Positions 1-53,253 of a stretch of 53,253 nucleotides of DNA are shown in pieces (within the stretch, counting starts at the first letter, position 1; each line of letters starts with the position of its first letter). Below the pieces are notes generated by a model. The model had not been told where the DNA came from. It saw only the letters and a list, made by a program, of their open reading frames with translations, and searched no databases. Location of the stretch: IMG/VR virus record IMGVR_UViG_3300042292_000140, positions 1-53,253 of that record. One strand, 5' to 3'. The translations under genes and the position numbers were made by a program. Origin of the DNA: a virus (taxonomy: Duplodnaviria; Caudoviricetes).

Positions 1-2
1 AG

Positions 3-356
3 TTTTGCCACAAAACAAAAATAACCAAACACGTTAACTGCCGAACCTGTGCGCATTCAACTGCGATGGATGACAGCACTTGGCGATGTGAACGCCATGA
101 CGCGGATGCTATACCAGTAGAATTTCAGCAAGTTGGCTGTGACGCGCATGTGTTACATCCAGACCTTGTACCTTATCAACGCAAAGATTCACCAGACGGT
201 AATCATGCGGTTTATGTAATTGATGGTGTAGACGTGATCAATGGTGAAAATGGTTATAAGTCATCAGAGATAGTGGCAAACCCACAAGCGTGCATTAGTA
301 ACGATACTTTTATTGCTGATCTTAGAAATATATTTGACGGGAAGATAGTAGGATGA
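3..356 (+). CDS. C-terminal part of a Cas4-like/PD-(D/E)XK phage exonuclease (5' truncated by the window)
   Basis: Frame is open from base 3 (FCHKTKITKHVNCRTCAHSTAMDDSTWRCERH...GCDAHVLHPDLVP). The Cys-rich tail and the position directly before an SF2 helicase are typical of this family. Confidence 0.65.
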   Translation, partial: FCHKTKITKHVNCRTCAHSTAMDDSTWRCERHDADAIPVEFQQVGCDAHVLHPDLVPYQRKDSPDGNHAVYVIDGVDVINGENGYKSSEIVANPQACISNDTFIADLRNIFDGKIVG

Positions 357-1951
357 AACTCAGAGATTACCAACAACGATCTATAGATGAACTGTACAAC
401 TGGTTTAATGCTGGTCATAAAGGAAATCCTTGCATGGTGCTACCAACAGGATCCGGAAAAAGTCATATTGTTGCCGCACTTTGCAAAGATGCACTTCAAC
501 AATGGCCAGAAACTAAAGTGTTAATGCTCACGCACGTTAAAGAATTGATTGCACAAAATGCTGAAAAAATGCGAGAGCATTGGCAAAATGCACCACTTGG
601 TATTTATTCATCAAGTTTAAGAAAAAAACAACTTGGCGAACCAATTACATTTGCTGGCATTCAATCTGTTCGAGATAAAGCGCACCAACTTGGACATATT
701 GATTTAGTCATCATTGATGAGTGTCATTTGGTGTCGCATAAAAATGAGGGCGGTTATCGTAATTTATTATCAGATTTGAGTGTAATCAATCCACAATTGC
801 GTGTGATTGGATTGACTGCAACGCCATATCGTTTGAATCACGGTTTGATTACAGACAAGCCAGCGTTGTTTGATGACATGTTGATGCCAGTCACCATTGA
901 GTATTTAATCAGCAAAGGATTTTTATGCACTTTAAGATCCAAAGTGACAAAAACAAAACTTGATACCAGTGAAGTGCATAAGCGTGGTGGTGAATTTATT
1001 GAGTCAGAATTGCAAGCTGCTGTTGATACTGATGATAAAAATAAAGACGTTGTGAGTGAAGTGATTAGGCTTGCTGGCGATAGAAAAGCCTGGTTGTTTT
1101 TTTGTTCTGGTATTGATCATGCCGAGCATGTAAAAGATATGCTAATCAGTAAAGGCATCACAGCAGAATGCGTGACTGGTAAAACGCCACAAGCGCAACG
1201 CGATAGAATTATTGCTGATTACAAATCCGGTAAAATTAAAGCGTTAACCAACGCCAATGTGTTGACAACCGGGTTTGATTATCCAGATATTGACTTGATT
1301 GCAATGCTTCGCCCAACGATGTCTGCTAGTCTTTATGTTCAGATGGCTGGACGTGGTATGCGTCCAAAGTCACACACAGATCATTGTTTAGTGCTAGATT
1401 TTGCTGGCGTGGTTGAAACGCATGGACCTATTACAAATGTAAAACCGCCCAATAAAAAAGAAGAAGGTAAAGGAGAAGCACCCGTTAAAGCATGCGATGA
1501 GTGTGCTGAATTAGTTGCTATATCAACTAAAGTTTGTCCAGCGTGCGGCTATAAATTTCCAGAGCCAGAAGAAGCATCATTGTCATTAAAACTTAGAAAC
1601 GATGACATTATGGGTATTGAAGGCTCAGAAATGGAAGTGACAAGCTGGAATTGGCGAAAGCATACATCTAAGGCATCTGGAAAAGAGATGCTTGCTGTGA
1701 CCTATTACGGTGCTTTATCTGATATACCAGTTACAGAGTATTTGTGTATAACTCATGAAGGTTATGCGGGAAGCAAAGCGTATGATTTATTGTTTCATAT
1801 AGCTAATAAAAGCAATTGTGAAAACATTTATAGTTGTAATGAAGTGATGGATTTTTCAAATGTATTAAATGCAGCTAATCCACCATCAATAATAGAGTAC
1901 ACCAAAGATGGTAAATTTTATCGCGTAATAAATCGGAGTTGGGATGTATAA
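353..1951 (+). CDS. SF2 DEAD/DEAH-box helicase (RadD/YejH-like) with C-terminal Zn finger
   Basis: Q-motif LRDYQ, Walker A PTGSGKS, DECH, TAT, QMAGRGMR, and CDEC...CPAC. Confidence 0.93.
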   Translation: MKLRDYQQRSIDELYNWFNAGHKGNPCMVLPTGSGKSHIVAALCKDALQQWPETKVLMLTHVKELIAQNAEKMREHWQNAPLGIYSSSLRKKQLGEPITFAGIQSVRDKAHQLGHIDLVIIDECHLVSHKNEGGYRNLLSDLSVINPQLRVIGLTATPYRLNHGLITDKPALFDDMLMPVTIEYLISKGFLCTLRSKVTKTKLDTSEVHKRGGEFIESELQAAVDTDDKNKDVVSEVIRLAGDRKAWLFFCSGIDHAEHVKDMLISKGITAECVTGKTPQAQRDRIIADYKSGKIKALTNANVLTTGFDYPDIDLIAMLRPTMSASLYVQMAGRGMRPKSHTDHCLVLDFAGVVETHGPITNVKPPNKKEEGKGEAPVKACDECAELVAISTKVCPACGYKFPEPEEASLSLKLRNDDIMGIEGSEMEVTSWNWRKHTSKASGKEMLAVTYYGALSDIPVTEYLCITHEGYAGSKAYDLLFHIANKSNCENIYSCNEVMDFSNVLNAANPPSIIEYTKDGKFYRVINRSWDV

Positions 1952-2135
1952 AGAACCAGATTTTCTAGTTGAATATAAAAGATTGAAGGCATTGCCACCA
2001 CCAAAGTGCTGTCATACCTGTGACTTTTACACTAAAAAAACGATGTTTTGCTCAAAATATAATATGAATCCGCCAGAGGATTTTGTGAATACGCAAGACA
2101 ATTGCCCTAACTACATTGAGGAGTTGCCATTCTAA
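1944..2135 (+). CDS. Small Cys-rich hypothetical protein
   Basis: CCHTC...C...C; overlaps both neighbours, suggesting translational coupling. Confidence 0.7.
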   Translation: MYKEPDFLVEYKRLKALPPPKCCHTCDFYTKKTMFCSKYNMNPPEDFVNTQDNCPNYIEELPF

Positions 2136-2488
2136 TGGCTACCATTAAAGAAAAAATACCGTCTGAGCATTACGAACAAGCATTGCTTGTACAGTGGGTT
2201 AGACGCACATACCCTGGCGTTCTTATTCATTCAATTCCAAATGGCGGCCATCGTAGCAAATCAGCGGCTGCTGCATTGAAAGTAGAAGGAACAGTGGCAG
2301 GAATACCAGACTTGTTTATTCCTGCATGGAAACTTTGGGTGGAAATGAAACGCACCAAGGGCGGTGTTGTCAGTCCAGATCAAAAAAATATTATTGCGTA
2401 TCTTGAAAGCGTAGGCTACCAAGTCATTGTTGGTAAAGGTTTTTTACATGCTAAGGAACAAATAGAACAATTTATTGTAAAAAATTAA
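2135..2488 (+). CDS. VRR-NUC domain nuclease
   Basis: SEHYEQ, IPNGG, GIPDLFI, WVEMKR (PD-ExK), SPDQK...GY motifs. Confidence 0.88.
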   Translation: MATIKEKIPSEHYEQALLVQWVRRTYPGVLIHSIPNGGHRSKSAAAALKVEGTVAGIPDLFIPAWKLWVEMKRTKGGVVSPDQKNIIAYLESVGYQVIVGKGFLHAKEQIEQFIVKN

Positions 2489-2498
2489 CATTTTAATG

Positions 2499-2526
2499 TT
2501 TACTTCGTGAACAGGTATGCTATTAT
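2499..2526 (+). promoter_or_regulatory. Putative sigma70-like promoter
   Basis: TTTACT-16nt-TATTAT with TG in the extended -10 position, preceded by the palindrome AACATTTTAATGTT. Confidence 0.4.
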
Positions 2527-2584
2527 TTAACCACGCTTTCAAGAAGGCGAAACAATAATAAAATTAATTTTGGAGTAAATAATT

Positions 2585-2890
2585 ATGTACGAAACAGTTA
2601 CATTCCAAATTGTCACGCATGACAATTATGAATTGACCGCTGAGGTCAAAGTGTTAATTACTGGTAGCTTTAGAGAAGCTACATTTCATCACGAAGCTGA
2701 GGATGAAAGAGAAATTGACATTGAAAATATTGCCATCTTTGATAAAGATGGTGATCCAGTTAATAAACCATCAGAAAGATTGCTCGACATTGTTGCAGAG
2801 CATATCGACGACAATTTTATTGAGATTTATCGTAATGCTACCACCATTGATAATTTCCACTCAGATTACAAATTGCGTGATCTGATTTAA
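2585..2890 (+). CDS. Acidic hypothetical protein
   Basis: ORF with GGAG Shine-Dalgarno upstream. Confidence 0.7.
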   Translation: MYETVTFQIVTHDNYELTAEVKVLITGSFREATFHHEAEDEREIDIENIAIFDKDGDPVNKPSERLLDIVAEHIDDNFIEIYRNATTIDNFHSDYKLRDLI

Positions 2891-2907
2891 CAAATACTCC
2901 TACTCTA

Positions 2908-2932
2908 GCCGCTAAGCCAAGTGGCATTTTTT
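2908..2932 (+). terminator. Possible intrinsic terminator
   Basis: GCCGCT-AAGCCA-AGTGGC hairpin followed by A and T6. Confidence 0.4.
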
Positions 2933-2948
2933 AATACAAAGGTGATTT

Positions 2949-3101
2949 ATGATTGAATTTTTAAAGATGTTAGACGAAACAGGCATTGCTTATGTGGTGT
3001 TTATTTTAACCGCTGTTTATTTTTGGACAAAAAGCAATAAAGCAACAACTGAGCTTTACACAATTAAACGCGAATTATTAAAATTAAAGGCGGTTTTATG
3101 A
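2949..3101 (+). CDS. 50-aa single-TM hypothetical protein (not in ORF track)
   Basis: MIEFLKMLDETGIAYVVFILTAVYFWTKS...; AGGTG SD; ATGA overlap with the next gene. Confidence 0.6.
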   Translation: MIEFLKMLDETGIAYVVFILTAVYFWTKSNKATTELYTIKRELLKLKAVL

Positions 3102-3346
3102 GCGCATCTTTAGTTTTAACATTATCATTTTTAACAGTCGATACCACAATCGACAAAAAAGGCCATACAACACGTCACGAAACGATTGCCTATACAACAA
3201 CGGCAATACCTTACGATAGCCGCCAGGCATGTGCTAATGCGCAACAGGAATGGCAGTTTGCTGTTGGTGCTTACCAAATGTCAAAACGCCCAACTCGGAT
3301 TATTACGGCTGTCTGCAATGACAGCGCAACGGGAGTGGTAGAATGA
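3098..3346 (+). CDS. Hypothetical protein with hydrophobic N-terminus and two Cys
   Basis: ATGA overlaps at both ends; YDSRQACANA...TAVC. Confidence 0.65.
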   Translation: MSASLVLTLSFLTVDTTIDKKGHTTRHETIAYTTTAIPYDSRQACANAQQEWQFAVGAYQMSKRPTRIITAVCNDSATGVVE

Positions 3347-3768
3347 GCTTATTGACTGAAAAACAAATTGACTAAATTATCGACATGGCAACTCATCAGG
3401 ATGAGTTTGCCAGAATTCTGAAGTTAAAATTTGATAACTGGAATGAAAATCAACCAGATCAATTTGAACCCAACTGGGATGAAATACCGGAAGAAGTGGT
3501 TGAAGTTCAAATGAAAATAGACTGGTTGAGACCAGACACCGGAGATTATTACGAAGAACCGTTCTTTATTAAAATTTATAAACGCCCGTTACGCGCTCAT
3601 ACTCATGCGCAAATCATGATGAAATACGCTGAGGTTGCGGCTCGGAGGATTGATCCTTGGACGGAGTTTGAAGTCTTTATGATTGATGATCAAGAATGGG
3701 TTTCTAATAACGGTCCTTTGTATTTTATTGACAACTGTCAATATCGCCATATTGGGGAAACAAAATGA
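3343..3768 (+). pseudogene. Hypothetical gene with in-frame TAA at 3373-3375 (or a shorter gene from ATG 3385)
   Basis: ATG 3343 has a GGAG SD and an ATGA overlap and is in frame with 3385..3768: MSLLTEKQID*IIDMATHQ... Confidence 0.5.
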
Positions 3769-3965
3769 AAAACGATTTAATTTGGGTGGCTATTTGTTCA
3801 TTTGCAATTGGTGCATTGCTTTGCTTTATTACAATAGCAGCAACACACAGACATCATTATGAAATCATTAAAACAAATATTGGCGAGTTTGTTTTAAGAG
3901 ACAGCAAACTATACGGGGTGTATGAGCTAAGTCGGGATAATCAAGGGAACATGGTAGCAAGATGA
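3765..3965 (+). CDS. Small membrane protein
   Basis: N-terminal hydrophobic stretch; ATGA overlaps. Confidence 0.65.
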   Translation: MKNDLIWVAICSFAIGALLCFITIAATHRHHYEIIKTNIGEFVLRDSKLYGVYELSRDNQGNMVAR

Positions 3966-4120
3966 AACAGATTGCATTAGAAGAACACCTGATTAACAGG
4001 CTTAACGATCTTAAAGAAGAACGTAAAAGCCTGAAGCGTCAAAAACTGCGCAGCATTAAAGAAACCATTGATATTCAATTTATATTGGCAAAATTTAGAG
4101 AGGAACGTAAACATGGCTGA
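3962..4120 (+). CDS. 52-aa coiled-coil hypothetical protein (not in ORF track)
   Basis: MKQIALEEHLINRLNDLKEERKSLKRQK...; ATGA overlap. Confidence 0.55.
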   Translation: MKQIALEEHLINRLNDLKEERKSLKRQKLRSIKETIDIQFILAKFREERKHG

Positions 4121-4190
4121 ATTAATTTTTTGGACAGGCATTTTTGTTTTGATAGTTTGTTTTATGGTGGAGTACGCGCGTGGAGATTGA
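4113..4190 (+). CDS. 25-aa single-TM micropeptide
   Basis: MAELIFWTGIFVLIVCFMVEYARGD; GAGG SD; overlaps both neighbours. Confidence 0.45.
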   Translation: MAELIFWTGIFVLIVCFMVEYARGD

Positions 4191-4257
4191 CGACATTGCA
4201 GCATTAATATTCTATGTGTTAGCACTCATATTAGCGGGGATATGGCTATGGCATTAA
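4180..4257 (+). CDS. 25-aa single-TM micropeptide (GTG start)
   Basis: MEIDDIAALIFYVLALILAGIWLWH; GGAG upstream; fills the gap in a coupled gene chain. Confidence 0.4.
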   Translation: MEIDDIAALIFYVLALILAGIWLWH

Positions 4258-4409
4258 TTAAGCCAGTTGAGAAAGTAACACCAACGCCAAACGCAACAAA
4301 CTGCCAGCATAAAACATGGCGGCAATATGTCAGCAGAGGAATTAGGGAGTGTGATTCGTGCCATGAAATACGCCCTATTTTTGATTTAAAAATTGAACAT
4401 CAAAGGTAA
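4248..4409 (+). CDS. 53-aa putative Zn-binding protein
   Basis: MALIKPVEK...NCQH...ECDSCHE; GGGG SD. Confidence 0.5.
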   Translation: MALIKPVEKVTPTPNATNCQHKTWRQYVSRGIRECDSCHEIRPIFDLKIEHQR

Positions 4410-4413
4410 TAGC

Positions 4414-5055
4414 ATGGTGCAACCAATAAAAAGAGATTTAAAAGTATCGCTTAAAGAGTTGGAAAGTATAAAAGAAAATATTATTTACTGTGGTGGAACA
4501 GGAACATTTTACCGAAAAAGAACGCCTGACAAACCGTTGTCTTTTAACTACGCAAATCGGCAAGCCACTATTTGCGTTAAAAAAGAAAACAGTAAAAAAT
4601 ACTTTACCGCATGGCGCATGGCTGTTTTCTTTTCACATGGTTATTATCCAAGTTTTGAGGATGCTGTTATTTTTAAAGATGGCGATAATTATAATTTTAG
4701 AATTAATAACATTATTGTTTGCCATCCAAACGAGGATGAACAGACTGTTTTAGACTTTGCTACTGAGCATAATTTATCACCACAAACGGTTAATTATCGC
4801 ATGAGAAATGCAATACGATTTGAGCGCATTGTAAAAAACTGGAGAGTGTTTTTTTATGATAAAAAAGAGTTTACGAAATACTGCGGTGACATGATTGGTA
4901 GAAGGTTGGTTGTTGATGATGAAGGAATCGAGCATATACAAATTAAGCGCATTAATTTATCAGAAAGCCAGCGCGGAAATAAAACCGCACGGGAATTTTT
5001 AAAAACGTGGATTGGCGACATGCCTACACAATGGGAGATGACATTATGCAGATAA
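4414..5055 (+). CDS. Degenerate HNH-endonuclease-like domain plus HTH-like domain
   Basis: AWRMA...GYYP...VIFKDGDNYNFRINNI resembles the HNH_3 pattern; FATEHNLSPQTVNYRM is HTH-like. ATG 4414 is preferred over TTG 4393. Confidence 0.55.
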   Translation: MVQPIKRDLKVSLKELESIKENIIYCGGTGTFYRKRTPDKPLSFNYANRQATICVKKENSKKYFTAWRMAVFFSHGYYPSFEDAVIFKDGDNYNFRINNIIVCHPNEDEQTVLDFATEHNLSPQTVNYRMRNAIRFERIVKNWRVFFYDKKEFTKYCGDMIGRRLVVDDEGIEHIQIKRINLSESQRGNKTAREFLKTWIGDMPTQWEMTLCR

Positions 5056-5480
5056 AAAAAGTAAGACCAATCGCGGTTATTCCGCAATTTCAAACCGAAG
5101 GCGCAGCCGCTATTGATTTATGCGCTTGTATTGAAGAAACCATGCTTTTAACACCAGAAACGCCCGTGCTAATTCCTACAGGCATTGCAATACATATTGC
5201 TGATAAGTCTGTTGTTGGTTTGATTGTACCACGCAGTGGGTTAGGGTTTAATTATGGCGTTGGTTTGATGAACACGGTTGGCGTAATTGACAGTGATTAT
5301 CAAGGCGAAATTATGGTTAAGTTGCGCATGACACATGGTGATAGTTATCGAATCCAACCTAACGAGCGCATTGCTCAAATGTTTTTTGTGCCTGTATTGC
5401 GTCCGATATTTGAAGAAGTTGAAGAATTTAGCGCAGTGACTGAGCGCGGTGTTGGTGGATTTGGGAGTACAGGGAAATGA
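5046..5480 (+). CDS. dut: Trimeric dUTPase
   Basis: Motifs AAIDL, PRSGLG, GVIDSDYQGEI, RIAQ, RGVGGFGSTG. Likely start ATG 5046. Confidence 0.96.
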   Translation: MQIKKVRPIAVIPQFQTEGAAAIDLCACIEETMLLTPETPVLIPTGIAIHIADKSVVGLIVPRSGLGFNYGVGLMNTVGVIDSDYQGEIMVKLRMTHGDSYRIQPNERIAQMFFVPVLRPIFEEVEEFSAVTERGVGGFGSTGK

Positions 5481-5677
5481 TTAGTACAACAGCTTATATT
5501 TTAATTATCGCTGTCACAACTCACGGTGAGCTTACACAATCAACAATTGAATTTGCGGATAAGGCTTCGTGTGAAAGCGCGGCAGTTAAACAGGATTTTG
5601 CATTTAAAAATTTGCAGTTTGCAGGTAGATGGAACTTAACCTGTCATCCTTATCAGCTTACTGGAGAGAAGAAATGA
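5477..5677 (+). CDS. Hypothetical protein with hydrophobic N-terminus and two Cys
   Basis: EFADKASCESAA...LTC; ATGA overlaps. Confidence 0.65.
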   Translation: MISTTAYILIIAVTTHGELTQSTIEFADKASCESAAVKQDFAFKNLQFAGRWNLTCHPYQLTGEKK

Positions 5678-5726
5678 AACAATGCACAAAGTGTTTAGAA
5701 ACGCGCAATGAGTTTGAGAATTTTTA

Positions 5727-5885
5727 ATGAAAGATTGGCTTTCAAAAGATCATCCCGAAGAAACTATTTTAGTCATTACTAAAGGACGATGCGCTGAGTA
5801 TATGGAATTGCTAAAATGGCTTGCTGATAATCCAATGGATCCTATCAGCGTAAGCAATCTAGTATTAAGCAGGCGAGAGAGATGA
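5727..5885 (+). CDS. 52-aa hypothetical protein (not in ORF track)
   Basis: MKDWLSKDHPEETILVITKGRC...; TAATG and ATGA overlaps. Confidence 0.45.
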   Translation: MKDWLSKDHPEETILVITKGRCAEYMELLKWLADNPMDPISVSNLVLSRRER

Positions 5886-6007
5886 AACCAAAAATTAAAA
5901 AGGTAGGCAATTATTGGTTTTGCTATACCGATTTTTCAAGAGTTGCTTCTGGCATTACACCAGAGGCAGCCTATAACAAATGGATGGAATTAAATTATTA
6001 TGATTAG
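5882..6007 (+). CDS. 41-aa phage protein (not in ORF track)
   Basis: MKPKIKKVGNYWFC...SGITPEAAYNKW; overlaps the start of the glycosyltransferase gene. Confidence 0.55.
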   Translation: MKPKIKKVGNYWFCYTDFSRVASGITPEAAYNKWMELNYYD

Positions 6008-7529
6008 ACCAATTTTTTTTGTTAATGTTGATATTGGCAAAGGTTTGGCAGGAATTGAATCATCTGCCATGCTTAGATCAGTTATGTTTAATGATTATTT
6101 AAACATAAATGCAATTTATTTAACCAATTATTATAATTCTCAACTTCATAAAAACAAAAAGCAATATCAAAATTCTGGACGCATGAGTTCGTCAATGAAA
6201 GTGTTTAACATGTATGATTTCTTTCAAGAAATTACTCATATTGAATATGAAGGTAAAAAAGTTTTGCCAGAAATTTTAGCAGCGCATAGAAAAGTAGCTG
6301 TGTCAGACTCTAAAGACATGCGGTTTTTTACAAAAGACGGAGATTTTTATGCGTATTGTAAGTGCAATGATGATGGTGCTATTGAACATGTAAATTATTT
6401 TGAAGATAATCAAATTGTTCGACGTGAAGTTTTTGACTGTCGTGGTTTTTTAAGTCGATCTGAATTGTTTTCATTTGCATCTGATGGATCAAAGATAACA
6501 AACGAAATTTATTATCGCCAGGATGGAACTGTTGCGCTTCACAAGCGTTGTTTAATTTCTGAATCTGATATTTCTATTCAGTCAATTTACTTGACGGATA
6601 AACATGGTCACATTATTACAAGATTTTTATCCGACGAAGACATGCTTGATTTTTGGGTTGATGCGCTTGTTAAAACGCATAGCAACGCTATTTTTATTGG
6701 TGATAGAAACAAAGAATATTATAACGCAATAAAAAAAGCAAATGGTGAAGACATTAAGATTATTCCAATTATTCATAGTGTTCATACTTGCGATGGTAAA
6801 AACATCATGGAAGCTGAAACGAATCATTTCTTTAGGCCAGTGTTAGATGATCCGGCAAATCAAGATGCTATCATTGTCTTTACAGATGAACAACGTCAAG
6901 ATATAGCTTCACGATATGGCAACGCTAATTATCACATTATTCCACACTCGCATTCTCCAGTAGAATATAACACGCCATTTGCAGAACGTAAGCGCATGAA
7001 GGTTGTCTACTTAGCTCGCTACTCATCTGAAAAAAATCACAAATATGCGTTAGAAATATTTAAAAAAGTGCTTGAAACCTTACCTGATGCAGAGCTTCAT
7101 TTATATGGATTTGGTGACGAAAAAGATTTCATTAACACTTTTGTTAAAGATAATAATTTATCAAACAATGTATTTGTTAATCCATTTGAATCAGATGTTA
7201 ACAAAATTTATCAAGAGTCAGTGTTGTCAATATTGACTAGCACATGTGAAGCATTTTGTTTGAGTGTCATGGAAAGTTTATTTAATGGATGCCCAGTTAT
7301 TGCACTCGATATTAAATACGGTCCGTCAGCAATGATACAAGACGGTAAAAGTGGGTTTTTAATTGAACACGATGATAATTTTGAGGATAACTTTGCAAAT
7401 AAAATAATTGAAGTTCTAGCCAATGATAAACTTAATGAGTCGCTTATTGATTATGCTGCAACATCAATGGACGCATACACGCATAGTGCTGTTGCACAAC
7501 GATGGCAAAAACTAATTAAATCATTTTAA
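6000..7529 (+). CDS. GT4 (GT-B) glycosyltransferase, SdgB/GtfA/TarM-like, with DUF1975-type beta insertion
   Basis: GLAGIES..LR..F, NMYDFFQE, FDCRGFLSRS, IHSVH, ARYSSEK, LHLYGFG, and EAFCLSVMES (EX7E)...PVIALDIKYGP. Confidence 0.9.
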   Translation: MIRPIFFVNVDIGKGLAGIESSAMLRSVMFNDYLNINAIYLTNYYNSQLHKNKKQYQNSGRMSSSMKVFNMYDFFQEITHIEYEGKKVLPEILAAHRKVAVSDSKDMRFFTKDGDFYAYCKCNDDGAIEHVNYFEDNQIVRREVFDCRGFLSRSELFSFASDGSKITNEIYYRQDGTVALHKRCLISESDISIQSIYLTDKHGHIITRFLSDEDMLDFWVDALVKTHSNAIFIGDRNKEYYNAIKKANGEDIKIIPIIHSVHTCDGKNIMEAETNHFFRPVLDDPANQDAIIVFTDEQRQDIASRYGNANYHIIPHSHSPVEYNTPFAERKRMKVVYLARYSSEKNHKYALEIFKKVLETLPDAELHLYGFGDEKDFINTFVKDNNLSNNVFVNPFESDVNKIYQESVLSILTSTCEAFCLSVMESLFNGCPVIALDIKYGPSAMIQDGKSGFLIEHDDNFEDNFANKIIEVLANDKLNESLIDYAATSMDAYTHSAVAQRWQKLIKSF

Positions 7530-7535
7530 ATAAAT

Positions 7536-7560
7536 AAGCCGCTTTTCAGCGGCTTTTTTT
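7536..7560. terminator. Intrinsic terminator between the convergent early and late arms (probably bidirectional)
   Basis: AAGCCGCT-TTTC-AGCGGCTT followed by a T run; A-rich on the other side. Confidence 0.85.
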
Positions 7561-9229
7561 ATTCTTCTTCGTCGTATGCATCTTGTGCGCTTTGCAGTTG
7601 ATACATCATATTGTTTAAATACTTTTGATCTATTCCAGCCGCATCTAATGCATTTTTATAAGCATTCAATCCTTTTTCACCATACCGTGCAGCTTGACCA
7701 GCCTTCACAGCAGACTCACCAATAATTCGTGGCGATGATAATAACAAATCTGCTATCGTTGCTGGTATGCCACCCGCTAAATATGCACCTACAGATGTTG
7801 CTCCTGCGCGTGCAAGACCTCTAGGCGCGTATGGTGCTAATGCTTGACCTGATAGCATAGGTAGTACGTTTTCCGCGCCATATGGCTCAAGTTCTTTCAA
7901 TTTATCCATGCGCAATCCATACGAAGTATTAACATTGTTGCGTGTTAATCCTTGCGCCTTGGTTAACTGAGTTTCATCTTTTGTATTAGGCTTTAGATTA
8001 AATGTTTTTTCAATATCATCAGCTTCTTTAATTCTGCGTGCTTGATCTCGCATTAGCCACTCATACGCATGTGATTGTTTTGCAATTTCATCTTTTACAG
8101 CGTTTGATGTTTTAGAAACCATCATGGTTTTTGGATCTCTAGGATTATTCCAATCGCCAAGCTCATTTATGGCTTTTTTAAATGAATCAAAACCCGCAAC
8201 ATTTCTAAAATCTTTACCACGAGGAATACCTTGCAATCTCTGCATTGCTGTTGGCTGTTGTTCTTCTTTCCAACGATTAATTGCATCAATAATTTCATCA
8301 CGATGTGGTTGCAATGCAAGATTTTCATCAAAACCTTGTCTTTTTTTAATGTTTATTGCATTACGAGCCGCTTGTTCAACTGGCACAAAATCAAGTGGTT
8401 GATACCTATTAAACAATTGTTGCAAACTTTCATTTCCTCTAATTTGATTCATCCCAGTTGTATAATCATCTGATGTTTTTGCTCTCATGTTTTTAAGTGA
8501 TTGCGTTAAAACATCAACTGGCTCAGTAAGCGATGTGCCTTCTTCTTTGCGCATGTGTCGCATTAACGCATCTAAAGGATCACCACCACTATAGCCAGCT
8601 TGGTACGCTTCACGGATAGGCACATCACCAACACCTGTGTGCGTTCCTAATGCTGACGCGGTTAAATTGCTAATAGGTTCTTTTAGTTTTCCTACCGCTG
8701 CAAAGGGTGCAACACTTGGATCTAAATTTGACAATGCGTTTAATGCTTTATTTTTTGTAAGCAGGCGTGCTGGTTGAATAAAGGTTGCTAAATCCGCAGC
8801 AACTCTTGCAGGATGTGTAGCCAATGTTTTCTTGAAATTATCCATACTTCCATATTCATCGGTTATTGCTTGAAATACGGCTTGTAGTTTTTCAGGATTT
8901 TTAGCTGTTTCTGGATTGAGTTTGTACATCACATCAATCACCGGCTGTGGCAATACTTTTTGAACTGCCGCATTCCCTAAATCTAATGCGGCTTGTGCTG
9001 ATTCAATTGGATGCATTAAAGGCTCAACAGATGACTTTGCAACATCTATCACATCCATAGGTAAATTAGACAACGCTTCTTTTGGAACATCAGACCATTT
9101 ACGGTTTTGATCTTTTTCCATTTCGCCTTTTAACTTATCAACCTTTTCATAAATCTTTAATGATAATTCTTTATCACCAAGATTGTATGCATCTTCAGCA
9201 TCGTTAACTAAATCATCAATTTTACTCAT
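7559..9229 (-). CDS. Putative ejection/internal virion protein
   Basis: Helical Ala-rich protein at the end of the late operon; C-terminal hydrophobic segment followed by SSPRIIGE. Confidence 0.55.
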   Translation of the reverse strand: MSKIDDLVNDAEDAYNLGDKELSLKIYEKVDKLKGEMEKDQNRKWSDVPKEALSNLPMDVIDVAKSSVEPLMHPIESAQAALDLGNAAVQKVLPQPVIDVMYKLNPETAKNPEKLQAVFQAITDEYGSMDNFKKTLATHPARVAADLATFIQPARLLTKNKALNALSNLDPSVAPFAAVGKLKEPISNLTASALGTHTGVGDVPIREAYQAGYSGGDPLDALMRHMRKEEGTSLTEPVDVLTQSLKNMRAKTSDDYTTGMNQIRGNESLQQLFNRYQPLDFVPVEQAARNAINIKKRQGFDENLALQPHRDEIIDAINRWKEEQQPTAMQRLQGIPRGKDFRNVAGFDSFKKAINELGDWNNPRDPKTMMVSKTSNAVKDEIAKQSHAYEWLMRDQARRIKEADDIEKTFNLKPNTKDETQLTKAQGLTRNNVNTSYGLRMDKLKELEPYGAENVLPMLSGQALAPYAPRGLARAGATSVGAYLAGGIPATIADLLLSSPRIIGESAVKAGQAARYGEKGLNAYKNALDAAGIDQKYLNNMMYQLQSAQDAYDEEE

Positions 9230-9231
9230 GG

Positions 9232-10464
9232 TTAATTACCTCCGTGCAATTTTCTTAACTGCTCAAGACGATCATTTTTATCAGCATTTTTATCTGTATT
9301 TAAATTTTCGCTAAATTTAGGACGATGTTTTTCTGGAACAACTTCTGTCATGCCTTTAATAGCTGTAACTCTGTTTCCAATTTTTTGCTTTATAACTTCG
9401 TCACTATCACCAGGTTGTGGAAAATACAGACGATTAGCTTCCGTAATTTCAAATGGTGAAATAACAGCACCAGATTCTTTTCTGTTTACAGCCGTTATAA
9501 AATCGCGTTGTGCATTGCTAATTTGTTGAGTATTGCTGCTTAATTGACTGTTTACAATATCCCCAATAATAGGAACACCTTCTGTTGCACGTTGTGCTTT
9601 TATACCCATTGGAGAATAATCACCTATTTTACTAACAATATCGTGTGATCTAATCATACGTTGTGCAAATATATTTGCTTTTGATTGATCCTCAGTCAAT
9701 GGTTTTTCTTGATTAGCACTGGCGGGTTTTTGTCCAAATGCTTCTGATTTTTTTACAAATACAGCTTCGCCAGTATTACGATCTATAATAGCAACGGGTG
9801 CTGATTCTGACTCTGGATGAAAAGGTGGTTGTCCTATTGCGCTTGAAGCATCAACAAATTGCGGTCCATTTGGCCCCATCACTTCTTTTAATGATGGTTG
9901 TGGTGGATTGCGTGTGCTTGTTAAATATTCACGCATTCTTGCCGCTTTTTCTGGCGATGCACCTGCTATTGCATCTGCAAATAATTCAGCTTGAGATTTT
10001 TTTGGAGCAACATTATAACGCGCAAGCATCGACCCTAAACTTTTCTCGTCTGCGCCATACAGCTCTGCGATGGCTTGACGTGATGACAACTGCTTTGCGA
10101 TGTTCTCATTGTGTTGCTTACGCTCTGACGCACGACTTTCTGCCATCGCATTAGCAACATTCATCAATGGCTCACCAAAACCTTTTGTTGAAGATGGTGC
10201 TGCAAGAGCCGCTGCCAGCTTAAAGTACATCTCTGACTTGTCTTCGGGTTGCTGATTGATTAAGTTCTTCTCAAGCGCATCACGAAGTAACGCACGTTGC
10301 GCCTCAGCAGTTTTGCGTGCTTCACTATATTGAGCGAACAATTGTTTTTGCATGTCTGGATTAAGTGAATAATTTGATGCCAAATCTTGAATCGTCGGCT
10401 GTTTATCCTCCATGTCGATGTCATTGACACCATAGTTTTCTGCTAAATCTTCAATATTTGCCAT
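9232..10464 (-). CDS. Putative ejection (DNA transfer) protein
   Basis: LTEDQSKA..FAQRM and RDFITAVNRKESGAVI...YFPQPGDS motifs recalled from podophage injection proteins; position in the ejection block. Confidence 0.6.
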   Translation of the reverse strand: MANIEDLAENYGVNDIDMEDKQPTIQDLASNYSLNPDMQKQLFAQYSEARKTAEAQRALLRDALEKNLINQQPEDKSEMYFKLAAALAAPSSTKGFGEPLMNVANAMAESRASERKQHNENIAKQLSSRQAIAELYGADEKSLGSMLARYNVAPKKSQAELFADAIAGASPEKAARMREYLTSTRNPPQPSLKEVMGPNGPQFVDASSAIGQPPFHPESESAPVAIIDRNTGEAVFVKKSEAFGQKPASANQEKPLTEDQSKANIFAQRMIRSHDIVSKIGDYSPMGIKAQRATEGVPIIGDIVNSQLSSNTQQISNAQRDFITAVNRKESGAVISPFEITEANRLYFPQPGDSDEVIKQKIGNRVTAIKGMTEVVPEKHRPKFSENLNTDKNADKNDRLEQLRKLHGGN

Positions 10465-10499
10465 TAAATTTCTCCATATAATCTGTTAATTTTGTGGTC

Positions 10500-13400
10500 T
10501 TAACCACGATTTAGGAATCCTAATTGCGACAACATCATATCATCATAACCTGGATATTGTGCTGTACCACCACTAGTCAATGTATTACTTCCAGCATTCA
10601 TTGACGAGTTGTTGGCGTTATTACTCCAGTTGCTATTCGCGTTGTTGTTAACACTTGAGCTAGTATTATTATTAATGCTGTCACTAATATAATTCAAAGG
10701 AGATGGGTTGTAATCAAAGTTTTGAAATCCAAAATCACTTAAATTCCAACCTGTCGGAATGTTACTGCCGCCCCAGTCACCAAAGTTGGTATTATAACTG
10801 TTGCCAAGTGTACTTCCCCAAAAATTTGCACTGCTTAAATCTGCATATCCTGGCGTAACATTTGGAATAGTTGGGAAGTTCCACATAGAGCTTGGTGCTA
10901 ATGCGCCAAGATAATCAAATGATGGATTGTCGTATAAATTAGTAATGCCTTTGATTGCTTCATCATAAATTGGATTAACTGTTTCTTGATTTACTTCAGC
11001 CGGTGTGAAGAAGTCTTCAATAGATCCAACTGCGCCTTCAATTTGTCCTATTAACTTTTCTACTGATCCTTCAACATGCCCGACTATATCTTGCCAGAAA
11101 CTACTTCCTAGTCTATCTGGATTTAAAAGGACAGGCTCACCTGTTGCATTGCCTTTTGAATCTATAGGAGTGGCGTAAAATGGTGCTTCGCTAAAGTCAA
11201 CCGCAATAGCTCGTGCATTTTCTTTTAAGTCTTCATTCCAAATACTTTGCACTTTCATTGAATCTGTAATGCCGCCACCACCTGTTAGTTCAGCGTATCC
11301 AAGTGTACCTATTGTTTGTAATATTTTAGCTGTAATAGGATTTTCCGCTGCCCACTGTCTAAATTCATTTTGTACGTTTGCTAATTCAGCGTTGTAGTTG
11401 GTACCATTAAAGACAGATTGAACTTCAGCTATTAAATTAAGACCAAGATCAAACGGAACAAATCCTTTCGTAATCGCCTCAATAGCCGAATAGGTTGTTG
11501 GGAATAAATCTGAACCAATAAGATTTCCGTCTTGCAATGTTTCATTCGCAATGCCTTGATCCATTGCCGCATTTAACTCGGCAATACGGTCAGCGTAGTA
11601 TTGTGCGCTGTGAATAGATGCCGCGATGTGCGTCGTTTCAAGTCCATTGTCTTTGATGTATTGATCAATGGCGGCTGGATCATCTGGATTGTCTTCAACA
11701 AATTTAGCAAATTTTTCTGTTGGTTGATTTGTTTGTGGCAATTTAATTACAGCAACTGGAGATTTTCCATCACCAATAGGATTACCACTTGAATCTTTTA
11801 TAGAGCCTGGTGCCGCTACTGAGAAAATATGACCTTGATTATTTTCGTTATAATTTTCTAATTTATTTCCATCTTGGGTGTAAAAATTATGCGTACCATC
11901 ATCATTAGTGGTTGCCGTAATTGTTGTGGTACCTAAATCATAAATTGTTTCACCAGTATAAGGCGTGCCATCTGGATTAACAGGTTTATAAGCAACATCT
12001 GTACCGCCAATTGCAGATTTAAAATACGGTTGTAACCATTCTGGAACCCACTCTTGTATGCTTTTTCCACTGACTATCGCATCTGCCGAATTAAAAAGAT
12101 CTTTAAACCATGTTATTGGATCGTCTACATTTTTACCACTAATTAAATTTGATATAGAATCTACTGCATACCCTACAGGTGGCGCAAGATATAAAGGAGA
12201 TTTTAAATATTTCAATAAAAGTTCCGGAACAGTTATTGCATTTGGATTATCGTAATCCATGAACACTTCAGGTTTTGGCAGTGTAATAAATTCAACTGCC
12301 ATTACTTTTGCTTTTTCTGGCGTAACAGGATTTGGTGTATTTTCTGTCGCATTAACAATTTGTTTTGCTATGTCATTTGCTTGTGCTATTTGTGTTACTT
12401 TAGCAGTAGTTTCAGGTGTCGTTTTTGCAATTTCAACTGGTTTTACTTCTGCTGGTTTACTAATAAGATCAACATTAATTACATTAGGATCAAGTTTTGC
12501 CGTTTCCGCTGCGTTAGCCGCATTTTGTACAATTGCGCCCATTTTTGTATGTATAGCATGAGATATACTATCAAGAAATTTGCTTTCTTTAGCACTAACT
12601 GGATGTTGTTTTAAATAGGCTTTAATTTCTGCATCAGTAGCATCTGTTGTTTTAAGCAATGCGGCATTGATAGCATTTTCACTGACATTGTAATTTTTAG
12701 CCATTTCACTAACTGTTGGCATTTTAGTAGGTTGCGAATTTTTGTTTTTAATCCCATCAATAATTTCGTAGATGCGTGGGAATCCTTCAATGCTTCCTAT
12801 GCGTGCATACCAACCACGAACTTGTTCAGCACTAAGTGTTGGATCTGAAATCATAAGTGTTGCTGCATGAACTACGTTTGGTGCAACATGATACTTAGCC
12901 GCAAGGTTATCCACTGTTGGATTTGCTTTAGCTGCTGCATCTAACTTTTTTTGTTTTTCAATAGCTAAAGAATTTGCAGCACTTGCAGATGCATAAGCAG
13001 AAGCTGAGGCACTAGCAGCTTTTGCAGCATTAGCAGAATTTGCTGATGCGGTTGATGCGGCTTTACTTACCGATGTAGATGCACTTAAAGAATTGGCTTT
13101 TTCGGTGCTTAATGATTTAAGTTCACTTAATGATGTGGATTTGCTTAATGAATTTACCGTGCTTACAGATTTCGCTGCACTTATAGATGCTACGGTACTT
13201 GCTGATTTTACTTCCCAAGTAGAATGTGAATGTGACGTTGCTAGAACTTTTTCTGCACTTAAAGAATTAGCTTTTTCTACGCTTGCAGATTTTGCATTAA
13301 AATCTAATACAGATTTGCTTAATGAATTTACGGTACTAATAGACTTTAATGCGCTTATAGAATTAGCGGTACTATTTGATTTAACCTCACTTAATGATTT

Positions 13401-16400
13401 AAATCGCTCTGCACTTAAAGATTTTACTTCGTTTACGGAATTTGCTTTGCTTTGAGAATTAACCTCGCTCACAGATTTTGATGCGCTTAATGATGCTAAC
13501 GTACTTGCAGACTTTATTGCATCTGTTGATTGCAATACGCTTAATGAATGTGATTTTTCTGCACTTAAAGAATTGGATTTTTCGGTACTTAAAGATTTAA
13601 TATTGCTAACAGATGCCGATTTGCTTAGAGCTGTAACCTCACTTAATGATTTTGATGCACTAATAGAATTTATTGTGCTTGTAGATTTTGCTGTAATTGT
13701 ACTTAAAGAAGTAGCAATACTTAATGATTTAGATGCGCTTATAGAATTAGCGGTACTATTTGATTTAACTTCTTTTAAAGAATTAGCCGCGCTTACTGAT
13801 GCAGAAATACTAAATGATTTTGCGGCACTCAATGAAGTATTAGCACTTAAAGATGCCGATGTACTAAAGGATTTAGCCATTGATGCGCTTGATGCATGAG
13901 CATCATTCAAGGATTTTGTTGCGCTTACAGAGTTAGCCACACTTAATGAGTTTGCCGAACTTAACGAGTTTCTAGCACTTAAAGATGAAGATGCACTTGC
14001 CGATCTTTCTATGGCCGCACTGGACGTAGTAGCAACACTTAATGATTTAGACTCACTTAAAGAATTAGCAGTGCTTAATGATTTAGATTCTTTTAATGAA
14101 TTAATAGTGCTTGTTGAAGCCGATAAACTTATTGATTTTACTGCTGATGTGCTTTGCAAATTTGCTGTGCTTAATGATTTTGATGCGCTTGCCGATGCTG
14201 ACGCGCTTGATGCTTTTTCGTCACTTAAAGATTTAGAATGATTAGCAGATTCTGCAACGCTTAATGATGCAGCAGTGCTTAATGATTGTTTAGCACTTTG
14301 TGCATTAGATGCACTCGTGGCAAGAGCAACTTTTAATGATCCAGCGGCAGATAACGAATGCTCTTTAGCTATAGATTGAACGGTTGATATGCTTAATACA
14401 TGCTCAGTGCTTATAGATTTTACGGTGCTTGTCGATGCAGATTTAACGTCCGCCAAAGATTTGTCTGCTTCTATCTTTTTTTGCAATGATTCTGATTTTG
14501 CAACACTTGCCGAGGATACTTTATAAGCACTTAATGATTTTGCTACGGTTAACGATTCTTCTTTTGCAGACGCAACAGACGTTGCAGAATTTGCACGAGA
14601 AGTGCTTGCATCTTTATTTGCTTGCGATAAAGAATTATAAGCCGATTCTAATTTTGTTTGTTGCTCTGACGTGTATGGTCCAATTTGTGAATAACTAGAT
14701 TGATTAGGATTTTTCTCAACTGTTAAATTATTTATTTCATTAGACGATGTACTTTGATTTGGTGTATTACTAACTGGCCCTGCAAAATCATTGACATTAT
14801 ATTTATTTGCCAAATCGTTTGTTGTTGTTTTTGTCGCATCAATAGCCTTTTGCTGTTCTGGAGTATAAGGTCCCATTTGCACAGAATTAGGCTGATTAAT
14901 ATTGTAAGCCGATACAAGATTATCCAATGTTGCAGGTTGATTATTTTGATTTTGAGCATTACTAACCGGACCAACAAAATTATTTGCAGATTTTTCTTTT
15001 TCAAGTTTTGCTTGTTCATCTGCTTTAATTTGTGCATCAGCTTGTACTTTAGCATCAATAGCTTTCTGTTGTTCTGGTGTATATGGCCCCATTTGTACGC
15101 TATTAGATGGATTGCCAGATACCAAATCATTTAATGTTACTGTTTGTGGTGCTTGATTAGGATTATTACTGACAGGTCCCATAACGTCATTTGGTACTTT
15201 AGGCACAACAGGTGAAATAACATCCGTTACCGTAGCACCAGGATCAAGCGTTGGCTTACCAGTATTATCCACCGTTGTTAGTGTAATTCCAGATCCATCA
15301 ATTGGTGTTTTAGGTGGAGTTCCAGGTGGAGTGCTATCTGGTGTTCCAGGTGGAGTTCCAGATCCAGTACCACTACCAGAACCAGTAGACTCAGTAGAAC
15401 CAGTTGAACCAGTAGACTCAGTAGAACCAATAGAACCAATAGAACCAGTTGAGCCTATAGAACCTGTAGAACCAATAGAACCAGTAGACCCTGTAGAACC
15501 AGTAGACCCTGTAGAGCCTATAGAACCAGTTGAACCTGTAGAACCAATAGAACCAGTAGACCCTGTAGAACCAGTAGACCCTGTAGAGCCTATAGAACCA
15601 GTTGAACCTGTTGAGCCAATAGAACCAGTAGACCCTGTAGAACCAGTAGACCCTGTAGAGCCTATAGAACCAGTTGAACCTGTTGAGCCAGATCCGCTTC
15701 CGCTATCAGATGTATTTCCTGATAAAGATGAATATGTAGATTCTAATGCTGACCCACTTCCAGAATCAATTACAGATCCACTAAAAGAATCAATTACAGA
15801 TCCACTTCCACTAAAAGAACCTGTGCCACTTCCAGAACCTGTGCCACTTCCACTAAAAGAATCAATTACAGATCCACTTCCACTAAAAGAACCTGTGCCA
15901 CTTCCAGAACCTGTGCCACTTCCACTAAAAGAATCAATTACAGATCCACTTCCACTAAAAGAACCTGTGCCACTTCCAGAACCTGTGCCACTTCCACTAA
16001 AAGAATCAATTACAGATCCACTTCCACTAAAAGAACCTGTACCACTTCCAGAACCTGTACCACTTCCAGAACCTGTACCAGAACCTGTACCACTTCCAGA
16101 ACCTGTACCAGAACCTGTGCCATCTGGAGTGCCAGGTGGAAGAACGACTGTTGTATCAGAAATTGCACCGCCCGTTACGGTATCTTTAACAACAGGTTTT
16201 GTTTCTGGTGCTTTATAATTTTGATAATTAGGATTGCCTAAAACATCACCCCACCACGAACCAGTTGCATTAACTAAGTCATAACGATTCTGATTGTACT
16301 TATCCATTAACGCTACTAATTCTGGTTGCGTTGTTGTTGGATTATTCTTTAATGTTTCATTTACATTTTTAGTGTAATTTTCGTAAGCAGGTGTACCAAA

Positions 16401-16679
16401 CTGTGGAATAACACTATTGCCAAGTTGTTTTTTGTATAAATCAGATTGAGTAGCAGGCGATTGAAATTGTGGCGCAGAATACATGTTTGTATTTTGCAAA
16501 CGATTATTGTATTCCTTTAAGTATTCTTGATACTTGGTTTGATCCGCGTCATACGCAGCTTGTTGCGCTGCATTATCAATCGTTATTGGTCCAGTTGGCA
16601 TAGGCGTGCCGCCATATGTATTGGTCGGATTGCTTAAGCCATATTGTTTCAATAACTCATCTAATTCATAACCGTACAT
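10500..16679 (-). CDS. 2059-aa serine-rich repeat protein in the ejection module
   Basis: Long ORF with AGGA SD; contains GSG, GST and (K/N)SLS repeat blocks; flanked by putative ejection genes. Confidence 0.8.
12960..14640 (-). repeat. Degenerate Ser-alternating hexapeptide repeats, (K/N)-S-(L/I)-S-x-x
   Basis: For example [18 protein letters not shown]; recurring CTTAATGA and CTTAAAGA words on the + strand. Confidence 0.85.
15380..15690 (-). repeat. 9-bp coding repeats (GST/GSI triplets) with a 72-bp higher-order period
   Basis: Near-identical 72-bp units start at about 15468, 15540 and 15612. Confidence 0.9.
15760..16125 (-). repeat. 72-bp tandem repeat encoding [24 protein letters not shown], plus GSGT runs
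   Basis: Units start at 15778, 15850, 15922 and 15994. Confidence 0.9.
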
Positions 16680-16694
16680 AGTATTTCCTTATTA

Positions 16695-18218
16695 TTAAGA
16701 AGTTAAACCTTTGTAAATAGAAAAAGCTGAAGCCGCTTGTTGCAATGGTGATGGCGCATAAGATCCACCAACGGTTGTATTTTGTGTTGTAGTAATGCTT
16801 GGAATAGTATTAGCAGGAAGACCACGAATTTGTGCATTCATCCAATCAAGTTGATTTTTCGTGTAATCTTGACCCTGTTGCCATTGTTGTTGCGCTGCGG
16901 TCAGTTCAGCTTGTTTTTGTGCTTGCTGTGCTTGACCAGCCGCTTCAAGCGTTGCCACATCAAGATTTTGTGCTTTTTGCTGATTACCAAGCATGGAAGT
17001 GTAATCATTTAATGCGCCAATTTGACGGGTTGCATCTTGAGCTTGTGCGCCTTGAACATCTTTAGCGGCTGTCAATCCAAGTTGTTGTTGCTGACCTGCT
17101 TGTTGTGCTTGTTGATTTGCAATGGTCGCTAAATTTTGTTGCTGTTGCGCTGTTAATTGACCTTGTGTTTGACCAATATTAGCTAAATTTTGTTGTTGTT
17201 GAGCAGTTAATTGACCTTGCGTTTGACCAATATTGGCTAGGTTTTGTTGTTGCGATGATGTCAATTGACCTTGTGTTTGACCAATATTTTGATACGCTTG
17301 CGCTTGTTGTGATGCCAAGTTTCCAGCGGTTTGTCCAAGTGTTGCTTGACGCGCTAAGTCTGTTTGATTAGCTGTCATTGCTTGACCGTAACCTTGATTT
17401 GCAAGTTTAGATTGTTCTGCCAAAATTGCTTCTTGTGTATCACGAAGCGCACGGCTACCAAATTCACCCATGCGATTACTGCCGAATTGACCAGCTTTAA
17501 TAAACTGATCCGATACTTGTGGCAATAAAGTTTCGCTTAAATTACGCGCACCTTGTTTTGCAAGGACATCCATTACATTTTGCTGATATGGGTTCATATA
17601 ATTACCCACATCAGAATATGCAGCTTTACCAGCCGATGTTAAATAAGGATTTGCATTAGCAGTAATATTTCCAGCACTAGTATTGCTGTTGGTTAAATAT
17701 TGATTTGCCACTGTTGATGGCGATAATGCTTGTGCAGATACTAACGACGTAGCAGCAGTTAATGGATTTAAATTTGCGGCACTTGTTAGGTTGCCAGTAC
17801 CAGCCGTTGCAGGATTAGCACCCACAGCCGATGCCCAATTTGTACCTGCATTTCCTAACCAAGTTGTAGGTGTATTTGGTGACAAATAACTAGTTTGACC
17901 CGTGCTAAGTCCTGTAGCCGTATTAGAATTCTGATACGCCTTCATCGCTGTAGCGGCATTAGTAAGACCAGCATTCATTCCTGTTGGTGAATTAAACCCC
18001 GTAGAATTTTGCTGAACCTGAGAATAGGCTTGCGTTTGATTAGGATTTAACCCAGCAACTGTTGGCAACTTATATGGCTCATAATTAACAGACGCAGCAT
18101 TTCGTGCGTTTGCTATTTGATCATAAATTGCTTGTTGCATCCATGCAGGTGTATCCGTTTTTGTAAAATCAACGGATGTTTTACTTTGTGCTGCTTGGTC
18201 TGTTAAATAAGATCCCAT
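16695..18218 (-). CDS. Gln/Ala-rich putative ejection protein with 18-aa repeats
   Basis: YMNPYQQNV and AGQFGSNR motifs; QQQNLANIGQTQGQLTAQ repeats. Confidence 0.6.
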   Translation of the reverse strand: MGSYLTDQAAQSKTSVDFTKTDTPAWMQQAIYDQIANARNAASVNYEPYKLPTVAGLNPNQTQAYSQVQQNSTGFNSPTGMNAGLTNAATAMKAYQNSNTATGLSTGQTSYLSPNTPTTWLGNAGTNWASAVGANPATAGTGNLTSAANLNPLTAATSLVSAQALSPSTVANQYLTNSNTSAGNITANANPYLTSAGKAAYSDVGNYMNPYQQNVMDVLAKQGARNLSETLLPQVSDQFIKAGQFGSNRMGEFGSRALRDTQEAILAEQSKLANQGYGQAMTANQTDLARQATLGQTAGNLASQQAQAYQNIGQTQGQLTSSQQQNLANIGQTQGQLTAQQQQNLANIGQTQGQLTAQQQQNLATIANQQAQQAGQQQQLGLTAAKDVQGAQAQDATRQIGALNDYTSMLGNQQKAQNLDVATLEAAGQAQQAQKQAELTAAQQQWQQGQDYTKNQLDWMNAQIRGLPANTIPSITTTQNTTVGGSYAPSPLQQAASAFSIYKGLTS

Positions 18219-20020
18219 TATCTTGCTCCTCTCATATAATCTAATGGCGATTTAGCGGATGCACTAAATTGACCCTTTGCTAATTTTTTTCCTTTTTGCT
18301 TGCGAAGCTCTGTACGCATTTTATCAAGTCTTGCCGCACCTGCTTTGGTTGATCCATCGCCAAGTAATGCTACTGTTTCTGCGTCAATAACGTATTCGCC
18401 ATCAGAAAGTCTTGCATCTATTGTATCATCTCTGCCAGATCCAGATCCTTGTGCTAGATATGCAATTTTAGATAATCCACCTTGTGCTTTTAATGCTGGC
18501 GCAGGTTGAGCTACATTGTATTTTCCACTTGATACATCATTCCAATGCAATGCAGTCCACGTTGCAACGTCTACTCCTTCTTTTGCCGCATCAACCGCCA
18601 TTTTATCCCAATCCCATGTTGATAATGGCTTGCTCATATACTGCTGTTGTTCAGTTGTTAACTTGGGAGATGTTGCCACTGCTTGTTGTATTTTGTTAGA
18701 TCCGCCAAGTGCTGATGCAGCAGCTACACCACCAAGACCAAGCAACCCAATTGTTCCCCAGTCCATAGATTTATCGCCAGCAGGTGGTACTGAGCCTGTT
18801 GCAGGTGGTGTTTGAGTATTTGACCCAAAACCAACATTTTTCATTGCATCTTTATAGCCAGCCGAATTTTCATCAGCAGTTTGTTGCACTGCTTGATCAG
18901 CAGGAGAATTTTTATCCCAAACTCCTTTTGCAAGACCTGCTAATGCACCTGATGTAATTGCCTGACCTGGTTCATAACCTGCTGTCAGCATATTACCGCC
19001 AACCCGTGCGGCTGTATTTATGCCACTACCTAAGTTTGGACTTCCCGTTGCAAATTTATTGGCTAATTGCGGGCCAGCACCAGAAAGCGCACCACCAATA
19101 CCACCCTGCAATGCACCTTTCATAATGTCTTCATTAGTCAATGCATTCATACCACCGCCAATTAATGCACCGCCCACTGCTGACTGTGCAATTGGGTTTT
19201 TAATGCCTATAGCACCACCAATTTCAGATCCTAAACCAGCGTTTAATCCACCGAGTACACCAGATTGCAATCCACCTTTTAGTATGTTGTCACCCGTTAA
19301 GGCTGCCGCACCCGCACCTACTGCACCAGCAGCTAATGCTGTTCCTGCAATTTGACCTGCTTTACCTAGTCCAAAACCAGCCGCGCTACCAAGATAATTA
19401 CCTACTGCTGGCGCAAACACACCAATTGCCGCAGGCAAAATGGTTTTAATCACGTTTTTCCAATTCCACCCAAACTCACGAAGACCTGTGCGTGGATTGA
19501 TAGAACCTGATGCACCCATGTTTTTTAGCATAGCCGCTTCGCGTGGGTTGATATGCGCAAGCATCGTATCCCCACCACGACCAGCGGCTTGGATATGTTG
19601 CGCGGCACTTGCAAGACCGCCTTGTGCCATTGTTTGCGCAGGCATCATGCCTTGTGGTGATTGCGCAGGTGGCATCATAGGACGCTGTTGCGGTTGCGGC
19701 ATCATTCCTTGATTTGGCTGTTGCTCTTTACCTTCGATACGATCTCGCAAGCCATACAGTGCAATCAACAATGAAATGATAACTTGAGCATTGAATTCTG
19801 GAGGAAGCGTATCTTGATCTAACTTGCCATCCATAATGGCAGCAGCTCTGAGCTTGTCGTAATGCTCTGGATGATCCACTGCGGCTTCTAAGAATTTAAT
19901 CAAGCTATCAATGTCGCCAGATGAAATAGGCTGATCTGCAAACTTTTGCTCCATCTGCGTAATCGCTTGCTGATAAGCTGGGTTTCCGCGAACTAATTCT
20001 ACTAATATTTGTTTATCCAT
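18218..20020 (-). CDS. Gly/Ala-rich putative ejection (pilot-like) protein
   Basis: GRGGDTMLAHINPREA...INPRTGLREF, a long glycine-zipper region, and DDTIDARLSDGEYVIDA. Confidence 0.6.
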   Translation of the reverse strand: MDKQILVELVRGNPAYQQAITQMEQKFADQPISSGDIDSLIKFLEAAVDHPEHYDKLRAAAIMDGKLDQDTLPPEFNAQVIISLLIALYGLRDRIEGKEQQPNQGMMPQPQQRPMMPPAQSPQGMMPAQTMAQGGLASAAQHIQAAGRGGDTMLAHINPREAAMLKNMGASGSINPRTGLREFGWNWKNVIKTILPAAIGVFAPAVGNYLGSAAGFGLGKAGQIAGTALAAGAVGAGAAALTGDNILKGGLQSGVLGGLNAGLGSEIGGAIGIKNPIAQSAVGGALIGGGMNALTNEDIMKGALQGGIGGALSGAGPQLANKFATGSPNLGSGINTAARVGGNMLTAGYEPGQAITSGALAGLAKGVWDKNSPADQAVQQTADENSAGYKDAMKNVGFGSNTQTPPATGSVPPAGDKSMDWGTIGLLGLGGVAAASALGGSNKIQQAVATSPKLTTEQQQYMSKPLSTWDWDKMAVDAAKEGVDVATWTALHWNDVSSGKYNVAQPAPALKAQGGLSKIAYLAQGSGSGRDDTIDARLSDGEYVIDAETVALLGDGSTKAGAARLDKMRTELRKQKGKKLAKGQFSASAKSPLDYMRGAR

Positions 20021-20246
20021 TTGTTACCTCGCAGAAACGCTCTGCCCATTCTTGCCAATCATCAAAGTTATACGGATTCGGTGCATTTTGTGGCAATGAT
20101 GTACTGCTCACAAATTGTACTGCCCAATCCTGCCATTTTTGTATGTCATTTAATCTTCTAATTGCACCATAAGGATCCAAATCAAGTGACAGTTGATCTG
20201 CCCAGTCTTGAAGTTGTAATCCAGTTGGTAATGTAATTCTAATCAT
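20013..20246 (-). CDS. Trp-rich hypothetical tail-region protein
   Basis: WQDWA and WQEWA; coupled to neighbours. Confidence 0.65.
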   Translation of the reverse strand: MIRITLPTGLQLQDWADQLSLDLDPYGAIRRLNDIQKWQDWAVQFVSSTSLPQNAPNPYNFDDWQEWAERFCEVTNG

Positions 20247-22072
20247 CCTGTCACCGTACCGTCGCCAACGTCAATATGCGCAATAATCTGCCCCATTTGA
20301 TAATCACCATCAATTGCATTGGACTCAAATCGAAGTCTTAATTCTCTACGTTGTTCTTTTAATGTGACGATTTGTTGATAAGTTGCCTCAGCAGTATCTG
20401 GAAATGCATAAATAGTTCCGTAAACTTCTGGTGCGCGAGCGTTAGAACGACCAATTACTTGTACCGTCATGTCAGAGCTTTGCACAAAGTCCGGTTCAAT
20501 AATAGAAATCTCGTGCCAATTTGAATTTCCTTGTGCTGGTGATGATAAGTCAGCCGTTTCAAAGAAACTGTAAATAGGCTGTATGGTGTTTTCATAAATT
20601 TGATTAACACCCTTTTCATGGATCCACACATGAAAATCATTATTTACTGCATCAAGACCGGCTGCGATTGGTGCCACAAATAAATTACTGTATGTTGCCG
20701 ATGTTCTGCCTGCATTGGGAAGCTGCGTGTCATACCAAGTATTTTCACGAACGTTATAAATAACCGCGTGCGTACATTCTGTTGCATCACCGCGAGGATA
20801 ACACCACCAAATTTCACCAAATCGAGGCACCTTAAATCCAAACACTTTTTGACGTTCGTTTTGATTGATACCTTCAAAGAAATAATTTAGGTTCATTAGG
20901 TTTGCTACTTCACGCACCACACCGTTAAACATCATAAACCGATCAACACCAACCCAATAATAAATACCGTCATAGTCCACAACAGAATCTGGTGAAATAA
21001 TTGACGTGCCTGTGGCTATAACGTCAAACTGAAACACAGTTGCGCCACCAGTAAAGGTTGTACGAATAACAGCGTCATACGCCCAAAATAGACCAGCAGG
21101 AGCGTTACCGCTACCAGCACGCAGCGGCATGCCTTTTATTATTTTTGTACCCCAAGGACGCGCAATGCCAGAGCCAGAACCTGATAGATCTGTGAAGTCA
21201 CCAGCAACACTCCAGCCAACAATACCATCACCACCATAGTAAAAAAGATATGGATGAAGCGATACGATGCCACCAGCCACATTAGCACCGGTTGGAAGTC
21301 GAATGTCTTTAAGTGGTACTGTGCCAAATGCATCGCCATAAAATATTTGTCCTACGGTGTCATTAGTTGCATAAGAGTTATTCGGTGCGCAATGCGCCAA
21401 TATTGAGTTAGCAGTCGTTGATGAATCATACTGATAGTCAAACATCCACTTGTTGTCGGAATCTTCAATTAATGCTTCAGATCCACCAGACATATCCACT
21501 TTTGTAGTGGTAATCGTTGTTGTGGTTGCAACGACTACATAACCGTTATAAATAGATCCAGCGTTAGTGGATGTAATCGTAATAATTGCGCCAACTGCTG
21601 TGGCATCGTAATTTGGGAAAGAAGTGTAAGCAGTAATGTTTGCCGCAACAGCCGTAGCCGTAGCAGATAAACTGACTGTATAAGCAACAGGCGCAGACAT
21701 AATATCTACGCCATTTATGGTAATCATGCTAACAACGCCAGCAGCACCACCAGTTAAAGTTACACTTCCAGTTGATACAACCGCTATTGGTGTTCTACTC
21801 GTAATAATCGAGCTGTTATAACTTGCATCAATGGTGAATCTATTTAGCTCAGTAGCCGATCCAGAGTGCATATAAACAAAGTCGCCTTTGTTTATATTAG
21901 TTAAACCCGTGCTTTTTTCTGGCAAATATTTGGTTGTTGATCTAAATCCACCAATCTTGCGTGGAAGACCACGTTGCCAGCGAACCCACTGGCCATCAAC
22001 GTAAGCATTACCTTCAAACTTGGTTCCGTCACGTTTAATGCCAGGATCTGACTTTAAGATGATGGTACTCAT
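20243..22072 (-). CDS. Tail tubular protein B / P22 gp10-like nozzle
   Basis: PGIKRDGT..EG..Y.DG.WVRW..G.PRKIGG and FGEIWWCYP...C...VIYN..EN.WY; position after tube A. Confidence 0.7.
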   Translation of the reverse strand: MSTIILKSDPGIKRDGTKFEGNAYVDGQWVRWQRGLPRKIGGFRSTTKYLPEKSTGLTNINKGDFVYMHSGSATELNRFTIDASYNSSIITSRTPIAVVSTGSVTLTGGAAGVVSMITINGVDIMSAPVAYTVSLSATATAVAANITAYTSFPNYDATAVGAIITITSTNAGSIYNGYVVVATTTTITTTKVDMSGGSEALIEDSDNKWMFDYQYDSSTTANSILAHCAPNNSYATNDTVGQIFYGDAFGTVPLKDIRLPTGANVAGGIVSLHPYLFYYGGDGIVGWSVAGDFTDLSGSGSGIARPWGTKIIKGMPLRAGSGNAPAGLFWAYDAVIRTTFTGGATVFQFDVIATGTSIISPDSVVDYDGIYYWVGVDRFMMFNGVVREVANLMNLNYFFEGINQNERQKVFGFKVPRFGEIWWCYPRGDATECTHAVIYNVRENTWYDTQLPNAGRTSATYSNLFVAPIAAGLDAVNNDFHVWIHEKGVNQIYENTIQPIYSFFETADLSSPAQGNSNWHEISIIEPDFVQSSDMTVQVIGRSNARAPEVYGTIYAFPDTAEATYQQIVTLKEQRRELRLRFESNAIDGDYQMGQIIAHIDVGDGTVTG

Positions 22073-23271
22073 TAGAACGTCCCACCATTGACATTACCAG
22101 ACTGAGCAGTACCCAACGCAGTCCATGCATTAGTCTGAGTAACAGCAGCAAAAATATTAATACCAGTGGATCCACCACCTAAATTGATTAATGCACCACC
22201 CGCAGTTGATGCGCCAGTACCACCTTGCGAAATATCAATTGGAAGTGCAATTGAAGCAGTATCAGCAATAAGAAAATCAGTGCCATTGCAGTAATAAATA
22301 CCACGCTGACCTTGTGTAATCGTAACGCCAGCACCAGCGGCTGTTTTAACTGTAAACGTATAGGCACCTGTTGTACTATTGGTTATCCAATATTGCTGTA
22401 CTGTGGTTGGAACAATGATGGTGCGATTGCCAGTTAATAAGCCGGTAAAATTGTAAGCAACTCGATTTAATTCAGATCCAGAAAGTGTATAGGTGCCAGT
22501 GCCTGCTACAGCAATAGACGTGTAATCAAACGCAAATGTCGCAGGTTGACCAAATCCTATGGTGTAGAAGTTACTGCCATCCGATGCAATAATAGCTGAT
22601 TCACCAGGTTGAAAACTTAACGATGCTAAACCATCAATTGTGTTTGTTCCTGCTGGTGTTGCAACAATTGCACCCGTTCCAGAATTTCGCAAATAAATAA
22701 ACCAATTATCAACCGTTGCAGCCGATGGGAATGTGACGATACCCCCTGCACCCGTCCAGTTGTACATCTTGGCGCGATCTGTAACGCCCAATGTAAAGTT
22801 AGCACTAAAAGTGGTGACTGGCACAGACTGTGATAACACAGTGCCAACTGCAACAATGCCTGTTCCAGCTAATGAGGATGCATTAGTTTGTGAAGTAGCC
22901 GCACCATATTGCAGTGAACGCCATACGCCAGCAGATGTTGAATTGTTTGTTAAATAAACTTGCCACAGTGTCCCAGTTGCAATCGACACCACTTGTGTTC
23001 CATCATAATTAGCAATGATGATAGTTTGCGTGCCAATATTGTTGAATAAGATTGTCTGACCAGTTCCTGCTTTTTGTGCATCAGGGAGTAAAATCTTTAA
23101 TCCAGCCGTAACAGTTTGAATATCAATAATCTTAGCAGCAAGATTGCTTGACGCAGAAGTTTCTTCCGGCCAGCTTAATTGCACATCGGCTGTCAGCGTT
23201 AATGATTCGTAGCTAACTTCAGATGGATAGACGGTAGCACCGCCAAAAACGTAATTGTATGATGTTGTCAT
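22072..23271 (-). CDS. Tail fibre/appendage protein
   Basis: Thr/Gly beta-rich; FTGLLTGNRTIIVP and GGTGASTAGGALINLG fibre motifs. Confidence 0.6.
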   Translation of the reverse strand: MTTSYNYVFGGATVYPSEVSYESLTLTADVQLSWPEETSASSNLAAKIIDIQTVTAGLKILLPDAQKAGTGQTILFNNIGTQTIIIANYDGTQVVSIATGTLWQVYLTNNSTSAGVWRSLQYGAATSQTNASSLAGTGIVAVGTVLSQSVPVTTFSANFTLGVTDRAKMYNWTGAGGIVTFPSAATVDNWFIYLRNSGTGAIVATPAGTNTIDGLASLSFQPGESAIIASDGSNFYTIGFGQPATFAFDYTSIAVAGTGTYTLSGSELNRVAYNFTGLLTGNRTIIVPTTVQQYWITNSTTGAYTFTVKTAAGAGVTITQGQRGIYYCNGTDFLIADTASIALPIDISQGGTGASTAGGALINLGGGSTGINIFAAVTQTNAWTALGTAQSGNVNGGTF

Positions 23272-23909
23272 TATGCTTTATTCCTAATTGCAGTTCGGTC
23301 AAGAATGCGTTGCAGATCTTCGCCATTAAGTGATTGCGCTGCACGATCATAAAGCGTTTGCCAAGTTTGCAAGCGTGCATCATTTTTAAGATAAGGTGCT
23401 GCTTCAAGTAACGTACCGTACAGCAATAAATCTGGCGCAAAGTCAGTAATGAAGTTTGTTTGAGTTTCTTCACCGAGAAATCGTGGTTGCTCGTAATAAA
23501 GGATCTCTATGGTGGTGTCAGTAGCAGGTGTTGGCGCAATTAACCAATGAAAATAATCATAATCAGCATAATACTCTGGTGTGCCAGTTTCTTCACTGTC
23601 AGGCCAATAATTGCGAATATACTCATAGGATCTGCCGTGAATTGCATTAGTACCAATATGCATTGATACGGTTTCACGCCATCTATCAGGTTTTGGATAA
23701 ACTGAAACGCCAGCAGGCAATGTTGTGGTGACTGGCACAATAAATCCTGTGACTTTAAGTTCACGGGAAATTCTGCGTTCAGCAAGCGTTATAAGCCGAG
23801 GAAGTTGCTCATAAACGTATGGATCAGACTCTTGCGTGAAACCACGCTCTAGGTACCGTCGAAGGTCTGTAAGTAGTGTTGTGTATGTTACGCTGCTATT
23901 GTTGCTCAT
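23271..23909 (-). CDS. Tail tubular protein A / adaptor
   Basis: TYTTL...I.LAE.RI.REL, G.P.YYA, APTP, and PDLLLYGTLLEAAPYLKND.R...W. Confidence 0.7.
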   Translation of the reverse strand: MSNNSSVTYTTLLTDLRRYLERGFTQESDPYVYEQLPRLITLAERRISRELKVTGFIVPVTTTLPAGVSVYPKPDRWRETVSMHIGTNAIHGRSYEYIRNYWPDSEETGTPEYYADYDYFHWLIAPTPATDTTIEILYYEQPRFLGEETQTNFITDFAPDLLLYGTLLEAAPYLKNDARLQTWQTLYDRAAQSLNGEDLQRILDRTAIRNKA

Positions 23910-23962
23910 AATGACTCCAAGTTATCACAAGCGAGCTGTTGCAGCAGGCACATTTTTATTAA

Positions 23963-23991
23963 ATTATAGTATTTGTACCGCGTGTAGTCTA
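23963..23991 (-). promoter_or_regulatory. Sigma70-like promoter upstream of tube A
   Basis: Minus strand TAGACT-17nt-TATAAT. Confidence 0.6.
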
Positions 23992-23995
23992 TCTT

Positions 23996-24229
23996 TTATG
24001 GCTTAAAATGCGCTTGCATCCAATAAGCCGCTGCTCCTAAAAGACCAGCAACTGACCATTGAATTGCGGCTTCTGTTACTTTTTTAAGCATCTCTTTCTT
24101 TAACTTTTCTGCTTCTATTCTTTCTTGTATCCATTCGTGATGTGATGCATGAGAATCGATTACTTCTTCATGATGCTCTTGCAGAGCCTCCAAGAAAAGT
24201 GCCTTTAAACTATCGCGATTAAGGTCCAT
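23996..24229 (-). CDS. Lysis-cassette membrane protein (C-terminal TM)
   Basis: Follows the endolysin; coiled coil followed by a hydrophobic C-terminus. Confidence 0.55.
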   Translation of the reverse strand: MDLNRDSLKALFLEALQEHHEEVIDSHASHHEWIQERIEAEKLKKEMLKKVTEAAIQWSVAGLLGAAAYWMQAHFKP

Positions 24230-24287
24230 GTCCTTTGCCTTCTGTTAATAAAAAATGCCACTTGCGCAACATTTTACAGTAAAAATG

Positions 24288-24641
24288 TTATCCATTCCAA
24301 CGTGCGATTTTACCATCACGAACATCAATATGCGTAAAAGAATTGTAGCGTCCAAGACCTTTGCAATCGTCATCAAAATGCTTCATGAGATATTCTTGCA
24401 CTTCTTTGGGCGGTACGTCTTTTACTTTAATGTCGGCTGCGTTGCCAAGAACGTGTTGGCTATGCTTTGCACCTCCCACTTTCGTGTTGTGCGCTTCACA
24501 TCTTCTACCGCTCATAATGGTAATCGGTTTACCAAACGACTCACGGATGCGGTTAAGTAACTCTACGAGCTTAGGGTTAACGTCTTTTTCACCACACCCG
24601 CAGTGACACTCAAATTCTTCTGGTTTGAAGTATTTGCTCAT
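24288..24641 (-). CDS. Endolysin, peptidase M15A family
   Basis: EFECHCGCG, SGRRC..HN..VGGA..SQH..G.AAD, FTHIDVR. Likely start ATG 24641. Confidence 0.9.
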   Translation of the reverse strand: MSKYFKPEEFECHCGCGEKDVNPKLVELLNRIRESFGKPITIMSGRRCEAHNTKVGGAKHSQHVLGNAADIKVKDVPPKEVQEYLMKHFDDDCKGLGRYNSFTHIDVRDGKIARWNG

Positions 24642-24642
24642 A

Positions 24643-24834
24643 TTATTTACCTTCTGATGCAAACAATCCAATCATACCAAACACTACACTAGCCACAGTC
24701 AAACTATCATGCACAACAGGCGTTGCATCAATATTCACACCCGCCATCGTTGCAAGTGCTGCCACACTTGCGTAGGTAGAAGGCTCTTTTAATCGAGCCA
24801 TTAAATAGTTCCACACTTTAAGTATTTTGTTCAT
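24643..24834 (-). CDS. Putative holin
   Basis: RLKEPSTY followed by two hydrophobic segments; immediately upstream of the endolysin. Confidence 0.65.
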   Translation of the reverse strand: MNKILKVWNYLMARLKEPSTYASVAALATMAGVNIDATPVVHDSLTVASVVFGMIGLFASEGK

Positions 24835-24835
24835 G

Positions 24836-25216
24836 TTACAGTCCTAATTTATCGATTGACGCTTGAGAAATAGAGCCGCTATCGATAAGCAATTGAAGCC
24901 AAGGCTGTGCATCAGCAACCAATAAAGGAGTAGCAAGCTCAACCTTCACCGTAGTGATTTCATCCGTTTTGTTGTTGTCCCATTTAATCTTTTCAGCAAG
25001 TGTTAAGGCGTTGCGGATTTCATCAAGCGAGATTCTGCGTGGAGGTAATTCGATTTCTGGCTGCGGCTGTGAAATAAATTCACCGTTAATATAATCATCA
25101 CCAATACCTGCATCGTCGGATTTAACTAACTCCCAATCGGGAAATAAACCTAAATCTTCTTCTTTAACGATAATGACGTTAATTACTTTTCCGTTTTCAA
25201 TATGTGCGTATCTCAT
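24836..25216 (-). CDS. Fibre-associated/assembly protein
   Basis: MRYAHIENGKVINVI...AGIGD.Y..G.F pattern common after Gly-rich fibre genes. Confidence 0.55.
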   Translation of the reverse strand: MRYAHIENGKVINVIIVKEEDLGLFPDWELVKSDDAGIGDDYINGEFISQPQPEIELPPRRISLDEIRNALTLAEKIKWDNNKTDEITTVKVELATPLLVADAQPWLQLLIDSGSISQASIDKLGL

Positions 25217-25217
25217 T

Positions 25218-25997
25218 TTATTCTACCCATGCAATTAAACAGTAACCGCTCGCGCCATTTCCACCAGAATTACCATATCCAGCAGCTCCACCACCTCCGC
25301 TTCCAGAATTTGCAACAGCGTTACTACCGCCATTCGCACCGTTACCTCCCTTTCCACCACCAGTTCCACCAGCTCCGCCTGTACCAACAGTACCAATATT
25401 ATTATAACTACCACCGCCTCCGCCACCGCCACCTAAACCAAATACACCTGTGGCGCCATTACCTCCAATATGAATTCCTAGTCCTGTGTAAGCTGACGCA
25501 CCTTGCGAACCTCCGGAAGTAGCGCCTCCGTTTGACACCGTTGATGCGCCAGAAGCACCTCCTGTACTAGCTATACCACCACCACCACCACCGCCACCAC
25601 TACCACCTGCACCACCTGCATTTGCATCACCACCTGCACCGCCACTACCGCCAGTTAACGTAACCGATGCACCGCCTGATAAAGTAGTATTTCCGCCAGC
25701 CGTACCATTAAGCCCACCTCCAGCAGCACCAGCACCGTATGCGCCAATTGAAATCGTTAAGTTACCTGTAACAGTCACTAGTTTTGATATTGCAACACCG
25801 CCACCGCCACCGCCACCGCCACCACTACTAGTAGAGCCATTAGTTCCACTACCACCGCCGCCACCTCCAGCAACAGCGAGCACATAAACCGTTTGTGTTG
25901 TAGCAGGTTTAGTCCAAGTACCTGAAGAAGTAAACTCTTGAGTTTTAAGCGTCCCACCACCAGACGCGCCTAAAATTGTACTCATCTGTAAAGTCAT
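25218..25997 (-). CDS. Glycine-rich virion/fibre protein
   Basis: FTSSGTWTKP...V.VL.V.GGGGGG...G.SG...I.W (Gly_rich_2-like). Confidence 0.75.
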   Translation of the reverse strand: MTLQMSTILGASGGGTLKTQEFTSSGTWTKPATTQTVYVLAVAGGGGGGSGTNGSTSSGGGGGGGGGVAISKLVTVTGNLTISIGAYGAGAAGGGLNGTAGGNTTLSGGASVTLTGGSGGAGGDANAGGAGGSGGGGGGGGIASTGGASGASTVSNGGATSGGSQGASAYTGLGIHIGGNGATGVFGLGGGGGGGGSYNNIGTVGTGGAGGTGGGKGGNGANGGSNAVANSGSGGGGAAGYGNSGGNGASGYCLIAWVE

Positions 25998-26013
25998 ATT
26001 AAAATCCTGTTAT

Positions 26014-26808
26014 TTAAAGAACAATTACCCAACCTTGCGTTGCACCGGAGTACACCAAGGTTACGTTTCTATAATTTACGTTTAATATTAGAGTTTGCAC
26101 TGAACCCATTAAATTTAAACCGTTTGAGTTAATCGTTAGATTGTTAGTTGCAAATGTACCTTTGTAATCTGCAATATTTATAGTATCACTAAGCACCGCT
26201 GATGCAGGTAAAGTAATAGTAAATGCGCTTGATGTTGTATCAGCAAGGATATTATCCCCAGCAACAGCGGGATTATAAGTTGTGGTTTTGATTGTCCAAT
26301 TTAAAAACTTTTGACCAGCCGCAAACGTAATTGCACCTGTCATCGTACCGCCAGCTAACGGCAAAGTACCCGTAAAAGATTGACCAGCCGCAAACGTAAT
26401 TGCACCTGTCATTGTGCCACCAGCGGTTGGCAAGAATCCAGTAATTGAACCTCCTAACGTCAAACTGCCCGACGAGGTTACTGTGCCGGATAACGTCAAA
26501 CCGCTTACCGTTCCTGTACCGATTACTGAAGTTACTGTACCTGTAGCCGGTGTTACAAACGTTAAATTTCCCGCGCCATCAGTTTTAATAACTTGGTTAG
26601 CAGTTCCATCCACTGTTGGATATTTCAAACCAGCAGGATTGTTCATCAATCTTATTACAGATCCACCTGTGTTTAATGCCCAAACCGACATGTCAGCCGT
26701 GTTGTAATTGATTGCAAGCTCTCCCGCAATCAAATTTCCTGCTGTTGGTGCTGTGCCAGACGTTGATGTGCGATAAAGTTGTATTGGTGTGTAACCACTA
26801 GCCGCCAT
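26014..26808 (-). CDS. Tail fibre protein
   Basis: P...L..GELAIN, LP.AGGTMTGAITFAAGQ twice, ADTTSSAFTITLPAS...GW. Confidence 0.7.
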   Translation of the reverse strand: MAASGYTPIQLYRTSTSGTAPTAGNLIAGELAINYNTADMSVWALNTGGSVIRLMNNPAGLKYPTVDGTANQVIKTDGAGNLTFVTPATGTVTSVIGTGTVSGLTLSGTVTSSGSLTLGGSITGFLPTAGGTMTGAITFAAGQSFTGTLPLAGGTMTGAITFAAGQKFLNWTIKTTTYNPAVAGDNILADTTSSAFTITLPASAVLSDTINIADYKGTFATNNLTINSNGLNLMGSVQTLILNVNYRNVTLVYSGATQGWVIVL

Positions 26809-26812
26809 GTTG

Positions 26813-27160
26813 TTACCTCAAATTTTCAAGTTTAAATAGGGTTGACATGTGCAAACCCGCTAGTTCGTCTAATATGTTTTCAAGTGCTGGCACATTGTTT
26901 GATAATTCACTGCGATTGTCGTTTATCCAAGATAAATTGTCACGAATGAGCTTTTCAATATGCGGATCATCATTTGGAATTTCTTCAATTTTACCAAAAG
27001 TTCCTATTTGTGCTTCAACAAATTTATCAATTAGTGTTATCAATTCATCATAAAATTCGCCCAATGCTTGATGCTGTGCATACGAATCAGTTGTCCAGTG
27101 ACGTGCATGACTTGCATTGCGCTCATCAAATACTTTAGTGATTAGCTCGCCAATCATCAT
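26813..27160 (-). CDS. Ferritin-like four-helix protein (DUF5856-like)
   Basis: HW.T.SYAQH.AL..FYDEL..L.D.FVE...G and L.NI.DE...L....L..L. Confidence 0.65.
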   Translation of the reverse strand: MMIGELITKVFDERNASHARHWTTDSYAQHQALGEFYDELITLIDKFVEAQIGTFGKIEEIPNDDPHIEKLIRDNLSWINDNRSELSNNVPALENILDELAGLHMSTLFKLENLR

Positions 27161-27333
27161 AATTCCTTCGGTAAATTAAAAAACACTCTTGCTTCATCTT
27201 CACTGTCAAACCAATACCAACCTTCTACAGGTAATGTGTAGTCATCTTTGTGGTCTGCAAGCAGTAAATAGTCTGCGCCAAATACTGAGTTTGGTGCCTC
27301 AAGCAAATCACCGTCTACTTTAAAAAAGCTCAT
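27157..27333 (-). CDS. Small fibre-associated protein
   Basis: APN.V....L.....D.Y.LPVEGWYWFDSE.EA; likely start ATG 27333. Confidence 0.6.
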   Translation of the reverse strand: MSFFKVDGDLLEAPNSVFGADYLLLADHKDDYTLPVEGWYWFDSEDEARVFFNLPKEL

Positions 27334-27335
27334 AA

Positions 27336-29294
27336 TTACCCCGTAATTGCCCAACCACGCAATGTGGCTTGTGATGTATTGAGTATTCTAAATGCAAGCG
27401 TAGATGCCACTGCTGTTGTCGCGGCTGGTCTATCTAAAACAACAGATACGTTGGTGTTAATCGTTACAATTTTTGCATTGTATTTTAGCGTACCAGAGCC
27501 ATCCGTTGTTAATGTTAATGCAGAACCCCCAGACGTGGCCGACACTTGGAATGTATTGGTGGTTGCACTGATTACATAATAGATTGTATTGATTACAATC
27601 CCTGTTGTTGTCGTAATAACAGAGAACGACACCATACCACCATTAGATAAACCATGACTTGCAAGCGTTACTGTATCGCCTGCATCTTGAAATGTTACCG
27701 ACGCGCCTGTGGTAATTCCTGTACCTGTGCCGCTAACCGACATTCCCGTTGATAGTCCTGCGGTGCTTGCCATTGTAATTGTAGTAGACTGCGCTGCGGT
27801 TGTGCCTGTTAAGCTGACTGCTGTATCTGCGCCTGGATTTGTTGTAATTGTTAGTGTTTGAGATGTACCAATACCTAAGTTTGAAAACAGTAACTCTAAA
27901 GATGTTTTTGATAGCTTTAGTGCTGTGACAGAAAATGTAAATCTAAACCCTGTCATTGCTATTTTGCTTAGATTTACACATGTTGCAAACATACTGGCTA
28001 AACTAGCAGACGATGGTGCTGATGCCGTATTCAATGCTGGTAAGGATGTTAAACTTGAACAACCGTTAAACATAGTACTCATATTAGTAACTAATGCTGT
28101 ATTAAATAAAGGTACCGTTGTTAATGATGTGCAAACAGAAAACATACTACCCATATTAGTAACAGCGGCTGTGTTAAATAGCGGTACTGTTGTTAATGCT
28201 ATACAACTACTAAACATACTAGACATACTACCAGTAACAGCCGCTGTATTAAGTAACGGCACAGTCGTTAATGAAGAACAACTAGCAAACATATTATTCA
28301 TAGCAGTAACAGCCGCTGTATTAAATAAAGGTACCGTTGTTAATGATGTGCAACCAGAAAACATACTAGTCATGCCAGTAGCTGATGCTGTATTAAATAA
28401 AGGTACTGTTGTTAATGATGCACAACCAGAAAACATACTAGCCATGCCAGTAGCTGATGCTGTATTAAATAAAGGTACAGTCGTTAATGATGCACAACCA
28501 GAAAACATACTAGTCATGCCAGTAGCTGATGCTGTATTAAATAAAGGTACAGTTGATAATGCAGAGCATCCAGAAAACATACTATCCATAGCAGTAACAG
28601 CCGCAGTATTAAACAGCGGAACTGATGTTAAATTTCTGCAAGCGTTGAACATATTAGTTGTATTTGTAACGTTACTTGAAGACGACGATATACTAACATC
28701 TCTTAAGTTTACGCAACCATTGAACATATATGCATAACTCGTTAAACTTGCTGAATGCTGTCCAACCGTAGCGGATTCCAGTAGTCGGTGTACTACAGTG
28801 TTTGTTGACCCTGCTATCGTAATTGTAGTTAAAAATGCACCATTAAATGCTATATCAAGCCAAGAAGAATCATACGCAGATAATCCAGCAAACCCTGTAC
28901 TTGCGTTGTTTTTTACGTTTAGGTTTACAGTTATTAAATTAGTCGTTGTTGCTGTTACCGTTACAATAACTTGTTTATACGTTAATCCATTATGTGTAAT
29001 TGGACTACCCGAAACGCTTGCATAATCGTATAGATAATTAGCTTGTGCATTTGATGCTAGCGCGACAGTAGACGACCCATCCCCCCAATCAACGGTGTAA
29101 GTTCCACCACCAGATGCCGCGCCAATTAGCGCAATATAATTAGATTCTTCAAAAATAGCATACAAACCAACAAACTTTTGTTGCCCTGTAATATCGGGAA
29201 GTGTAGTCCAGTTAGGATCACGAACCCAAGGTGTTGGCTGATTACCAAGATTCTTTTTACTCGCCAGCTTTGAGCTTATTCTACCGGCAGACAT
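27336..29294 (-). CDS. Virion adhesin/fibre with BspA/DUF285-type 24-aa leucine-rich repeats
   Basis: About 10 copies of (S/T)VPLFNTA.(V/A)T.M.SMFSGC.SL; N-terminal TVDWGDG (PKD-like). Confidence 0.8.
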   Translation of the reverse strand: MSAGRISSKLASKKNLGNQPTPWVRDPNWTTLPDITGQQKFVGLYAIFEESNYIALIGAASGGGTYTVDWGDGSSTVALASNAQANYLYDYASVSGSPITHNGLTYKQVIVTVTATTTNLITVNLNVKNNASTGFAGLSAYDSSWLDIAFNGAFLTTITIAGSTNTVVHRLLESATVGQHSASLTSYAYMFNGCVNLRDVSISSSSSNVTNTTNMFNACRNLTSVPLFNTAAVTAMDSMFSGCSALSTVPLFNTASATGMTSMFSGCASLTTVPLFNTASATGMASMFSGCASLTTVPLFNTASATGMTSMFSGCTSLTTVPLFNTAAVTAMNNMFASCSSLTTVPLLNTAAVTGSMSSMFSSCIALTTVPLFNTAAVTNMGSMFSVCTSLTTVPLFNTALVTNMSTMFNGCSSLTSLPALNTASAPSSASLASMFATCVNLSKIAMTGFRFTFSVTALKLSKTSLELLFSNLGIGTSQTLTITTNPGADTAVSLTGTTAAQSTTITMASTAGLSTGMSVSGTGTGITTGASVTFQDAGDTVTLASHGLSNGGMVSFSVITTTTGIVINTIYYVISATTNTFQVSATSGGSALTLTTDGSGTLKYNAKIVTINTNVSVVLDRPAATTAVASTLAFRILNTSQATLRGWAITG

Positions 29295-29620
29295 TAGGTT
29301 AACTCCGAACCGTATAATGAAAATGTCACGTTAGCACTACCAGCATACACAGTTACTACGTCAGTTGTTCCTAGTGTAATACCCAACGTAAAAAACACCG
29401 CGTCATATTGGTTAACTGGAGCATCGTAAATAATATAATGCTGATTTGCTAAAGATGCGCCAGCCGGTCTGACTGCCACCCTAAATGTCGTGCTTGCACC
29501 GAGAGCTGTAATAATAAGCGTACTGCACACAGCAGACGTTGCAGAAGGTACGGTATAGAGCGTTGTCGCTGTTGTAGCCGCTGGATTAGATTGTCCTAAG
29601 ACTTTATATGTTGTTGCCAT
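29294..29620 (-). CDS. Small virion beta-protein
   Basis: YKVLGQSNP.AT..T.LYTVP...GITL...DV..VY...FSLYGSE pattern common next to fibre genes. Confidence 0.65.
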   Translation of the reverse strand: MATTYKVLGQSNPAATTATTLYTVPSATSAVCSTLIITALGASTTFRVAVRPAGASLANQHYIIYDAPVNQYDAVFFTLGITLGTTDVVTVYAGSANVTFSLYGSELT

Positions 29621-31408
29621 TTATGCACCCATTAAAAGGAAAGTTTGTTCAAAACCAGTAGTACCACCCCCACCACCGCCTGTAGAATTAACAGTTTGGT
29701 TAGGCCATGTGCCGCTGATGGTTACGTTAGTGCCAGCGACAAGTGAAGGTGTTGTTGTTCCAGTTCCACCGTTAGCGACAGCAACAATGCCTGTTACGTT
29801 ACCCGCAGTGCCTGTAGTGCTTTGATTAAGCGTTGGGAAATCTGCCGCAACAGCAATCGTTAATGCACCTGTCGATGTTGTGCTTTTTAAAATACCTGTT
29901 GCTAACGCTGACGTACCTGCGCTGAAATCAGTTCCAGCGGTAGCAGCAACTAATGCGCTGGCACTTCCTTTTAACATTCCAGAAATACTAGTTGTCAGCG
30001 TTATAGCTGGTGTTGTTGTTGCATCTGCTACCGTACCAGCAAAACCATTAGCACTAACAACTGAAACCGTTGTCACAGATCCTCCACCAGAACCAGCACC
30101 AATAGCTGTTCTAAAATCAGCGGCATTTAAAGCACTGACCGTGTTATCTGCGTTAAATCTTGGAAAGGTAATTGCACTTGGATTGGTAAGCGTAAACATG
30201 CTTTGACCAACAGTTGTACCACCCAGCGATGTTCTGCCTGTAGCGGAAACTAAGTTTGTACTGCCGCCATTCCATTGCTGTGTTTGTGTGTAAGCTGTTG
30301 TCCAATTCGTTTGATTCGCTGTTGTTGGAATTGAATAACCAGATGCAAAGGTTAACGTTAAAGTTCCAGACGTTGTGATTGGATTTCCAGAAATAGCAAG
30401 TCCAGTCGGTACGGTCATATCTACACTAGTTACAGTGCCAGATCCACCACCACCGGTTGCATTAACAGTTTGATTAGGCCATGTACCGCTAATGGTTACA
30501 TTGGCTCCCTCAACAAGTGAAGGTGTTGTTGTTCCAGTTCCACCATTAACAACAGGCAATGGTGTTCCCGACAAACTAACAGCAAGCGTACCCGCACCTA
30601 TTATTGGTGATCCTGTTACAGATAAAAAACTTGGAACCGTCATTGCAACACTAGTTACAGTTCCAGCAGTTCCCCAAGTTGGCGCAGACGTGCCACCAGA
30701 AATCAAAACTTGTCCAGCGGTGCCAGCAGGTCCAACATAAAGACCGTCAGCACCAGACCAAATTATTGCTCCTGCATTTGGCACAATGCTTTTTGCAGTG
30801 CCACCGTGACTTAAGCCAAGAATATTTTCAACTTCATTCGCACTCGATAAATCCACTTGCGGATGCTTGTGATCTGATCGTGACATAGATGTGGCAACAC
30901 CAGCGGATCCTGTTGTTAATCCCGCTAAAGGTAAACTATCGGATAAATCAGCGGCAAGCGTCACATTTGCGTTTAGCGGTCCACCGCCAGTTAAACCAGT
31001 GCCAGCAATCACTTGACGTGTGGTAGGAACATAGCCAGAAATGGTTGCGGCAATCGTTGATGCGGCTGTTACGCGACCAGTTGAATCTACGGTAAAAACA
31101 GGAATATTTGTGGCATCACCGTAAGATCCAGCAGTAACGCCTGTGGCACTTAGCTGTGTGCTAGTGATACCACCATTTGCTACACTAAGCGTTACATTGC
31201 TAGAAAGTTGACCACCACCCGTTAAACTGGTGCCAGCGATAACTTGCCGTGTTGTAGGAACACCAGCAACACTCAAAAGATCTCCAACTCTAATTTGATA
31301 ATTGTTGCCGTTGTAGACAATCATCATCAAACTATCCTCTGATGCAACAGGTGCTAGTGGTAGCTGCGTTATCCGTGTGGGAATTAAATTACTTGGTACG
31401 TCAGACAT
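29621..31408 (-). CDS. Tail fibre protein with internal repeats
   Basis: PTTRQVIAGT.LTGGG twice, GTVTSV modules, TGTTTPSLV.G.NVTISGTWPNQTVN twice. Confidence 0.75.
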   Translation of the reverse strand: MSDVPSNLIPTRITQLPLAPVASEDSLMMIVYNGNNYQIRVGDLLSVAGVPTTRQVIAGTSLTGGGQLSSNVTLSVANGGITSTQLSATGVTAGSYGDATNIPVFTVDSTGRVTAASTIAATISGYVPTTRQVIAGTGLTGGGPLNANVTLAADLSDSLPLAGLTTGSAGVATSMSRSDHKHPQVDLSSANEVENILGLSHGGTAKSIVPNAGAIIWSGADGLYVGPAGTAGQVLISGGTSAPTWGTAGTVTSVAMTVPSFLSVTGSPIIGAGTLAVSLSGTPLPVVNGGTGTTTPSLVEGANVTISGTWPNQTVNATGGGGSGTVTSVDMTVPTGLAISGNPITTSGTLTLTFASGYSIPTTANQTNWTTAYTQTQQWNGGSTNLVSATGRTSLGGTTVGQSMFTLTNPSAITFPRFNADNTVSALNAADFRTAIGAGSGGGSVTTVSVVSANGFAGTVADATTTPAITLTTSISGMLKGSASALVAATAGTDFSAGTSALATGILKSTTSTGALTIAVAADFPTLNQSTTGTAGNVTGIVAVANGGTGTTTPSLVAGTNVTISGTWPNQTVNSTGGGGGGTTGFEQTFLLMGA

Positions 31409-31411
31409 TCT

Positions 31412-31714
31412 TTACATCTCCAGATAAGAATTACCGTCTTCGGTAATGAAAAATTCGTCGCCAGCCTCTTGGATTACACCAGCAGGATGCGTGTTAAGTG
31501 AAACGTCTGGTCGATTAAATGGCAACACAATTTGATCTGGCGGTCTTGGTGCAAGACGATAAGGATCGTATTCGTCGGTATCTTCTTTGCACACCATTAA
31601 GTTTGGGTAATTAGGATCAGGATGCAATTCAGCTAATTTGAATTTACGCGAACATCTGGCACATATTCCAATGCCAAGTGTAGGTTCTCCTGTTGTGTCT
31701 AAATAAATGCTCAT
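31412..31714 (-). CDS. Hypothetical CxxC-containing head-tail region protein
   Basis: GICARCSRKF...L.VC...D..DP.RL...RPD. Confidence 0.65.
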   Translation of the reverse strand: MSIYLDTTGEPTLGIGICARCSRKFKLAELHPDPNYPNLMVCKEDTDEYDPYRLAPRPPDQIVLPFNRPDVSLNTHPAGVIQEAGDEFFITEDGNSYLEM

Positions 31715-32691
31715 TTTGTGTAACAGCCAATGCCAGGATTAATTTTTGTTGGACTACCATCATTGTCACCATCCCATGCACGTTGAAGTGATATATTTGC
31801 TTTTTGTTCAAGCACTGGAATTAAATTAGCATCAACTGCTGGTGTTTCTGCCGCCATTCTTGCAGCAAGACCATTTACAATAGCCTCAAGCCAACGCTGA
31901 GGCACCTCTACTTCTTGTTGAAGGTTTGTGGTGTCCATAATCTGTCTTTGTCGCCAAAGTATCAACTGCGCCTGCTCTGCTGAAAGAAATGGTGCTGGCC
32001 AGATATTGACCACTGGACTTGGCAGATCACGTTGAAACCAATAAGAGTTTGGGCGAGATGAGAAAACTTTGTTGCTTTGATTGACGTAATCGTCGCGGTT
32101 TAGCAAACCAAGTGGAATCTCTTGTGGCATATTGCCAAGCGTAATGACGTAATAACTCATTGGACTGGTTGACGTTATTCTAAAATAACTATACGCCTTA
32201 GCCGCAGAAATATCAGTCCAAACAATATCACCAGCAACAGCCGTGACATTAGATGATCCAACGGTTATCCATGTTGATCCGTTATCACTGACTTGAAACG
32301 TAACCGCAACCGAATTTGCTGACCAGTTGATACCCACAGTGGTGACGACAGTCTGTGATGTAAAATCAACTCTATAACTGGTGGATGTGATAGTTTCTGC
32401 GCCTGACAATAACTGCAAGACACGATAATTTAAATTTAGTACATCAACGGTGCCAATTGGAAGTGTCACAATTGGCTGATTTTCGTACATTGGAAGGATG
32501 ACCTTCTCAATGCACCAGCTCGGTGGTTTGATGTTTGCTAGTTCAGACAAGAAAAGATACAGCGAATCCAAAGCATAATCCTGCATCTCAGCAGTAATCG
32601 CCTGCGCTGTTAATCGGCAACGTCTAAAGGCGTGATCCACTACCTTCAGAGCGTTAAATGTTGTATTAGAAATGCTGTCAGAATATGCCAT
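31711..32691 (-). CDS. Head-tail adaptor/connector with inserted beta domain
   Basis: AF.RC, L.L...ELAN, RP..YWFQR......IWP.P, VPQRWLEAIV.GLA. Confidence 0.6.
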   Translation of the reverse strand: MAYSDSISNTTFNALKVVDHAFRRCRLTAQAITAEMQDYALDSLYLFLSELANIKPPSWCIEKVILPMYENQPIVTLPIGTVDVLNLNYRVLQLLSGAETITSTSYRVDFTSQTVVTTVGINWSANSVAVTFQVSDNGSTWITVGSSNVTAVAGDIVWTDISAAKAYSYFRITSTSPMSYYVITLGNMPQEIPLGLLNRDDYVNQSNKVFSSRPNSYWFQRDLPSPVVNIWPAPFLSAEQAQLILWRQRQIMDTTNLQQEVEVPQRWLEAIVNGLAARMAAETPAVDANLIPVLEQKANISLQRAWDGDNDGSPTKINPGIGCYTK

Positions 32692-32748
32692 CGTAACCTC
32701 AGTTTAAAAGTCTTGACGGCATACTGATACAGTTGCCCGTGTTATCCA

Positions 32749-32778
32749 ATTATAATTGAATAGTCGGTGTAAAATCTA
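32749..32778 (-). promoter_or_regulatory. Sigma70-like promoter upstream of the adaptor gene
   Basis: Minus strand TAGATT-18nt-TATAAT. Confidence 0.45.
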
Positions 32779-33304
32779 TTTTTTCTTCATTGCTCTGCGA
32801 CCTTCAGACAATGCAATCGCTAACGCTTGCTTTGAATTAGTCACGTCCGGTCCTTTTTTACTTCCAGAATGCAAATCGCCATCTTTAAACTCGTTCATCA
32901 TCGCCATCTTTAAACTCGTTCATCACTTTGCCAACTTTAGCTTCTGAAATTTTACCGCCATTTTTCATGGCAATTAAAGGCGATTGTGATGCCACAGGAA
33001 CTGACTTGCGAACAGGAATTTTTCCTTTCATCATTTCCTGGCGTTGCTCGCGTGGTGATTCACGTTTCTCATGTTGCATCATTGCTTTTTTGCTGGCGTA
33101 CTTTTCACCAGTAGCTTTTTCAACTACCTTTCCTCCTTCTGCTTTGCACATTTTAGGAGCTACTTTGCCACCTTTTGCTTTGCACATAGTAGATGATGAT
33201 GCTTTCTTAGCGGTGCCGCCTTCTTTATATCCACACGCACCGCCTTTGCTGTAATGCATTTGCGGTCCAAACTCAAACTCACCGTATTTTAATGTTGCGC
33301 CCAT
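32776..33304 (-). pseudogene. Basic xKxGG-repeat protein with DUF6496-like C-terminus, frameshifted by a 25-bp duplication
   Basis: Removing one repeat copy joins ...KVGKVMNEFKDGD to LHSGSKKGPDVTNSKQALAIALSEGRRAMKKK* (TAG at 32776). Confidence 0.7.
32876..32925. repeat. Exact 25-bp tandem duplication
   Basis: TCGCCATCTTTAAACTCGTTCATCA at 32876-32900 and 32901-32925. Confidence 0.95.
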
Positions 33305-33318
33305 GATCGTATCCTCTG

Positions 33319-33729
33319 TTATGCAGATGCATAAGTTTTAATGCCTTCAATGACAATTGTGTACATATCACCGGCAGACATATCTGCTGTTGTGAATAAC
33401 ACGTTACCGTTAACACCTGTTCCACCATTGTTTTGCAAACCACCAAAACTTGAGAAATCCATAAAATAATTGGTATTTTGCGGAATCAGCCATGCAAATA
33501 CATCGGTTGTTGCGTCCCATAAAATACGGACTTCCATGCCATGTGTGGTTGACCAAATTTTATTAATCTTAACACCATTACATGCGCGACCATAAGCGTT
33601 CACGCTAAGTGTTGATGGATTAATTTTGACAACAGCAGTTTCACCTGTGCCGTCAGAGATATTTGTAAACTTGCCAATAAACAATCGTTCACCGTCAAGC
33701 AATGTTTGTGATGCTACTACGTCAGCCAT
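33319..33729 (-). CDS. Virion structural protein (head-associated)
   Basis: MAD.V.SQT..DG.R....KFTN.SDGTGE..V.K...DFS.FGG..N pattern; follows the capsid genes. Confidence 0.6.
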   Translation of the reverse strand: MADVVASQTLLDGERLFIGKFTNISDGTGETAVVKINPSTLSVNAYGRACNGVKINKIWSTTHGMEVRILWDATTDVFAWLIPQNTNYFMDFSSFGGLQNNGGTGVNGNVLFTTADMSAGDMYTIVIEGIKTYASA

Positions 33730-33750
33730 GATGCTCCCCTGTTGATTGAA

Positions 33751-33772
33751 ATGAGGCGAATTAACGCCTCAT
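33751..33772 (-). terminator. Hairpin, possible terminator
   Basis: ATGAGGCG-AATTAA-CGCCTCAT perfect inverted repeat; short U tail. Confidence 0.45.
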
Positions 33773-33776
33773 CAAA

Positions 33777-34229
33777 TTAGCTTGCTTGTGTAAATGTCAC
33801 ACCAGCCGCAACCGCGCAAAACGCTTTTGCAAACCACGATGTACCATCACTGATCACAGTAACTTGATCGCCAGCAACAGCTTGTGCATCAACAAAAGAA
33901 ATGGTGTCATCAGCAGTACCGGTATCACCAGCAACGCCAGCAGCGTTAACAGCTTGACCTTTGATAATGTTAGCACTTGATGCAGTAACGATGGTGTAGC
34001 TTGCGCCAGAAGGAGCAGCAGTAACAATAAATGTGTAATTTAAACCAGCCGCAGGTGCAGGAAGTGTAGTTACAAATTCTGTTGCAGAGTTTAAAAAGAA
34101 AGTTGTACCACTTTGTGCGGTAGTCAATGTTGATGCTGCTGTTAATGTTGTAACTGTTTCTAAGCCAGTAATTGCACCAATAAATCCGTTAGTAGATGTT
34201 ACTGGTCCAGAAAATGTAGTTGAAGCCAT
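33777..34229 (-). CDS. Virion structural protein (head fibre/decoration-like)
   Basis: MA.TTFSGPV.S.NGF N-terminus and TLPAPAAGLNYTF; directly after the major capsid gene. Confidence 0.6.
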   Translation of the reverse strand: MASTTFSGPVTSTNGFIGAITGLETVTTLTAASTLTTAQSGTTFFLNSATEFVTTLPAPAAGLNYTFIVTAAPSGASYTIVTASSANIIKGQAVNAAGVAGDTGTADDTISFVDAQAVAGDQVTVISDGTSWFAKAFCAVAAGVTFTQAS

Positions 34230-34241
34230 GATGTATTCCTC

Positions 34242-34298
34242 ACATGCGAGTTGTGGATATGTGTCTGCATGTCGTCAGCCGGAACTGTCAGCATATCC
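34242..34298 (-). ncRNA. Putative pseudoknotted cis-regulatory RNA in a 5' UTR
   Basis: Crossing pairings GGATATG/CATATCC and ACATGC/GCATGT, plus a CAGU-UCCG-GCUG hairpin, adjacent to the GAGGA SD. Confidence 0.5.
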
Positions 34299-34313
34299 TA
34301 TTGTTTTCCGGGA

Positions 34314-34340
34314 ATAAAGAAAGGGAGCCGAAACTCCCTT
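34314..34340 (-). terminator. Intrinsic terminator after the major capsid gene
   Basis: Minus strand AAGGGAGT-TTCG-GCTCCCTT followed by TCTTTATT. Confidence 0.8.
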
Positions 34341-34347
34341 CCGTCAA

Positions 34348-35262
34348 TTAAACGCCAGCCGTTCCAAAAATTCCTCTTGGATCAGTCCATCCGAGCGTGT
34401 ATCTCTCTGTCGCTTTGTAGCGCATTGAGTCTGTTTCAAAGTCACCTTCCATAGATTTCTCTAATGGGCGACGCATTAACAGTTTCAAACCTTCAGGTGC
34501 ATCAGTTTGAATCCACCATGCAGTGGTCGAAGTGATACGAGATAAGTTAGCTTGACCGTCACCTAGTAAACCTAAAGATTTAACAGGGTTGATGTCGTTG
34601 TCAGCAGTACCAGCACGCAAAACTGATTTTAATAACACTTCAGCTTGGAATACGTTGCTTGGACCGGTAACGATTTGTTTTGGTGTTAAGCGAATACGTT
34701 TGCCGTTGTTGTCAACAGCGTTGCGGATTTGAATTAACAACTGTTCTAATGATGTTTGTGATAATGCAGCGGCAGTAGTTAACTGATTGCTGAATGTACC
34801 AGAAACAATTGGATGGTTTGTTGCAATCAAAGATACACCGTCACCACCAGTATATGAGCCGTTGAAAGCACGGTTCAAAATGTTAGCCGCTAATGTTTCT
34901 TTTGTTTCAACCAAAGATTGCGCCAAGTGTTTAGCGTATGTTTGACCAATACGGATATGATCACCGTCTTCAACCAATACTTTGGTTAATGCAAACGCAA
35001 GACCGTAAACTTTGTACAAGTAACGTTGTAAGAACAACACACCACCTGATTGATAAGTAACAGCCATACCATCAGGTAATTCAGGTGCTGCGCCAAATCC
35101 ATAAAGAACTGGTTCTTCGTGATAGTTACGCGCAATACCTTTTTGCTCGGTGAAAACCTGTTTCCATTCATCAGCACGTTGATCGTAAACACCATCAAAT
35201 ACTTCATTTAGGATTGGTTCTACTACGGATCTAAAGTCCGTACTTCTCATAGGAGTAGCCAT
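34348..35262 (-). CDS. Major capsid protein (HK97 fold, Mu gpT-like family)
   Basis: 304 aa; L.EVF...Y, TKE..AAN.LN.AF, GGDGV.L....HP, ND.NP, DFETDSMRYKATERY..GW.DPRG.FG..G; biased codon use and a downstream terminator. Confidence 0.85.
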   Translation of the reverse strand: MATPMRSTDFRSVVEPILNEVFDGVYDQRADEWKQVFTEQKGIARNYHEEPVLYGFGAAPELPDGMAVTYQSGGVLFLQRYLYKVYGLAFALTKVLVEDGDHIRIGQTYAKHLAQSLVETKETLAANILNRAFNGSYTGGDGVSLIATNHPIVSGTFSNQLTTAAALSQTSLEQLLIQIRNAVDNNGKRIRLTPKQIVTGPSNVFQAEVLLKSVLRAGTADNDINPVKSLGLLGDGQANLSRITSTTAWWIQTDAPEGLKLLMRRPLEKSMEGDFETDSMRYKATERYTLGWTDPRGIFGTAGV

Positions 35263-35274
35263 TTATAATCTCCT

Positions 35275-35874
35275 TTAGCTTACTGTGTTAACAGGTGCTT
35301 TGTATTGTGATTCGTTCAAGCGAACGCTCATGTTTACAAATGCATCAGTTGGTGAATCGGTAACAAGATAAGCATAACCGGTGATTTGGAATTGGCCGGA
35401 TGTAGCTGATTCTGCCGCTAAATAAGTTGAGCTGATACCTGTTGCAGTTGAACCACCTGCTGTTGGTCGCCAGTCGCATTCTGCACCCACAGCAGTTTGT
35501 ACTGAATCAGTACCTGCTGTTCCTGGGTTTGCAAATTGAACATCATAAATGGTTTCTGGATCATCATAAACCCAAGCAACAATTTGTGTGCCAGTAGTAC
35601 CACCAGTCCAAAATGGAGCAATGGTTGGTTTACCAGTTGAATCATAATATTCAACACCAGCAAAAATACCAAGTAATGAAATGCCGTCAGTAGTTCCTGT
35701 GCGTGTGCCGTCAGAAGTACCAAGTTGAATTGTACCAGCGGTGACTAATTTAACTGGATCACCAGAGTAAATAGACGCAGCGTAAGTGCTTGCGATTGTA
35801 TAGGCTTTTGGACGCATCTGACCACTGTTGTGGAAAGCAGGTCTAAAGCCATAAGGTGCGCTTGTTGTAGACAT
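35275..35874 (-). CDS. Capsid auxiliary/decoration protein
   Basis: APYGFRP...I.SGDPV...GIF.GVEY.D...V.DDP..I; immediately upstream of the capsid gene. Confidence 0.6.
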   Translation of the reverse strand: MSTTSAPYGFRPAFHNSGQMRPKAYTIASTYAASIYSGDPVKLVTAGTIQLGTSDGTRTGTTDGISLLGIFAGVEYYDSTGKPTIAPFWTGGTTGTQIVAWVYDDPETIYDVQFANPGTAGTDSVQTAVGAECDWRPTAGGSTATGISSTYLAAESATSGQFQITGYAYLVTDSPTDAFVNMSVRLNESQYKAPVNTVS

Positions 35875-35898
35875 AATAGCTCCTAGAAATTAGATTGG

Positions 35899-36441
35899 TT
35901 AGAGGTCAAAAAGAGCCTCTCTATCATCGCCTAACTCCAAATTACCTTCACCAATAGACAAACGTGATTTTGATGCTTTTGCGGTTTGCTCTAAAAACTC
36001 TGCGGTGTCCGTAAGTTTTTCTTCTTCACGGAGTGGCGCATCGTGATGAGCTTCTTTCATATACTTAAAGTACAATGAGTTTGGCAATTTGAATGCAAGC
36101 ATCTCATTCACACCAATAAATCCTGTCCAGTCGCCTGTTTTAAGTGTGGCATATTCCCAGCCAGGAATATCTTCTGGCTTAATTGCTTCATAACCTAAAC
36201 GCATGCGCGTGTGGATTGAATCTCTTGGATTCGTCGTTGTTAGCCAGCAGGTGTGCCAGCCATCGATACTGGGTAAATCCGGTAAAGACGAATTAAAAAA
36301 TTGTTGACGGAACATTTCTACTCGCTCATCGTCTGTGACTTCCCGATTTTCTTCTATGGCTCGATCTTTCATCGTGCGACTTGTCCGAATATCGTTTCCA
36401 GCGGGTTTGTTTGATCTAATGCGTTCGTCTGTTGTTGTCAT
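35899..36441 (-). CDS. Conserved head-module protein
   Basis: LP..P...GWH.CWL...R.RLGYE..K pattern; lies between scaffold and capsid. Confidence 0.6.
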   Translation of the reverse strand: MTTTDERIRSNKPAGNDIRTSRTMKDRAIEENREVTDDERVEMFRQQFFNSSLPDLPSIDGWHTCWLTTTNPRDSIHTRMRLGYEAIKPEDIPGWEYATLKTGDWTGFIGVNEMLAFKLPNSLYFKYMKEAHHDAPLREEEKLTDTAEFLEQTAKASKSRLSIGEGNLELGDDREALFDL

Positions 36442-36470
36442 ATGACTCGCTCCTTTCAGCGGTTGTGTAA

Positions 36471-36500
36471 ATTATATAGTAAAAAATTTTTAAAAATCAA
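36471..36500 (-). promoter_or_regulatory. Sigma70-like promoter upstream of the capsid cluster
   Basis: Minus strand TTGATT-18nt-TATAAT. Confidence 0.5.
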
Positions 36501-37411
36501 TTTTTATTCTTTCTATCGTACTCAGCGTAACGCTTGACATATTTATTTCTTAATGTCGCATCGTCCCAAACGCCAGCTTCCATTAATGCCTGTTTTCTTT
36601 CTGGACTAATGTAAATCTCTTTGCGCGTTGATGTTGGTGCATGCTCACGACCAGAACCCACGTTAGGACCGCCACGCGGTGTGCGTCCTGCCTGTCTACC
36701 AAATTTATGTGGCAATCTTTTTTCAATCCGATTGCGCAATTCGTCCCAGTATTCTTCAGTGCGCGAATCTAATCCTTCTTTTGCAAGACGTTTATCAATA
36801 GCAAGTACAACAGCAGAATCTTCGTCATCACCTGATGCATCGTACCATTTATGATCTTCCATAAACTCACGCGCATGGAACATAGTCAGCTCATCAATCG
36901 ATGGTTGTTGCGGTGCATTTTGACGCTCTGCGTGTTGCTTAATCTCATGAATCTCTTTTGCACGCGCAATAGCTTGATCACGAAGTCGAATTGCTTGCGC
37001 AACATCTGCTCCATTTCCAGCATCAACTGCTTTCTCAATTACACGCTCTGCCATGTGAACTTCGTTCACGGCTTGTTGCAAATGCGAGTCAATGTTGTTG
37101 ATGTCAGATTTTTGTGATCGCGTTTCTTGCGCGGTTAATCTGCGCTCTAAATCGTCATTACGCTTACGAAGGAAATCAAGCTCCATCTTGTCGCGTTTGA
37201 TTGCTGTGTCTTTTCTGTCTTTGCGTTCTAGCTTTTCTTTTCTGCGACGTTCACGAATAGCGGCACGCTCATCATCATTTGCATCGTTGCCAAGAATTCG
37301 CTCGTCTTGATCCTCATCATCTGAATCATCCGTAACAATAACAATGTCGCTGTCATTGTCTTCGTTATCAAATTCGTCGTCTTCATTTAATATATCGTTT
37401 GCCATCGCCAT
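36497..37411 (-). CDS. Putative scaffolding protein
   Basis: Acidic N-terminus, long coiled coil, WY...D..L..EG....EYW.EL..R; lies between portal and capsid. Confidence 0.6.
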   Translation of the reverse strand: MAMANDILNEDDEFDNEDNDSDIVIVTDDSDDEDQDERILGNDANDDERAAIRERRRKEKLERKDRKDTAIKRDKMELDFLRKRNDDLERRLTAQETRSQKSDINNIDSHLQQAVNEVHMAERVIEKAVDAGNGADVAQAIRLRDQAIARAKEIHEIKQHAERQNAPQQPSIDELTMFHAREFMEDHKWYDASGDDEDSAVVLAIDKRLAKEGLDSRTEEYWDELRNRIEKRLPHKFGRQAGRTPRGGPNVGSGREHAPTSTRKEIYISPERKQALMEAGVWDDATLRNKYVKRYAEYDRKNKN

Positions 37412-37417
37412 CTCCTA

Positions 37418-37825
37418 TCAGATGAATGCTTTAATTTTTAGTGGATCTGTTAAAACCTTGCCGATAATGTCAAGGTCATTAAATATTACAAACATTGCAG
37501 ATTCGTTGCTGTTTACTGGTACCTCGTATCGATCACCACCATACTTAGCTACACGCACAAAGTCACCTACTTGACACCAATCACCTTCAGGCCATGACTC
37601 TAAGGTTGTTCGATTCTTAAAAGCCACCGGACCTATCGACACAACTCTTGCCACCTGTGTGTTCCACTTCTCTGTGTCTTTTGTGTCGGTACTTAAAATA
37701 ATGCCGCCAGCCGATGTACTTTTTGGAGTACGAATCTGAACCAGAACGCGGCTCCCAAAAGGCTGGATGCCTGCTTCTACAGCAGGGAAAGCCTCAGCTA
37801 AAGCATTCTCATAAATCGTTGTCAC
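37418..37825 (-). CDS. groES: GroES/Cpn10-like co-chaperonin
   Basis: IQPFGSRVLV, TSAGGIIL, VV.IGP, VGD.V...KYGG, DLDIIG. Likely GTG start at 37825 with GAGG SD. Confidence 0.85.
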   Translation of the reverse strand: MTTIYENALAEAFPAVEAGIQPFGSRVLVQIRTPKSTSAGGIILSTDTKDTEKWNTQVARVVSIGPVAFKNRTTLESWPEGDWCQVGDFVRVAKYGGDRYEVPVNSNESAMFVIFNDLDIIGKVLTDPLKIKAFI

Positions 37826-38006
37826 GATATTTTTCCTCGTCAATTAAAGTTAAGAGTACGTTGATGGCAGCTTCATAACCTGCTACCACACCAGTGCGAT
37901 GCCCATACTCAAAAGCATCGCGCTGTACTGGTTGCTTTAAAGAGTCAACGCTGTATCTAAGCTGTGACTCTTTAAGGCGATTGAGTAATTTTGACTCAAT
38001 GTTCAT
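37809..38006 (-). CDS. Hypothetical protein
   Basis: EYG...G...G...A pattern typical of the gene upstream of phage groES; coupled. Confidence 0.65.
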   Translation of the reverse strand: MNIESKLLNRLKESQLRYSVDSLKQPVQRDAFEYGHRTGVVAGYEAAINVLLTLIDEEKYRDNDL

Positions 38007-38137
38007 GCAGGAGTCTTAGACTCTTTTGGCGCACTTGGCATTTTTTGTCCGTCTAACTTTTCACCGGCTGCCATGCGTTTGTGTTGTTTAACACATGCGC
38101 CAGTCATGGGTACTTCTTTGCCTTTTGTATCACTCAT
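38003..38137 (-). CDS. 44-aa basic protein (not in ORF track)
   Basis: MSDTKGKEVPMTGACVKQHKRMAAGEK...; GGAG SD; ATGA overlap with the next gene. Confidence 0.6.
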   Translation of the reverse strand: MSDTKGKEVPMTGACVKQHKRMAAGEKLDGQKMPSAPKESKTPA

Positions 38138-38149
38138 GTCATATCTCCA

Positions 38150-40726
38150 TTAAGGATTAGGATTAATTCCAGTGCCAGTGCTGACACCAAACTTTTCACC
38201 GCTTATGATCTCAGCTTGCGCAAGTCGCATCGCTGTTTCGTTGTCAGCAGCGTTCATACGCTCTCTTGCCTGCATTTCAGCAGCAGAGCGTTGATTTTCT
38301 ACCTGCGCTTCAAATGCAGCTTGTTTTGCATTTGCCATTTCACGTTGTGCATCACGTTGCATCTCCATCATGTTTTCTTGAGCAGCTAACTGAAGTTTTG
38401 CTTTTTCAAGTTCTTGTGATTGTTGCATTCTGGCTTGATCAGTTTGTTGCGACTGTTGTAATTTAGCTTGTTCGATTTGCAATTTAGCCTGATCAGATTG
38501 CGCACGTTGTTGCATCGCAGCTTGTTGTGTTTGCGCGTTGAGCTGTGCAACTTGCATGGTGTTATCAGGTGGCAATTGTGGTTGTGGTTTGTACTGCTGT
38601 GCTTCTTGCGTAATCGTTGCAAGCTCTTGACCAAACCCATCTAATTGTTGCTCGATAAATTGTTGCACTTTCATCATCAAGCTAACTTGCTCAGATACAT
38701 CATTGCCAATCACATCATCTTTTTCTGCCTTAGATGCTGCTTTGTGTGATTCGGTTAAGTAATAGTTCAATAGATGATCACGCAAGTGAAGTGAAATAGG
38801 ATAAAGATAGTTCGTAATGATAGCAGGATTTTTGCCAAACAACGGTGATTGCAAAAATGCCATGTGCGTCATCAAGTGACCTAGATGATCTTGTTTGGGT
38901 AGCACATAGATTGGTCTTCCCATTGACGCTGCAACATTTTCGGAAATAGGATCCATATCCTCTTTTCCGGGTTCGGGTTGCAAGTAATCATCAGCCGATA
39001 ACTTCATGACCGTTAAGAACGCTTCCTCAACTTTGCGTTGATTGTACATCTGCGGGAACAATTGCGAGCGTTGCAGAATGGCTTGGTTTTGTGCAAAGCG
39101 TTGCGTTTCGCTAAAGATAGCAGGATCACTGACTGGGATGATGTCCATCGGGCCGTCAAAGTCTGACGGATCAATTTCAAGTCCAGCCTCGTATGCTTTC
39201 AAGTCTTCAACTGTTAAGTACGCAGAGTTAATGCGATGCAATACCTTTAGCACGCGATCCATCGAGTTGTGCAAACGCGCATGAATCGAACTAAATACCA
39301 CCATGCCTTGTTCAATCAACGCCATTGTAGTGCCAACAGGTTGATTAGGATTTTGATCAGACAGCTTCTCAAACGATGTTTGAATCACACCTTTGCCAGC
39401 ATCCACTAGGAATCCAAGCAATTGAAACAATACAGGTGATGGACCGTTAAATGGCAATGGCATGGCAATCTTGCGCACGTCATCAACCATTGCGCCACCA
39501 TCAAGCTCAACAACTTCTGTTGGTTGCACGTTGATAGTCTGACCGTTAGGACCGCCTTTAAGTTTTAATAATGTTGGCACGTTTTGAATGTGCGCTGAAT
39601 CAAGCAATGCACGAAGCGCACCAGTAGCCGCACCTGACAAACCACCAATCATTTGTGTCAAACTGATTGGATACGCACCACGCCAAGGAACGAATGGAAA
39701 CTCAATAATCCAGTCTAGCTCTTTTCTGTTTTCATCGTCCGGCTCCCAGTTTCTGTAGAGTGCAACGCCTTCGCTGGTTGTTTTATCAATACTTAAGATA
39801 TATGGTTCCATACCATCACCAAAGTCTAAGAACGTGTAGACTTCAAAAATGGTGCGAAGTCCATCCTCGTTGTAGCTGCTTTCCTTTCTGCCTTCAATCT
39901 TGTCGTTGGCTTGTGATGATTTGCTAAACTCTGGATCACTTGCGTAACCTAAGTCAACGTCGATGTACATGCCAGCTTTAACGCGACGCGCATATTCCAT
40001 CTTAGTGATGTATTGCACATGTGTCTTACGCTCTGCCGTATAAAAGTTGGTTGCAGCGAACGGCAGGTAAACGTCTTCAATAGCAATAAATTCTGCTTGT
40101 GGTCGCTTGTACTGGTTGTTCCACATCAACTTGAGGTATTGACCACCACCCAGTGGCAACTGCGTGCTAAGTTGCTCTAGCTCGCCTCTAAACTCTGGCA
40201 TCTGCTCAGTCAACTGCCAATTCATAAAGTCTGCTTTGCGCTGTGCCTTTGCAAGTTTTTCTTTTTCTTGCTCGCCTAGTATCTTTGTTTTGACAGGACC
40301 GTTAGCTGGGAAGATCTCTTTCATCACACGCGCAGAAAAATCCACGCACGCTTCGACAAGCATTGGATGCACAACTTTGTTTGCACCCGTGAACTGTGCG
40401 CCACCAGGTGCATCATCACCAAGACCTGTTCTGCGCAAACCTTCTTCGTATTGCTTGTCGCGTTTCTCGCGTGCTTCTTTATCGCGATCAATCTTTTCTA
40501 GCAGATCCTCAATCATGTCAGACAAGTCTGACTGATCTACTTCATCGATGATGTTAGCAAAATGCGCTGACTGTTCTTTTTCGTCTTTTTCGTTTTTGAG
40601 TTTGAGTATAGCACCGCCATCCTCTGTGTCTTCAACGTCAGATTCTTCGTCAGGATCAAACTCTACGTCTTCACCTTCCAACTCGTCTTCATCATCAATG
40701 TAATCGTCTTCAATTTTTTTAGCCAT
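38150..40726 (-). CDS. Portal protein (P22-like, long Gln-rich C-terminal barrel)
   Basis: F.GA..V.HP.L.EA...F.AR...E..PA.GPVKT, PVGTT.AL.EQG...FS.IH.RLH, IPVSDP.IFS. Confidence 0.85.
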   Translation of the reverse strand: MAKKIEDDYIDDEDELEGEDVEFDPDEESDVEDTEDGGAILKLKNEKDEKEQSAHFANIIDEVDQSDLSDMIEDLLEKIDRDKEAREKRDKQYEEGLRRTGLGDDAPGGAQFTGANKVVHPMLVEACVDFSARVMKEIFPANGPVKTKILGEQEKEKLAKAQRKADFMNWQLTEQMPEFRGELEQLSTQLPLGGGQYLKLMWNNQYKRPQAEFIAIEDVYLPFAATNFYTAERKTHVQYITKMEYARRVKAGMYIDVDLGYASDPEFSKSSQANDKIEGRKESSYNEDGLRTIFEVYTFLDFGDGMEPYILSIDKTTSEGVALYRNWEPDDENRKELDWIIEFPFVPWRGAYPISLTQMIGGLSGAATGALRALLDSAHIQNVPTLLKLKGGPNGQTINVQPTEVVELDGGAMVDDVRKIAMPLPFNGPSPVLFQLLGFLVDAGKGVIQTSFEKLSDQNPNQPVGTTMALIEQGMVVFSSIHARLHNSMDRVLKVLHRINSAYLTVEDLKAYEAGLEIDPSDFDGPMDIIPVSDPAIFSETQRFAQNQAILQRSQLFPQMYNQRKVEEAFLTVMKLSADDYLQPEPGKEDMDPISENVAASMGRPIYVLPKQDHLGHLMTHMAFLQSPLFGKNPAIITNYLYPISLHLRDHLLNYYLTESHKAASKAEKDDVIGNDVSEQVSLMMKVQQFIEQQLDGFGQELATITQEAQQYKPQPQLPPDNTMQVAQLNAQTQQAAMQQRAQSDQAKLQIEQAKLQQSQQTDQARMQQSQELEKAKLQLAAQENMMEMQRDAQREMANAKQAAFEAQVENQRSAAEMQARERMNAADNETAMRLAQAEIISGEKFGVSTGTGINPNP

Positions 40727-43700
40727 GCTTTGCCTCTCTTATTGATGTGGGTATCTTACCACTTTTTAGTGGTTGCGAATGTGTGGTTATCTGGATAGAC
40801 ACAGCAGCCGGTTCTTCTTCTTCTTGCTCATCCTCCATGCTGTCCATAAATGCTTTCATGATTTGCTCAATCGCATCGTTATGAAGCACGTCAACAATAC
40901 CACCGTGCGCGTACAAGTCTTCTTCTGTTGCAAAGATGGGTTTGCCTTCTGATAAGCGTTGATGTGCATGGTCAATGGCTTTATGCACAATACTGCGTGG
41001 CATGTCTTCACCGTCTTGCAAATGAAGAATAAGACGGATCTCGTCAGGTGTTAGCGTAGGCACCAGCGTTGGTACGTCCATTTCTTCACCATTGATAGGC
41101 ACACCAATTGAATATTCAGTCATCACGCCTGTACCGTCTGGACGTTCAAGCTCTCCGAAATAGCCAAGACCTTTCTTTGTTTTGTCTGGTCTGTTGCCAT
41201 AGCCATAGTCACTTTCTTCGTACTTGTCGTGTAGTGCTTGCACGCTGCCGCCTTTAGCAAAACCTTTAAGAGGTATGTCTTTATTTCTTTCATAAAATTC
41301 ATCACGCAGAGAATTTAATTCGTCATCAGTAACAAACCTACCGTATTTGTCGGTTGCTGCTTTATACAACTCTGGATGCATTTGACTTCCACTTTTATTT
41401 AAATCTGTTAATAACGTGTTTTCAAAATCCCCAACACTCGACCAATCTTTTGAGCGCACAAAGTCGTGAATAGCAGGCAAATACTTTTCATTAGGTGCTG
41501 CGTTTTGTTTGCCTTTGATTTGAACGATTTTTTCTTGAGGAGGTCCGTAAAGATCTTTCATAAAATTTATTGCGGATTTTTTCATACCTAAATGAGGATT
41601 AGCGGCATTATATTCACGCACGTCTGTTATTAATTTAGCTTGTTCATCGTAAGGTAATTTGTCCATCAACATGTTGTAATACAAATATTCGTCGGCAGGT
41701 TTGCTAGTTTCAATCGTCACATGGGGTTCACCACGTCTATCACGCAATGAATAGATGTTGGACTTGCCGCTACCAACCTCATCACAATACTGACCGACAC
41801 AATGCCCCATCGTGTCGCCTTCAAACTTCAGTGCGGCTTGTAGTGCATCACGTCTTTCTGCAATACGGTAATCTGCCAATGCTTCTTCTGGTGTTGACGC
41901 ACTTGCCCACTCGCCACCACTAGCATCAAGTACCGCTGGATTACCACGTCTGTCTTCACCAAGGTAATGCCCTTCTAGCAATGTAGGCTCTGGCATTTTC
42001 ATTTGCATCCAAGCTAATCCTTTATCTGGATATTCTTTGTGCATTACGGTTGCAGCGTTGCGACCTTTTTTGAGCTTCTCAGCTTCACGCCATGCGTTGA
42101 TTTTAGCAACATGCTCAACAGCCTGCGGCATGGAAACACGACTGAGCTTTGCTGGATCTATGCGCAGGAAGTCTGGTAGATCTGTGTCTGGATGTGTTGC
42201 ATTGCGAAGTTTATTTGCTAAATCGTAAAAACCTGTGTCATTAGTATCAGTGCTTTTTATAGCGTAAACATTTTGGTTTTCTGGCACTGATTCAAGCCAA
42301 GGATTTGCTTGTAAATATCTAGGACTTGTATCAAGCAATTCTTTTGCTTTGTCAACAGTAAACGCATTGTCAGCGTAATGCTCCCAAAGTTTAGCTAAAT
42401 CTGATTTAGCAATCCCTTCTACTGGGTAGCCTGCTTTTTTTCTTAATTCTTCAACATCATTGTATGGTGATATTTCTTTGTTGGGCGTGTAATGCAAAGG
42501 ATTATAGTTCTCAAGCTCTGAGATCTTATCTTGAATTCCAGCAGTTTCACGCTGTGCATTAGCCATGCGATTAGCAATCACTTCTGATGGCAATCCCATT
42601 TCTTCATACTTAGCGGCAAACTCTTGGAGGTTTGGTATCTTTGACTTTTGTTGACTGATAAGCACGTCACGTTTGGCAGGCCATTCCTCGGCAATACGTC
42701 GAACCGGATCTTCTGGCGTACCCATTTCGTTTTTAATATATTTAGCCAGCTTTTGTTGCAACCAATCGTTGACTGCTACTTTAGGAATTGTATCTTTATA
42801 TTCATAAGACGTAGGACTATATTTTCCAGACAATGCAGCAGATGCAACATCTGGATCAACATATTGTGAATAACGCATGGCTGCGTCTTCTGGTGTTATG
42901 TAATAACTTGCACCTTTAACAAAATTGCCACCTTTTGGTTTGATAATCATCCCAACATTGCCAGCTATTGCATTGCGTGCGGTGCTTTCGGCAGGACCGG
43001 CAAGCAACATGGCTGTGTCAGCCAAAGATTGTGCGCGTCCTTTTTTGAATTGCGGCACGTTACTCATCTCCGGTACACGCATAGGCGCATCACCATATGA
43101 CCAGTTTTCTATTTCTTCGGGTGCGTTTCCAAGTAGCATGTCACCAGCACCAGATCCGCCAAGTAGCGGAACCCAGTTTGGAACAGAATATTGATTGCCA
43201 GATGATTTGGCGTTTTGAAGTAACTCTGCAAGTCTTGCAAGGTTAGGCTGTTGTGGTATTGCTTTCATTTGTTGATTATCTGATAAATCCACTTCCCCTC
43301 CTTCTGCCCACTTAACCTTGTTTGCCCAATACGCGGCACTGCTTTTGCCTTTGGCAATGTTCTTTGCATGACGTGCCTTGAATGATTCACGCTTTGCTGT
43401 CATGCGATCTGACTCACCTTCTTTTGGCTTGCCTGCTGTTTCAGCACCTTGCTCACCAAAGCGAATGATATTCTCTTTGCCATCAACCATTGTTTTCACA
43501 ATGTGTGACTTGGTTGGATGGTTTGGCGTGCGTTGTGGTTTGTTTAATTCCATGCTGTCTTTGTCTACTCTGCCGCCTTGTGCGTAGCCTTCAACATCAA
43601 GCGACGGCCCATCACCCTCATACTTATAAATCAAGTCCTCTAATGGAATATCAGACAGTTTTCCACCAGCAAGTGGATAATTCTCACGACGTTGCGCCAT

Positions 43701-45914
43701 GTCCATATCAAGACGATCTTGCGTTGCGCGTGCTTGTGCTTCGCCTGTTAATTTTCGATATGCTTCAAAAGGACTTCCAAGACGCATTTTAGCAAAACTT
43801 TCTATAAATGCTTTACGATCTGCATCATTATCCATTTCTTGGTATCTTGGTAATGATTTGGCGTATTCAATAGTTTCATTTGATGTGTAATCAAGCGGGT
43901 TTCTTCTTATCATGGACTCATTACCGCCACGCCCCCATCCTTCAATTCCTTGAATAGCATGTTGTAATTCATGTGCCATTACTGAATTTTTAGTACCTGC
44001 TTCCACTGATGGATAATAAATTTCAATATTACCACCGCTCATACTTGGTGTAAAAGAACCATGAAATTTATCTGATTGACCACCAAATCTAGTAACACTT
44101 TCTCCTAGCTTTGGATAATTTTCAAATAATTCTGGGTGCGTATAAACATTTTTTGAAAAAGTACCTTTCCCAGCTTCTACGCCTTCATACACAGGCAAAT
44201 AATCTTGTAAGCCAAAATTGCGATTAATTTCATTTAACATTAAATCAGCATCAGCTTTTTTCTGTTTGTTATACGCTTTAATATCTTTTTCAAATAAATC
44301 TGGTTGCACTTTTAACGATGCGTTGCGTTCTTTAATTCCTGCTTTCATTCCTTCAGCAAGTATTTTTTGATAGGCAATTTTTTCTTCAATATTTCTTGGT
44401 GTTAAAAGATTTGCATCCTTATCACTAATCTCACTAAACAAAGTCTTATCCGGCATACGACCAATCAAATGCTCGCGCCACACTTCTGCTGGATCTGCGC
44501 CTTCATCTAATTTCTTAGCGGCTAATTCAGCAGCTACCTTATCCCAGTTTCTTGATTTAGGTCCAATGAATGATAATCCAACTGGCAAACCTTCCGTTGC
44601 CTTAACACCTGGTGCCAATGTTGTCAGTGCATCAGCAAGTGACTGCGCACGACCACGTTTAAACTGTGGTACGTTGCTCATCTCTGGTATCTGCATTGGT
44701 GCATTGCCATAAGACCAGTTCTCAATCTCCTCTGGTGTTTTGCCCATGAGTAAATCACCAGCACCTACACCACCGGCTAGTGGCACCCAACTTGGAACTG
44801 TGTATTGATTGCCAACGTCACGCGCACTGCCAAGCATCTCGGCAAGTTTGCCAAGGTTCTCGTTTTGGTCTTGTGCTTTTACAATCCCACCTTCTGCATA
44901 CTTCTCTTGCAACTCATCCAAACTACCAGCACGCTTTGTAATTTCTGGATACTCATCACCGAACATGACGTAGTTTGAAGTGTTTTCAGCTTGATGTTTT
45001 AAGCCTGGTATTCCTACTTTATCTAAATATTTAGAAAATTCTTCTTTACGAAGTGAATGATTTTCTGGAGAAAGTCCAAATGATTTTAAGTCTTCTGGGT
45101 ATGCATCTTGCAAATCAAATATTACATCAGCTACTTTTGAATCTTTATTATATTTTTGAAGAATATCTTTTTCTTTTAAAATATTTTTTACATAATCGCT
45201 TTGATCTTCTAATGACTTATCCCAATCCATTAAATGATGCTCACCAAGTGGATCTGTTGCTTCACGCTCTGCGTTAGGCCAGCGGATTGAGGTTTCGTAG
45301 ATATGACCACCAAGTTTTGATTTTAAATCTTTTGCTTCTTGCAATAAGGCATCATGCTTTTCCAAATCACCTCTAATTTTTGCAATTTCTGCATTGTATT
45401 CTTTTAAGAAAATTTTATTTCTTAAATCATCTACAGGAACACCAGCCGTCATATAGCGTTTTGCTATTTTTGGATCTTGTGCAAAATACAATCCTTCACC
45501 GTATGCTTGTGCGCCAGTTCCTGTGCCAATCTTTGACATGTCAAACCGATCAAACAAATGTGGCGTACCGTGATAGGCTTTGATTGCCATGCCAAGCGTA
45601 CCGCCAGACGATGCAGGAGCAAATGGCATTGCGCCTGTTTGCATAAGTCCTGCTAAATCAAGTCCTGCCTGTGCTTGTTCGTCTATTGATGGTGCAATAC
45701 CAAATGGAAACACACTTGACTCGTCAAGTATTTCGCGTGGTACACCACCAGCAGCATCAATGCTACGCATGAAAGCATCTTTTGCACGACGTGCCGCTTC
45801 TTGTGGATGCATCAAGCTCGATACAATAACTGAATCGTTTGGCTCAAAGTCTTGTGCATTTAATTTGTCTTTTAATACACCATATTGTTCTGCTAAATCT
45901 TTTAAGTCTGCCAT
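40719..45914 (-). CDS. Large polyvalent protein (ART-PolyVal-like, LPD23-like, zincin MPTase, PcfJ-like and other modules)
   Basis: YHGT...FD....GTG.GAQAYG.GLYFA; IW/VW...G...D.....EI.D; HELQH...GE..AR; EG..MGHCVG.Y...V..G...IYSLR...P.VTIE...QIKG..N. Confidence 0.8.
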   Translation of the reverse strand: MADLKDLAEQYGVLKDKLNAQDFEPNDSVIVSSLMHPQEAARRAKDAFMRSIDAAGGVPREILDESSVFPFGIAPSIDEQAQAGLDLAGLMQTGAMPFAPASSGGTLGMAIKAYHGTPHLFDRFDMSKIGTGTGAQAYGEGLYFAQDPKIAKRYMTAGVPVDDLRNKIFLKEYNAEIAKIRGDLEKHDALLQEAKDLKSKLGGHIYETSIRWPNAEREATDPLGEHHLMDWDKSLEDQSDYVKNILKEKDILQKYNKDSKVADVIFDLQDAYPEDLKSFGLSPENHSLRKEEFSKYLDKVGIPGLKHQAENTSNYVMFGDEYPEITKRAGSLDELQEKYAEGGIVKAQDQNENLGKLAEMLGSARDVGNQYTVPSWVPLAGGVGAGDLLMGKTPEEIENWSYGNAPMQIPEMSNVPQFKRGRAQSLADALTTLAPGVKATEGLPVGLSFIGPKSRNWDKVAAELAAKKLDEGADPAEVWREHLIGRMPDKTLFSEISDKDANLLTPRNIEEKIAYQKILAEGMKAGIKERNASLKVQPDLFEKDIKAYNKQKKADADLMLNEINRNFGLQDYLPVYEGVEAGKGTFSKNVYTHPELFENYPKLGESVTRFGGQSDKFHGSFTPSMSGGNIEIYYPSVEAGTKNSVMAHELQHAIQGIEGWGRGGNESMIRRNPLDYTSNETIEYAKSLPRYQEMDNDADRKAFIESFAKMRLGSPFEAYRKLTGEAQARATQDRLDMDMAQRRENYPLAGGKLSDIPLEDLIYKYEGDGPSLDVEGYAQGGRVDKDSMELNKPQRTPNHPTKSHIVKTMVDGKENIIRFGEQGAETAGKPKEGESDRMTAKRESFKARHAKNIAKGKSSAAYWANKVKWAEGGEVDLSDNQQMKAIPQQPNLARLAELLQNAKSSGNQYSVPNWVPLLGGSGAGDMLLGNAPEEIENWSYGDAPMRVPEMSNVPQFKKGRAQSLADTAMLLAGPAESTARNAIAGNVGMIIKPKGGNFVKGASYYITPEDAAMRYSQYVDPDVASAALSGKYSPTSYEYKDTIPKVAVNDWLQQKLAKYIKNEMGTPEDPVRRIAEEWPAKRDVLISQQKSKIPNLQEFAAKYEEMGLPSEVIANRMANAQRETAGIQDKISELENYNPLHYTPNKEISPYNDVEELRKKAGYPVEGIAKSDLAKLWEHYADNAFTVDKAKELLDTSPRYLQANPWLESVPENQNVYAIKSTDTNDTGFYDLANKLRNATHPDTDLPDFLRIDPAKLSRVSMPQAVEHVAKINAWREAEKLKKGRNAATVMHKEYPDKGLAWMQMKMPEPTLLEGHYLGEDRRGNPAVLDASGGEWASASTPEEALADYRIAERRDALQAALKFEGDTMGHCVGQYCDEVGSGKSNIYSLRDRRGEPHVTIETSKPADEYLYYNMLMDKLPYDEQAKLITDVREYNAANPHLGMKKSAINFMKDLYGPPQEKIVQIKGKQNAAPNEKYLPAIHDFVRSKDWSSVGDFENTLLTDLNKSGSQMHPELYKAATDKYGRFVTDDELNSLRDEFYERNKDIPLKGFAKGGSVQALHDKYEESDYGYGNRPDKTKKGLGYFGELERPDGTGVMTEYSIGVPINGEEMDVPTLVPTLTPDEIRLILHLQDGEDMPRSIVHKAIDHAHQRLSEGKPIFATEEDLYAHGGIVDVLHNDAIEQIMKAFMDSMEDEQEEEEPAAVSIQITTHSQPLKSGKIPTSIREAKHG

Positions 45915-45916
45915 GT

Positions 45917-47467
45917 CTACACCGCGTAAGGATTGATTCTCGGTTTCGCTTTGCTTGGCACATCGTCATAGTCTTTGGCTTCAGGTAGCTCAAACCATCT
46001 ATCGTTCTTGAAATAGATGATGGCTTGCGTGAAGGTATCAACATAGTCGTCATGCTCGGCAACAGGAAACTTAGCGAGTTGTTTTAAAAATGCAGCCGCC
46101 CAACTAACGGGTTGACCACGATTCTTCTTCGACTCTGGAATCCACAACAGTCCTAGCTCTAGTGTAGGTGCAGCTTGGTGTGCGCGTGAAATCTTGTCTG
46201 CTCTGTCAGGATTATAACCCACAGCAGGAACTTTCGCCAATCGCAGATCCTGCAAGAGTGATTGCCCACTTGCCTTGGCTTCGACCAAGATACGATCTGG
46301 ACGACGTGCGCGTGAATGCGGTGACTCCTTTGACATCCCACCGTACTCTGTACCCCAATCTTTGATGGCTTTAGCACGCAAATCTGGGTAGCTGAGATGT
46401 TCATCCCATGCATCAATGAGCATTGCGTTATGCAACCCTTCATGTGTGAATATCGCCCAAACTGTGCAAGCCGTTGGATCACCGGTTGTCTTCTCCGTAA
46501 AAGCACAGTCGTATGATTGTAGGATGTACTCGAAAGGAGGCAGACCATCATCGGCTGACCATAAGCCAAAGTGTTTGGTCTTGAGGATACCACCAGACAC
46601 CGGTGCAGGATCTTGTTGCAACTGTCCCGCTGTACCATAAGTGCCGAGCAATTGCTTAAGCATGGTGATTTCTTTTACGCCAAACCGATCAGGACAAATC
46701 AAGTCCCCTTTCTTTGTGCGTGGATCATATTCGCCAAGGATGGTCTTGCGTCGCTTGCCATCGTACTCTGCGGGAATACAGATATGCTCCCACCCTTTGA
46801 TGTCATTTAAGATATGACCGCTGATGTCACGCTCGTGCAGCCGTTGCATAACCGTCACCATCGCATCGGTTTTTGGGTTATTAAGACGTGTTGACCACAC
46901 CATGTCGAACCATTCGAGATCAGACTCGCGCATCGCCTCGGACTGAGCTGCCTGCGCACCATGTGGATCATCAAGTATCAAACGCGAACCACCTTCCCCT
47001 GTAGCTGTACCGCCAACAGACGTTGCGAGTCGATAGCCAGTCTTGTCATTCTCAAAGCGTTGCTTTGCATTTTGATCGCCAGCAAATTTGAACATGTGAC
47101 CCCAGCGTTCCTGGTACCAAGGTGATTGCAATAGTCGTCTTGTCTTTAAATTATCGCGTGTTGACAGTGTGCCAGAATACGACGCGCACAAAAACTTCTG
47201 AGCAGGATCTGTGATCCACTCCCAAGCAGGCCACATCACTGACACAATCGTTGATTTAGAGTGACGCGGAGGAATGTTGATTAGCAGTCGATGTATCTCG
47301 CCAGCACTGACTGCTTCAAGATGCTCGCAAATCTCCTCGATGTGCCATGACTCCATGAATTGAATACCGGGTTCAACCACATGCCATGACTGTTTAACAA
47401 ATTCATAGAGTGAAGCAGACGCTGCGCGTCGTGCCTTCTCAGCCTTAACTTTTTCAAGCAGTGTCAC
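45917..47467 (-). CDS. terL: Terminase large subunit
   Basis: INIPPRHSKS (Walker A variant), LILDDP, VMQRLHE.D, QSYDCAF, VEAKASG, FP...HDD.VD. Confidence 0.95.
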   Translation of the reverse strand: MTLLEKVKAEKARRAASASLYEFVKQSWHVVEPGIQFMESWHIEEICEHLEAVSAGEIHRLLINIPPRHSKSTIVSVMWPAWEWITDPAQKFLCASYSGTLSTRDNLKTRRLLQSPWYQERWGHMFKFAGDQNAKQRFENDKTGYRLATSVGGTATGEGGSRLILDDPHGAQAAQSEAMRESDLEWFDMVWSTRLNNPKTDAMVTVMQRLHERDISGHILNDIKGWEHICIPAEYDGKRRKTILGEYDPRTKKGDLICPDRFGVKEITMLKQLLGTYGTAGQLQQDPAPVSGGILKTKHFGLWSADDGLPPFEYILQSYDCAFTEKTTGDPTACTVWAIFTHEGLHNAMLIDAWDEHLSYPDLRAKAIKDWGTEYGGMSKESPHSRARRPDRILVEAKASGQSLLQDLRLAKVPAVGYNPDRADKISRAHQAAPTLELGLLWIPESKKNRGQPVSWAAAFLKQLAKFPVAEHDDYVDTFTQAIIYFKNDRWFELPEAKDYDDVPSKAKPRINPYAV

Positions 47468-47970
47468 GCACTCGCCTTTTGAAGCAATGAGTGCATGGTA
47501 TCCAGCTCATCATCGCTCAAGCCTTTAAAGTCACCAGCCGTTTGTTGCGTGTTGTTGATCTGAATAGCGGTATCAATGTCTTTGCCAAGAATTGTTTCTT
47601 TTCCTTTTTGCAGTGCATTCTGTGCTTGCGTGTGTTCTTGGATGGTAATTGTTTCATCCACTTTGCGCATCATCGTGGACAAATTCTTCATCGTTGAACT
47701 TTTAAAAAATTCCACATGTTTTAGTCTTTCAATTACCGCATCTTCAACAACTTGCTGTTGGTGCGGTAAAAGTGCGGTAAATTCTTCGCGAACTCGCGCA
47801 GTATCCTCGATCAGCTTAGGTAAAACCCCCCTTTGCCAATCTTCTTTTTTTGCTCTTTTAGCTATATTTGAATTATCAATTCTTGTTTCATCGGAGATCT
47901 GACGTAAAGACTTATCGGCTTCATACAACGCCTTCGCCTTATCCCAATCTCCCTTCGTTGGTCTTGCCAT
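47464..47970 (-). CDS. terS: Terminase small subunit
   Basis: N-terminal HTH (W.KAK..YEA..SLRQI...I.KRAKKE.W), C-terminal LSDDEL; overlaps terL. Confidence 0.75.
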   Translation of the reverse strand: MARPTKGDWDKAKALYEADKSLRQISDETRIDNSNIAKRAKKEDWQRGVLPKLIEDTARVREEFTALLPHQQQVVEDAVIERLKHVEFFKSSTMKNLSTMMRKVDETITIQEHTQAQNALQKGKETILGKDIDTAIQINNTQQTAGDFKGLSDDELDTMHSLLQKASA

Positions 47971-47984
47971 AACTGCTACCTCCT

Positions 47985-48683
47985 CTACCGGTAACGGAGA
48001 ATAATTTCTTTACACATCTCTGATCTAACAATATCGTCAATACCAAACTCGACGATACCAATCTTATCCACATCATAAAGCCGATCAACTGCATCAGCAA
48101 GACCAGACAAGCCTCGAATGTCGGTCTGCGCAATGTCACCATCGATAATCACTTTGCAGTCATCACCAATCCGACTTAAAAATAATTTCATCTGAGATGG
48201 CGTAGTATTTTGCGCTTCATCTAAAATACACAGACTGTTCTTAAATGTACTGCCACGCATGAACTCCAGTGGCTTTAATTTGATCTGTCCGCGCTTAACC
48301 AATAAGTCAGTATAGGATTTTCCCAAACGCTCCTCCAGCACGCTTAAAAGCGGCTCCATGTACGGTGCAAACTTTTCACCAAGATCACCGGGTAAAAAAC
48401 CAAATCCTTTGCTTGACGCTTCGACGTTTGGTCGCGTCAATATCACGCTATCAATGAGCTTTTCTTCGAGTAGCTCGGCTGCGTAAGACGCTGCGATATA
48501 CGTCTTACCTGTCCCTGCCGGACCGACAGCAAAAGTAATGACGTTTGCACGAATAGCATTGATGTATTGTTGCTGTGCTTTGTTTAATGCACGCAACTGG
48601 GATTTCTTTGGTGTTGTTGTTACTTCTTGTACAAACTTTTGTGCGCGTCGATCTTTGCGCTTAAGTTTCTTTTCAAAATCCAT
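47985..48683 (-). CDS. phoH: PhoH-like ATPase
   Basis: GPAGTGKT, TRP.VE, GFLPG, FMRGSTF, LDEAQN, GD..QTD, DIVRS. Likely start ATG 48683. Confidence 0.95.
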   Translation of the reverse strand: MDFEKKLKRKDRRAQKFVQEVTTTPKKSQLRALNKAQQQYINAIRANVITFAVGPAGTGKTYIAASYAAELLEEKLIDSVILTRPNVEASSKGFGFLPGDLGEKFAPYMEPLLSVLEERLGKSYTDLLVKRGQIKLKPLEFMRGSTFKNSLCILDEAQNTTPSQMKLFLSRIGDDCKVIIDGDIAQTDIRGLSGLADAVDRLYDVDKIGIVEFGIDDIVRSEMCKEIILRYR

Positions 48684-48699
48684 GTAAATCCTTATAAGT

Positions 48700-49152
48700 G
48701 ACAAGCCAGCCTACCGACGAAAGTAACTGGCTTGTCTAATGAATGATTTAAATTTGCGAACCGTTACATTGCACAAACGATAGCCATCACGCTATCACTA
48801 AAAACACTAACACCTAAATGCGTTTAGTGATAGCAAAAACCACTACGCCATAAACTGCAATGAGTAGTGGCCGTGTTTTGGTTGATAGTAATCTCAGTAT
48901 TCGTCGCTGTACTTTCAAGCGATCCCAAGTCTCCTATTTCTGAGCGTCTGGCCATTACAGGTGCGCTATGCGCGTACTATCAAGCTACAGACACTGGTGT
49001 AACTAGTCAAATTATCTTACCGGACATGACAAATATCCAAAACCAATGCCTATACTTGATAGTGCTTGTCTTTCCAAGCTGTCAACATAATTAAACCCAA
49101 GCCACAAGCCAGCCATTGATAAATCGCCAAAAATAAAAATACTGGCTTGTGG
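48700..49152. other. Intergenic array of inverted repeats, candidate structured RNA/leader
   Basis: At least six stems with large loops; the first and last share ACAAGCCAG...CTGGCTTGT. Confidence 0.55.
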
Positions 49153-49163
49153 TGGGCATAAAC

Positions 49164-49334
49164 TTATTCATCGTCTTCTGGATGCTCTGGTGATGCTCTT
49201 TGAATCATCATGCTATCTGCCATGTAATATGCAAGATTTGAAACGTTTTCAAACGCTACATTTGATCTTCCTGCCAAAATTCCCTGCATTGCATGTGCCG
49301 CAAAAATATCTCTAAGATCTTCGTGTTCAGTCAT
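49164..49334 (-). CDS. 56-aa conserved phage protein (not in ORF track)
   Basis: LRDIFAAHAMQG...AYYMADSMM..R matches the widespread phage 'LRDYFAAKAMQG...AY..ADAM' pattern. Confidence 0.75.
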   Translation of the reverse strand: MTEHEDLRDIFAAHAMQGILAGRSNVAFENVSNLAYYMADSMMIQRASPEHPEDDE

Positions 49335-49660
49335 TACTTTTCTCCGTTAAAACAATCTTTATTGTTTTCAATAAATAAAATTAAATCATTGTATAAATCA
49401 ACGTACTTTTCTTTTAAGTAAAACGAATCTTTAGTCTTAGCAAATCTTTTTTCTTCAAGATTATAAGCTAACCAAAAATTAATTTTTGAATTTAAATACC
49501 CATCACCAACGAGTTTAAAATTAATCCAACTGCCAGCGTCACCGATGTTAAATATTCGATTGTAAAATATCCATTCAACATTTTTAAAATTACTAACCTT
49601 TCCAATGGCTAAATAATCTTCTGTCTTTGGATGTGTTCCGCCAAATAATACATTGCTCAT
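49334..49660 (-). CDS. AT-rich hypothetical protein
   Basis: 108-aa ORF with a TAATG overlap to the next gene. Confidence 0.6.
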   Translation of the reverse strand: MSNVLFGGTHPKTEDYLAIGKVSNFKNVEWIFYNRIFNIGDAGSWINFKLVGDGYLNSKINFWLAYNLEEKRFAKTKDSFYLKEKYVDLYNDLILFIENNKDCFNGEK

Positions 49661-49849
49661 AAATTTTACCCATAAAAAAAACCGTCTTCTTTGTTAGGTG
49701 ATAATTGCCGTGAAAAGTTGCGGCTCTAACTTGAATTCGGTTTTGTTTAACTTTTCACTAAATTAGGTTTATCACAACCTAGAAATAATTATACAGTATT
49801 TTTAAAAATTATACATGAATTTATTACGCTTAAAAGTTCGCACAACATA

Positions 49850-49965
49850 AACGCCCTACCCGCCCTACTTCTAAAGAAAGTAGGGCGTGGGCGGGCGTTA
49901 TTTATGCTGTTTTTGTCAAAACGCCCGCCCTAATTAAAATACCGCCCTAGGGCGTTTTGGGCGTT
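49850..49965. repeat. CGCCC/GGGCG repeat cluster, putative replication origin
   Basis: Multiple CGCCC(TA) direct and inverted copies, including CGCCCTACTT...AAGTAGGGCG, directly downstream of the primase-helicase and next to an AT-rich tract. Confidence 0.55.
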
Positions 49966-49968
49966 CCA

Positions 49969-51981
49969 TTATTTCTCATTTTTCATCATAATGAGTGCTG
50001 ATGCATTAACTTGATCAATCATAATCCAGCCATGCTCAAATGGTTTTATCACGTCACCGCCTTCCATCAGATTTACAAAGCCATTTGTTGTAGATGGTTT
50101 TAAAGCATTCTCTGCTGTGCGCTTTGCCCAACCGTCTGCATCAAGTTTTGCCAAGAATGCTGATCGACTAATATACGGCATCTCCTCTCTGATTTCTGTG
50201 CCAGTTGCAAACCACACCTTCTCAAATAGCTTTCTGTGCGTATCTAACTTTGAATCTTTTTTAACCGCAACTGGTACATCAGCAGGTGACAACACGGCAC
50301 TGTAAACTTGGTCGCCATCCTCATCAATCCATCCAGTAATAGCAATCTTTTCAAGCGTTGCATAAACATCTAATGTTAACTCAGCATCCTTTGATTTCTT
50401 TTGTGATATTTGCATTGGTTTGTTTTCATCACCAGGCGAAACACTGATTTCAATATCGAGTGCGCCACGCCACGCTGACGATCCACGCGCTCTGTGTTGT
50501 GTTTCAGCAGACACACCCGTGTGATGCACTAAGATAACGGTACATCCAAACTCAATCATTAAACCAGCGCACGCATCTAGCATGCTTTTTGTGTCTTGTG
50601 CTGAGTTCTCATCACCAAGCAAGAAACGATGCAACGTATCAAAAACAATAAGGCTTGGTCGCTCATTAAGACTGAGCAGTGCTTCACGCACACGTTGATA
50701 ACCCGATGGCGTGTTAAGATCGCACCCCGATTTTGATACCCACATATTAAGTTTGCCAATATTATTCTTTTGCTTCCACGCAGCTATTCGACCACGCAAA
50801 CCATGATGACCTTCACCGGCAAAGTAGCCAACTGATCCAGGCTTAACTTTATGTCCCATCCATTCACCACCGCCAGATGCAATGCGAAGGCACTGATCAA
50901 GAACCATAAATGTTTTACCACCGCCAGATGGTCCATGAATCATAATGAGTGCTTCTTCCTGTAGCCATCCTTTTATCAGCCATTTAATTGGCGAAGGTTG
51001 TGTGCTTAAATCATCAGCAGGGATTAACCAATTATCCTTTGGTGGCATAAGTAAACTCAGCAAGTCATTACCATTGGCAACGTAATCGTTAGCATCACCA
51101 AGCTCTGGTGGCAAAACTATTCTTGCGCCATGTTTTGCTGATGCTTGCTCTGCGTAACGCATACCGACACCAGATGAGTCATTATCGGCAACAATAACAA
51201 TGTCCTGTGTTGCGCCATAGGTTTCTCTCATGATGCCTGTCACTGGAACGATGTTTGATGCGGAGTAAGCGACGATACAAATACTGCCTGTTGCTTCATG
51301 AATGGTAGCGGCTGTGGCAAAGCCTTCTGCAATAAAAATGGTTTTAGGATTTTCAGCGTTCCCAATTGACCAAAACTTTCCGCCAGTTGCACCACCTTTA
51401 TGATAGAGCTTACCACCGTCTGTTGAAATATATTGAAGCGTTGATAAAGTGCCATCTTTGTTTAACAATGGAACAACAAGTCGTCCATCACCAGTGACTC
51501 TTGCACCATGAACGCAGATGCCTTTCTTTTTTAAGTAAGGATGTTCTTTGTTTGCGGGCGTGCAATCTGACCATATCTTTGATACTACATCCTCAGTAAC
51601 TTCATGTTGTTTTGCAAGTTCAGCGTCACGCGCTGCTTTAGCTTCAGACATTCTGCGCGAATGCGCCATTTCTTCTGCGGCAGTAAACTTTCGCCCAATG
51701 TCTGCACGAAATGACATTTCAATACCAGCTCGCCAATCACCAAACCTACCTGCCGGTGTACCATCGCCATAACAAATGTACCATCCTGTTTTATCTCCAG
51801 CACCCGATGATCCTTTTGATCCTGTTCTAAATCGATGAATCTTTCCATCCATGTAAATAGTAGATGGTGGATCAATGCCAACATCACGCATCGCATTAAC
51901 TAATTGCGACTCTGGCGACTCTGGCACCGATTCCACTGGCGGATAAAAACTCCCATTAAAAATATTAGTTAGATCTACCAT
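49969..51981 (-). CDS. Primase-helicase (Toprim + RepA-like AAA_25)
   Basis: HPYL..K, LQ.I..DG.K, IAEGFATA, VADND...G, D.ND; HGPSGGGKT, FAGEG, FDTL, VHHTG, RGSS. Confidence 0.9.
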   Translation of the reverse strand: MVDLTNIFNGSFYPPVESVPESPESQLVNAMRDVGIDPPSTIYMDGKIHRFRTGSKGSSGAGDKTGWYICYGDGTPAGRFGDWRAGIEMSFRADIGRKFTAAEEMAHSRRMSEAKAARDAELAKQHEVTEDVVSKIWSDCTPANKEHPYLKKKGICVHGARVTGDGRLVVPLLNKDGTLSTLQYISTDGGKLYHKGGATGGKFWSIGNAENPKTIFIAEGFATAATIHEATGSICIVAYSASNIVPVTGIMRETYGATQDIVIVADNDSSGVGMRYAEQASAKHGARIVLPPELGDANDYVANGNDLLSLLMPPKDNWLIPADDLSTQPSPIKWLIKGWLQEEALIMIHGPSGGGKTFMVLDQCLRIASGGGEWMGHKVKPGSVGYFAGEGHHGLRGRIAAWKQKNNIGKLNMWVSKSGCDLNTPSGYQRVREALLSLNERPSLIVFDTLHRFLLGDENSAQDTKSMLDACAGLMIEFGCTVILVHHTGVSAETQHRARGSSAWRGALDIEISVSPGDENKPMQISQKKSKDAELTLDVYATLEKIAITGWIDEDGDQVYSAVLSPADVPVAVKKDSKLDTHRKLFEKVWFATGTEIREEMPYISRSAFLAKLDADGWAKRTAENALKPSTTNGFVNLMEGGDVIKPFEHGWIMIDQVNASALIMMKNEK

Positions 51982-52150
51982 TGTTGCTTTCCAAGTAATC
52001 AGTTAATTTTGTCATGACTTTATAAGTCGGATTAGCATTTTCATTATCTCTAATCTCTCTGATAGTATTGAAATGAATGCCTGTTGCTTCTGCAATCATA
52101 GATACTCTGCGATCTTTTAATAATTCTCTTATTTCATCTAACTTCATCAT
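51965..52150 (-). CDS. Cro-like HTH regulator
   Basis: IAEATGIHFNTIREIR....NPT......L.DYL. Confidence 0.75.
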   Translation of the reverse strand: MMKLDEIRELLKDRRVSMIAEATGIHFNTIREIRDNENANPTYKVMTKLTDYLESNNGRSN

Positions 52151-52211
52151 TTTTTTTATTCCTGTTGGTGGTTAATTTTTGAAATAGAATATCATAAATA
52201 ATATTTTATTG

Positions 52212-52240
52212 TTGACATTTAATATTAAAATGTTTAAGAT
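52212..52240 (+). promoter_or_regulatory. Sigma70 promoter for the rightward recombination operon
   Basis: TTGACA-17nt-TAAGAT, with an imperfect palindrome spanning the spacer. Confidence 0.7.
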
Positions 52241-52296
52241 CTTTTCTCAAGAGCTAACCGGAATTCCTCCAACCAGCTCAAAACAGGAGAAAAACA

Positions 52297-52971
52297 ATGG
52301 CTATTAATTTAAAAAACACGTCTGATGTTCATAGCAATGGCGTTAAAGTTTTAGTGTACGGACATGCTGGCGTTGGCAAAACTACGTTGTCAACGACAAT
52401 GCCAAATCCCGTGATTATAAGTGCGGAAGGTGGTTTATTGTCAATTAAAGACAGCAACATACCTTATGTTGAAGTATCAAACATGGCGGATATAACTGAG
52501 ATATATTCTTGGTTGTTAACACCAGAAGGCAGTCAGTTTGATTCCGTTATCTTAGATAGTTTATCTGAGATTGGTGAAGTTGTTTTAAACCATGAAAAGT
52601 CTGTGAATAAAGATGGCCGCGCTGCTTATGGCGAGATGGCAACGCAGATGACAGCGTTAATTCGCGCATTTCGTGATCTTCCAGGTAAAAATGTTTTAAT
52701 GACCGCCAAAGTTGAAAAGTCACAAGACGAAACTGGTCGAATGATGTACGCGCCATCAATGCCAGGTGCGAAGTTAGGACAAACGCTTCCATACTTTTTT
52801 GATTTAGTCTTGGCACTTCGCGTTGAAAAAGATGCTGACGGTGTTGCTCAACGCGCATTGATGTGTGATAGCGATGGACTATGGATGGCAAAAGATAGAT
52901 CTGGAAAACTACAAGCATGGGAGCAACCAGACTTAGGCGCAATCATCAAAGAAATTGGCGGTGCAAAATGA
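52297..52971 (+). CDS. Sak4-like / AAA_24 ATPase (ssDNA annealing)
   Basis: LVYGHAGVGKT, SAEGGLLS, ILDSLSE, AYGE, FRDL, PYFFD.V, AKDRSG.L. Confidence 0.85.
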   Translation: MAINLKNTSDVHSNGVKVLVYGHAGVGKTTLSTTMPNPVIISAEGGLLSIKDSNIPYVEVSNMADITEIYSWLLTPEGSQFDSVILDSLSEIGEVVLNHEKSVNKDGRAAYGEMATQMTALIRAFRDLPGKNVLMTAKVEKSQDETGRMMYAPSMPGAKLGQTLPYFFDLVLALRVEKDADGVAQRALMCDSDGLWMAKDRSGKLQAWEQPDLGAIIKEIGGAK

Positions 52972-53253
52972 ACATCACCGAATTATCAAATCGCTGGTTA
53001 GAACTTAAAGAACAAGAAGAATACGTTGTGTCAGAACGTCGATACATTGAAGATCAAATATCTTCTTTGATGAAGATACAGGAAACGCTCGAAGGCGTTG
53101 AAACAAAAAAAATTGGTAGTTTTGTTATCAAAGTTACTGGACGAATTGACAGAAAAGTTAATTCAGAAATGCTACAAGAAATTGCGGCAGAAAATGGATT
53201 ATCTGAGCATCTATCGGCTTTATTTAGATGGACACCTGCTATTAACATGACAG
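52968..53253 (+). CDS. Conserved phage recombination-module protein (3' truncated by the window)
   Basis: MNITELSNRWLELKEQE...RR.IED...K...RIDRKV......LFRW; ATGA overlap; frame open to the window end. Confidence 0.7.
   Translation, partial: MNITELSNRWLELKEQEEYVVSERRYIEDQISSLMKIQETLEGVETKKIGSFVIKVTGRIDRKVNSEMLQEIAAENGLSEHLSALFRWTPAINMT

Follow-up and report, generated by a model that had tools for sequence, protein, structure and literature searches.

The window, the whole 53,253-nucleotide stretch of Caudoviricetes phage DNA analysed here, encodes a 509-aa GT4 glycosyltransferase (GT) and a 2059-aa late protein (the giant protein) with long serine-rich repeats. In related phages, the GT co-occurs with the serine repeats of the giant protein, suggesting that the giant protein is glycosylated by the phage's own enzyme, and a probability of roughly 55% is assigned to the reading that the two constitute a phage enzyme-substrate pair for serine-repeat glycosylation. 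A cytoplasmic, SdgB-like retaining GT4 enzyme, made from the replication-arm transcription unit, would O-glycosylate serines, and perhaps threonines, in the serine-rich modules of the giant protein before or during particle assembly. The modules concerned would be the alternating-serine region and possibly also the Gly-Ser and collagen-like Gly-Ser-Thr region. We infer four points: the role of the giant protein as acceptor, its location in the virion, the sugar used and the purpose of the modification.

Repeat architecture of the giant protein

The giant protein is encoded on the minus strand (10500..16679), and orthologues are found in related phage contigs. Its N-terminal domain (aa 1-170; 16170..16679) is conserved, with 85-98% identity in relatives and 96% between P0019 and the giant protein of contig G010:C53. 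Gly-Ser/Gly-Thr dipeptides and ten-residue repeats occupy aa 185-329 (15693..16127), in which the fractions of Ser and Gly are 0.37 and 0.32 and the DNA consists of a 72-nt repeat (4.1 copies, 99% matches). The following collagen-like G-S-T/I triplets (aa 330-470; 15270..15692) include 30 G-X-Y triplets without interruption from aa 331, match Pfam Collagen (E 1.4e-10, 41.3 bits, cut-off 27.2) and are encoded by a 9-nt repeat in 34.9 copies. Gly-Ser-Thr repeats were therefore correctly anticipated by the original prediction, but their extent is about 285 aa (aa 185-470) instead of about 250 aa. A middle region (aa 471-689; 14613..15269) carries three GPYT(P/S)EQQ motifs, and this motif is kept in all orthologues of the giant protein.

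The alternating-serine region (aa 690-1250; 12930..14612) contains 178 serines among 561 residues (32%), in agreement with the predicted length of about 560 aa. Serine autocorrelation is negative at lag 1 (-0.41) and positive at lags 2 (+0.35) and 6 (+0.49), and the residues between the serines are Lys, Ala, Leu, Thr and Asn, giving a basic region with a net charge of +24. A scan of all frames of at least 80 aa revealed that serine repeats are confined to the giant gene, where 61 overlapping SxSxS words occur; no other frame of the window has more than five. All six types of serine codon are used, and the tandem repeats in the underlying DNA are weak (period 18, 2-4 copies, 68-84% matches); therefore, the alternating pattern is maintained in the protein sequence and does not reflect a microsatellite. 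NCBIfam models for a "serine-rich protein" (E 6e-9) and the ClfA repeat region (E 2e-8) both give compositional matches to the giant protein. The non-repetitive C-terminal region (aa 1251-2059 plus the stop codon; 10500..12929) has no Pfam or PHROG match and nothing matching among deposited phages, and its AlphaFold2 (AF2) model has a pLDDT of 36.9.

The serine region is similar in composition to the serine-rich repeat adhesins (GspB, Fap1, SraP and PsrP) handled by GtfA/GtfB and the accessory Sec system. Neither the KxYKxGKxW signal nor LPXTG, two motifs of such adhesins, is present in the giant protein. Unlike these adhesins, which the accessory Sec route exports, the giant protein would become part of the particle or be packaged along with it. 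Serines at alternate positions are also a feature of the Ser-Asp repeats modified by SdgA and SdgB (PMC8561734). Those repeats are acidic, in contrast to the basic Ser-X pattern of the phage.

Sequence, fold and relatives of the glycosyltransferase

The GT4 enzyme proposed in the original prediction is confirmed at 6000..7529 on the plus strand, with a match to Pfam Glycos_transf_1 (E 4.2e-29, 101.7 bits, cut-off 26.4). It has a GT-B fold with an inserted DUF1975-type beta-sheet domain (approximately aa 97-209), as in the SdgA/B-TarM-GtfA group; in SdgB and SdgA, the O-GlcNAc transferases for Ser-Asp adhesins of Staphylococcus aureus, this domain is likewise inserted in the acceptor half. The best match among solved structures is SdgB, over the full length (E 1.6e-52, about 26-28% identity), compared with E 3e-31 to 9e-36 (about 112-127 bits) for TarM and E 1e-19 to 1e-25 for GtfA. 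The AF2 model of the GT (pLDDT 95.4) also finds SdgB as its best Foldseek match (TM 0.86-0.89). TarM, the wall teichoic acid alpha-GlcNAc transferase, shares the three-domain fold but is more distant (TM about 0.8). Among the structures matched, 7vfk-7vfo are named as SdgB in PMC8561734, and the 7ec entries were identified as SdgB from their Foldseek titles. All six UDP-GlcNAc-binding and catalytic residues of SdgB (G15, H246, R329, K334, E406 and E414) are kept in the phage GT, as G18, H259, R340, K345, E417 and E425. Thus, by sequence and predicted fold, the protein Ser-O-GlcNAc transferases SdgB and SdgA are the closest characterised relatives of the phage GT.

The phage GT scores 222 bits with the NCBIfam model of SdgB, 221 bits with SdgA and 119 bits with GtfA, far below the respective cut-offs (800 bits for SdgB and SdgA, 575 bits for GtfA). 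Since it also falls outside the SdgB and GtfA clades, it is no orthologue of SdgA/B or GtfA; nor is it one of TarM. The predicted likeness to SdgB and GtfA therefore holds for kinship, with SdgB nearest, but not for orthology. Weak Pfam matches to GtfA_EBD and Asp1 were also found. A crude comparison of net charge (-17 for the phage GT and -19 for GtfA; -6 for the beta-insert region of the phage GT and -5 for that of SdgB) does not discriminate. Like SdgB, the phage GT lacks a partner of the GtfB type; it differs from the SdgA plus SdgB pair in that there is one GT, a likely Gram-negative host and a proposed substrate without LPXTG. It belongs to the same subfamily and fold as GtfA, whose systems differ in having GtfB and SecA2. 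As predicted, neither is visible in the phage: GtfB (TIGR02919) and SecA2 (TIGR03714) have no match in the 98%-complete record.

In a 39-row IQ-TREE phylogeny, three phage GTs and four bacterial GTs from Gram-negative-type contigs (L026, L027, L028 and L031) form a seven-row clade (SH-aLRT 98; 34-44% identity), and the phage GT falls outside the SdgA/B clade. TarM is farther from the phage GT than all 150 listed representatives, each of which scores at least 163 bits. The phage GT thus groups with enzymes encoded beside repeat proteins and not with teichoic-acid, LPS or DNA-modifying enzymes. Each of the four bacterial GTs begins at most about 120 bp after a co-directional low-complexity repeat ORF that either has a serine fraction of 0.19-0.22 or is rich in Ala, Asp, Glu and Thr with a Ser/Thr stretch. 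Altogether, pairing of a clade GT with a Ser/Ala/Thr-rich repeat protein was seen for three sequence types at six loci (L026, L027-L030 and L031), and additionally at L081, where a GT of 38% identity follows a protein with the same C-terminal domain as the other repeat proteins. This domain is common to the bacterial neighbours and absent from the giant protein of the phage. Type I secretion genes adjoin two of these GTs: at L026, unlike in the phage, the repeat-protein gene is immediately followed by the GT, and the operon goes on with TolC, two PrtD-type ABC exporters and HlyD (all over NCBIfam cut-offs); at L031 a TolC-like OEP follows. The bacterial repeats are acidic and contain Tyr, whereas the phage repeat is basic; therefore, acceptor specificity need not carry over. 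A literature search found no characterised member of this clade and no publication on its bacterial GTs.

More distantly, the characterised SdgA and SdgB adjoin Ser/Ala/Thr-rich repeat proteins, and Lactobacillales relatives adjoin giant Ala/Ser/Thr-rich proteins. In the wider clade of GT homologues (114 rows), many members are fusions with domains of capsule or polysaccharide type. Eight long homologues were scanned, of which four carry PGA_cap, one a polysaccharide pyruvyl transferase domain, one a methyltransferase domain and two no further domain. As the fused homologues have no Ser-rich neighbours, some relatives in this clade probably act on glycopolymers.

Phage-encoded GTs are reported as the probable modifiers of the phages' own structural proteins in mycobacteriophages. 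Those phages infect Actinobacteria, with capsid and tail-tube subunits as targets, unlike the giant repeat protein proposed here. None of the ten phage-collection records matching the phage GT is an SdgB-like homologue in a mycobacteriophage. In a further report, two putative GTs suggest capsid glycosylation (PMC11256854).

Genomic context

The GT is the last plus-strand gene, as predicted for the end of its arm, and is preceded by genes for a helicase, a VRR-NUC protein and a dUTPase (5007..5480, plus strand; Pfam dUTPase E 2.4e-27). The dUTPase is found in all relatives and marks the upstream side of the GT insertion site. Between the ends of the GT unit and of the convergent minus-strand structural operon lies a two-way terminator-like hairpin (7536..7555), whose 8-bp stem has five GC pairs and which has a T-run on each strand. 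The last late gene (7559..9229, minus strand) encodes a 556-aa protein with 27% identity to Sm_phiM5_31 of Sinorhizobium phage phiM5, annotated as [quoted passage not shown], and is also homologous to gp062c of Caulobacter phage GB2A. A 410-aa late gene (9232..10464, minus strand; 49-99% identity in relatives, no Pfam or PHROG family match) separates it from the giant gene, which is therefore the third gene from the GT, as claimed. Upstream of the giant gene, two late genes for 507-aa and 600-aa proteins (16695..20020, minus strand) follow the order of gp064c and gp065c in GB2A, whose late gene order matches that of the window; the 507-aa protein has a weak match to PHROG 4287, "DNA ejection protein" (E 9.5e-5). 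The giant gene thus sits inside a block of internal-virion and ejection-type genes, and the modified protein would therefore travel with the particle.

The nearest cultured relatives are Caulobacter, Roseobacter and Pelagibacter phages, which fits the predicted proteobacterial host and makes such a host likely. These phages infect Alphaproteobacteria, which are not known to have wall teichoic acid. One would therefore not expect to find the substrate of TarM in the host, and a teichoic-acid role of the GT is unlikely.

Co-distribution in related phages

Relatives were counted as informative when both the GT site and the repeat region of the giant gene were on the contig. Serine repeats are present in four of four GT-positive phages (the window, IMGVR 3300042396_000149, Ga0114962_10001939 and G010:C53) and in neither of the two informative GT-less relatives (3300043775_000956 and 3300042346_000212), which have no GT at the covered junction and an Ala-rich cassette. 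The predicted co-occurrence is thus borne out, with no discordant case among six, in a small sample of related phages whose counts are not independent (Fisher's exact p about 0.07). The GT DNA is 89-99% identical among the GT-positive phages, so few independent events are represented. Seven relatives are uninformative, including four GT-less ones with the repeat region cut at the contig end and one with serine repeats and the GT site off the contig; any of these five could be discordant.

No more than 3-7 kb separates the GT from the serine region. When the window is compared with L002, DNA identity is 99.3% for the GT and 96.5% for the serine region, compared with 86.7% for the intervening 556-aa gene and at most 70% for the giant C-terminus. 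Conversely, L003 and the GT-less L017 are 98.9% identical in the 556-aa gene and 91% in the giant C-terminus, and differ at the GT and at the repeat cassette alike. These comparisons indicate that the DNA between the GT and the serine region has recombined while both features stayed. Phylogeny and co-occurrence therefore leave self-glycosylation unrefuted, within the limits of small, non-independent counts and a GT that is not an SdgB or GtfA orthologue.

Alternative acceptors

The GT may instead act on a host surface molecule, such as a type I-secreted repeat adhesin, an S-layer-like protein, LPS or capsule, with the serine repeats unrelated to it; receptor masking would then lead to superinfection exclusion or keep progeny off debris. 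The nearest non-phage GTs come from bacterial repeat-protein and type I secretion loci, and a captured enzyme could still recognise a host repeat protein; the fused capsule- and polysaccharide-type forms of the wider family point the same way. Furthermore, the GT has been cleanly inserted where the replication arm ends, beside a variable ThyA cassette, as is often the case for accessory "moron" genes. We nevertheless regard this possibility as rather doubtful, because it leaves unexplained both the restriction of the GT to phages with the serine cassette and the near-identity of GT and serine region across diverged DNA. Surface conversion benefits mostly temperate phages, and the subset of window ORFs scanned contained no integrase or other lysogeny gene, which weakens this alternative further.

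It is less probable still that the linkage is coincidental, the GT having another acceptor (for example a small molecule, or a different protein of phage or host) and the serine repeats being an unmodified low-complexity spacer that travels with the GT only because, in a small number of related genomes, the two are within 7 kb of each other. The small, phylogenetically clustered sample is compatible with this, and repeat cassettes of phage fibre and internal proteins do swap without an enzyme, as in the GGxGxD, collagen-like and coiled-coil variants. Pairing of same-clade GTs with repeat proteins in independent bacterial lineages, the similar neighbours of SdgA/B and the Lactobacillales relatives, and retention of both features across recombined DNA argue against coincidence.

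Glycosylation of hydroxymethylated bases in the phage DNA as anti-restriction hypermodification is highly improbable: the position after the dUTPase, a thymidylate-synthase homologue nearby in relatives and a weak Pfam GT4-conflict match (E 6.9e-4, below cut-off) would suit it, but the ThyA homologue occurs in five GT-less relatives and is absent from both GT-positive records tested (the window and L002), the window ORFs scanned have no methyltransferase, dioxygenase or hydroxymethylase family match, the GT is acidic (pI 5.5), and its three-domain fold is unlike that of the 5hmC-glycosylating phage GT-B enzymes, which resemble T4 beta-GT and adjoin 5mC dioxygenase or ThyS-type genes (bioRxiv 10.1101/2023.12.21.572611).

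Proposed role of the modification

Under the enzyme-substrate reading, the GT-less relatives offer a view of what the serine module may do. Instead of the serine region they have, between the same flanks, an Ala/Lys/Asp/Glu coiled-coil-like cassette, and their giant proteins also carry GGxGxD repeats. Because such a spacer is carried on the same scaffold, the glycosylated serine module may be regarded as an alternative build of a spacer that is long and extended, stays soluble and resists proteases. A consideration against the enzyme-substrate reading is that bulky glycans might obstruct movement of the giant protein through the tail, should it be an internal protein that is ejected. If the proposed pairing is true, a phage of Gram-negative bacteria would use, on its own protein, the kind of enzyme that glycosylates serine-rich adhesins in staphylococci.

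The glycosyltransferase: family, fold and residues

The 509-aa product of the ORF at 6000-7529 (+) matches the Pfam family Glycos_transf_1 (PF00534; E 4.2e-29, 101.7 bits against a gathering score of 26.4), and this score, together with the donor Arg/Lys pair and the E-x7-E motif, assigns the enzyme (hereafter GT) to the retaining GT4 / Glycos_transf_1 family of GT-B fold. Additional sub-threshold or weak Pfam matches to Glyco_trans_A_1, GtfA_EBD and Asp1 lie over aa 7-196, the first two at 23 bits each, below threshold. Of all PDB sequences, SdgB entries match best over the full length (E 1.6e-52), ahead of TarM from Staphylococcus epidermidis (9e-36) and from S. aureus (3e-31) and of GtfA (1e-25 and 1e-19). 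The structures 7vfk-7vfo are named as SdgB in the main text of PMC8561734, and the 7ec PDB entries have the same sequences and are titled SdgB in Foldseek. NCBIfam gives the order SdgB (222 bits), SdgA (221 bits) and GtfA (118.6 bits), all far below the respective cut-offs of 800, 800 and 574.6 bits (TIGR02918).

An AF2 model of the GT built from 64 homologues (pLDDT 95.4) contains a beta-rich insert of 10 strands at aa 97-209 in the N-terminal (acceptor) Rossmann half. In the Foldseek ranking SdgB leads (TM 0.86-0.89), followed by TarM (about 0.8) and GtfA (0.84), and the full-length matches to these three span TM 0.74-0.89; model and search thus reveal the inserted beta-sheet domain of the DUF1975-containing GT4 subfamily. 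The main text of PMC8561734, from which the residue roles were taken, names Gly15, His246, Arg329, Lys334, Glu406 and Glu414 as UDP-GlcNAc-binding or catalytic residues of SdgB. All six residues named there are identical in the aligned GT, in which R340, K345, E417 and E425 correspond to SdgB R329, K334, E406 and E414; all 64 homologues share the first three, and at least 90% of them have E425. Because the family scores, the AF2 fold, the Foldseek ranks and all of the named SdgB residues agree, the GT is very probably an active enzyme of the DUF1975 type.

The GT is a member of this GT4 group and an orthologue of no named member. Orthology with SdgB or SdgA was rejected on the NCBIfam scores and because the GT falls outside the SdgA/B clade in both trees described below. 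An accessory-Sec GtfA was rejected on its score and because the record gives no match to GtfB or SecA2. A TarM-type teichoic acid enzyme was rejected since TarM is more distant than SdgB and Caulobacter, Roseobacter and Pelagibacter are the hosts of the nearest phages in culture. Net charge, of the whole protein or of the beta-insert, was tried as a guide to the acceptor type and does not discriminate.

Genome organization and host

The window is an entire IMG/VR virus record of 53,253 bp with an estimated completeness of 98%, and no tRNA gene was found in it. The GT closes a replication-type arm at 1-7529 (+), in which it is preceded by a helicase, a VRR-NUC gene, a dUTPase and small ORFs. 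The minus strand encodes the terminase, a 1731-aa polyvalent protein, the portal, capsid, adaptor and fibre-like genes (Pfam/PHROGs), and the 3' part of its genes is a block coding for large proteins of 600, 507, 2059, 410 and 556 aa, the last ending at 7559. A terminator-like two-way hairpin at 7536-7555 lies between the convergent arm ends. The original prediction, which described a GT4 enzyme as the final gene of its arm and saw no GtfB or SecA2, is borne out on both counts: the ORF and its Pfam match are as described, and neither of these GtfA partners (TIGR02919 and TIGR03714) has a match in the 98%-complete record. Its guess of a proteobacterial host fits the nearest cultured relatives. 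The portal is 50% identical to those of Caulobacter phages RW and GB2A, the terminase is 46-47% identical to those of Roseobacter phages CRP-901 and CRP-902, and Pelagibacter phages are also among the nearest. As these phages point to a Gram-negative host, a role of the GT in teichoic acid modification is unlikely. A near-complete relative of 54,632 bp (L078, contig G010:C53) has been assigned to a MAG with the title 'uncultured Methylomonas sp.', which is a weak host hint or a binning artefact.

Pfam or PHROGs scans of about 30 window ORFs turned up a primase-helicase, a helicase, PhoH and an AAA_24 ATPase. None of these ORFs matched a DNA polymerase, which the relative GB2A does carry. The 1731-aa gene (40719-45914, -), located between the large terminase and the portal, shows weak matches to PcfJ and to ART-PolyVal, the ADP-ribosyltransferase of polyvalent proteins, and its product is probably a co-injected polyvalent protein. 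A 652-aa late protein (27336-29294, -) combines DUF285 / BspA-type leucine-rich repeats (Pfam E 2e-34) with a tail-fibre-like C-terminal part and is a candidate receptor-binding protein.

Phylogeny of the glycosyltransferase

A HMMER scan of 1.84 billion representatives returned 344 GT matches at E <=1e-30, and TarM and GtfA score lower against the GT than every one of the 150 representatives listed. For the first tree (FastTree), 23 of 161 matching sequences whose match covered fewer than 430 query positions were removed, leaving 138 rows. The S. aureus SdgB, SdgA and GtfA references came from contigs deposited as 'phage' and were checked by NCBIfam; the fetched Staphylococcus contigs carry SdgA, SdgB and GtfA/GtfB/SecA2 only, and TarM was placed by its PDB sequence and Foldseek scores, outside both trees. 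The phage GT falls in a 114-row clade (support 99) apart from the 10-row SdgA/B clade (support 99). In the second tree, an IQ-TREE quick search under LG+C20 with 39 rows and SH-aLRT support only, three phage GTs form one clade (98) with GTs from the non-phage loci L026, L027, L028 and L031. The comparison with SdgA/B and GtfA called for by the original prediction therefore sets the GT in a clade of its own with these four, apart from the fused proteobacterial and Selenomonadales forms, from the Lactobacillales GTs and from SdgA/B, itself a separate clade (support 95-99). Since Succinivibrio and Chelativorans proteins are among the named relatives, the 114-row clade reaches into Gram-negative bacteria.

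Domain fusions occur in the 114-row clade. Of eight long members scanned, four carry PGA_cap (CapA-like), one a polysaccharide pyruvyl transferase, one a methyltransferase and two nothing further; the proteins with such an added domain are P0031, P0032, P0036, P0043, P0046 and P0067 (842-1639 aa). Further fusions, about 1050-1650 aa in length, come from Limnobacter and Selenomonadales genomes. No Ser-rich neighbour was seen beside the fused forms, and giant Ala/Ser/Thr-rich proteins adjoin many Lactobacillales GT pairs.

Bacterial loci of the nearest relatives

Locus scans with a GT alignment of seven sequences yielded 53 loci in metagenomes and 79 in genomes. The non-phage loci of highest identity are L026 (44%), L081 (38%, on a 1.6-kb contig), L027-L030 (36-37%) and L031 (34%), and in all of them the gene before the GT is a low-complexity ORF of the same direction, cut by the start of the contig. 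The repeat protein of L027-L030 contains SESSDYASASTVAA-type repeats (Ser fraction 0.19-0.20) and that of L031 S/A/Y/D repeats (0.22), and that of L026 has a Ser/Thr stretch besides Ala/Asp/Glu/Thr repeats. The three repeat proteins have in common a domain of about 70 aa at the C-terminus, which also occurs upstream of the L081 GT; no named relative of this domain was found among the longer proteins searched, and neither NCBIfam nor Pfam assigned the repeat proteins to a family. In L026 the genes after the GT encode TolC (328 bits, cut-off 225), two PrtD-type ABC exporters (587 and 612 bits, cut-off 510) and HlyD (340 bits, cut-off 209); a TolC-like OEP follows the GT in L031, and L028 is a diderm chromosome with BamB and Der. 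The operon at L026:3-9251 thus runs from an Ala/Ser/Thr/Asp low-complexity repeat protein through an SdgB-like GT to type I secretion genes, an arrangement that suggests glycosylated type I secretion substrates in Gram-negative bacteria. The contigs of L027-L031 end inside the repeat-coding regions.

The giant protein and its proposed link to the particle

The 2059-aa protein (10500-16679, -) starts with a conserved N-terminal domain (aa 1-170), followed by Gly-Ser/Gly-Thr and ten-residue repeats (aa 185-329), collagen-like G-S-T/I triplets (aa 330-470), a segment with three GPYT(P/S)EQQ motifs (aa 471-689), an alternating-Ser region (aa 690-1250) and a non-repetitive C-terminal region (aa 1251-2059). 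The collagen-like part includes 30 uninterrupted G-X-Y triplets from aa 331 and matches PF01391 at 41.3 bits (cut-off 27.2). The alternating-Ser region contains 32% Ser with a period of 2 and a six-residue super-period; the residues between the serines are K/A/L/T/N, and the net charge is +24. An origin of this region from an antisense or shifted frame of an Ala-rich cassette is not supported, as all six Ser codons are used and the antisense is unlike an AKADAK-type cassette. Antisense frame 1 of this region (window 12930-14612) is Leu/Ala/Asp-rich with 6 stops in 560 codons, and its near-openness is probably a by-product of the codon pattern.

Serine-rich repeat adhesins (SRRPs) begin with a long aSec signal (KxYKxGKxW), have a binding region flanked by two SRR regions and carry LPXTG at the C-terminus. 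The giant has neither the signal nor LPXTG and shares with SRRPs the Ser-alternating composition alone, so it was rejected as a member of this class. The Ser-Asp dipeptide repeats that, with LPXTG, mark the substrates of SdgA/B are also absent: SdgB and SdgA act on Ser-Asp repeats of LPXTG adhesins, whereas the phage protein alternates Ser with K/A/L/T/N and is basic. Searches against deposited phages found no match for the region (megablast) or for the C-terminal 766 aa and N-terminal 170 aa of the giant (tblastn). An AF2 model of the C-terminal 766 aa from 7 sequences was unusable (pLDDT 36.9). ESM Atlas matches scored 0.81 for the C-terminal part and 0.89 for the Ser region, with low recognition values, and are leads at most; one row at 0.83, a cluster labelled 'accessory Sec-dependent LPXTG adhesin', is a lead by composition.

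An association with the particle is suggested by the gene neighbours. The nearby 556-aa gene is homologous to GB2A gp062c and to Sm_phiM5_31 of phiM5, which is annotated as a putative internal virion protein detected in the particle proteome, and the order of the 609-, 600- and 507-aa genes matches that of Caulobacter phage GB2A. These neighbours would tie the giant to the particle. Its place among the genes points to an internal or ejection protein, whereas repeats of the collagen-like and GGxGxD kinds occur more commonly in external fibres.

Co-distribution of the glycosyltransferase and the Ser repeats

Orthologues of the giant have N- and C-terminal domains in common and carry one of two repeat sets. 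The Ser set (Gly-Ser/Gly-Ser-Thr and alternating-Ser repeats) is found in the window, L002/L003 (1842 aa), L023 (1797 aa), G010:C53 (1818 aa), P0018 and the cut L009, and the Ala set (GGxGxD repeats and a long Ala/Lys/Asp/Glu helical cassette) in L005 (1981 aa), the cut L004, P0019 and the cut L007. The GT is present in all four records that cover both its site and a Ser-set giant, the identities to the window GT being 100, 99 and 90%, and absent from both records that cover its site and an Ala-set giant. Co-occurrence across relatives, which the original prediction had proposed as a check, therefore holds in direction, with Ser repeats in 4/4 genomes with the GT and 0/2 without; the six informative genomes give p about 0.07 (Fisher's exact, 4/0 vs 0/2). 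Seven uninformative records were left out of the count: L006, L008, L013 and L018 have no GT and lose the repeat region at the contig end, L007 and L009 lose the GT site, and L025 is a 1.4-kb GT fragment. Scanning viral contigs with either the GT by itself or the seven-sequence alignment added one further record only. The contigs of L004, L006, L008 and L009 end inside repeat-coding regions; therefore, short-read assemblies hide the very segment on which the co-occurrence test depends.

The mosaic pattern of these genomes adds weight to the co-distribution at the sequence level. Between the window and L002, DNA identity is 99.3% in the GT and 96.5% in the Ser region, compared with 86.7% in the intervening 556-aa gene and at most 70% in the C-terminus of the giant. 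Conversely, L003 and the GT-less L017 are 98.9% identical in the 556-aa gene and 91% in the giant C-terminus and differ in both the GT and the repeat cassette; in L017 only about 65 bp separate the end of the 556-aa gene from those small ORFs which, in the window, come just before the GT. The giants of G010:C53 and P0019 are 96% identical at the N-terminus and 92% over the C-terminal 779 aa, with unalignable cassettes between.

A thymidylate-synthase homologue (Pfam E 6e-44; L004:7059-7892, -) occurs in five GT-less relatives (L004, L006, L008, L013 and L018) as an insertion of its own in the stretch from the dUTPase to the replication-arm end. As the window and L002 have none, two accessory cassettes, GT and ThyA, alternate near the junction.

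Possible roles and implications

The most economical explanation is an enzyme-substrate pair, in which the GT would glycosylate the Ser-rich modules of the phage's own giant; we put its probability at about 0.55, and the evidence for the pairing is entirely comparative. The enzyme would have been captured from a clade dedicated to repeat proteins and would then modify these modules. The main rival, itself unlikely, is that the GT acts on a molecule of the host surface, which might be a repeat protein that the host itself exports by type I secretion. Less probable again is a chance linkage of GT and Ser repeats, which retains some probability given that the informative genomes number six. Glycosylation of phage DNA is very improbable, since no DNA glucosyltransferase appears among the best 49 Foldseek ranks and the scanned window ORFs hold no base-hydroxymethylation or other base-modifying neighbour, whereas DNA GT-B enzymes are described in bioRxiv 10.1101/2023.12.21.572611 as T4 beta-GT-like and encoded beside base-modifying genes.

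The enzyme-substrate pair differs from the GtfA system, with its partner GtfB and SecA2/SecY2/Asp export genes, in that the record has no match to GtfB or SecA2. To our knowledge, dedicated serine-repeat glycosylation is known only from Gram-positive surface adhesins and virion glycosylation by phage enzymes only in mycobacteriophages, where it was reportedly treated by Freeman et al. in 2023. In the literature searched, which leaves many subscription papers outside, no description was found of a phage that pairs an SdgB-like GT with a virion protein bearing Ser repeats, or of an operon uniting a repeat protein, an SdgB-like GT and type I secretion. We tentatively propose, at somewhat short of an even chance, a hitherto unrecognised Gram-negative clade of SdgB-like cytoplasmic protein O-glycosyltransferases dedicated to type-I-secreted Ser/Ala/Thr-rich repeat proteins, from which aquatic podophage-like viruses captured one member together with a Ser-repeat cassette that replaced a coiled-coil spacer in a giant particle-borne protein. 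On this proposal the phage would be the first whose virion or ejection protein is mucin-like and self-glycosylated. In Gram-negative bacteria the clade would correspond to the SRRP/accessory-Sec and SdgAB/SDR systems, and the combination of repeat protein, GT and exporter genes makes one ask whether a type I exporter can let a glycosylated polypeptide through.

Natural near-isogenic pairs that differ only in the repeat cassette, such as the giants of G010:C53 and P0019, are available for functional tests. If the pairing is real, enzyme and modular substrate cassette can be carried together by a phage whose host is Gram-negative. Glycan-shielded phage proteins bear on phage stability, protease resistance and antibody recognition.

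What the first reader, a model, noticed from the sequence alone, without database searches (positions are those of the whole stretch)
40893..44900. Five [YWF]-A-x-G-G-x-V motifs sit at module boundaries of the 1731-aa protein
Seen: YAEGGIV (44880-44900), YAQGGRV (43566-43586), WAEGGEV (43290-43310), FAKGGSV (41241-41261) and YAHGGIV (40893-40913). Each closes a module: ART-like, LPD23+peptidase, small basic domain, PcfJ-like, unknown domain. Similar MAQGGL (~19620) and KAQGGL (~18480) divide the 600-aa ejection protein. Inference: a polyprotein cut at diglycine sites into separate effectors, or a repeated capsid-docking tag. No canonical prohead protease gene is visible, so the internal HELQH zincin or a host protease is a candidate.
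Basis: partly seen in the sequence, partly recalled or inferred. Interest (0 to 1): 0.82.

Follow-up and report, generated by a model that had tools for sequence, protein, structure and literature searches.

The report
Conserved connector motif joining phage cargo modules
A seven-residue motif (aromatic-Ala-x-Gly-Gly-x-Val) is the standard joint between, and the near-terminal mark of, swappable effector units encoded between the terminase and portal genes of a group of uncultured marine phages, and it looks like an undescribed processing or loading signal for proteins carried in the phage head.

Summary
The five [YWF]-A-x-G-G-x-V motifs lie at the stated coordinates in a 1731-aa ORF between TerL and portal; chance expectation is 0.0035 per protein. 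The motif is conserved at the peptide level, not the DNA level. It occurs 431 times in 117 of 121 mosaic homologues, at the borders of modules that are shuffled in order and combination.

The aromatic residue is the native last residue of the upstream unit, and A-x-G-G-x-V is a six-residue connector. Single-module relatives also carry the motif near their C-terminus, followed by a short tail. Rare portal proteins carry it too, including one polyvalent–portal fusion.

The HELQH zincin is facultative: 89 motif-bearing homologues lack it. No protease family was found in the window.

My best reading is a cleavable processing or sorting signal that delimits autonomous head-cargo units (0.4). The main rival is an uncleaved docking tag (0.3). 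No test run here separates the two. The motif was not found in the literature searched.

The parts
40719..45914 (-). 1731-aa polyvalent (multi-module) protein gene in the TerL-portal slot. Its stop overlaps the portal start by 8 nt, and its start lies 2 nt after the TerL stop.
   Evidence: Pfam and PHROG
44880..44900 (-). Connector 1, YAEGGIV (aa 339-345). It closes the N-terminal ART-like unit.
43566..43586 (-). Connector 2, YAQGGRV (aa 777-783). It closes the unit that holds HELQH.
43290..43310 (-). Connector 3, WAEGGEV (aa 869-875). Its Trp is the native C-terminal residue of the small basic unit.
41241..41261 (-). Connector 4, FAKGGSV (aa 1552-1558). It closes the PcfJ-like unit.
40893..40913 (-). 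Connector 5, YAHGGIV (aa 1668-1674). It is followed by the 57-aa C-terminal tail.
45876..45914 (-). Constant N-terminal leader MADLKDLAEQYGV (aa 1-13). In homologues it is shared in front of three different continuations.
44898..45875 (-). Unit 1 (to aa 339), with a weak ART-PolyVal match at aa 108-156.
   Evidence: 27.7 bits, cut-off 31.2; homologues carry PF18760
44595..44864 (-). First copy of a ~90-aa 'NWSYG' head element (aa 351-440).
43959..43973 (-). HELQH (aa 648-652), a zincin-like motif of a facultative module.
43308..43565 (-). Small basic unit (aa 784-869), PHROG 7595. It occurs as a free-standing ~90-120-aa ORF in many marine phages.
42981..43250 (-). Second copy of the NWSYG head element (aa 889-978), 65% identical to the first.
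41700..41834 (-). PcfJ-like core (aa 1361-1405).
   Evidence: 30 bits, cut-off 25
40911..41240 (-). 110-aa unit (aa 1559-1668), homologous to a free-standing protein of Acinetobacter phage Acibel007 (gp49) that lacks the motif.
40722..40892 (-). 57-aa C-terminal tail after the last connector: a predicted helix, then an acidic run, then a basic end. It is constant in this lineage.
   Evidence: low-confidence model
45917..47467 (-). Terminase large subunit, the upstream border of the variable slot.
38150..40726 (-). Portal protein, the downstream border of the variable slot.
18218..20020 (-). 600-aa protein (P0123) with the related sites MAQGGLA (19610-19630) and KAQGGLS (18470-18490).

Best explanation
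The 1731-aa protein is a phage polyvalent protein made of autonomous cargo or effector units strung end to end in the hypervariable slot between the terminase and portal genes. Each unit ends in an aromatic residue and is followed by a standard six-residue connector, A-x-G-G-x-V. The same element also sits 7-70 residues before the C-terminus of most single-unit proteins of this slot, and occasionally behind short N-terminal leaders.

I read it as a peptide-level recognition signal, and most likely as a processing (sorting-type) site. In this reading an exposed diglycine joint is where the units and their short terminal peptides are separated, during or after head assembly, by a protease that is not the facultative HELQH zincin and has not been identified.

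Shown: the position of the motif, its conservation, selection at the peptide level, shuffling of units at the motif, natural splits at the motif, and its decoupling from the zincin.

Inferred: that the protein is packaged in the head, that the motif is cut, and where it is cut.

The weaker umbrella claim, that this is a specific recognition signal at unit borders, I hold at about 0.8. The cleavage mechanism itself I hold at 0.4.
For: (1) Chance is excluded: 0.0035 matches expected, five seen.

(2) There are 431 strict motifs in 117 of 121 homologues (2.8 per 1000 aa). This compares with 5 in 150 portal homologues (0.04 per 1000 aa) and 0 in 120 P0123-family proteins.

(3) Codon use at the invariant A, G, G and V of 69 distinct connectors follows the background. 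Mean nucleotide identity is 65% and the median shared exact run is 5 nt. Selection therefore acts on the peptide.

(4) Segments between motifs fall into families that recur in different orders: 461 junctions and 139 distinct ordered neighbour pairs. Flanking TerL and portal are 80-100% identical while the module content differs.

(5) The joints are flush with native termini. Of 80 loci examined, 68 free-standing small-basic-unit ORFs stop right after ...ANKVKW, and 7 fused ones continue W-x-[DE]-G-G. The remaining 5 gave no unit end with my pattern.

(6) In 5 loci the gene is split in two. ORF1 stops exactly after the aromatic residue that opens the next motif in fused forms.

(7) A ~90-aa head element occurs 50 times. 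It is either at a protein N-terminus (24 times) or 5-15 aa after a motif (26 times).

(8) The layout resembles a sorting or processing signal: a universal short motif next to lineage-specific short terminal peptides. Of 223 proteins with the strict motif, none ends within 6 residues after it, and 190 have tails of 7-70 aa. Short N-terminal leaders ahead of a motif also occur.

(9) One portal homologue of 150 is fused behind ~870 aa of polyvalent modules through such connectors, and three others carry a connector plus an extension after the normal portal end. Cargo fused to the portal could leave the particle only if cut.

(10) Modules in homologues include CHAP and M15 cell-wall hydrolases and ART domains, which fits virion-borne proteins that act at entry.
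Against: No protease was found. Forty window ORFs scanned with PHROGs gave none, and 18 of them scanned with Pfam gave none either. The 180-aa and 199-aa head-module ORFs show no conserved catalytic residues or protease look-alikes.

The head module has a separate scaffold-like protein and a 304-aa capsid protein without a delta domain. From general knowledge, that is the type that usually assembles without proteolysis (P22, T7).

The zincin is absent from 89 of 117 motif-bearing homologues.

Tandem motifs lie only 2-12 aa apart in 13 of 350 gaps. Conserved 16-25-aa helix-like peptides lie between or after motifs. Cutting there would give tiny conserved peptides with no obvious use, whereas a multivalent docking tag would explain them.

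A free-standing small basic unit in the same slot of a sister lineage has no motif at all.

Both structure models were of low confidence at the motif. No proteomic data exist for these uncultured phages.
Confidence: 0.4

Rival explanations
1. The motif is an uncleaved docking or cargo-loading tag. In this reading the motif, with the short helix that often follows it, binds a conserved head component (portal, scaffold or the inner capsid wall). Every unit brings its own C-terminal tag, and polyproteins show the tag at joints simply because tagged units were concatenated. The whole chain is packaged and ejected intact.
For: Single-module PcfJ proteins have nothing downstream to be cut from, yet they still carry the element. 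101 of 120 have it within 70 aa of the C-terminus. 115 of 120 have x-x-GG-x-[VILAMT] in the last 75 aa, and 90 of those are followed by a [YF][DN]P..[IV][DE].[IL]-like peptide. The controls gave 20 of 150 portal homologues with 0 such peptides, and 0 of 120 P0123-family proteins.

Terminal clusters of 2-3 motif-plus-helix repeats suggest avidity.

94 of 121 polyproteins have their last motif within 70 aa of the end.

No protease gene was found, and the head module is of a protease-less type.

The motif recurs in another conserved virion-module protein family (P0123; 98 of 120 members) and on portal C-termini.

The ~90-aa element after the motif is conserved but modelled as mostly coil at pLDDT ~30. 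That would fit a region that folds on a partner, but it is weak evidence.
Against: A pure docking motif need not always be followed by further residues, yet none of 223 proteins ends within 6 residues after it.

The tails differ in kind between lineages (helix type, Cys-rich basic, acidic) while the motif stays constant. That is the usual layout of a processing site.

Cargo fused to the portal could not be injected without a cut.

No receptor has been identified.
Confidence: 0.3
2. The motif is an inert linker or recombination joint. In this reading it is only a flexible hinge inherited with each cassette, or a short homology used to swap cassettes, and nothing reads it.
For: Cassette shuffling is extensive and breakpoints fall at the motif. 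Gly-Gly is a common hinge.
Against: A, G, G and V are invariant, and the aromatic residue nearly so, across unit families that are only ~30% identical. Meanwhile synonymous sites are randomised: codon use is like the background, nucleotide identity is 65%, and the median exact run is 5 nt. The DNA is therefore too dissimilar for homology-driven exchange, and the peptide is under purifying selection. Ordinary linkers drift. The motif is also kept near the C-terminus of single-unit proteins.
Confidence: 0.12
3. The polyprotein processes itself through its internal HELQH zincin, which cuts at the motifs. 2017 for polyvalent proteins.
For: The HELQHAIQ motif is present at aa 648-655, and 31 of 121 homologues have the same HE.QH..Q form. 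Iyer et al. 2017 propose that zincin-like metallopeptidases process polyvalent proteins (PMC5512222; passages read).
Against: 89 of 117 motif-bearing homologues and 106 of 106 motif-bearing single-module proteins lack the zincin, and 3 zincin-bearing homologues lack the motif.

Phages with 99% identical TerL and portal have motif-rich polyproteins but no HE.QH..Q anywhere in the 19-26 kb held (L023, L011).

No Pfam peptidase family matches this protein at E<=1. No PDB sequence match was significant; the best E-value was 0.46.
Confidence: 0.05

Closest known systems
Polyvalent proteins of phages and conjugative elements (Iyer, Burroughs, Anand, de Souza, Aravind 2017, PMC5512222; passages read)
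   Same: This is a large multi-domain phage protein encoded among virion genes. It combines ART-PolyVal, a zincin-like HExxH module, LPD-type domains and others, with extreme mosaicism between relatives. It is predicted to be packaged and delivered.
   Different: That paper proposes zincin autoprocessing and describes no conserved junction motif; 'glycine' and 'linker' have 0 occurrences in its main text. Here a universal 7-residue joint is found, and it is decoupled from the zincin.
T4 capsid targeting sequences cut by the prohead protease gp21 (recalled; only a search listing of PMC9026906 was seen)
   Same: Both involve short terminal peptides on proteins carried in the head, set off from the mature protein by a short consensus site shared by many different cargo proteins, including an ADP-ribosyltransferase (Alt).
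   Different: In T4 the peptide is N-terminal, the site is (L/I)-x-E, and the protease gene is known. Here the signal is mostly C-terminal or internal, is diglycine-based, and no protease is known.
Junction motifs of polymorphic toxins (VENN in CdiA, DPxGL in Rhs; recalled; listings and abstracts of PMC4436062 and PMC8636562 seen)
   Same: A short conserved peptide marks the border where variable cassettes are swapped. In Rhs it is also a cleavage site.
   Different: Those mark one border, between a constant delivery part and a single C-terminal toxin.
Diglycine processing sites (adenovirus, ASFV and coronavirus papain-like proteases; double-glycine bacteriocin leaders cut by C39 peptidases; ubiquitin-like precursors). 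All recalled.
   Same: Gly-Gly sits next to a hydrophobic position and often follows an amphipathic helix. Residues always follow the GG in the precursor.
   Different: The register differs: aromatic at -5 and Ala at -4 relative to a cut after GG, with an invariant Val at +2. No papain-like, C39 or JAB protease was found in the window.
Encapsulin cargo-loading peptides (recalled)
   Same: A short conserved C-terminal peptide behind a flexible Gly-containing linker directs unrelated cargo proteins into an HK97-fold shell.
   Different: The sequence consensus is different, the motif here is also internal and repeated, and binding to the capsid protein was not tested.

Membership tests
Phage polyvalent protein (Iyer et al. 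2017) | Two or more unrelated effector-type domains in one polypeptide of a phage or conjugative element | tested here: met
   PcfJ scores above the Pfam cut-off. There is also an ART-PolyVal weak match, an HELQH module, the PHROG 7595 unit and a 110-aa unit.
Phage polyvalent protein (Iyer et al. 2017) | Encoded in a virion or packaging gene context | tested here: met
   The gene lies between TerL and portal in the window and in 19 related loci where at least one flank is held.
Phage polyvalent protein (Iyer et al. 2017) | Mosaic domain architecture among relatives | tested here: met
   82 segment clusters and 139 distinct neighbour pairs in 121 proteins.
Phage polyvalent protein (Iyer et al. 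2017) | Packaged in the virion and delivered to the host | not testable with these tools
   There is no cultured phage and no proteome. Only context and the portal fusion P0277 point that way.
Zincin-like metallopeptidase (MPTase) | HExxH on a helix | tested here: met
   HELQH at aa 648-652. Helicity was not modelled.
Zincin-like metallopeptidase (MPTase) | Third zinc ligand (Glu) on the next helix, and the zincin fold | not tested
   This module was not folded. There was no Pfam peptidase hit at E<=1 and no significant PDB sequence hit (best E 0.46).
LPD23 (PF18838) | Pfam match | tested here: not met
   There was no hit in this protein at E<=1. Homologue P0051 has a sub-threshold hit (20.4 bits, cut-off 27) about 80 aa before its HELQH. 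Precomputed PF18838 is listed on 4 homologues.
PcfJ-like (PF14284) | Pfam match above the gathering score | tested here: met
   30 bits against a cut-off of 25, at aa 1361-1405.
ART-PolyVal (PF18760) | Pfam match above the gathering score | tested here: inconclusive
   27.7 bits against a cut-off of 31.2 and only 43 of 140 profile positions. Homologue P0019 passes with 40.9 bits.
Viral polyprotein with protease sites | The same short site at every unit border | tested here: met
Viral polyprotein with protease sites | A cognate protease encoded by the virus | tested here: not met
   None was found among 40 ORFs (PHROGs) and 18 ORFs (Pfam). The zincin is facultative.
Viral polyprotein with protease sites | Cleavage products observed | not testable with these tools
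   No proteomic data are available.
Double-glycine leader / C39 system | N-terminal leader ending in GG plus a C39 peptidase or ABC exporter | tested here: not met
   The motif is mostly internal or C-terminal, and no C39 or ABC family appeared in the scans.
Terminal cargo-targeting peptide (T4 CTS or encapsulin CLP type) | Short conserved terminal peptide shared by unrelated cargo proteins | tested here: met
   The motif plus a 7-70-aa tail occurs in 190 of 223 proteins. 90 of 120 single-module proteins have a [YF][DN]P..[IV][DE].[IL]-like tail.
Terminal cargo-targeting peptide (T4 CTS or encapsulin CLP type) | Binding to a head component and dependence of packaging on the peptide | not testable with these tools
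   This needs experiment.

The most novel reading that the evidence does not exclude
The motif is the universal part of a plug-and-play cargo signal for phage heads. In this reading, any protein that ends in aromatic-A-x-G-G-x-V plus a short tail is loaded into the procapsid and later freed at the diglycine by a new, still unrecognised Gly-Gly-specific protease or receptor. This would let the phage lineage swap and concatenate effectors freely in one genomic slot. It would be a phage counterpart of encapsulin cargo-loading peptides and T4 targeting sequences, and a ready-made tag for loading foreign proteins into capsids.
Probability: 0.3. Interest if true: 0.85.

Novelty: new variant of a known kind. 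Interest (0 to 1): 0.68.

Why it matters
Polyvalent proteins are thought to be the multi-tool that phages inject to disarm their hosts, but how their parts are loaded and separated is an open question. Until now it has been answered only by the untested idea of zincin self-processing.

This lineage shows a simple, universal and easily mutated seven-residue joint that marks every unit border and most protein ends in the cargo slot. That makes the question directly testable: mutate GG, look for termini, and look for the reader of the motif.

If it is a loading or processing signal, it also gives a rule for recognising head cargo in uncultured marine phages, relatives of the abundant HTVC023P-type pelagiphages. 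It would further offer a possible tag for packing proteins into capsids.

Tried and rejected
**Internal translation starts.** I asked whether GGNGGN could act as a Shine-Dalgarno site with GTN as a start codon. Rejected: only 2 of the 5 Val codons in the window are GTG, the Gly codons vary, and codon use matches the background.

**DNA-level recombination site.** Rejected for the same reason.

**Self-cleavage at Gly-Ser (SEA-domain-like).** Rejected: the residue after GG is Ser in only 200 of 422 motifs, and is otherwise E, I, F, L or R.

**GroEL-binding loop mimic.** The phage GroES-like ORF has SAGGIIL. Rejected: the register differs (A-G-G against A-x-G-G), and the family consensus GG-S-V-[DS] lacks the hydrophobic triplet.

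**The 180-aa ORF (35899-36441) as a hidden cysteine protease.** Its His and Cys are not conserved in four relatives. The Atlas gave only unnamed clusters.

**The 199-aa ORF.** It gave only a weak lead to phage cement proteins (score 0.83).

**Structure models.**
- aa 1540-1731, 28-row alignment: mean pLDDT 33.5, unusable.
- aa 860-1125, 43-row alignment: mean pLDDT 53.1. The first 134 residues, which include the connector and the head element, are at ~30.
- No fold search was run on either model.
- Alignment A2 was built but not folded.

**Complex prediction.** Portal (72-row alignment) against the tail aa 1640-1731 returned 'no answer', score 0.00. This is neither evidence for nor against binding.

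**Searches that gave nothing useful.**
- PDB sequence search with aa 440-776: no significant hit (best E 0.46).
- tblastn of a C-terminal tag against cultured phages: one irrelevant weak hit.
- tblastn of P0493: only phage DSL-LC04.

**Literature.**
- Searches for the motif strings, double-glycine with virion proteins, junction motifs with polymorphic toxins and MuF, PcfJ with phage and HMO-2011 found no description of this motif.
- The HTVC023P-type genome paper PMC9599517 has 0 occurrences of polyvalent, portal or protease.
- Supplementary files were not consulted and may hold gene tables that bear on this.

**Limits of the samples.** Only the best 120 of 143 hits, 120 of 1762, 120 of 612 and 150 of 3620 were seen. 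The alignment used 58 of the 120 P0123-family proteins.
Full report
**What is there**

The window is a tailed-phage genome or a large part of one. On the minus strand it carries, in order:
- primase/helicase
- PhoH
- small and large terminase
- a 1731-aa ORF (40719-45914)
- portal
- a GroES-like gene
- a 304-aa highly charged, scaffold-like ORF
- two small ORFs (180 and 199 aa)
- a 304-aa HK97-type capsid protein
- tail genes

The big ORF starts 2 nt after the TerL stop, and its stop overlaps the portal start by 8 nt. By portal similarity the nearest named phages are Caulobacter phage RW and relatives (50%), roseophages CRP-901/902, phage DSL-LC04 and pelagiphages HTVC023P/027P (about 30-33%). 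All share the order portal, GroES, scaffold, two small ORFs, capsid.

**The observation**

Composition predicts 0.0035 per protein. Of 20,000 shuffles, 58 had one match and none had two. In the window's six frames the strict pattern occurs nowhere else.

The motif delimits these pieces:
- aa 1-339: weak ART-PolyVal match at 108-156, below Pfam's cut-off
- aa 346-776: contains HELQH at 648-652; no Pfam family
- aa 784-869: PHROG 7595, E 3e-34
- aa 876-1551: PcfJ at 1361-1405, above the cut-off
- aa 1559-1667: 48-53% identical to small free-standing proteins of Acinetobacter and Pseudomonas podophages
- a 57-aa tail

**Conservation**

A search of 5.8 billion proteins gave 143 homologues, of which I saw the best 120. 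They are mosaics: none aligns along the whole query.

With the query included, 117 of the 121 proteins carry the strict motif, 431 copies in all and up to 7 per chain. In the 422 copies with enough flanking sequence, A, G, G and V are invariant by definition of the pattern. The other positions are:
- aromatic residue: Y 259, W 91, F 72
- third residue: mostly E, D, K, Q or H
- sixth residue: S, E, I or F

As a control for density, 150 portal homologues hold 5 copies in 3 proteins, and 120 P0123-family proteins hold none.

Codon use at the four invariant residues of 69 distinct connectors follows the ORFs' background. The 21-mers are 65% identical on average and share a median exact run of 5 nt. 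The peptide is what is conserved, not the DNA.

**The motif is a joint between autonomous units**

BLASTP segment ends against the query cluster at the five motifs.

I cut all 121 proteins at the motif and clustered the 582 pieces. This gave 82 families that recur in different orders. There are 461 junctions with 139 distinct ordered neighbour pairs. The small basic unit has 10 different left and 17 different right neighbours, and is first in 54 chains.

In 19 related viral contigs where at least one flank is held, the gene sits between TerL and portal. Those flanks are 80-100% identical to the window's while the module content differs.

Three findings show that the joints coincide with native protein ends.

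1. I fetched 80 viral loci through the small basic unit. In 68 of them it is a free-standing ORF that stops right after ...ANKVKW. In 7 it is fused and continues W-x-[DE]-G-G. In the remaining 5 my pattern found no unit end. So the aromatic residue belongs to the upstream unit, and A-x-G-G-x-V is a six-residue connector.

2. In five loci the gene is naturally split. ORF1 (a PcfJ unit) ends ...F-A-N-G-G-L-V plus 25 residues ending in Tyr and a stop. This is exactly where fused forms such as P0022 continue with A-R-G-G-S-V. ORF2 starts with the same MADLKDLA leader as the window's protein.

3. A ~90-aa element is present twice in the window's protein (aa 351-440 and 889-978, 65% identical). It occurs 50 times in 46 proteins, always either at residues 10-20 of a chain (24 times) or 5-15 residues after a motif (26 times).

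**The motif is also a near-terminal mark**

- In 94 of the 121 polyproteins the last motif lies within 70 residues of the C-terminus, and in 64 within 25 residues.
- A search for shorter relatives of the PcfJ unit gave 612 hits, of which I saw the best 120, mostly single-unit proteins of 550-750 aa. 106 carry the strict motif. 101 have a (loosely defined) motif within 70 aa of the end. 115 have x-x-GG-x-[VILAMT] in the last 75 aa, and 90 of those are followed by a [YF][DN]P..[IV][DE].[IL]-like peptide, for example ...FAQGGLV-TQYDPARIEALVSQLMDE.
- The same test on 150 portal homologues gave 20 and 0. On the P0123 family it gave 0.
- In a sister lineage (TerL about 78-80%, capsid about 92% identical) the slot holds several separate ORFs. 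The PcfJ ORF, a ~270-aa ORF, a ~480-aa ORF and a 66-aa ORF each end with the motif, or a close variant, plus 6-35 residues. A free-standing small basic unit in the same slot has none.
- Among 223 proteins with the strict motif, none ends within 6 residues after it. Tail lengths are 7-10 aa in 8, 11-30 in 124, 31-70 in 58 and longer in 33.
- Short N-terminal leaders ahead of a motif also occur: DSL-LC04's PcfJ-like protein has three motifs in its first 61 residues, and P0063 has one at residue 12.

**Beyond the slot**

Homologues often have F or Y where the window has M. The second site is [KL]A[RKQ]GGAL[SN].

Roseophage CRP-207 gp58, encoded just after its portal, has YAEGGSV and FAEGGTL. These are followed by a DD.I.A.LS[DE]GEYV element that P0123 also has.

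Among 150 portal representatives, P0277 is a 1719-aa fusion of about 870 aa of other modules to a portal, joined through FASGGAV and FAAGGQV, with FATGGLV 9 residues before its end. P0274, P0281 and P0300 carry a motif plus 26-195 extra residues after the usual portal end.

The motif is thus a feature of proteins that, by context, sit inside the head.

**Who reads it?**

No protease family appears among the 40 window ORFs scanned with PHROGs, nor among the 18 of them also scanned with Pfam. The only hits to families named 'protease' are the capsid protein matching the capsid half of fused families.

The 180-aa ORF has no conserved His or Cys. Atlas look-ups gave nothing for it, and for the 199-aa ORF only a weak lead to cement proteins.

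The HELQH module is facultative:
- 28 homologues have both motif and zincin
- 89 have the motif only
- 3 have the zincin only
- none of the 120 shorter proteins has the zincin

L023 and L011, phages with 94-99% identical TerL, have no HE.QH..Q in the 19 and 26 kb held. The internal zincin is therefore not the general reader of the motif.

Iyer et al. 2017 (PMC5512222; passages read) propose zincin processing for polyvalent proteins and do not mention a junction motif.

**Mechanism**

A specific reader is needed to explain peptide-level invariance over unit families only ~30% identical. I hold that umbrella claim at about 0.8.

The following favour a processing or sorting site (0.4):
- joints flush with native termini
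- one universal motif next to lineage-specific terminal peptides
- the motif is never terminal
- Gly-Gly
- the portal fusions

The following favour an uncleaved docking tag (0.3):
- no protease gene, and a head module of the protease-less type
- repeated motif-plus-helix units at chain ends
- retention on single-unit proteins

An inert linker or recombination joint (0.12) fits the shuffling but not the selection pattern.

Both structure models were too poor at the motif to help. They place it between helices, but at pLDDT ~30.

**Comparison and novelty**

The protein is a member of the known class of phage polyvalent proteins. The conserved connector and terminal signal, and its independence from the zincin, were not found in the literature searched. 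Supplements were not seen.

In logic it works like T4 capsid-targeting sequences, polymorphic-toxin junction motifs, diglycine processing sites or encapsulin cargo peptides. It meets the defining features of none of them fully.

I rate it a new variant of a known kind, with interest 0.68.

Noticed in passing
window 32885-33304 (-): A 139-aa basic protein (P0122) in the structural module carries five x-x-GG-x sites: YSKGGAC, YKEGGTA, CKAKGGKV, CKAEGGKV and MKNGGKI. Two of them lie in a tandem MCKA.GGKV repeat. It has no PHROG or Pfam family.
   Followed up: partly
window 18218-20020 (-); L004 10600-13437: P0123 and roseophage CRP-207 gp58 share a C-terminal element, DD.I.A.LS[DE]GEYV[IV].A[DE].V, placed after an A.GG site. 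P0123 also has a very conserved GDTMLAHINPREA.MLK...GSG.INP.TGL.E[FY] block. Function is unknown.
   Followed up: partly
P0277 (portal homologue): A 1719-aa protein fuses about 870 aa of non-portal modules to the N-terminus of a portal through the same connector motif. Three other portal homologues carry a connector plus a C-terminal extension.
   Followed up: partly
L114, L121-L127, L130 (TerL-portal slot): In a sister lineage, slot ORFs of about 150-420 aa end in [FY]..GG.[VAI], then 2-9 residues, then KEC[SD]C and one or two more residues. This is a conserved Cys-x-Cys tail of unknown role.
   Followed up: no
window 37418-37843 (-): A phage GroES-like gene (Cpn10, 37 bits) lies inside the head module, with a mobile-loop-like SAGGIIL. 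The same gene is conserved in RW, HTVC023P and DSL-LC04.
   Followed up: partly
L005 2445-5247 (Caulobacter phage RW): The large terminase is annotated in two pieces, separated by a SAM-dependent methyltransferase gene.
   Followed up: no
window 10500-16679 (-) and 27336-29294 (-): A 2059-aa protein has collagen triple-helix repeats (aa 331-387) and tail-fibre PHROG matches. A 652-aa protein has DUF285 / BspA-type leucine-rich repeats.
   Followed up: no
whole window: No endolysin or holin family appeared among the 40 ORFs scanned with PHROGs. The window has no terminal direct repeat. Its length equals the longest contig listed for P0123, so it is probably a whole contig.
   Followed up: no
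window 42981-43250 and 44595-44864 (-): The ~90-aa 'NWSYG' element is strongly conserved. AlphaFold2 models it as mostly coil with one helix, at pLDDT about 30. It may be a region that folds only on a partner.
   Followed up: partly
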